From: a virus
Virus record (IMG/VR): IMGVR_UViG_3300010392_004285
DNA length: 25,546 nt
Direction: 5' to 3' (one strand)
This document shows, one piece after another, positions 1 through 25,546 of this stretch. Each line of letters begins with the position of its first letter. Position 1 is the stretch's first letter. The notes beneath the pieces were generated by a model. The model did no database searches. It had not been told where the DNA came from and saw only the letters and a list, made by a program, of their open reading frames with translations. The translations under genes were made by a program, and so were the position numbers.

Positions 1-377
1 ACCAAAGAGGATTCATTTCACTTAATGATAGTGTACAAGCACTTATGATTGCAGTGAAAAATGAACCGGAACAAGGTCATGTTCAGGTATGGAATCAGTT
101 GAGTGAGTGGCACTCAATGAATGAAATAGCAGGAATGGTAGTTGAAGTAGCTGAGTCAAGAGGAATGGAAATAAGTACTCAGCATATTCCATCACCAAGA
201 ACAGAGTACACTGGTAATCATTACTATAAGTACTCAACAGAAAAGCTTGCAAGCTTTGGATATAAACCAACAAGAACAATACTACAAGAAGTAGATTATG
301 TATTCAACGTCTTAGCTGAGTCAAATGAATACAATGATCTAAAAGATGTTGTAATACCAAAAATAAAGTGGAGATAG
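1..377 (+). CDS. 3' end of a UDP-sulfoquinovose synthase (SQD1/SqdB-like) NAD-dependent epimerase/dehydratase; the gene begins upstream of the window
   Basis: The reading frame is open from nt 3 to the stop at 375-377. The C-terminal sequence (VWNQLSEWHSMNEIAGMV...IPSPRTEYTGNHYYKYSTEKLASFGYKP...VIPKIKWR) aligns by eye to the Arabidopsis SQD1 C-terminus (RVFNQFTEQFSVNELASLV...[27 protein letters not shown]...IMPSVSWKK). It is also similar to the C-terminus of the 5978..7174 product. Confidence 0.6.
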   Translation, partial: QRGFISLNDSVQALMIAVKNEPEQGHVQVWNQLSEWHSMNEIAGMVVEVAESRGMEISTQHIPSPRTEYTGNHYYKYSTEKLASFGYKPTRTILQEVDYVFNVLAESNEYNDLKDVVIPKIKWR

Positions 378-378
378 T

Positions 379-1353
379 ATGAAGATTTTGTTTCCAGTTG
401 TTGATAGGTCTATAAGAGTGGCCACACATTTTACTCAATTTCAAAAAGCTTTGAGTAAAGTAGCCGATGTTGATTTTGTAATGAGGAAAATACCAGAGGG
501 TTATAAGACAGGTAATTATGCTAAGAAAGTACTTACGGGACAGATAAAACCAAAAAGGATATTAGATAGTTATTTCGAAAAGGATTATGACTTTATAGTC
601 ACTGACTCTGATTTTGTCTTTGTCCATGAAAATTGGAAAAGTACAAAAATTCCAAAGGCTATAATAAAGGAAGACATTTATAGTGTAAACTCGGGTTTGC
701 AAGTGAAGTGGGCTAAAGAGAATAAATTTGATATAATTTTCTATAAGTATAAGAACCCATTTTTTAAAAAATATAGAGCTGTTGAAAATATATTCAGGTG
801 TATGTGGTCACCACATTCAGTTGACATAGAAATGTTTAAAGATTATGGATTGAAAAAGAAGTATGAAGTATTGTTGGTAGGAAGACGTGGCAAAAATACT
901 TATCCAAAAAGAAATAGATTACATCACTTATTGAAAGGCAAGAAGTATTTCACATCAATCAATAGACCATTGGAGTCAAATGTGGGATGTGAAAAAGAAT
1001 GTTTAGATAAGTGGCCAGTAAAAGAAGACTATGCTAAATTATTAAATCAAGCAGAAATATGTGTTACAAGCGGACTTTCTTTTGATTATCCTGTTATGAA
1101 GTACTTTGAAATACCTGCCTCAAAATGTTTGCTTATGTCAAATTGGTTTTCAGAATTAGCCGATCTTGGTTTTAAAGATGGAGAAAATATGGTTGTGATT
1201 GATTTCAAAAACTTAGACTCTCAAATAAGATCACTTTTAAATAATAAAGAAGAATTAAAAAGAATACAAAATAATGGATATGAACTTATTCATAAATTCC
1301 ATACGTGTGATATAAGAGCAGACACCATGGTAAGGAGATTAGAAGAATGGTAG
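379..1353 (+). CDS. Putative glycosyltransferase (CgeB/Glyco_trans_1_2-like C-terminal region), paralogue A of the 3882..4853 product
   Basis: The ATG has a GGAG RBS 6 nt upstream. It is 324 aa and clearly paralogous to the 323-aa 3882..4853 product; the C-terminal block DYPVMKYFEIPA...NGYELIHKFHT matches KYPVMKFFEIPA...NGYELVHEQHT. Family assignment is tentative. Confidence 0.45.
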   Translation: MKILFPVVDRSIRVATHFTQFQKALSKVADVDFVMRKIPEGYKTGNYAKKVLTGQIKPKRILDSYFEKDYDFIVTDSDFVFVHENWKSTKIPKAIIKEDIYSVNSGLQVKWAKENKFDIIFYKYKNPFFKKYRAVENIFRCMWSPHSVDIEMFKDYGLKKKYEVLLVGRRGKNTYPKRNRLHHLLKGKKYFTSINRPLESNVGCEKECLDKWPVKEDYAKLLNQAEICVTSGLSFDYPVMKYFEIPASKCLLMSNWFSELADLGFKDGENMVVIDFKNLDSQIRSLLNNKEELKRIQNNGYELIHKFHTCDIRADTMVRRLEEW

Positions 1354-1934
1354 AAAAAGCAAAAATGAAGGAGCCAACAGCCGCTCAGTATGACGTGCAC
1401 TTTAAAAAACAAGTTGTTGGTAATCCTAAACAGAGAAAGAAAAATCAATGGCACAGAAGGGGATTCTATGAAATAGCAAAAAGTTTTTTACCTAAAGACA
1501 AGGGAGTAATTGAACTTGGTTGTGGTGATGGATTTTTTACAAATTTTTTAGATGAAGGACAAGGATACCTCGGCATTGATTTTTGTACAGTACTCATAAA
1601 TCATGGTAGAAAAATGTATCCTAATCATACTTTTATACAGGCAGATGTAAGGGAACCAGGCTTATCAATGTTATTCACAGATAAGTTTTCTTATGTTTCC
1701 ATAGAAGTAATGGAGCATATAAAGAATGACTTAGAAGTTATTGCAAGTATACCAACTGGGTCTGATTTTATATTTTCAGTTCCAAGTAGGGATAATATGT
1801 TTCATGTTAGATATTTTAAGAGCTTCGATCAAATAAAAGATAGATATAAACACCTATTAGAGTTTTTAGATCACGGTAAGCACGAAACAACTCAAGGTAA
1901 TTTTATAAGAGTCAGTAAAACAATAAGAAAGTAA
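1347..1934 (+). CDS. Class I SAM-dependent methyltransferase
   Basis: It has SAM motif I VIELGCGDGFF and a downstream acidic-loop/post-II motif (FSYVSIEVMEHI). It overlaps the upstream gene by 7 nt (ATGGTAG), so it is translationally coupled to the GT-like gene, and has an AAGGAG RBS. Confidence 0.7.
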   Translation: MVEKAKMKEPTAAQYDVHFKKQVVGNPKQRKKNQWHRRGFYEIAKSFLPKDKGVIELGCGDGFFTNFLDEGQGYLGIDFCTVLINHGRKMYPNHTFIQADVREPGLSMLFTDKFSYVSIEVMEHIKNDLEVIASIPTGSDFIFSVPSRDNMFHVRYFKSFDQIKDRYKHLLEFLDHGKHETTQGNFIRVSKTIRK

Positions 1935-1947
1935 TAATGGAGAATAA

Positions 1948-3900
1948 ATGAACAATATTGAAGTTCAAAAACTTAGAAGCGATACATTGAAATACTTTGG
2001 TGAGGGTCGTGCTAATAAGATAGACAAGATGAATAGCCGTCAGTTAGAAGATTTGAAAAGAGAAATTCATCAAATAAAACTTAAGAGTATGCCATCACAT
2101 GCGGAATTGAGAACAAGGAAAAAGAACATGGTTGTATTAGATGCTGGTTCACCATGTCCATCACATGCAGAATTGAGAGTAAGGAAACGGGAAGCTAGAG
2201 AAAAAGCTTCATTTGGACCCGAAATTTCTGTAATTATTCCATATATGCATACACCAGAGAGGTTTCCATTATTAATGTCGTGTATATCTTCTTTGAGTTC
2301 TGAAGTTGAGATATGTGTAGTTGAAATTGGTAAAAAGAGAAGTGTTTTCTTACCACCAGATGATTTTGAATATATGTTCGTATATTATTCTAACATGATG
2401 CATAGAGGATGGGCATTAAACCTTGGCGCTAGACATCTAGCGACAGGTAGGAAGTTGGTTTTATTGGATGCTGATGTAATAATACCAGATAACTTCTTTG
2501 ATATGGTAAAGTGGTGTGACTATCCAGCAGTTGCTTGGAATAAGATGTATTATTTAGATGAACATAATACTAGAGATTATATGCTACGTTTATTACAGAA
2601 AGGTGAACGAGGTATATTTAGTGAATATGCAGTAAAAGAAAAATGTGAAACTGTAAAAGAACCAAGATTTGATGGTCCAGCAGGTGGTATAACTGTGGTG
2701 CCAAGAGATATATTTTTCCAATTAAAAGGAGTTCCTGAAAACTTTGAAGGCACTTGGGGTGGTCCGGATAACGCTTTCGCAGCAAAACTTCGAGCATTTG
2801 GCAATCCATTTAAGACGTTGAATTTGGATAGTATACATCTTTATCACTCAAAGAATACTCCAAGAAATAACAATATTGCTTTGAAAGCAAGAACAATGAT
2901 GCGATGGACAAAAGGACAATGGGCAAATGAAATAAACGTAGTTGGTAATAATTGGGGTAATAAGAAAAAATCCGTCTCTAAAGTTGATACACAAATGAAG
3001 TATGTCTTACCTGATTATATGAACGTCAGCCTATTGAGAAATATTGCTATAGGTAATACTGAACAAGAATATATTGAGCCAGGTATAGTTATTGATGATT
3101 TATGTAAGATGTGGTCTGGTTTTAATAGAGGAACTCTAAAAAGAGTATTTGACTCTAAAGAAACAATGCTTACTTTGGCAATGTTGTCACTGATTAGAAC
3201 TGAAACAATGTTAAGTATGTTGGATCACTGGGAAGCTACTAGATACATAAAATCGAATATAGCTTTTAATGTACAGGGTAGAGAATGGTTAAGCAATATT
3301 AATAAAAAACTAATTGAAGATAAAGTAGAAGAATATTTCGATAAAAGTTTTTTGACTTTTACAAATTCAAATAGAGGAACTGGTGTTCCAAGACATAATA
3401 TGACACGTAAGGCACTTGAGTTCGATACACCTTATATTATGACTACAGATGATGATATGTTTTTCCCACCGGGCTCAGTTGAAGCGCTTATTTCTATTTT
3501 AGAAGATAACCCAGACTACGGCGCGGTGGATATATGGGTCCATCCAAATTTAAATGCCTGGTTTATAAGACCGGATAAAATGATGTATAGACAACCAACA
3601 TCACCATTTGGTCTTGTTGATGGTATGGGATCAGCCGCATCCGTTATAAGGAGAGAAGTATTTAATACTTGTGATTATGATCCTAATTACTACGTAGGTT
3701 GGGCGGATATTGATTTTTGTATGCAAATGAGAAAGAGTAAATGGAAGTTGGGTATTCTTGCAATACCTGATTATAAAGCGTTAAATCTTAAACAAAGGGG
3801 AACAGATACTTATAAGAGATATGCTCAATTTAGACATGATGCTCAACATCTTGGTAATAGTTCTGTGAGGTTTCAGCAAAAATGGCACATGCAGATATAA
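1948..3900 (+). CDS. Two-domain family-2 (GT-A fold) glycosyltransferase
   Basis: The N-domain has ISVIIPYMH...LVLLDADVIIP (DxD) and ...TWGGPDNAF, which resembles the GWGGEDDD block of GT2/GT-A enzymes. The C-domain has YIMTTDDDMFF (DxD) and VGWADIDFCMQMRKSKWKLG, which resembles GT2 GxEDxDLCxR. An N-terminal ~90 aa leader carries a duplicated PSHAELR(T/V)RK(K/R) peptide. Confidence 0.65.
   Translation: MNNIEVQKLRSDTLKYFGEGRANKIDKMNSRQLEDLKREIHQIKLKSMPSHAELRTRKKNMVVLDAGSPCPSHAELRVRKREAREKASFGPEISVIIPYMHTPERFPLLMSCISSLSSEVEICVVEIGKKRSVFLPPDDFEYMFVYYSNMMHRGWALNLGARHLATGRKLVLLDADVIIPDNFFDMVKWCDYPAVAWNKMYYLDEHNTRDYMLRLLQKGERGIFSEYAVKEKCETVKEPRFDGPAGGITVVPRDIFFQLKGVPENFEGTWGGPDNAFAAKLRAFGNPFKTLNLDSIHLYHSKNTPRNNNIALKARTMMRWTKGQWANEINVVGNNWGNKKKSVSKVDTQMKYVLPDYMNVSLLRNIAIGNTEQEYIEPGIVIDDLCKMWSGFNRGTLKRVFDSKETMLTLAMLSLIRTETMLSMLDHWEATRYIKSNIAFNVQGREWLSNINKKLIEDKVEEYFDKSFLTFTNSNRGTGVPRHNMTRKALEFDTPYIMTTDDDMFFPPGSVEALISILEDNPDYGAVDIWVHPNLNAWFIRPDKMMYRQPTSPFGLVDGMGSAASVIRREVFNTCDYDPNYYVGWADIDFCMQMRKSKWKLGILAIPDYKALNLKQRGTDTYKRYAQFRHDAQHLGNSSVRFQQKWHMQI
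2092..2189 (+). repeat. Two ~33-nt imperfect direct repeats (2092-2124 and 2157-2189) inside the GT2 gene, encoding the PSHAELR(T/V)RK(K/R) peptide twice
   Basis: ccatcacatgcggaattgagaacaaggaaaaag matches ccatcacatgcagaattgagagtaaggaaacgg at 28 of 33 positions. Confidence 0.6.
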
Positions 3901-4853
3901 AAATACTATGGTTAGCAACAGATAGAACTAAACGAGTTGCTAATATATTTGGTCCTTTACAAAAAGAAGTATCAAAAATAGCAAAAGTTCATTTTATTTT
4001 TAGACAATTACCATTAGGTATGTTGCCAAAAGCTTGGCAACAAAAGTTCACTAAAGGCAAGGAAAAACCACTGAGATTATTAAATCCTAAGTTTGCAAAC
4101 GAATTTGACTTCATTATGATTGATGCTCCATTTGCTTTTCTTGATGAAGATTGGGATAAGATAAAGACAAAAAAGGGTGTGTTAATAGAGGACCAACATG
4201 GTGATAATCTTGAATATACTAAAAGATATATGAGTCATGGATTTGATGTGTTTTTTACTAGATACAATAATATTTTAAAACAACATCCATGGCTAAAGGA
4301 TCAGACTATAAAATGGTTGCCTCACTCATTTGATCCAGAAGTATTTAAAGATTATAGAGAATATAAAAAGTGGGATTGTTTGATGGTCGGTAGAACCCAA
4401 CCAAAAATATATCCACTAAGATGGAAAGCACATGAACAAATGAGTAATTCTGATGTGGCCTATAATAGAGTAGAAAGACCAGAAGAAAACGTACCAGAAC
4501 AAATGAGATGGCCAATTCACAAAGAGTATGCGCAGTTAATAAATTGTTCTAAAATATCATTTACTTGTACCAGTGTATTTAAATATCCTGTTATGAAGTT
4601 TTTTGAGATACCAGCATGTAACTCATCTTTATTTGCTGACTATAACAAGGAGATAGGTGATTTAGGATTTGAACCAAATAGAAATATGGTTGACTTAAAT
4701 GGAGTTGGAGATATAACACTTTTAGTCAAAAGTTGGTTAAAATCACCAAAAATGTTGAAAGAATTATCTCAAAATGGATATGAATTAGTGCATGAACAAC
4801 ATACAGCTAAGAAAAGGGCTGAACAATTTATTGATTATGTAGAGGAAATATGA
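3882..4853 (+). CDS. Putative glycosyltransferase (CgeB/Glyco_trans_1_2-like), paralogue B of the 379..1353 product
   Basis: It is 323 aa and roughly 35-40% identical by eye to the 379..1353 product, with the same domain order. The ATG at 3882 overlaps the upstream GT2 gene by 19 nt, so the exact start is uncertain. Confidence 0.45.
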   Translation: MAHADIKILWLATDRTKRVANIFGPLQKEVSKIAKVHFIFRQLPLGMLPKAWQQKFTKGKEKPLRLLNPKFANEFDFIMIDAPFAFLDEDWDKIKTKKGVLIEDQHGDNLEYTKRYMSHGFDVFFTRYNNILKQHPWLKDQTIKWLPHSFDPEVFKDYREYKKWDCLMVGRTQPKIYPLRWKAHEQMSNSDVAYNRVERPEENVPEQMRWPIHKEYAQLINCSKISFTCTSVFKYPVMKFFEIPACNSSLFADYNKEIGDLGFEPNRNMVDLNGVGDITLLVKSWLKSPKMLKELSQNGYELVHEQHTAKKRAEQFIDYVEEI

Positions 4854-5458
4854 AAGATTACCTGAAAGTAAATGAAGAAAAAACAAATCAACTTCTTAGA
4901 AAACTTAAAGATCAAAGGTATATGAATGCCAAAAGAAATGCCAAAAGAAATACCTTTAAATTTATTAAGGGACTCATAAGTAGAAAATGGGAAATACTTG
5001 ACATAGGATGTAGGGATGGTATGTGGTTAAATATATTAAAAGGTGCTAAGTTTAATAACTTAAGAGGTATTGATATTTCAGAAAAGGCACTTGAAATAGC
5101 TCGAAAGAAAGGTCATAATGTAGTGAGAGGAGATGCACAAGAGTTACCATTCCCAGACGAGGAATTTCATTTTGTTAGTATAATTCACACATTAGAACAT
5201 TGTCCCGAACCCCAAAAGGTACTATCTGAAATAAAAAGAGTACTTAAACCAAATGGTAGAATACTTGTAGTGGTTCCATTGCAGAAGAAGGAGCCGGTGC
5301 CAACCGTGTGGGCACATTACCATTGTTTTAGCAGTTCGAAAGAAGTTATTAATATGCTCGTTAATAATGGATTTAAAAAGATTAAAGTAAACGCAAAACA
5401 AAGACCTCATAATAGGTTCTTGTTTAGGAAAATAAGACATAAAGATAAGGAAGAATAA
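4850..5458 (+). CDS. Class I SAM-dependent methyltransferase (second copy, diverged)
   Basis: It has SAM motif I ILDIGCRDGMW, FVSIIHTLEHC, and ATGA overlap with the upstream paralogue-B GT-like gene. This GT-like + MTase arrangement mirrors 379..1934. Confidence 0.7.
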   Translation: MKDYLKVNEEKTNQLLRKLKDQRYMNAKRNAKRNTFKFIKGLISRKWEILDIGCRDGMWLNILKGAKFNNLRGIDISEKALEIARKKGHNVVRGDAQELPFPDEEFHFVSIIHTLEHCPEPQKVLSEIKRVLKPNGRILVVVPLQKKEPVPTVWAHYHCFSSSKEVINMLVNNGFKKIKVNAKQRPHNRFLFRKIRHKDKEE

Positions 5459-5985
5459 TGGCCGGACACTGGAATATAATAATTGATTTATTAAAAAACG
5501 ATCCTCCAAAGATATGTGCTGAAGTTGGTGTATATAGAGGACGGTTTGCATCACAAATACTTGGTAGATTTTCTGAAATTACAACTTATTATTGTATTGA
5601 TACATGGAAACATTATGATGACTTCACTGCAATTTTACGCCCACAAGGAGAAATGGCTAAATGTGATTTTAATAAAATATTCCGTGATTTTAAAGTCAAA
5701 ATAAAACCTTATAAAAGTAAAGTTAAAATATATAGAATGACTAGCAAAAAAGCAGCCAAACTGATTAAAGATGGCACCTTAGATTTTGTTTTTATAGATG
5801 CTAACCATGCTTATGATTATATTAAGGAAGACATAGGAATATGGTTGCCAAAGGTTAAGAAAGGTGGTGTAATTTCTGGACATGATTACAATGTCAAACG
5901 ATTTGGAGTAACTGAAGCAGTTGATGAATTACTACCAAAGGCAAATTCAAAGAAAACAGTTTGGTACTGGAGGGTAAATGGATAA
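5458..5985 (+). CDS. TylF/MycF-like (Methyltransf_24 / macrocin O-methyltransferase-type) SAM-dependent sugar O-methyltransferase
   Basis: It has EVGVYRG at the SAM site and the hallmark FVFIDANHAYDYIKEDIGIWLPKVKKGGVISGHDY block, which resembles DGDHSYE...Y.KV..GG.IIFDDY of TylF/MycF. The start ATG overlaps the upstream stop (TAATG). Confidence 0.6.
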   Translation: MAGHWNIIIDLLKNDPPKICAEVGVYRGRFASQILGRFSEITTYYCIDTWKHYDDFTAILRPQGEMAKCDFNKIFRDFKVKIKPYKSKVKIYRMTSKKAAKLIKDGTLDFVFIDANHAYDYIKEDIGIWLPKVKKGGVISGHDYNVKRFGVTEAVDELLPKANSKKTVWYWRVNG

Positions 5986-7174
5986 TATTTTAGTAATGGG
6001 TGGTGATGGTTTTTGTGGTTGGCCAACATCTTTACATTTATCCAGACATGGGTATAATGTAGTTATTGTAGACAACTTAGTAAGAAGAAAAACAGATATT
6101 GAACTTGGATGCGATTCTCTTACACCAATATCACCTATACGAGAAAGAATTAAAGCATGGAAAGAATTAACTGGAAATGAAATTGCATATAAGTATATAG
6201 ATGTTTCAGACCACTATCATAGAATTTTGAGTTTGATAAATGAATATAAACCAAAAGCGATTGTACATTTTGCGGAGCAAAGAGCTGCTCCGTATTCTAT
6301 GAAGTCATCGTTCCATAAAAGATATACAGTTAATAATAATTTAAATGCCACTAATAATATACTATGTGCGATTGTTGAATCTGGATTAGATATTCATTTG
6401 GTTCATCTTGGAACTACAGGATATTATGGATATTCAGATGTAGGTATGATGATACCGGAAGGATACTTATCAGTAAAAGTTGATGTAGAAGGTGATGAAA
6501 GAGAAATTGAGATAATGTATCCACCAAGTCCTGGAAGCGTATATCATATGACAAAATGCCAGGATGCTATTCTATTTTTATATTTCAATAAAAATGATGG
6601 AGTAAAGGTAACAGACTTACATCAAGGTATAGTGTGGGGAACACAGACAGAAGAAACAAAACTTGATGAAAGATTGATTAACAGATTTGACTATGATGGT
6701 GACTATGGAACAGTTTTGAATAGATTTCTAATGCAGTCACAAATAGGATATCCACTAACAGTGTATGGAACGGGTGGACAAACAAGGGCTTTTATACATA
6801 TACAAAATAGTGTAGAATGTATAAGATTGGCTGTTGAAAGTACTCCATCCGATGAAAAAGTAAGAATTTTTAACCAAACAACAGAGTGTTTAAAAGTATA
6901 CGATTTAGCTCAAAAAATTAGTACAATTACAGGTGCTACAATAAGAACATATGATAATCCACGAAACGAAGACCCAGAAAATGATCTCAAATTTGTAAAT
7001 GATGGTTTATTAAATTTGGGTTTGAAACCAATTACTTTAGACAATGGTTTGATGGAAGAAGTAATGGATATAGCAAAGAAATATGGTCATAGGTGTAATA
7101 AAGATAAAATAATATGTACTTCATTATGGAGTAAAAACAAAGAAATAGATTTTATAGGGAAGGAAATTGTATGA
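5978..7174 (+). CDS. UDP-sulfoquinovose synthase (SQD1/SqdB/Agl3 family) extended SDR
   Basis: The N-terminus [34 protein letters not shown] matches the SQD1 signature [44 protein letters not shown] matches HFGEQRSAPYSM. The catalytic Thr sits in LGTTGYYGY (SQD1 LGTMGEYGT). The YHMTK Tyr-His-x-x-Lys matches YHLSK. [10 protein letters not shown] matches TDLNQGVVYG, and LNRF...[16 protein letters not shown] matches LNRF...GHPLTVYGKGGQTRGY. Confidence 0.75.
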   Translation: [398 protein letters not shown]

Positions 7175-8100
7175 AGAAACCGAAAATATTATTAATAACT
7201 GATGTATGGGGATGGGGTGGTCACCATCGTGGAGAACAAATAGTAAATTGGTTGTCTGATGAATTTGAATTTGAGCTGATAACTCAGGCAATGTTTGTTA
7301 GACAACAATATAAGTTAAAACTTAATGAGTATGATTTATATTATCCATTATTTCATGTACAATTACAGTTAAAGGATTTACAGGACAGAATGGATAAAGT
7401 TGTAACAGTTGTAACAGTTAGACAACCCATAAAAGAAAAATTTGCAAAGTCTGGTGTTAGTGCCAAGGAAGGTTTTCTAAGGCTTGCAAACAAATGCAGA
7501 GCAGTATTTGTCAATAATATGCTGGCATTAAGAGAGCTAAGAACATATTATAAAGGCCCGACATTCTATGTTCCAAGGGGAGTAGATGAAAAGCTATTTT
7601 CATATAGTCCTTATCCAAGTGGTACATTTTCTGCTTGTTTTGTTGGCAAAGGTAGGATGCCAGAAAAGGGATATAGTAGTCATATAGTACCGGCCTGTGC
7701 TAGATCAAATACACGTATTATTTCCAATATTAAAAATTATAGAAATGCTGACTCACAGGATATTTTAAAAACACAGATATATGATAGAGCGCATGTTTTG
7801 ATGGTGGCAAGTACTTTTGATGGAACGCCAAATCCAGCACTTGAAGCTGCTTCATGTGGTAGACCAATTTTATCTAATAGAATCGGTAATATGCCAGAGT
7901 TTGTAGAGAGTGGAGTTAATGGATTTTTAGTTAGAAGAAATATTAATGACTATGTAGAGAAGTTAAATTGGATGAAAAGAAATACTGCAAAGTGTGATAA
8001 GATGGGTCAAAGAGCTAGACAAAAAATAGAAGATGAGTGGTGTTGGAGAGAAACTCTTAATAGGTATGAAAGGCCAGCACTTAGGGTAGTTTTAAAATAA
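7171..8100 (+). CDS. GT4-family (GT-B fold) glycosyltransferase; candidate SqdX/SQD2-like sulfoquinovosyltransferase by context
   Basis: The C-terminal GT4 motif VLMVASTFDGTPNPALEAASCGRPILSNRIGNMPEFVESGVNGFLV is compared with SqdX [46 protein letters not shown]. The ATGA overlap with the SQD1-like gene mirrors the bacterial sqdB-sqdX adjacency. Confidence 0.65.
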   Translation: MKKPKILLITDVWGWGGHHRGEQIVNWLSDEFEFELITQAMFVRQQYKLKLNEYDLYYPLFHVQLQLKDLQDRMDKVVTVVTVRQPIKEKFAKSGVSAKEGFLRLANKCRAVFVNNMLALRELRTYYKGPTFYVPRGVDEKLFSYSPYPSGTFSACFVGKGRMPEKGYSSHIVPACARSNTRIISNIKNYRNADSQDILKTQIYDRAHVLMVASTFDGTPNPALEAASCGRPILSNRIGNMPEFVESGVNGFLVRRNINDYVEKLNWMKRNTAKCDKMGQRARQKIEDEWCWRETLNRYERPALRVVLK

Positions 8101-8117
8101 AATGTGAGGTGAATAAA

Positions 8118-8477
8118 ATGAGTGAAGTAGAGTTTTATTATAATGGAGAAAAAGCGTTTAGAACATATGAATATGGTTCAGATTATTACTTTGATGATGG
8201 ACATTCATATGCATCATCAACTACTTCTGCCAGCTATGCCGCATCGGCTACTTCTGATAGTGCTTTAGCTACACAGTATGCATTACAGTCATATGCTGAG
8301 AAGCTGGCTAATAGAATGTATGAAGATAACTTAAAAGATGTTGATAAAGATTATGTTGCTGGTATGATATATGCAATACTAATGAAAGAAGATATACCTA
8401 AATCAACAGTAGAAAGACTTATGGACGATAGACCAGGGAACGAAAAATTATTTAAAGACGAGGATTTTTTAATATGA
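8118..8477 (+). CDS. Hypothetical protein with a Ser/Thr/Ala-rich low-complexity segment
   Basis: The ORF track starts at a GTG at 8109. An in-frame ATG at 8118 has a GAGG RBS 9 nt upstream, so I call 8118. The product contains SSTTSASYAASATSDSALAT. I recognised no family. Confidence 0.5.
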   Translation: MSEVEFYYNGEKAFRTYEYGSDYYFDDGHSYASSTTSASYAASATSDSALATQYALQSYAEKLANRMYEDNLKDVDKDYVAGMIYAILMKEDIPKSTVERLMDDRPGNEKLFKDEDFLI

Positions 8478-9274
8478 AAAATGTTTTAGTGACAGGCGCA
8501 AGTGGTTATATTGGACAAAATATGATAAGGCACTTGGAGACAAAAGGATGTAGATCGTTTCCTTATGATGTAAAAATGAGGGAATGGGATAGATCAGATA
8601 TAAATGATTTTAAAAAATATGATGGAGTTGTTCACCTAGCTGCTCTATCGGGTATAGTGGCGTGTCAAAATGATATTGACACAGCAATAATGGATAACAT
8701 AATAATATCAACTAAGATATTAGAGAAATCATTAGAGGCTAAAATACCCATAGTATTTACTTCTAGTCAATCAGCAAAGAATCCAACTAGTAGTATATAT
8801 GCTACAATGAAAAGAACAGTTGAATTAATGGCAAGAGATGTGATGAATAGAGGTGGTGATGTAAAATTACTTCGCTTAGCTAATGTGTATGGTGGATTTG
8901 AGTATGTAAAGAAAAAACAAACAGTTATAAAACAGTTTTTGTTAAAGAGAGCTAAAGGTGAGATAATACTTATCCATGGCGATGGAAGACAAGAACGTGA
9001 CTTCATACACGTAGACGACGTGTGTGAATTTATCTGGTTATCTTTGACTCATAAGGATAAGATAATGGAACCTATTGATATTGGTACGGGTATTGGAACT
9101 AATATGCTTGACTTGGCCAGAATGTGTAGACACCAATCAGCTTTTACTGATCGCAGAGATGTTGGAGAAACAAGTGGTATAGCTGATGTAACCATGGCTA
9201 AAGAACTGTTTGACTATAAAGCACCGAATAGAATACAGTCATATCTTGATACGGACCCAAGTTTACTTTCTTAG
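8474..9274 (+). CDS. NAD(P)-dependent sugar epimerase/dehydratase/reductase (extended SDR)
   Basis: It has the Rossmann motif VLVTGASGYIGQNMIRHL and the catalytic YATMK (YxxxK). The start overlaps the upstream stop (ATGA). Confidence 0.7.
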   Translation: MKNVLVTGASGYIGQNMIRHLETKGCRSFPYDVKMREWDRSDINDFKKYDGVVHLAALSGIVACQNDIDTAIMDNIIISTKILEKSLEAKIPIVFTSSQSAKNPTSSIYATMKRTVELMARDVMNRGGDVKLLRLANVYGGFEYVKKKQTVIKQFLLKRAKGEIILIHGDGRQERDFIHVDDVCEFIWLSLTHKDKIMEPIDIGTGIGTNMLDLARMCRHQSAFTDRRDVGETSGIADVTMAKELFDYKAPNRIQSYLDTDPSLLS

Positions 9275-9315
9275 TTGAATAGGATATAATAGAAGAAAAA
9301 GTTGGAGGAAATGAA

Positions 9316-9771
9316 ATGTTTGAAGACATTGTAAAATTAAAGTTCGAAGGTGTCGATCTTGGAAATAGAGAGATTGAACCAGAAATCCGAGCACAGTTAA
9401 GAAAAGGTCTTGACTATGGTATAGGTATGATAGAGGATGCAGAAGGTGAAAACCTTGATGTTGAATTGAAAGAATTAATTAATAGATTTTTCGATCAGAG
9501 CATGGATGAAATAGCCCAAATGTATTTGGATGCTTTTACTGCTGATGAGCTGATTACTATGCTGGATTTTGAACTGACACCTTTGGCAAAAAAGAAGTTG
9601 GAAGTTTCATTTAAACTTCAAAAGTTTATGGCAGATGGTCTTGCTAAGTTTATGATGGATGAAATGAAAGCAGAGGAAGACCCACAAGAAGATTTTGTTG
9701 ACGCTTTGAAAAGGTTTGATTGGGATAGTCAAGAAGGTTTAGATAATGTAGTATGGGATTCAAAGGAGTAA
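9316..9771 (+). CDS. Hypothetical acidic protein
   Basis: It has a GGAGG RBS 7 nt upstream. It is 151 aa and strongly acidic. I recognised no family. Confidence 0.5.
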   Translation: MFEDIVKLKFEGVDLGNREIEPEIRAQLRKGLDYGIGMIEDAEGENLDVELKELINRFFDQSMDEIAQMYLDAFTADELITMLDFELTPLAKKKLEVSFKLQKFMADGLAKFMMDEMKAEEDPQEDFVDALKRFDWDSQEGLDNVVWDSKE

Positions 9772-9776
9772 AAATA

Positions 9777-10049
9777 ATGGGTTTATTTGGTGACATATTC
9801 GAAGATGATGATTTTGAAATATCAAGTGAAGAAGAAGAAATTGAACTTGAACTAGAAGAAGATATAGATGATTGGGGTACGCCAAAGAAAAGCAGAGGCG
9901 CTACCTGGGACACCGGTAATAAACCGGATATCTGGAACGCTGATGAGCCATGGACATGCGACGACGACTGTGATCCGAAATGTGTTGGTGGTGATTGTGG
10001 TCCTGATACCGCTAAGAAAAGCTTCGATGTGGATGACTTCTTTAGCTAA
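9777..10049 (+). CDS. Hypothetical very acidic protein with a Cys/Asp-rich C-terminus
   Basis: The ORF track begins at 9753 inside the upstream gene. The ATG at 9777 has an AGGAG RBS 8 nt upstream, just after the upstream stop, so I call 9777. The C-terminus reads WTCDDDCDPKCVGGDCGPD. Confidence 0.45.
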   Translation: MGLFGDIFEDDDFEISSEEEEIELELEEDIDDWGTPKKSRGATWDTGNKPDIWNADEPWTCDDDCDPKCVGGDCGPDTAKKSFDVDDFFS

Positions 10050-10726
10050 TCACTAACAAAAGGTTTTATAAAGTCGTCATAAACTCTTTGGTGTTTTATC
10101 CAATAATCTTGTTGACCACCCGCAGACACATCGCCCGGTTCTGATATAGCTATGAATCGGGCGGTTGGTACGTTTAGGCCATGGTATCCATAAGATGCGC
10201 ATTTCAATAGAAAAGCCCAGTCAAGAAGTCGTTTATACTTGTTATCAGTAACTAAACCTACTTTATCAATTACACTCATTTTAAACATTGAGTTTGAACT
10301 AATGTAATTGCCTTGTGTCAAACGACTTAAATCCCAAGGATCAGCCGGGAACTTCCTATTTACAGCTCCTTTAAATTCAAACCCCGCATATGCAAATCCA
10401 ATATTATCTTCCGAATCCTTTAAAGCTTTATACAATCTATCCAACATATTCCTACCGAGTACTATATCCCTGTCTATCATTATGTAGTACTTAGGAAGGT
10501 CTGGGATATTTTTCTTTGCCCATTTTATACCTTCTAAAGCGTTGGTTGGTATATTATGATCGCCTTCGCTGGATATCCAAAAGTACTTCAGAGTATTTCT
10601 CTTAATTGTCTTTTTTGTATCCTTGCTTACCCAATCTCCTGATTTTAATGGTGTCACAACTAACAAATCAGGAAACTTTGTTGCTCTTATTACTTCGATT
10701 TTATTCCTAGTCTTTCTATTCGCCAT
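10046..10726 (-). CDS. Hypothetical protein, possibly GT-A-like glycosyltransferase (DxD-type)
   Basis: It is 226 aa with YYIMIDRDIV (a candidate DxD) in a layout reminiscent of small GT-A capsule/LPS transferases. The assignment is weak. It overlaps the + strand gene convergently by 4 nt. Confidence 0.3.
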   Translation of the reverse strand: MANRKTRNKIEVIRATKFPDLLVVTPLKSGDWVSKDTKKTIKRNTLKYFWISSEGDHNIPTNALEGIKWAKKNIPDLPKYYIMIDRDIVLGRNMLDRLYKALKDSEDNIGFAYAGFEFKGAVNRKFPADPWDLSRLTQGNYISSNSMFKMSVIDKVGLVTDNKYKRLLDWAFLLKCASYGYHGLNVPTARFIAISEPGDVSAGGQQDYWIKHQRVYDDFIKPFVSD

Positions 10727-11037
10727 TCATCCTCATTATCATCACATTCTTTAAAGTCTTTTCTTCTATTTCTAATTTCTTTAAACCATTTACCAAATTG
10801 TCTTAACTTTCTGAATAACCATTTGTCTTTAATTTTACTCCACACGTTTTTCTCCTCCCAAATAGCTCCACAAATCGCTATTATGAAAGCGATGGGTCCT
10901 AATAAGCATATGAATCCCAAGAATAATTTCCATACCCAGTGTTCGCCATCATACTCATCATTCTCTAATTGGTAAAAAACCATTATAGTACTGCAAATGA
11001 CCCACACATGTGTTATTATCCAGAACCACCACGGCAT
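10690..11037 (-). CDS. Small membrane protein with two predicted TM helices
   Basis: The hydrophobic segments are FWIITHVWVICSTIMVF and LFLGFICLLGPIAFIIAICGAIW, and the C-terminus is basic. It overlaps the downstream gene by 37 nt. Confidence 0.45.
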   Translation of the reverse strand: MPWWFWIITHVWVICSTIMVFYQLENDEYDGEHWVWKLFLGFICLLGPIAFIIAICGAIWEEKNVWSKIKDKWLFRKLRQFGKWFKEIRNRRKDFKECDDNEDEWRIERLGIKSK

Positions 11038-11051
11038 TATTCATATCCTTT

Positions 11052-11348
11052 CTATAGTCTTTCAGCTAGTCGTTTGATAGAAGCTTCGAAGTCAGTCTTC
11101 ATCGCTTCTCGTTCTTCATCAAGAGTTTCGAAAAACTTTGTTACACCAAGTCTTTTCGTATCTTCTTGCATCTCAGCCATCATTCTATATTCACTCAAAA
11201 AGAAAACAGCAGATATTACATTCAAATCTTGATAAACTTCTTCCGCATCGCTTACATTTACATCTTTAAATGTTATCGACACAGATGGTGTTATACTTGA
11301 ATAATTTTGCGTATTTATCGTTGCTTTTTTACTTACAGTTATATCCAT
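11052..11348 (-). CDS. Hypothetical protein
   Basis: It is a 98-aa ORF with an ATG start, packed tightly against its neighbours. Confidence 0.45.
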   Translation of the reverse strand: MDITVSKKATINTQNYSSITPSVSITFKDVNVSDAEEVYQDLNVISAVFFLSEYRMMAEMQEDTKRLGVTKFFETLDEEREAMKTDFEASIKRLAERL

Positions 11349-11354
11349 TACAAT

Positions 11355-12221
11355 TTACCTCATTAAACAATTTTTTATTACTTCTACTACATTTTCTATC
11401 AAAAACTCTGGGTATAATGTCTTAACATTATGATATATATCATCTATTAAACACCACTTTATCTTCGCATGTTGTCTAACGATCCAATCAACATCCTCTA
11501 AATTATCCACAGTTAACTTATGAAACATATTACCATACCATTTATGTTCTAGTGGTAACAACGGCACGCATCCATCTTCCATTATATAAAATGTCCATGG
11601 ATTTAAGTACCCTATTTCATAATTCTTTTTGCTGTCAATAAGTACTGTGAAGTCAACTTCTGCCCAGTCAATCATGGCTTGATTTACCATATTGTCACGT
11701 TCATATTGTTGATACTTTACTTTATCTAATTTTTCAGCCTTATATAGAACCTTCTTATCAGGGAATAATTGTGCGTACTTCCTGTAGTACTTCTCAAACG
11801 ACTTCAACTTGTCTTCAAGATTTACAGTTGAATAAGCCAGAGCAAACGGCCTCTCCTCCTCTCTATCGAAATCAGTTTTGATTTCATCAAGCCAGTGAGG
11901 TAGATAGCCAAATTCTCTCCTGTTCTGTAAAGCAGGCTCAAAGAAAAATACCTTGAACTTTTTCAACCAGTCATATTCTCTTTTAGTCATTGCTAACTCA
12001 CCATCAAATATGACAACTGGTATCTTTGTTCTTATGTAATTCTCAATTATAGCCGCTTGCATGGCATACTCATCCGGCATTATTGATTGGTCAACCCAAT
12101 CAATAAATAACCCGTCAAGTTTAGGCATTCCTCTATCCATTAAATCATACACATTTATAACAGGCAAGGATTCCCTTAACTTGTTCACAATATTTTCTCT
12201 AAAGGATATTACTCCAATCAT
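11355..12221 (-). CDS. Hypothetical protein (288 aa)
   Basis: It is a long, uninterrupted ORF that overlaps the upstream gene by ATGA. I could not assign a family with confidence. Confidence 0.5.
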   Translation of the reverse strand: MIGVISFRENIVNKLRESLPVINVYDLMDRGMPKLDGLFIDWVDQSIMPDEYAMQAAIIENYIRTKIPVVIFDGELAMTKREYDWLKKFKVFFFEPALQNRREFGYLPHWLDEIKTDFDREEERPFALAYSTVNLEDKLKSFEKYYRKYAQLFPDKKVLYKAEKLDKVKYQQYERDNMVNQAMIDWAEVDFTVLIDSKKNYEIGYLNPWTFYIMEDGCVPLLPLEHKWYGNMFHKLTVDNLEDVDWIVRQHAKIKWCLIDDIYHNVKTLYPEFLIENVVEVIKNCLMR

Positions 12222-12541
12222 TTTTTAGTTATTGACCTTCCCCTTGTTTTAGGCTCTTCTTTTTTAACTTCTTTACCTTTTGCCTTACCTTTTGATTCTG
12301 CTGCTTGTTCCAGCAAATAAGTATCAATAATTTTTTGTCTTACTGGTACGGTAATGGCATCAAGTCTACTTCTTCTTTCGAATTGAATTGTTTTAAAAGT
12401 CTTACCTAAGAAAGTTCCAAGGTAAGCTAGTGCTTCCTCTTGGCTATATGCTGCAATACATGCAGACCATAATTTTTGCTCCCCATCTTCACTACTCCTA
12501 ATTTCATAATCAATTCTAAATACACTAATTCCGTCTGGCAT
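12218..12541 (-). CDS. Hypothetical protein with a Lys-rich basic C-terminal tail
   Basis: It is 107 aa and ends KGKAKGKEVKKEEPKTRGRSITKK. Confidence 0.5.
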   Translation of the reverse strand: MPDGISVFRIDYEIRSSEDGEQKLWSACIAAYSQEEALAYLGTFLGKTFKTIQFERRSRLDAITVPVRQKIIDTYLLEQAAESKGKAKGKEVKKEEPKTRGRSITKK

Positions 12542-12758
12542 CTCCTAAATCCTCCTCGAGTACATCGAATACCTCTGTATACTCTATATTTTTTCCTTTT
12601 GATTTAATCACTTTGAAATAGGTTATTTGTTGTCCTATTTCTTTTGTGTCCTTCTGACCTATCATAGCATGACCATTAAGAAAAAGATCATCTTTCTTTA
12701 ATTTAGCATTCACAAGGTCTTCTACTACCCTAAGTCTTAACCATTGATATTTAGTCAT
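12525..12758 (-). CDS. Hypothetical protein
   Basis: It is 77 aa and overlaps both neighbours in operon-like fashion. Confidence 0.45.
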   Translation of the reverse strand: MTKYQWLRLRVVEDLVNAKLKKDDLFLNGHAMIGQKDTKEIGQQITYFKVIKSKGKNIEYTEVFDVLEEDLGDARRN

Positions 12759-13059
12759 TTTGACTTTTTTCCTCCAAATCTTTTAAAATTCTATAAATTT
12801 CAGTCAATTCTGTTTCAAAATCGTCCTTGAAAGAGTAAAAGGAATCACCAATTAGACCTAATCTGAACTTACATTTTTTTGCTGCTTCATCTACTGAGTT
12901 ACTACCTACAATTCTTTCCTCAATGCACTGTTCACATCGTTCTGGTTCAAACCCTCTAGCATCATCTAAAACTGCAACTGACAGATTTTCATCATAATAA
13001 CCACATATAAACTTTCCACTTCCGAATTTCAGAAATTCACATTTCTCTAAACATCTCAA
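12751..13059 (-). CDS. Hypothetical Cys-containing protein, with an apparent TTG start
   Basis: There is no in-frame ATG. A TTG at 13059 sits 8 nt downstream of a GGAGG, so I take it as the start. It has scattered Cys residues (C..C...C..C pattern). Confidence 0.45.
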   Translation of the reverse strand: MRCLEKCEFLKFGSGKFICGYYDENLSVAVLDDARGFEPERCEQCIEERIVGSNSVDEAAKKCKFRLGLIGDSFYSFKDDFETELTEIYRILKDLEEKSQND

Positions 13060-13076
13060 CTACATCACCTCCTGGA

Positions 13077-13349
13077 CTACTCCTTATCCTTTTCGTCCTC
13101 TTTTATATACTTCCTTATTTTCATGGCTCGTTTCATTGTATCTACGGCCTTTTTACTCGGTTTCTTATTGATTGTTTGACCCTTTGGCATCAAGTTGACT
13201 CTTTTCTTCCTTGGTTTCTTTCTTCTTCTTGTTATATTTCCCTCTTTATCTATATCAACTTCATACTTATCAACTACTTCATTGGTCTCATAATCAGTAA
13301 CCGTTACTTTTCCTTTTCCTTTCTTCTTAGGATATATGTCTTCATACAT
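13077..13349 (-). CDS. Lys/Arg-rich highly basic small protein; possibly a DNA-binding or internal protein
   Basis: It is 90 aa with KKKGKGK...RRRKKPRKKR...KKPSKK. Confidence 0.5.
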   Translation of the reverse strand: MYEDIYPKKKGKGKVTVTDYETNEVVDKYEVDIDKEGNITRRRKKPRKKRVNLMPKGQTINKKPSKKAVDTMKRAMKIRKYIKEDEKDKE

Positions 13350-13515
13350 CGTCTGGCCATGCCTCCCCGAAATGCTTTATCTTCCATTCTGTTCTATGAA
13401 GTACTCTTGCAATATGTTCCAATTTCTGGTCAATTCCAGCAAGTGCTTCATCCTGCATTTCCATAACTGCATAAAACTCAATATTCAGTGCTTCATAATC
13501 AGTTGGTTCACGCAT
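13342..13515 (-). CDS. Small hypothetical protein (57 aa), not in the supplied ORF track
   Basis: I found it by hand. ATG at 13515..13513 follows AAAGGAAAAGAA. It translates to MREPTDYEALNIEFYAVMEMQDEALAGIDQKLEHIARVLHRTEWKIKHFGEAWPDDV. Its stop overlaps the start of the 13077..13349 gene (ATGTATGA), and it fills an otherwise unexplained 180-nt gap. Confidence 0.35.
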   Translation of the reverse strand: MREPTDYEALNIEFYAVMEMQDEALAGIDQKLEHIARVLHRTEWKIKHFGEAWPDDV

Positions 13516-13527
13516 TTCTTTTCCTTT

Positions 13528-13812
13528 CTATATCCAATCCATTTCATCCATTATTTTTGCTTTCTTTACCTGTGCTTTATTATATGACATTGTTTTTGGT
13601 TGTTCTTCTTCTGGGTCTACTCTTTCTATGTTAAGATATGATCCCTTTGCCAATATAAATTTTGGTAAATAATCACCTGTTGCTTTTTTATCACATTCAT
13701 CACAAAACCAATAATCACCATTATAAGTTGCTATTCGCATCACATCTGATTGAATAATTTTATATGGTTGTTGTCCACTTCCCGGTAAATATGTTATTTT
13801 CCACTGAGTCAT
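13528..13812 (-). CDS. Small protein with a CxxC zinc-ribbon-like motif
   Basis: It is 94 aa with FCDECDKK and overlaps the upstream uvsX by ATGA. Confidence 0.5.
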   Translation of the reverse strand: MTQWKITYLPGSGQQPYKIIQSDVMRIATYNGDYWFCDECDKKATGDYLPKFILAKGSYLNIERVDPEEEQPKTMSYNKAQVKKAKIMDEMDWI

Positions 13813-14936
13813 TTCTTTAAGCTCCTTTTCACAGTTTTTTTCTTCATTGTTGGCTTCGGCTTTGGTGGTTCTGGCTCAAATTTATCTGCCTCTTGTACCA
13901 ATGCCTCTGCTTCTTTTACTTCTTGGCTTACAGTTGAGTATCCAGTATTCTCCAACCACTTATCTATTTTCTCAACTAAGCCAGATATTTGTGGCAGCCA
14001 TTCTTGTGCTTTGATTTCACCTTGTACTTTATCAGCACCGTATGTATACCATCCACCTCCACCTCTTTTCATTATATCAGATTCTACGGCCAAATCCATT
14101 ATACCAGCCCACTTATTGATACCATTCTTGTAGTCAATATCAATTGTAGCCTGTTGGAATGGTGGATACATTCTATTCTTTAAGGTAGTTGCAGTGATTC
14201 TATTACCAATGACTGCACCACTTTTAACATTACCCTCTTTTAAGTACTCTTTCCTAAGAGATATTAGAATTGATGGGAATAACTTCATCGCCTTCCCACC
14301 ACCTATCTGGTCAGGCATTGGTACTGTTGAAGGTGAACCATAATAGTGACCACAAGCGATCGCTAATGAATTTTGCCCAATACAGACATTCAAGAGTAGT
14401 TTCAAAGTACTCCTAATTTCTTTCTGTAATAGACCTTGGTCTGCCTTCGGCTCACCACCTACAGCATCAGTGAATGACTTATATCTATCAAGACCACCAA
14501 CTGAGTCAACTCCAATGACATATCCTTGTTCACCTGATTCTCTTATCTGTGCAATGGCTATCTTAACTTCATGTATCCATGGTGTGTATATATACAGGAT
14601 ATTTTTTGGATCAAGTCCCCATCTTAGACAGAACTCATCAGTAATACCACCTTCAGTGTCTATTATGATTGGTTTATAACCAAGCTTTTGAGCATTAGCC
14701 ATACACAATACCATAAAACTTGACTTGAAACTATGCTCTGGTCCAACAATAGCCACTAAGTTTCTTGAAGGAATACCACCTCTTAAAGAACCTGATAAAA
14801 TTCTATTCAAGTCCAATGCCGGTGTGGATAACATAAATCTACCAGTTGCTATTTCTGAATCTGCTAAAACACTTACATGCGCACCTTTCACGTTCTTTTC
14901 TATACTTTTCTTTAAATTATCAAAAACTTCACTCAT
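13809..14936 (-). CDS. uvsX: UvsX-type RecA-like recombinase
   Basis: ILSGSLRGGIPSRNLVAIVGPEHSFKSSFMVL aligns to T4 UvsX ALSGEITGGMQSGLLILAGPSKSFKSNFGL, which is the Walker A region. It is 375 aa, typical for UvsX. Confidence 0.9.
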   Translation of the reverse strand: MSEVFDNLKKSIEKNVKGAHVSVLADSEIATGRFMLSTPALDLNRILSGSLRGGIPSRNLVAIVGPEHSFKSSFMVLCMANAQKLGYKPIIIDTEGGITDEFCLRWGLDPKNILYIYTPWIHEVKIAIAQIRESGEQGYVIGVDSVGGLDRYKSFTDAVGGEPKADQGLLQKEIRSTLKLLLNVCIGQNSLAIACGHYYGSPSTVPMPDQIGGGKAMKLFPSILISLRKEYLKEGNVKSGAVIGNRITATTLKNRMYPPFQQATIDIDYKNGINKWAGIMDLAVESDIMKRGGGGWYTYGADKVQGEIKAQEWLPQISGLVEKIDKWLENTGYSTVSQEVKEAEALVQEADKFEPEPPKPKPTMKKKTVKRSLKK

Positions 14937-15277
14937 TAAATGTACTCCCCGAGTCCTGAATGCGTTAAAACTGATTTATATTCTTGTATTTGTTCCATCC
15001 AGCCCTCTACTTCTTCATCAATATTTCGTATTTTTCTCTGATATCCCTGCCGTACTTTCATTTCTCTTAGCCAGTCTTTTCTATAACGAGCCGCTGATTC
15101 TTCTAACTCCCGTATTTTTCCAATGTAACCATCTAGTTCGTCGCTTATGAGAAATACTTTCTCTCCATAAGCAACCGACTCTATCCATTTGGTTGCACTG
15201 TAAGGACTATTGCCGCACATTTCCATTATTCTATCAAAGAATAACTCCTTTAATTTTGGATCAATTACCACAATCAT
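14936..15277 (-). CDS. Hypothetical protein
   Basis: It is 113 aa and overlaps the upstream gene by 1 nt. Confidence 0.5.
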   Translation of the reverse strand: MIVVIDPKLKELFFDRIMEMCGNSPYSATKWIESVAYGEKVFLISDELDGYIGKIRELEESAARYRKDWLREMKVRQGYQRKIRNIDEEVEGWMEQIQEYKSVLTHSGLGEYI

Positions 15278-15468
15278 TACTTCTCCTTTCTATAATGTTG
15301 CTCGTATAATTTTTTCAAACAATCAATACAAATTGATGTCCCATGAGCAGAATCATCATGTTCACAACACCATCCAATCATGGGATAATTAAACTCATCA
15401 CATAAATCACATGGTTCATCATATTTAGAAACTCTTTTCTCATTATATCCTACTCTATCTTCTATCAT
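15277..15468 (-). CDS. Small Cys-rich putative zinc-binding protein
   Basis: It is 63 aa with CDLCDEF...CCEHDD...CIDCLKK. Confidence 0.45.
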   Translation of the reverse strand: MIEDRVGYNEKRVSKYDEPCDLCDEFNYPMIGWCCEHDDSAHGTSICIDCLKKLYEQHYRKEK

Positions 15469-15470
15469 GT

Positions 15471-15854
15471 CTATATCCTTATAGTACCTACTATTGCCCC
15501 ATTACTTATTAATTGAGGACGAAGCTCTCTAGTAATTTCCCGCCTCACATTATATTCTACACTACTCGGGAATAAAAGTAAACTTATTGAAATTCCTCTT
15601 AATTCTATTTGACTTCTTTGTAGTCGTACAAACTTTACCCAACTTCTGTTCCTTAATAACATTGTCCAATAGTTTGATCTATCTACAATTACATCACCCA
15701 GACTATCCCTCAACTGACGCATTAAACCCGCCCGTTGAATATCATCCTGATACATTATTACTACATTTAAATCCGGTTCCTCTTTTAATAGGTCCGGCAC
15801 GCTTTTATTGTTGTCTAATTTCCAATTGTGAGTAACCATTTCTTTTCTCCACAT
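15471..15854 (-). CDS. Hypothetical protein
   Basis: It is 127 aa. Its start overlaps the 3' end of gp46 by 50 nt. Confidence 0.5.
   Translation of the reverse strand: MWRKEMVTHNWKLDNNKSVPDLLKEEPDLNVVIMYQDDIQRAGLMRQLRDSLGDVIVDRSNYWTMLLRNRSWVKFVRLQRSQIELRGISISLLLFPSSVEYNVRREITRELRPQLISNGAIVGTIRI

Positions 15855-25546: not shown

Follow-up and report, generated by a model that had tools for sequence, protein, structure and literature searches.

A probable glycan cassette in an uncultured T4-like phage from marine sediment

Mimivirus and the Megavirinae carry clade-specific gene clusters for fibril glycans, and a chlorovirus encodes the capsid glycosylation enzyme A064R. Virion-glycosylation cassettes are described for mycobacteriophage clusters O and F (Freeman et al. 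2023, as cited in PMC11600133 and PMC12619734), and the clusters that build glycans on DNA include T4 alpha/beta-gt, the poly-arabinosyl-5hoC systems of RB69 and DLP3 (PMC13326640) and MT/5mYOX/GT clusters (bioRxiv 10.1101/2023.12.21.572611). Here we analyzed a 25,546-nucleotide stretch (hereafter the window; IMG/VR record IMGVR_UViG_3300010392_004285) of an uncultured T4-like phage from marine sediment. Positions 1-10049 hold, on the plus strand, an island of 13 tightly packed genes, a single co-directional and translationally coupled operon of soluble enzymes that build, transfer and methylate sugars. We regard the region as a phage-borne glycan cassette with a probability of about 0.9; its glycan is somewhat more apt than not to bear a sulfoquinovose-type sugar, and the phage's own particle proteins are, tentatively, its likeliest acceptor.

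Gene content of the island and its right flank

The features of the island and of the facing strand to its right are as follows (related loci are denoted by L numbers below).

1-377, plus: C-terminal 110-130 residues of an SQD1-like enzyme, type A (NF041015); gene start left of the window
379-1353, plus: CgeB-like GT-B glycosyltransferase, paralogue 1, 324 aa (PF13524, 3.4e-12)
1347-1934, plus: class I SAM methyltransferase, weak match, 195 aa (PF13649, 2.4e-6)
1948-3900, plus: transferase with two GT-A domains, 650 aa (PF02709, TIGR04283, PF00535)
3882-4853, plus: CgeB-like GT-B glycosyltransferase, paralogue 2, 323 aa (PF13524, 2e-14)
4850-5458, plus: SAM methyltransferase, Methyltransf_11 type, 202 aa (PF08241, 2.1e-24)
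5458-5985, plus: SAM methyltransferase, Methyltransf_24 type, 175 aa (PF13578, 1.7e-17; phrog_2675, 1.9e-26)
5978-7174, plus: SQD1-like enzyme, type B (SQD1-B), 398 aa (PDB 1qrr, NF041015)
7171-8100, plus: GT4 (GT-B) glycosyltransferase, 309 aa (PF00534, 3.7e-13; PF13692, 2.6e-12)
8109-8477, plus: small acidic protein with a Ser/Thr/Ala-rich tract, 122 aa, pI 4.4 (translation)
8474-9274, plus: short extended-SDR nucleotide-sugar epimerase or reductase, 266 aa (PF01370, 6e-32; phrog_540, 8e-47)
9316-9771, plus: acidic helical protein, 151 aa, pI 4.2 (orthologues)
9753-10049, plus: very acidic small protein, 98 aa, pI 4.05 (translation, pI)
10046-10726, minus: GT-A-fold glycosyltransferase, 226 aa (AlphaFold2 pLDDT 89.4, Foldseek)
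10690-11037, minus: small protein with hydrophobic segments, probably membrane-spanning, 115 aa (hydropathy maximum 2.75)
11052-11348, minus: 98-aa protein without assigned function that travels with islands (homologues)
11355-12221, minus: compact GT-B-fold glycosyltransferase downstream of uvsX, 288 aa (AlphaFold2 pLDDT 92, Foldseek)

A sequence-only reading had described positions 1-10049 as a sugar-modification island of unknown target, and rightly so: the gene classes it named are present where it placed them, with scores well beyond chance, including two GT-like paralogues (PF13524, about 3e-12 and 2e-14), a dual GT2 protein, a GT4 enzyme, three methyltransferases, two SQD1-like enzymes (the one at 45-377 cut by the window edge), one SDR and three acidic small proteins (pI 4.0-4.4). 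Its extent needs correction, the island continuing past the left edge of the window.

The island encodes five glycosyltransferase catalytic domains: the two CgeB-like paralogues, two domains in the dual GT-A protein and one GT4. The CgeB-like proteins share 35% identity along their entire length; the first (PF13524, 47 bits against a cut-off of 25) has a 66% identical orthologue in L003, and the second has orthologues in L002 and L004 (43-48% identity). The dual protein consists of a shared N-terminal module of ~55 aa, a basic PSHAELR repeat and two GT-A domains, at residues 93-293 (PF02709, 3e-5, and TIGR04283; DAD near residue 175) and 466-569 (PF00535, 4.8e-9; DDD near residue 515), and its gene contains a DNA repeat (2092-2121 and 2158-2187). 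The two domains are distinct ORFs in L002 and L004, and L033 and L034 encode GT4 enzymes to which the N-terminal module is likewise fused. The GT4 enzyme has a 79% identical orthologue in L003.

On the facing strand, a possible GT-A enzyme had been proposed at 10046-10726. Its predicted structure, with Foldseek matches to WrtF, AvpGT, TarP and SpsA (1e-8, TM-score about 0.6), and a DxD motif whose D85 and D87 are invariant among 32 sequences support a GT-A assignment at fold level. Its membership in the island did not hold: it belongs to the core genes of the lineage and is convergent with the island, and its 375 homologues include some on contigs as long as 240 kb. The earlier inventory had also missed the GT-B-fold gene at 11355-12221 (Foldseek matches to SenB, BshA, WaaG and 8x3q at 2e-6 to 1e-5), a backbone gene that is 87-88% identical in L003 and L033 and has a homologue in all 11 related loci compared (the L050 match being partial). 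Neither protein had a tblastn match in 50,697 phage records. The sequence-only reading had also set the glycosyltransferase families apart from the T4 alpha/beta-glucosyltransferases, and this was borne out, with no PF09198-type match and an hhalign probability of 0.2% between the 11355-12221 family and T4 beta-gt. Between these two genes, 10690-11037 has orthologues in L003 and L033, and 11052-11348 has homologues within or next to the islands of L029, L051 and L052 and, in L045-L048, between the conserved GT-B and GT-A genes.

Among the sugar-donor genes, the type A fragment matched NF041015 (UDP-sulfoquinovose synthase) at 7e-32 over model positions 255-384 and was 85-87% identical to full-length orthologues of 386-388 aa in L003 and L033, the former of which (L003:8837-9997) matched plant SQD1 (PDB 1qrr) at 7e-78 and retained GTTGEY and YHTSK. 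Type B, only ~31% identical to type A, matched 1qrr over its full length (residues 2-386, 3.6e-91) and retained GTTGYYG and YHMTK. Both paralogues resemble SQD1/SqdB/Agl3 in full-length similarity to the SQD1 crystal-structure sequence and in the catalytic Thr and Tyr-His-x-x-Lys, whereas the genes around them belong neither to sulfolipid synthesis nor to archaeal N-glycosylation. Neither paralogue reaches the NCBIfam equivalog cut-off (type B, 331 bits against 575). Considering its sequence, type B is likely a UDP-sulfoquinovose synthase; many metagenome proteins so named by JGI are 70-90% identical to it, and no tblastn match was found among the 50,697 phage records. The SDR is the conserved 3' anchor of the island, located at the island end in L003, L033, L043, L045 and L046, with a 43% identical SDR at that of L051; L041 has the SDR and no island.

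Of the methyltransferases, 1347-1934 scored 28.6 bits against a PF13649 cut-off of 27, with a visible SAM motif (IELGCGDG), and is 25% identical to 4850-5458, which has a 77% identical orthologue in L003. The third, 5458-5985, is probably a sugar O-methyltransferase, and its orthologues adjoin SQD1-B in L034 and L051. The small acidic protein at 8109-8477 (42% identical to its L003 orthologue) had no family match in profile searches; orthologues of 9316-9771 occur in L003 and L033 (36-44% identity), and those of 9753-10049 in L003, L033 and L041.

Judging from these families, the two SQD1-like enzymes and the short SDR would convert UDP-hexose into unusual donors, type B most likely making UDP-6-sulfoquinovose from UDP-glucose and sulfite, and type A the same or a related 6-substituted sugar. 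An oligosaccharide of at least 4-5 residues would then be built by the five glycosyltransferase domains and O-methylated by the three methyltransferases. The best reading of the product is an O-methylated, sulfonated oligosaccharide built in the cytoplasm.

A fixed site with variable content

The site of the cassette is fixed in a deep-branching T4-like lineage. UvsX, gp46, gp47 and the late sigma factor gp55 are all encoded in the same window, and UvsX is at most 31% identical to that of any sequenced phage. About 10 related phage contigs carry different gene sets in the same slot. For instance, L033 shares 85-88% identity with the window in the backbone (UvsX, gp46, GT-B), yet in place of the dual GT-A gene, both CgeB-like genes and two methyltransferases it carries a sulfotransferase-like gene, two different GT4 genes, a different methyltransferase and three genes without assigned function; L003 lacks 3882-4853 and 5458-7174. 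More distant relatives retain gp55, gp47, gp46, uvsX, GT-B and GT-A, beyond which 9-13 unrelated genes form a block in convergent orientation. Among the products of these blocks are SDRs, DegT, NeuB, a cytidylyltransferase, aminotransferases, methyltransferases, hexapeptide acyltransferases, sulfotransferases, APS kinase and radical SAM enzymes. The conserved GT-B, GT-A and SDR may build a shared core to which the swappable cassette adds.

Intergenic gaps from 379 to 9274 range from -19 to +13 nt, and the only sigma-70-like promoter match within an island intergenic gap (TTTACT-17-TATAAT, 9262-9290) precedes 9316-9771. T4-type TATAAATA motifs occur 19-20 nt upstream of start codons in the L004 and L034 islands and, in L036, upstream of a GT-A homologue that adjoins the baseplate genes gp5, gp25 and gp6, which hints at late-gene expression in these three loci. 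The motif does not occur in the window, L003 or L033, nor are island genes preceded by one-mismatch variants of it, so that late co-expression with virion proteins is unsupported in this phage.

Candidate acceptors of the glycan

Three candidate targets had originally been left unranked; host-envelope and DNA modification are now weakened, and we infer that virion glycosylation fits best. None of the 13 island proteins has a hydrophobic segment (≥1.6), none of the ~130 genes in the islands of 10 related loci (two pairs of which are from the same contigs) encodes more than one, and neither set contains a polytopic membrane protein. The absence of membrane-embedded enzymes and of lipid-carrier or export functions from every variant argues for assembly on a cytoplasmic acceptor. 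From this context, the glycan may be assembled straight onto its acceptor without export, most probably onto structural proteins, and would give the particle a coat of acidic, variable glycan. Counting against virion proteins, the window contains no structural genes, the island's neighbourhood consists of DNA-metabolism genes, and all eight transferases are basic (pI 8.9-10), a charge no less suited to acting on DNA or another anionic polymer, or at a membrane surface.

It is less likely that the cassette remodels the host envelope, where a new surface polysaccharide or a decorated O-antigen or capsule, made with the host's lipid carrier, flippase and ligase, would block superinfection or prevent progeny from adsorbing again to debris. 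This is how comparable sets of glycosyltransferase and nucleotide-sugar epimerase genes in large T4-like cyanophages are interpreted (PMC12801897), sister cassettes contain typical surface-glycan pathways (NeuB with cytidylyltransferase, DegT, acyltransferases), and many O-antigen glycosyltransferases are likewise soluble or peripheral. However, the 13 and ~130 genes include no priming phosphoglycosyl transferase, flippase, polymerase, ligase or ABC permease, the host's export machinery would need to work with every one of many different cassettes, and no lysogeny genes were seen in the stretches of the lineage that were read. The clusters of P-SSM2, S-SCSM1 and S-SCSM2R, termed "cell-wall/LPS", share with the window a T4-like backbone, many glycosyltransferases and epimerases in variable regions and a target that is putative (PMC12801897); the window differs in its UvsX lineage and in its sulfoquinovose-type and sulfotransferase chemistry.

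DNA hypermodification, in which the conserved GT-B and GT-A would glycosylate a hydroxylated pyrimidine, as in T4, RB69, DLP3 and RL38J1, and the variable cassette would extend and decorate the DNA-linked glycan, is improbable and is still weighed because Dam and recombination genes flank the island. Dam methylase genes lie upstream of the island in L003 and L033, and L051 has a thymidylate-synthase homologue and a DPPY methyltransferase near it. Known DNA glycan clusters are similar in having GT-B and GT-A enzymes related to LPS/teichoic-acid enzymes, a phage-encoded nucleotide-sugar supply and a site among early DNA-metabolism genes of T4-like phages. Their defining base-activating enzyme, however, was not found in the window, L003 or L033, which contain no thymidylate-synthase homologue of dCMP type (Asp177) or with D169N, C5-methyltransferase, TET-type dioxygenase, dCTPase or nucleotide kinase; the L051 homologue keeps Asn177 and Asp169, and such homologues are backbone genes in nine other phages, with no island adjoining. 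Moreover, 6-bp palindromes are depleted in the clade (858 observed, 1063 expected; ratio 0.81), in contrast to a ratio of 1.03 in an 11-kb sample of T4, as expected for protected DNA. Relative to known DNA glycans, the predicted one is larger and anionic, and its pathway is more complex than that of any of them; packaged DNA would also gain negative charge from sulfonated, sulfated and nonulosonic-acid sugars.

Least probable is auxiliary metabolism, in which SQD1-B and GT4, overlapping by 4 nt (7171-7174), would act like sqdB/sqdX (SqdX and SQD2 being GT4 enzymes) and make sulfoquinovosyl diacylglycerol or a soluble sulfoglycoside, which would spare phosphorus or reshape host sulfur metabolism. 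Among cellular relatives of SQD1, those of sulfate-reducing Desulfobacteraceae and of Nitrospirae are nearest (65-70% identity), and a Mu-like virus is reported to have a putative UDP-sulfoquinovose synthase as an auxiliary gene (PMC7785012), yet the GT4 has no significant similarity to SQD1-adjoining genes in Rhodobacteraceae and Desulfobacteraceae loci, only short and weak matches (26-27% identity) in two Nitrospirae loci, and is retained without SQD1-B in L003, and the four other glycosyltransferase domains, three methyltransferases and hypervariability would be left unexplained.

Relation to known virion-glycan clusters

As far as the citing accounts describe them, the mycobacteriophage cassettes resemble the window in being lytic phage-encoded, cytoplasmic sets of tandem soluble glycosyltransferases and an O-methyltransferase with no export genes. 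The window cassette exceeds them in size three- to fourfold, has no sequence relationship to them and has its own nucleotide-sugar synthases, including the SQD1 type; their hosts are Actinobacteria, whereas the host here may be of Gram-negative type. The likeness to giant viruses, which infect eukaryotes, is one of gene content: they encode the synthesis of rare bacterial-like sugars, glycosyltransferases, a sugar methyltransferase and multi-domain transferases, in clusters whose content varies between related viruses. A glycan coat on the virion would have counterparts both in the mycobacteriophage cassettes of O-methyltransferase and glycosyltransferases and in the giant-virus clusters for fibril glycans. 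Glycan clusters of phages and giant viruses are a kind already known, and the window cassette belongs among them.

Gene content of the island and its SQD1-like enzymes

The + strand of window positions 1-10049 carries 13 ORFs, and intergenic distances of only -19 to +13 nt throughout 379-9274 indicate that this stretch forms one operon. Gene assignments were based on Pfam, NCBIfam, and PDB searches, which recovered at 1-10049 all the gene classes that the sequence-only reading had named for this sugar-modification island (glycosyltransferases, methyltransferases, SQD1-like enzymes, an SDR, and small acidic proteins), and that description proved accurate.

Features of the glycan island (window coordinates)
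45-377, + strand: SQD1-like enzyme (type A), C-terminal part, truncated by the window edge
379-1353, + strand: CgeB-like GT-B paralogue (CgeB-1), PF13524
1347-1934, + strand: SAM methyltransferase
1948-3900, + strand: 650-aa protein with two GT-A domains (dual GT-A)
3882-4853, + strand: CgeB-like GT-B paralogue (CgeB-2), PF13524; 35% identity to the 379-1353 product
4850-5458, + strand: SAM methyltransferase
5458-5985, + strand: SAM methyltransferase (PF13578)
5978-7174, + strand: full-length SQD1 homologue (type B)
7171-8100, + strand: GT4 glycosyltransferase
8474-9274, + strand: SDR, 266 aa
8109-8477, 9316-9771, and 9753-10049, + strand: three small proteins, pI 4.0-4.4

The small acidic proteins, and the unknowns flanking the islands of the closest related loci (L003 and L033), had no PHROGs or Pfam match. 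The protein encoded at 1948-3900 begins with a ∼55-aa module, MNNIE.Q.L..DTLK..GE..AN.ID.M...QL..LK (window 1948-2200, + strand), which recurs at L033:1820-2047 and in another related locus at L034:2209-2391. Joined to the dual GT-A in the window and L003 and, in L033 and L034, to GT4 enzymes, the module is thus common to transferases of different folds, which points to a docking element that the first cassette transferases have in common; it may serve in docking or targeting. After the module, the 1948-3900 protein carries a duplicated basic motif, PSHAELR(T/V)RK, with a DNA repeat at 2092-2121 and 2158-2187.

The type B enzyme aligned with the plant SQD1 structure (PDB 1qrr) at 3.6e-91 over residues 2-386 of 398, family-specific insertions included, and the type A orthologue in L003 (L003:8837-9997) aligned at 7e-78 over residues 1-385. 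Catalytic Thr145 and Tyr182-His183-x-x-Lys186 were kept in both types, the 1qrr motifs LGTMGEYG and FYHLSK being aligned with LGTTGYYG and VYHMTK in type B and with GTTGEY and IYHTSK in type A. The two types share only ∼31% identity and are, as judged from their sequences, two different genes. Type B scored 331 bits against NF041015, below the curated equivalog cut-off of 575, and is therefore named SQD1-like only, with a predicted product. It was 70-90% identical to many metagenome proteins labelled UDP-sulfoquinovose synthase by JGI, its nearest cellular SQD1 homologues were Desulfobacteraceae and Nitrospirae MAG genes (65-70% identity), and tblastn against 50,697 sequenced phage genomes gave no match. 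The open literature searched held a single putative viral UDP-sulfoquinovose synthase, from a Mu-like metagenomic virus (PMC7785012). Whichever the target of the glycan, both of the divergent SQD1 paralogues are candidates for the synthesis of new 6-substituted nucleotide sugars.

Homologues of island genes (SQD1-B, methyltransferase, GT4) were also borne by three short contigs binned to Thermoplasmata, Woesearchaeota, and other MAGs, namely L007 (JAEHCK010000166.1), L029 (CBFCXS010000040.1), and L033 (PVMK01000088.1). Because of these homologues and, in L029, a homologue of phage gene 11052-11348, the "archaeal" MAG matches L007 and L029 are probably phage; L033 has a uvsX/gp46 backbone, and all three are probably phage contigs that were wrongly binned into cellular genomes.

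The highest 19-residue hydropathy among the 13 island proteins was 1.44, none being transmembrane-grade, and more than one hydrophobic segment was found in 0 of the 130 island genes of 10 related loci, a count that is partly redundant in that these loci include two same-contig pairs. Neither the window nor the relatives' islands yielded a Pfam family for a priming (phosphoglycosyl) transferase, flippase, ABC permease, polymerase, or ligase. Thus, the glycan would be built by soluble enzymes, and its acceptor would need no export unless host machinery is borrowed.

Phage backbone and the two facing glycosyltransferases

The - strand at 10046-25535 carries a T4-like early region, far removed from cultured phages, that encodes gp46, gp47, UvsX, and the late sigma factor gp55; UvsX is ≤31% identical to that of any cultured phage. 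Among 50,697 phage records, megablast with the island and backbone gave no nucleotide match and tblastn with the GT-A and GT-B proteins gave no match, so that no annotated relative was usable. The two previously unannotated genes facing the island, 10046-10726 (GT-A) and 11355-12221 (GT-B), have predicted folds that identify them as glycosyltransferases. The AlphaFold2 model of the former (pLDDT 89) matched WrtF, AvpGT, TarP, and SpsA in Foldseek at 1e-8, with an invariant DxD, and that of the latter (pLDDT 92) had a compact GT-B fold matching SenB, BshA, and WaaG. GT-A has 375 homologues on contigs of up to 240 kb and adjoins baseplate genes in distant relatives, with no island near; it is therefore regarded as a lineage core gene. 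Homology of 11355-12221 to T4 beta-gt, prompted by the motif KNYEIGYL..ME.GCVPLL, was dropped in favor of a generic compact GT-B fold: PDB phmmer and profile searches were empty, and hhalign of its family alignment (A2) against T4 beta-gt gave a probability of 0.2% and an E value of 0.25 over a 35-column stretch only. The T4 glucosyltransferase family had no Pfam match in the window.

Elsewhere on the - strand, 19262-21754 encodes an 830-aa major-vault-protein homologue (Pfam MVP_shoulder at 6e-25 and Vault_3; 7.6e-9 against the PDB major vault protein, residues 476-767) with 41-42% identity over 96% of its length to huge uncultured phages LR756500, LR756501, and LR756503 (462-735 kb). Its gene has the maximum GC of the window (0.41), and the homologue is present in the related contig L039, whereas the corresponding slot in L041-L048 lacks it. 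A strong hairpin terminator (GGGTAGGGC-tttac-GGCCCTACCC plus a T run) lies 3' of this gene at about 19229-19252, and a near-identical translation-initiation context, GAAAGGATATGAGTCATGG, occurs at 18971-18989, 19205-19223, and 11034-11052, before three unrelated small - strand genes. Searches of the window for tRNAs, Rfam families, and significant repeats were negative.

Island exchange among related phages

The window comes from JGI contig 3300010430 Ga0118733_100041782, and related contigs were found with the dual GT-A protein, SQD1-B, and the GT-B family as queries. Backbone identity to the closest relatives (L003/L039 and L033) is 85-88%, and the islands differ by entire genes: CgeB-2, SQD1-B, and the PF13578 methyltransferase have no counterpart in L003, and in L033 the dual GT-A and the two CgeB-like genes give way to two different GT4 genes, a sulfotransferase-like gene, a different methyltransferase, and three genes of unknown function. 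SQD1-A occupies the 5' end of the island or a position close to it, the 3' end is marked by the SDR and two acidic proteins, and Dam-type methylase genes stand upstream of the island in L003 and L033. In more distant relatives, the series gp55, gp47, gp46, uvsX, GT-B, GT-A is retained and is followed by a convergent block whose 9-13 genes have no relationship to those of the window island; these blocks jointly encode methyltransferases, SDRs, hexapeptide acyltransferases, DegT and class IV aminotransferases, NeuB, a cytidylyltransferase, APS kinase, radical SAM enzymes, an FkbM methyltransferase, a PIG-L deacetylase, and sulfotransferases. Two relatives, L041 and L044, keep GT-B without the island, with GT-A also present in L044 and the SDR in L041. 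The pattern is that of a swappable glycan-serotype cassette at a fixed locus, and the lineage represents a clean natural experiment, with one fixed locus, two "core" glycosyltransferases, and a cassette exchanged between near-identical backbones.

Candidate targets and comparison with known systems

In the proposed pathway, SQD1-B would, by homology, convert UDP-glucose and sulfite to UDP-sulfoquinovose, SQD1-A would supply the same product or another 6-substituted sugar, and the SDR would be the third donor-supplying enzyme; an oligosaccharide would then be built by five glycosyltransferase domains and O-methylated by three methyltransferases. Phage virion proteins are the favored target, tentatively and with a probability of roughly one in three. 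Phage particles assemble in the cytoplasm and exit by lysis, which would explain the complete lack of export genes, and acidic, methylated glycans of the nonulosonic-acid type are typical surface glycans. Giant-virus glycan clusters provide a fitting precedent, as do the mycobacteriophage cassettes of O-methyltransferases and glycosyltransferases (PMC11600133). The virion target is also favored in part by the T4-type late-promoter motif TATAAATA, which stands ∼19 nt from the start codon, the canonical distance, before the GT-A homologue of the related locus L036 and also within the L004 and L034 islands. No copy occurs in the window, L003, L033, or L039, where chance alone predicts 3.5 per 25 kb, and this absence from the window clade counts against the virion target; structural genes were likewise absent from the window. 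A sigma-70 scan stayed at chance level (68 found versus 66.5 expected) and gives no promoter timing. Among related contigs, intergenic copies of TATAAATA were observed 8-22 nt ahead of start codons at L036:9975, L036:3479, L038:2633, L041:15969, L041:16017, and L048:659, one copy preceding the GT-A homologue (L036) and one a gp55 homologue (L048). If the glycan coats the particle, sediment tailed phages would bear serotype-like acidic glycan shields, which would matter for adsorption, particle sticking, and virion decay.

Remodelling of the host envelope by the cassette, the usual reading for cyanophage clusters (PMC12801897), is weakened here by the missing membrane machinery. It is improbable that the core GT-A and GT-B sugar-tag a hydroxylated pyrimidine in phage DNA, which the cassette would extend to a methylated, sulfonate/sulfate-bearing oligosaccharide: DNA hypermodification with several sugars and phage-made donors has real precedents (PMC13326640; bioRxiv 10.1101/2023.12.21.572611) and the island neighborhood is DNA-related, but the base-activating enzymes that define DNA glycan clusters were not found. 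The window, L003, and L033 contained no dCMP hydroxymethylase (a thymidylate-synthase homologue whose residue at E. coli position 177 is Asp), neither a C5-cytosine methyltransferase plus TET-like dioxygenase nor a D169N thymidylate-synthase homologue was found beside the glycosyltransferases, and Pfam searches upstream in L003 and L033 gave D12-class N6-adenine methylases only. Moreover, 6-bp palindromes were depleted to 0.81-0.83 of expectation (window plus L003 and L033, 66 kb; L041-L048, 125 kb), the 0.81 of the window clade being as expected for restriction-exposed DNA. The observed/expected ratios in the same two sets were 0.59-0.66 for GATC, 0.53-0.56 for CTAG, and 0.64-0.76 for CATG, and this avoidance coexists with Dam-type methylase genes in the clade. 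Were DNA the target, known nucleic-acid modification chemistry would expand to a hypermodification far more complex than any known and opposite in charge; that such a DNA-linked glycan diversifies in an O-antigen-like manner under pressure from modification-dependent nucleases seems quite unlikely.

A single thymidylate-synthase homologue came to light, in L051 and relatives; it has Asn177 and Asp169, and it was rejected as a link to DNA hypermodification on account of these residues and of its being a backbone gene without an adjoining island in nine other phages. This divergent family of related large phages (L051:17515-18333, L052, L055-L063) keeps Cys146, Arg166, Ser167, Asp169, Asn177, His207, and Tyr209, with the phosphate-binding Arg126-Arg127 changed to Asn-Gln and His147 to Leu. 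In L051-L053, its gene comes directly after a 17-kb glycan island and before a small DPPY DNA methyltransferase.

A sulfolipid role, as in the sqdB-sqdX sulfolipid operon, would account for only two island genes. GT4 adjoins SQD1-B; against genes beside the SQD1 homologue it had no match in Rhodobacteraceae and Desulfobacteraceae loci and a weak one in two Nitrospirae loci (26-27% identity over about 100-140 residues).

To our knowledge, the targets of phage glycan clusters have been proven only for DNA glucosylation, arabinosylation, and mycobacteriophage virions. The feature is real and is best filed among virus-encoded glycan biosynthesis clusters. Unlike a Wzx/Wzy- or ABC-dependent O-antigen or capsule locus, the island has no polytopic membrane proteins, and it shares with the mycobacteriophage virion-glycosylation cassette the tandem soluble glycosyltransferases and O-methyltransferase. 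Sulfoquinovose-type, sulfated, and nonulosonic-acid chemistry occurs in this lineage and is absent from the compared phage glycan systems; SQD1-type and sulfotransferase chemistry, a conserved core glycosyltransferase pair, and cassette exchange at a fixed site are the traits that distinguish it.

Follow-up and report, generated by a model that had tools for sequence, protein, structure and literature searches.

Synthesis of sulfoquinovose has been attributed almost entirely to the sulfolipids of phototrophs and to a few archaeal glycans. The transferases of the sulfolipid branch, SqdX and SQD2, are soluble or peripheral GT4 enzymes. Viral glycosylation islands are known from chloroviruses (A064R-type glycosyltransferase and methyltransferase), mycobacteriophages (virion glycosylation genes) and T4-like cyanophages (glycan islands), and in these, as in the locus described here, genes for soluble glycosyltransferases and methyltransferases are grouped in a mosaic, variable part of the viral genome. 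To our knowledge, none of these viral systems is known to contain an SQD1-family enzyme or a sulfotransferase.

The signature of UDP-sulfoquinovose synthases has been published as [ST]MG..Yx3K (PMC8987622, Table 1). In Agl3, alanine substitutions at H95, R101, Y182 and K186 abolish activity, M145A is inactive and E147A keeps 12% activity (PMC4388408). The Sulfolobus Agl3 N-glycan pathway, in which an SQD1-family enzyme feeds a sulfo-sugar to a glycan and not to a lipid, is the closest functional analogy to the present locus, although the latter lacks both an AglB-type oligosaccharyltransferase and dolichol-linked steps, and its phage host is probably bacterial. A putative UDP-sulfoquinovose synthase gene was reported as an auxiliary metabolic gene of a Mu-like virus from the Cariaco Basin and was read by its authors as feeding glycosylation (Mara et al. 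2020, PMC7785012). That virus, too, was recovered from a metagenome and carries an SQD1-like gene, but it is of another type, and the case comprises a single gene, with no paralogue pair, glycan island analysis or active-site comparison.

The stretch of DNA analysed here (the window) comprises 25,546 nucleotides of the IMG/VR virus record IMGVR_UViG_3300010392_004285 and carries the following features:

3..377, plus strand: SQD1-A, divergent SQD1-family paralogue whose gene runs off the window start; C-terminal 124 aa in frame 3, then a stop (1QRR residues 263-383, 58 bits, E 1e-14; NF041015 positions 261-384, 101 bits)
379..1353, plus strand: glycosyltransferase with a Glyco_trans_1_2 C-terminal domain (Pfam PF13524, E 3e-12), 35% identical to its paralogue at 3882-4853; no counterpart at this position in the related contig L058
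1347..1934, plus strand: class I SAM methyltransferase (Pfam Methyltransf_25/23/31/11)
1948..3900, plus strand: 650-aa protein with two GT-A (GT2-like) regions (Pfam Glycos_transf_2, residues 466-569, and Glyco_transf_7C, residues 244-293; TIGR04283, residues 93-189)
3882..4853, plus strand: glycosyltransferase, Glyco_trans_1_2 (Pfam PF13524, E 2e-14)
4850..5458, plus strand: SAM methyltransferase, Methyltransf_11 (Pfam, E 2e-24)
5458..5985, plus strand: Methyltransf_24 methyltransferase, first gene of a 1.7 kb cassette (Pfam PF13578, E 2e-17)
5978..7174, plus strand: SQD1-B, full-length SQD1/SqdB-family SDR of the 'TTG' clade, putative UDP-sulfoquinovose synthase (1QRR 309 bits; NF041015 331 bits)
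7171..8100, plus strand: compact glycosyltransferase with a GT4 fold (GT-B, retaining-type), from a family known only from metagenomes and not orthologous to SqdX (Pfam Glycos_transf_1)
8109..8477, plus strand: 122-aa protein with an S/T/A-rich stretch, without Pfam or PHROG hit, conserved in L034 and L058
8474..9274, plus strand: third SDR (266 aa), a short extended-SDR nucleotide-sugar epimerase or reductase (Pfam Epimerase, E 6e-32)
10046..10726, minus strand: 226-aa protein convergent with the island, candidate GT-A transferase (sub-threshold GT2 hints only)
13809..14936, minus strand: UvsX-like recombinase (PHROG 97, E 3e-40)
15805..17988, minus strand: gp46/SbcC-like nuclease subunit (PHROG 77, E 1e-86)
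24076..25059, minus strand: gp47/SbcD-like nuclease subunit (PHROG 100, E 8e-64)
25074..25535, minus strand: gp55-like late sigma factor (PHROG 234, E 2e-31)

The core genes gp55, gp46, gp47 and UvsX identify a T4-like (Straboviridae-like) phage, as the first-pass annotation had supposed in calling the window phage DNA. No INPHARED sequence exceeds 31% identity to its UvsX, and the phage is distant from cultured ones. Adjoining these core genes on the plus strand is a tightly packed operon in which start and stop codons overlap; it comprises five recognised glycosyltransferase genes, four methyltransferases and three SDRs, and one further candidate glycosyltransferase gene lies convergent to it. 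On balance, it is rather likely that the roughly ten-kilobase region at positions 1-10049 serves glycan biosynthesis as a variable island in the genome of an uncultured T4-like phage and that its product is a sulfonated, methylated glycoconjugate. The convergent 226-aa gene probably also belongs to the island; its homologues (55-58% identity) start at the stop codon of SQD1-A, or just past it, in 7 of the 63 non-redundant loci. No transmembrane segment was predicted in any island protein, and neither a structural gene, an oligosaccharyltransferase, an initiating transferase nor a sulfite-supplying gene was identified within the window.

SQD1-B (398 aa, ATG start) is a full-length enzyme of the SQD1/SqdB/Agl3 family, with similarity far beyond chance. 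It aligns with Arabidopsis SQD1 (1QRR) over residues 2-386 at 41% identity (E 4e-91), including the GxxGxxG motif and both SQD1-specific insertions of this extended-SDR family, whereas the next-best PDB family, UDP-glucuronate decarboxylase, scores 47 bits. The profile scores of 331 bits for NF041015 against 48 for GalE and 35 for RmlB rule out a generic GalE or RmlB, so the family assignment made in the first-pass annotation holds by both PDB similarity and HMM. The equivalog cut-off of NF041015 (575 bits) is reached neither by SQD1-B nor by a roseobacter SqdB-like protein (341 bits), and the cut-off is therefore narrow. The signature motifs on which the first-pass annotation relied are all present in the translation, namely GGDGFCGW (residues 8-15), IVDNLVRR (30-37), LGTTGYYG (144-151) and YHMTK (189-193). 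The residues H96, E99, Q100, R101, T145, G147, Y149, S180, Y182, H183 and K186 are retained, among them the counterparts of H95, R101, Y182 and K186 of Agl3. The loop reads HFAEQRAAP, with H97 and R102 matching His95 and Arg101 of Agl3, and T146, Y189, H190 and K193 (own numbering) occupy columns that are invariant in alignment A1. The Thr/Tyr/Lys triad and the His that typically follows the catalytic Tyr in this family (YHxxK) are thus shared with SQD1, SqdB and Agl3. The LGTxGxYG motif was correctly recognized together with its catalytic Thr, but it reads T-T-G and not the T-M-G of the characterised enzymes. Thr and Tyr stand at the positions of Agl3 M145 and E147, and the published [ST]-M-G signature is not matched. 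The same [ST]TG form occurs in 118 of the 120 closest homologues, whereas the roseobacter and Nitrospirae types carry TMG. SQD1-B shares 64% identity with roseobacter SqdB-like proteins and 70% with its nearest cellular homologues, which belong to Desulfobacteraceae. By its computed family membership, SQD1-B is a putative UDP-sulfoquinovose synthase. Unlike the known synthases, it is phage-encoded and lies in an island of multiple glycosyltransferases and methyltransferases, not beside sqdX, sqdD or agl genes.

The incomplete gene at the window edge, SQD1-A, shows family-level homology over its visible part, and the second SQD1-family gene proposed there is confirmed. Its description as the more canonical copy is not: identity to Arabidopsis SQD1 over the same C-terminal region is 28.9% for SQD1-A and 27.6% for SQD1-B, and the full-length relatives of SQD1-A reach 36%, against 41% for SQD1-B, and lack the HxxEQR loop. 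Because the active-site positions H96, R101 and M146 of SQD1-A lie outside the window, they were read from the full-length relative L058:1876-3042 (95% identical over the visible part; 260 bits to 1QRR, 366 bits to NF041015) and from the family. The relative carries the motifs IGTTGEYD, YHTSK and NLAHIPSGPYS. In the family, an NL[AG]H[INC]PS loop replaces HFxEQRS in 67 of 69 non-redundant sequences (changes H96N, E99H and R101P), so the His and Arg essential in Agl3 are lost; position 146 is T, A or V, and YHxSK is kept. All 69 sequences of this coherent subfamily known to date come from viral or metagenome contigs.

SQD1-B would bind NAD+ and UDP-glucose, oxidise C4, eliminate water across C5-C6, add sulfite at C6 and re-reduce C4 to give UDP-sulfoquinovose. 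SQD1-A would catalyze a related but non-identical reaction, since its substrate loop is rebuilt. The signature [ST]MG and the inactivity of Agl3 M145A mean that SQD1-B may not add sulfite. One or both paralogues could stop at UDP-glucose-5,6-ene, which Agl3 itself releases when sulfite is absent, act on some other nucleotide sugar, employ a different nucleophile, or yield another C6-modified sugar for the glycan. Such a departure would fit the T-T-G found in both paralogues, the Thr and Tyr of SQD1-B at positions where substitution kills Agl3 or leaves it 12% active, and the altered loop of SQD1-A. The two paralogues are only 31% identical and yet co-occur in five or more independent islands, which argues for different products. 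However, SQD1-B keeps all other residues tested in Agl3 as well as His183, and its roseobacter relatives at 64% identity are of the T-M-G type. Position 148, where SQD1-B has Tyr in place of the Glu of the known enzymes, is Val in presumed true roseobacter SqdB proteins and therefore has no diagnostic value; members of the SQD1 family are not known to have any other activity. A changed activity of one or both paralogues is rather unlikely. A more elaborate combination is improbable as a whole: this group of large T4-like phages would keep two non-redundant SQD1 enzymes, SQD1-B as a T-T-G UDP-sulfoquinovose synthase and SQD1-A as the source of a second, undescribed C6-modified or sulfonated nucleotide sugar, and with the methyltransferases (and sulfotransferases in relatives) would produce a strongly anionic sulfo-glycan on virions or the host surface. 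In that combination, the dissimilatory pathway of the host would furnish the sulfite, provided that the host reduces sulfate; the nearest cellular homologues hint that it does.

The gene at 7171-8100 encodes a 309-aa GT4 protein, and its ATG overlaps the SQD1-B stop as ATGA at 7171-7174, as described in the first-pass annotation. The AF2 model (pLDDT 96.9) has the GT-B/GT4 fold with a nucleotide-sugar-binding C-terminal domain, and Foldseek retrieved MshA, PimB', BshA, PglA and SenB at 13-17% identity (E about 1e-13). The protein thus resembles SqdX and SQD2 in its fold, its GT4-type donor domain, the lack of a transmembrane segment and its SQD1-family neighbour. The C-terminal motif that had been taken as SqdX/SQD2-like is a generic GT4 donor-binding motif, here D-x7-E as against E-x7-E in SqdX/SQD2, which are also longer (about 340-380 aa). 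Only generic GT4 models are matched, through the C-terminal 100 residues alone. Against SqdX-like proteins encoded beside sqdB in cellular genomes (L019 and L022), the similarity amounts to 30 bits over 48 aa, and hhalign aligned the C-terminal donor domain only (21% identity). These two ORFs are real data adjoining sqdB, located with a provisional SQD2 probe sequence; the probe itself matched 102 C-terminal residues of the phage protein at 26%. In none of these three comparisons did the N-terminal acceptor domain show detectable similarity to SqdX/SQD2. The 108 homologues are all metagenomic, mostly on phage-like contigs, and form a small family; in the JGI annotation they bear the name 'glycosyltransferase involved in cell wall biosynthesis', and the SQD1 homologues the name 'UDP-sulfoquinovose synthase'.

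The adjacency of SQD1-B and the GT4 gene is created by the 1.7 kb cassette containing the Methyltransf_24 gene and SQD1-B, which is missing in close relatives. In the two closest, L058 and L034 (about 80% nucleotide identity), the GT4 gene directly follows the Methyltransf_11 gene with no SQD1-B at the site, so the pair is a cassette-insertion junction and not a conserved operon unit. SQD1-B and GT4 homologues lie 5-9 kb apart in L028 and L029, and L140 has the GT4 gene without an SQD1-like gene within 10 kb; conserved linkage was not found. The Methyltransf_24 gene is linked with SQD1-B in L028/L138, L029 and L142. The third SDR has homologues at 42% identity in L028 and L029 and at 70-73% in L034 and L058.

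The first-pass annotation had proposed that SQD1-B and the GT4 protein form a sqdB-sqdX pair making the sulfolipid SQDG in the infected host and sparing phosphate for phage DNA. The SQD1-family membership, the two SQD1 genes and the phage origin stand, and the GT4 fold of the SqdX/SQD2 superfamily and the ATGA overlap agree with such a pair. Homologues of the GT4 gene lie directly 3' of SQD1-A in L037, L064, L095 and L142, and some SQD1-GT4 association therefore recurs. The SqdX half, the operon unit and the two-gene lipid context do not stand. The SqdX-like proteins of L019 and L022 match glycolipid-synthase models (Mgs, GlcN-PG synthase) along most of their length, whereas the phage protein does not, and orthology with SqdX/SQD2 is rejected given the donor-domain-only similarity, the generic models and the unconserved linkage. 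The surrounding glycosyltransferases and methyltransferases play no part in SQDG synthesis, and SQD1-B has its nearest cellular homologues in Desulfobacteraceae, which are sulfate reducers and not phototrophs. The sulfolipid pair is accordingly very unlikely. Since the SQDG synthases SqdX and SQD2 likewise are soluble or peripheral proteins, a lipid acceptor as such is compatible with the GT4 fold and the lack of transmembrane segments.

Because the neighbouring transferase is not a sulfolipid synthase, a sulfonated, methylated glycan is a likelier product than a phosphate-sparing membrane lipid, and sulfoquinovose for a glycan is the better of the two uses first suggested. The family memberships, the gene order, the cassette indel, the recurrence in related phages and the missing specific resemblance to SqdX are observed; the activities, the donor-acceptor assignments and the acceptor are inferred as follows. 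Soluble transferases (the GT4-fold protein, the two Glyco_trans_1_2 proteins, the double GT2 protein and possibly the 226-aa protein) would build an oligosaccharide, the four methyltransferases would O-methylate it and the 266-aa SDR would supply a further modified sugar. The sulfonated, methylated product would be carried by a cytoplasm-accessible acceptor and would not be sulfoquinovosyl-diacylglycerol; candidate acceptors are virion proteins or a host envelope precursor.

SQD1-B homologues (70-73%) occur in glycan islands of related large phage contigs (L028/L138, L029, L141 and L142), where they adjoin sulfotransferases and Methyltransf_24 genes; these contigs carry UvsX, gp46/47 or DNA polymerase genes. 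Both SQD1-A and SQD1-B are present in the islands of at least four other contigs (L061, L063, L064 and L142), often beside sulfotransferases. The Desulfosarcina locus, the one cellular locus examined in detail, is a polysaccharide cluster with a GT2/sulfotransferase fusion and no simple SqdX beside the homologue. A cellular origin of the island, through either a host polysaccharide locus or an assembly chimera, is extremely improbable: SQD1-B is 70% identical to Desulfosarcina/Desulfobacteraceae genes in polysaccharide clusters and tblastn gave no match in the cultured phages of INPHARED, but the island is contiguous with gp55, gp47, gp46 and UvsX and shares their GC and strand skew (SQD1-B 31.6% GC, window 34.8%, matching the phage), 9.8 kb of it recur without a difference in L033, an independent JGI contig, and the same core genes flank homologous islands on IMG/VR contigs (64-132 kb) and on an NCBI contig of 110 kb.

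If the genes are active, a widespread uncultured phage group, to which dozens of the IMG/VR and metagenome contigs identified in this analysis belong, makes sulfo-sugars for glycans. The sulfoquinovose cycle would then gain a source that is viral and not phototrophic, and the known chemistry of virus-encoded glycosylation would be broadened. The SQD1-A and SQD1-B families also provide natural variants at the mutagenesis-critical position Met146 and in the His96/Arg101 loop. Sulfolipid synthesis should not be read from an SQD1-type gene with a GT4 gene behind it, a likely annotation trap.

Inteins typically occupy conserved, functionally important sites. An intein was found in the homologue from L031, inserted within the catalytic motif (YHL/SK, the slash marking the insertion point), and its position for that reason fits a functional YHxxK motif.

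The plus-strand block at 1-10049 forms a dense operon in which start codons mostly overlap or abut the preceding stop. This sugar island contains two genes of the SQD1/SqdB/Agl3 family, a full gene (SQD1-B) and an edge gene represented by its C-terminal part (SQD1-A), and is followed by a minus-strand block of phage genes.

Features of the sugar island and the adjoining phage block
3-377, plus strand, island gene 1: SQD1-family C-terminus (SQD1-A)
plus strand, island gene 2: Glyco_trans_1_2 transferase
plus strand, island gene 3: methyltransferase
plus strand, island gene 4: double GT2-like protein, 650 aa
plus strand, island gene 5: second Glyco_trans_1_2 transferase
plus strand, island gene 6: Methyltransf_11
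plus strand, island gene 7: Methyltransf_24
5978-7174, plus strand, island gene 8: full SQD1-family ORF (SQD1-B)
7171-8100, plus strand, island gene 9: GT4-type ORF (GT4)
8109-8477, plus strand, between GT4 and the third SDR: 122-aa ORF, GTG start, no family match
plus strand, after the 122-aa ORF: SDR epimerase or reductase, 266 aa
plus strand, last in the island: two small acidic ORFs
10046-25546, minus strand: block of phage genes, including a phage metallopeptidase
10046-10726, minus strand: 226-aa protein
13809-14936, minus strand: UvsX-like recombinase
15805-17988, minus strand: gp46/SbcC-like nuclease subunit
24076-25059, minus strand: gp47/SbcD-like nuclease subunit
25074-25535, minus strand: gp55-type late sigma factor

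The island is probably a phage glycan island that directs synthesis of a sulfonated, methylated glycoconjugate, with SQD1-B providing UDP-sulfoquinovose. SQD1-B would turn host UDP-glucose plus sulfite into UDP-sulfoquinovose, and SQD1-A would form a sugar that is akin to it but distinct. The soluble transferases and the methyltransferases would then pair these donors with a cytoplasm-accessible acceptor and assemble the glycoconjugate on it. No transmembrane segments were predicted in any island protein, and no sulfotransferase was found in the window.

With a GC content of about 35%, the window is AT-rich. The best match of the UvsX-like protein among 50,697 deposited phage records showed only about 31% identity, and the virus is therefore regarded as a T4-like phage, uncultured and distant from cultured ones. 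The T4 late-promoter motif TATAAATA gave 0 matches against 3.5 expected, and no tRNA genes were found in the window. An 830-aa protein (19262-21754, minus strand) resembles the shoulder domain of the major vault protein (PF11978, 88 bits, E 6e-25), has weak Vault_3 and Band_7/SPFH matches and has no PHROG match; an MVP-like protein is unusual in a T4-like phage.

SQD1-B matches the Arabidopsis SQD1 structure (1QRR) with 309 bits across residues 2-386, whereas the runner-up PDB family scores 47 bits. Its NCBIfam scores are 331 bits (UDP-sulfoquinovose synthase, NF041015), 48 (GalE) and 35 (dTDP-glucose dehydratase), so that its first-pass assignment to the SQD1 family, rather than to generic epimerases or dehydratases, is upheld; the quoted SQD1 motifs are all present, as is the ATGA overlap with GT4. 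Nothing follows from the score of SQD1-B below the NCBIfam cut-off, since an SqdB-like protein from a roseobacter scores just 341 bits, also under the cut-off. The active site was aligned with SQD1, viral and cellular relatives of SQD1-B, roseobacter SqdB-like proteins and full-length relatives of the edge gene, and residue roles were taken from a mutagenesis study of the Sulfolobus enzyme Agl3 (PMC4388408) and a review. SQD1-B retains H96, E99, Q100, R101, T145, G147, Y149, S180, Y182, H183, K186, Q209 and R327, together with many further invariant positions. Replacement of H95, R101, M145, Y182 or K186 of Agl3 by Ala inactivates the enzyme, and E147A leaves 12% of the activity (PMC4388408). 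Two of the positions tested in Agl3 are changed in SQD1-B (Met146 to Thr and Glu148 to Tyr). Position 148 is not diagnostic, since it is Val in the LGTMGVYG motif of roseobacter, Nitrospirae and Pseudomonadales homologues. The Met-to-Thr change breaks the UDP-sulfoquinovose synthase signature [ST]MG..Yx3K (PMC8987622); of the 120 database homologues closest to SQD1-B, 118 have [ST]TG, and the change marks the whole clade. SQD1-like chemistry that has been neofunctionalised is a possible but rather unlikely alternative; SQD1-B likely has UDP-sulfoquinovose synthase activity.

The 124-aa fragment of SQD1-A and the corresponding stretch of SQD1-B share only 23.5% identity, and a word-indexed protein search with the fragment returned short fragments only. 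Full-length relatives were obtained by scanning viral and metagenome contigs (about 100 loci). Only 16 bases of sequence upstream of the window were recovered, from the independent JGI contig L033, and looking for the source contig in IMG/VR by exact pattern gave no match; the missing N-terminus was supplied by relatives on contigs L058 (95% identity over the fragment) and L034 (89%). With scores of 260 bits against 1QRR and 366 against NF041015, the full-length form of SQD1-A also belongs to the SQD1 family. The signature of 69 non-redundant sequences, found here on viral and metagenome contigs only, consists of G[TS][TAV]GEY[DN], YHxSK, and NL[AG]H[INC]PS, which replaces HFxEQRS; SQD1-A thereby loses the His and Arg on which the activity of Agl3 depends. 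The edge copy had been described as the more canonical of the two, which is not borne out by identity to SQD1 (28.9% for SQD1-A vs 27.6% for SQD1-B in the C-terminal region, 36% vs 41% overall). With an identity of about 31%, the two paralogues nevertheless co-occur in at least four other contigs (L061, L063, L064 and L142), which argues for non-redundant roles. A viral SQD1-like gene of a third kind was identified in a 78 kb contig (L139, ENA ERZ27279932, 16713-17897). This gene encodes canonical LGTMGEFG and YHTTK motifs, but its Arg101 position is taken by Pro (HYAEQPSGP); it has the top NF041015 score in this analysis (451 bits) and sits in another island of GT, methyltransferase and PIG-L genes.

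GT4 had been likened to SqdX/SQD2, which together with SQD1-B would make the sulfolipid SQDG. The ORF matches generic GT4 models only, and only via residues ~200-300. Its AlphaFold model (65 homologues, pLDDT 96.9) was searched against the PDB only, which has no SqdX/SQD2 structure, and matched, at 13-17% identity, retaining GT4 enzymes with a wide range of specificities, among them MshA, PimB', BshA, PglA, SenB and sucrose-phosphate synthase. The GT4 family is small and comprises 108 proteins, all metagenomic, none of which is named a sulfoquinovosyltransferase. For SqdX comparators, cellular sqdB loci were probed with an approximate SQD2 sequence. The probe picked 338-aa ORFs (E 6e-44 and 1e-40) directly upstream of sqdB of the T-M-G type, named after the motif at the catalytic Thr, in the MAG contigs L019 and L022, both from Pseudomonadota and one labelled Pseudomonadales; these ORFs match glycolipid-synthase models over most of their length. 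GT4 aligns to them with 30 bits over 48 residues, and profile-profile comparison covers the donor-binding domain only (21% identity). GT4 is therefore not an SqdX/SQD2 orthologue: it has the GT4 fold, but in the acceptor domain its sequence is unrelated to theirs. The SQDG reading of the first-pass annotation is improbable.

The closest relatives, L058 and L034, share about 80% nucleotide identity across the island, and in both the GT4 start codon directly follows the Methyltransf_11 stop. Relative to them, Methyltransf_24 and SQD1-B (5458-7170) are an exact insertion between Methyltransf_11 and GT4, and the SQD1-B/GT4 "pair" is a cassette junction. Methyltransf_24 is linked to SQD1-B in L028/L138, L029 and L142. 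The GT4 family lies 5-9 kb from SQD1-B in L028 and L029, directly after SQD1-A in L037, L064, L095 and L142, and with no SQD1-like gene within 10 kb in L140. The island is modular, and neither SQD1 paralogue has one fixed transferase partner.

Other large phage contigs that likewise have UvsX, gp46/47 or DNA polymerase genes contain homologues of SQD1-B (70-73% identity) in their glycan islands. Sulfotransferases often adjoin these homologues (Sulfotransfer_1/2/3 genes at 17264-17887 and 20938-21050 of L138, 11109-11921 of L029, and 3220-3969 and 7388-7999 of L142), which suggests that the glycans of the related islands are both sulfated and sulfonated. The nearest cellular homologues belong to Desulfobacteraceae (70%); if the host were of this family, dissimilatory sulfate reduction would be a fitting source of sulfite. 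On a 2.6 Mb contig of Desulfosarcina, the homologue belongs to a polysaccharide cluster that includes a sulfotransferase-GT2 fusion, and no simple SqdX neighbour was found there. Among the few cellular loci, SqdX-like neighbours stand beside T-M-G-type genes only, a weak trend in a small sample. At the Leisingera locus (L010), a few chosen ORFs examined as sqdD/sqdC-type neighbours gave no Pfam matches. The GC content of SQD1-B is phage-like (31.6%, vs 41% for the Desulfosarcina homologue), and the gene is therefore considered a long-standing resident of the phage genome. Contig L033 matches 9.8 kb of the island exactly, and an origin of the island as cellular DNA or an assembly chimera is very improbable. 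Short contigs from a 'Thermoplasmata archaeon' MAG (L002, JAEHCK010000166.1) and a 'Woesearchaeota' MAG (L024) encode SQD1-B homologues with 73-75% identity as well as relatives of the phage GT4 and methyltransferase; these contigs look like pieces of phage DNA that ended up in archaeal bins.

DNA was also considered as a possible glycan target; nothing was found in favour of DNA glycosylation, and the number of glycosyltransferases and methyltransferases looks excessive for it. One prior putative viral UDP-sulfoquinovose synthase was found, encoded by a single gene of a Mu-like Cariaco Basin virus and read by the authors as supporting glycosylation (PMC7785012). Virus-encoded glycosylation islands and SQD1-family enzymes are already known kinds, and the present island is a variant of both. 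The literature searched gave no earlier description of an SQD1 paralogue pair in a phage, the SQD1-A subfamily with its rebuilt loop, the T-T-G clade, SQD1-sulfotransferase linkage or the inteins. SQD1-B had no match, and GT4 merely weak C-terminal matches, in megablast and tblastn searches of the 50,697 cultured or deposited phage records.

The 122-aa ORF encodes a Ser/Thr/Ala-rich stretch SYASSTTSASYAASATSDSALA and is kept in L034 and L058 (42-50% identity); as pure speculation, its product could be a glycosylation substrate or carrier. In 7 of 63 non-redundant loci (L039, L043, L045, L053, L055, L109 and L132), the gene that directly follows SQD1-A encodes a homologue of the 226-aa protein. 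This family has no Pfam, PHROG or NCBIfam match above threshold, a profile search of the protein against the PDB was negative, and its single-sequence AF2 model had a pLDDT of 40.6, too low for use. The VVTPL..., IDRD and NYISSNS pattern, together with GT2 matches that stayed below threshold (Pfam, hhalign), suggests a GT-A transferase.

In-frame LAGLIDADG inteins of ~350-400 aa each were identified in the SQD1-B and GT4 homologues of L031 (IMGVR_UViG_3300005512_004867, 10001-12259 and 2313-4427). They are inserted at YHL|SK, the SDR catalytic motif, and DGTPNP|CLEAA, the GT4 donor-binding motif, sites that fit functional importance of both motifs. Further mobile elements occur in core genes of related phages (L138 4797-5840 and L142 16299-17206): a dUTPase is fused to a LAGLIDADG domain, and a UvsX/RecA gene contains an intein.
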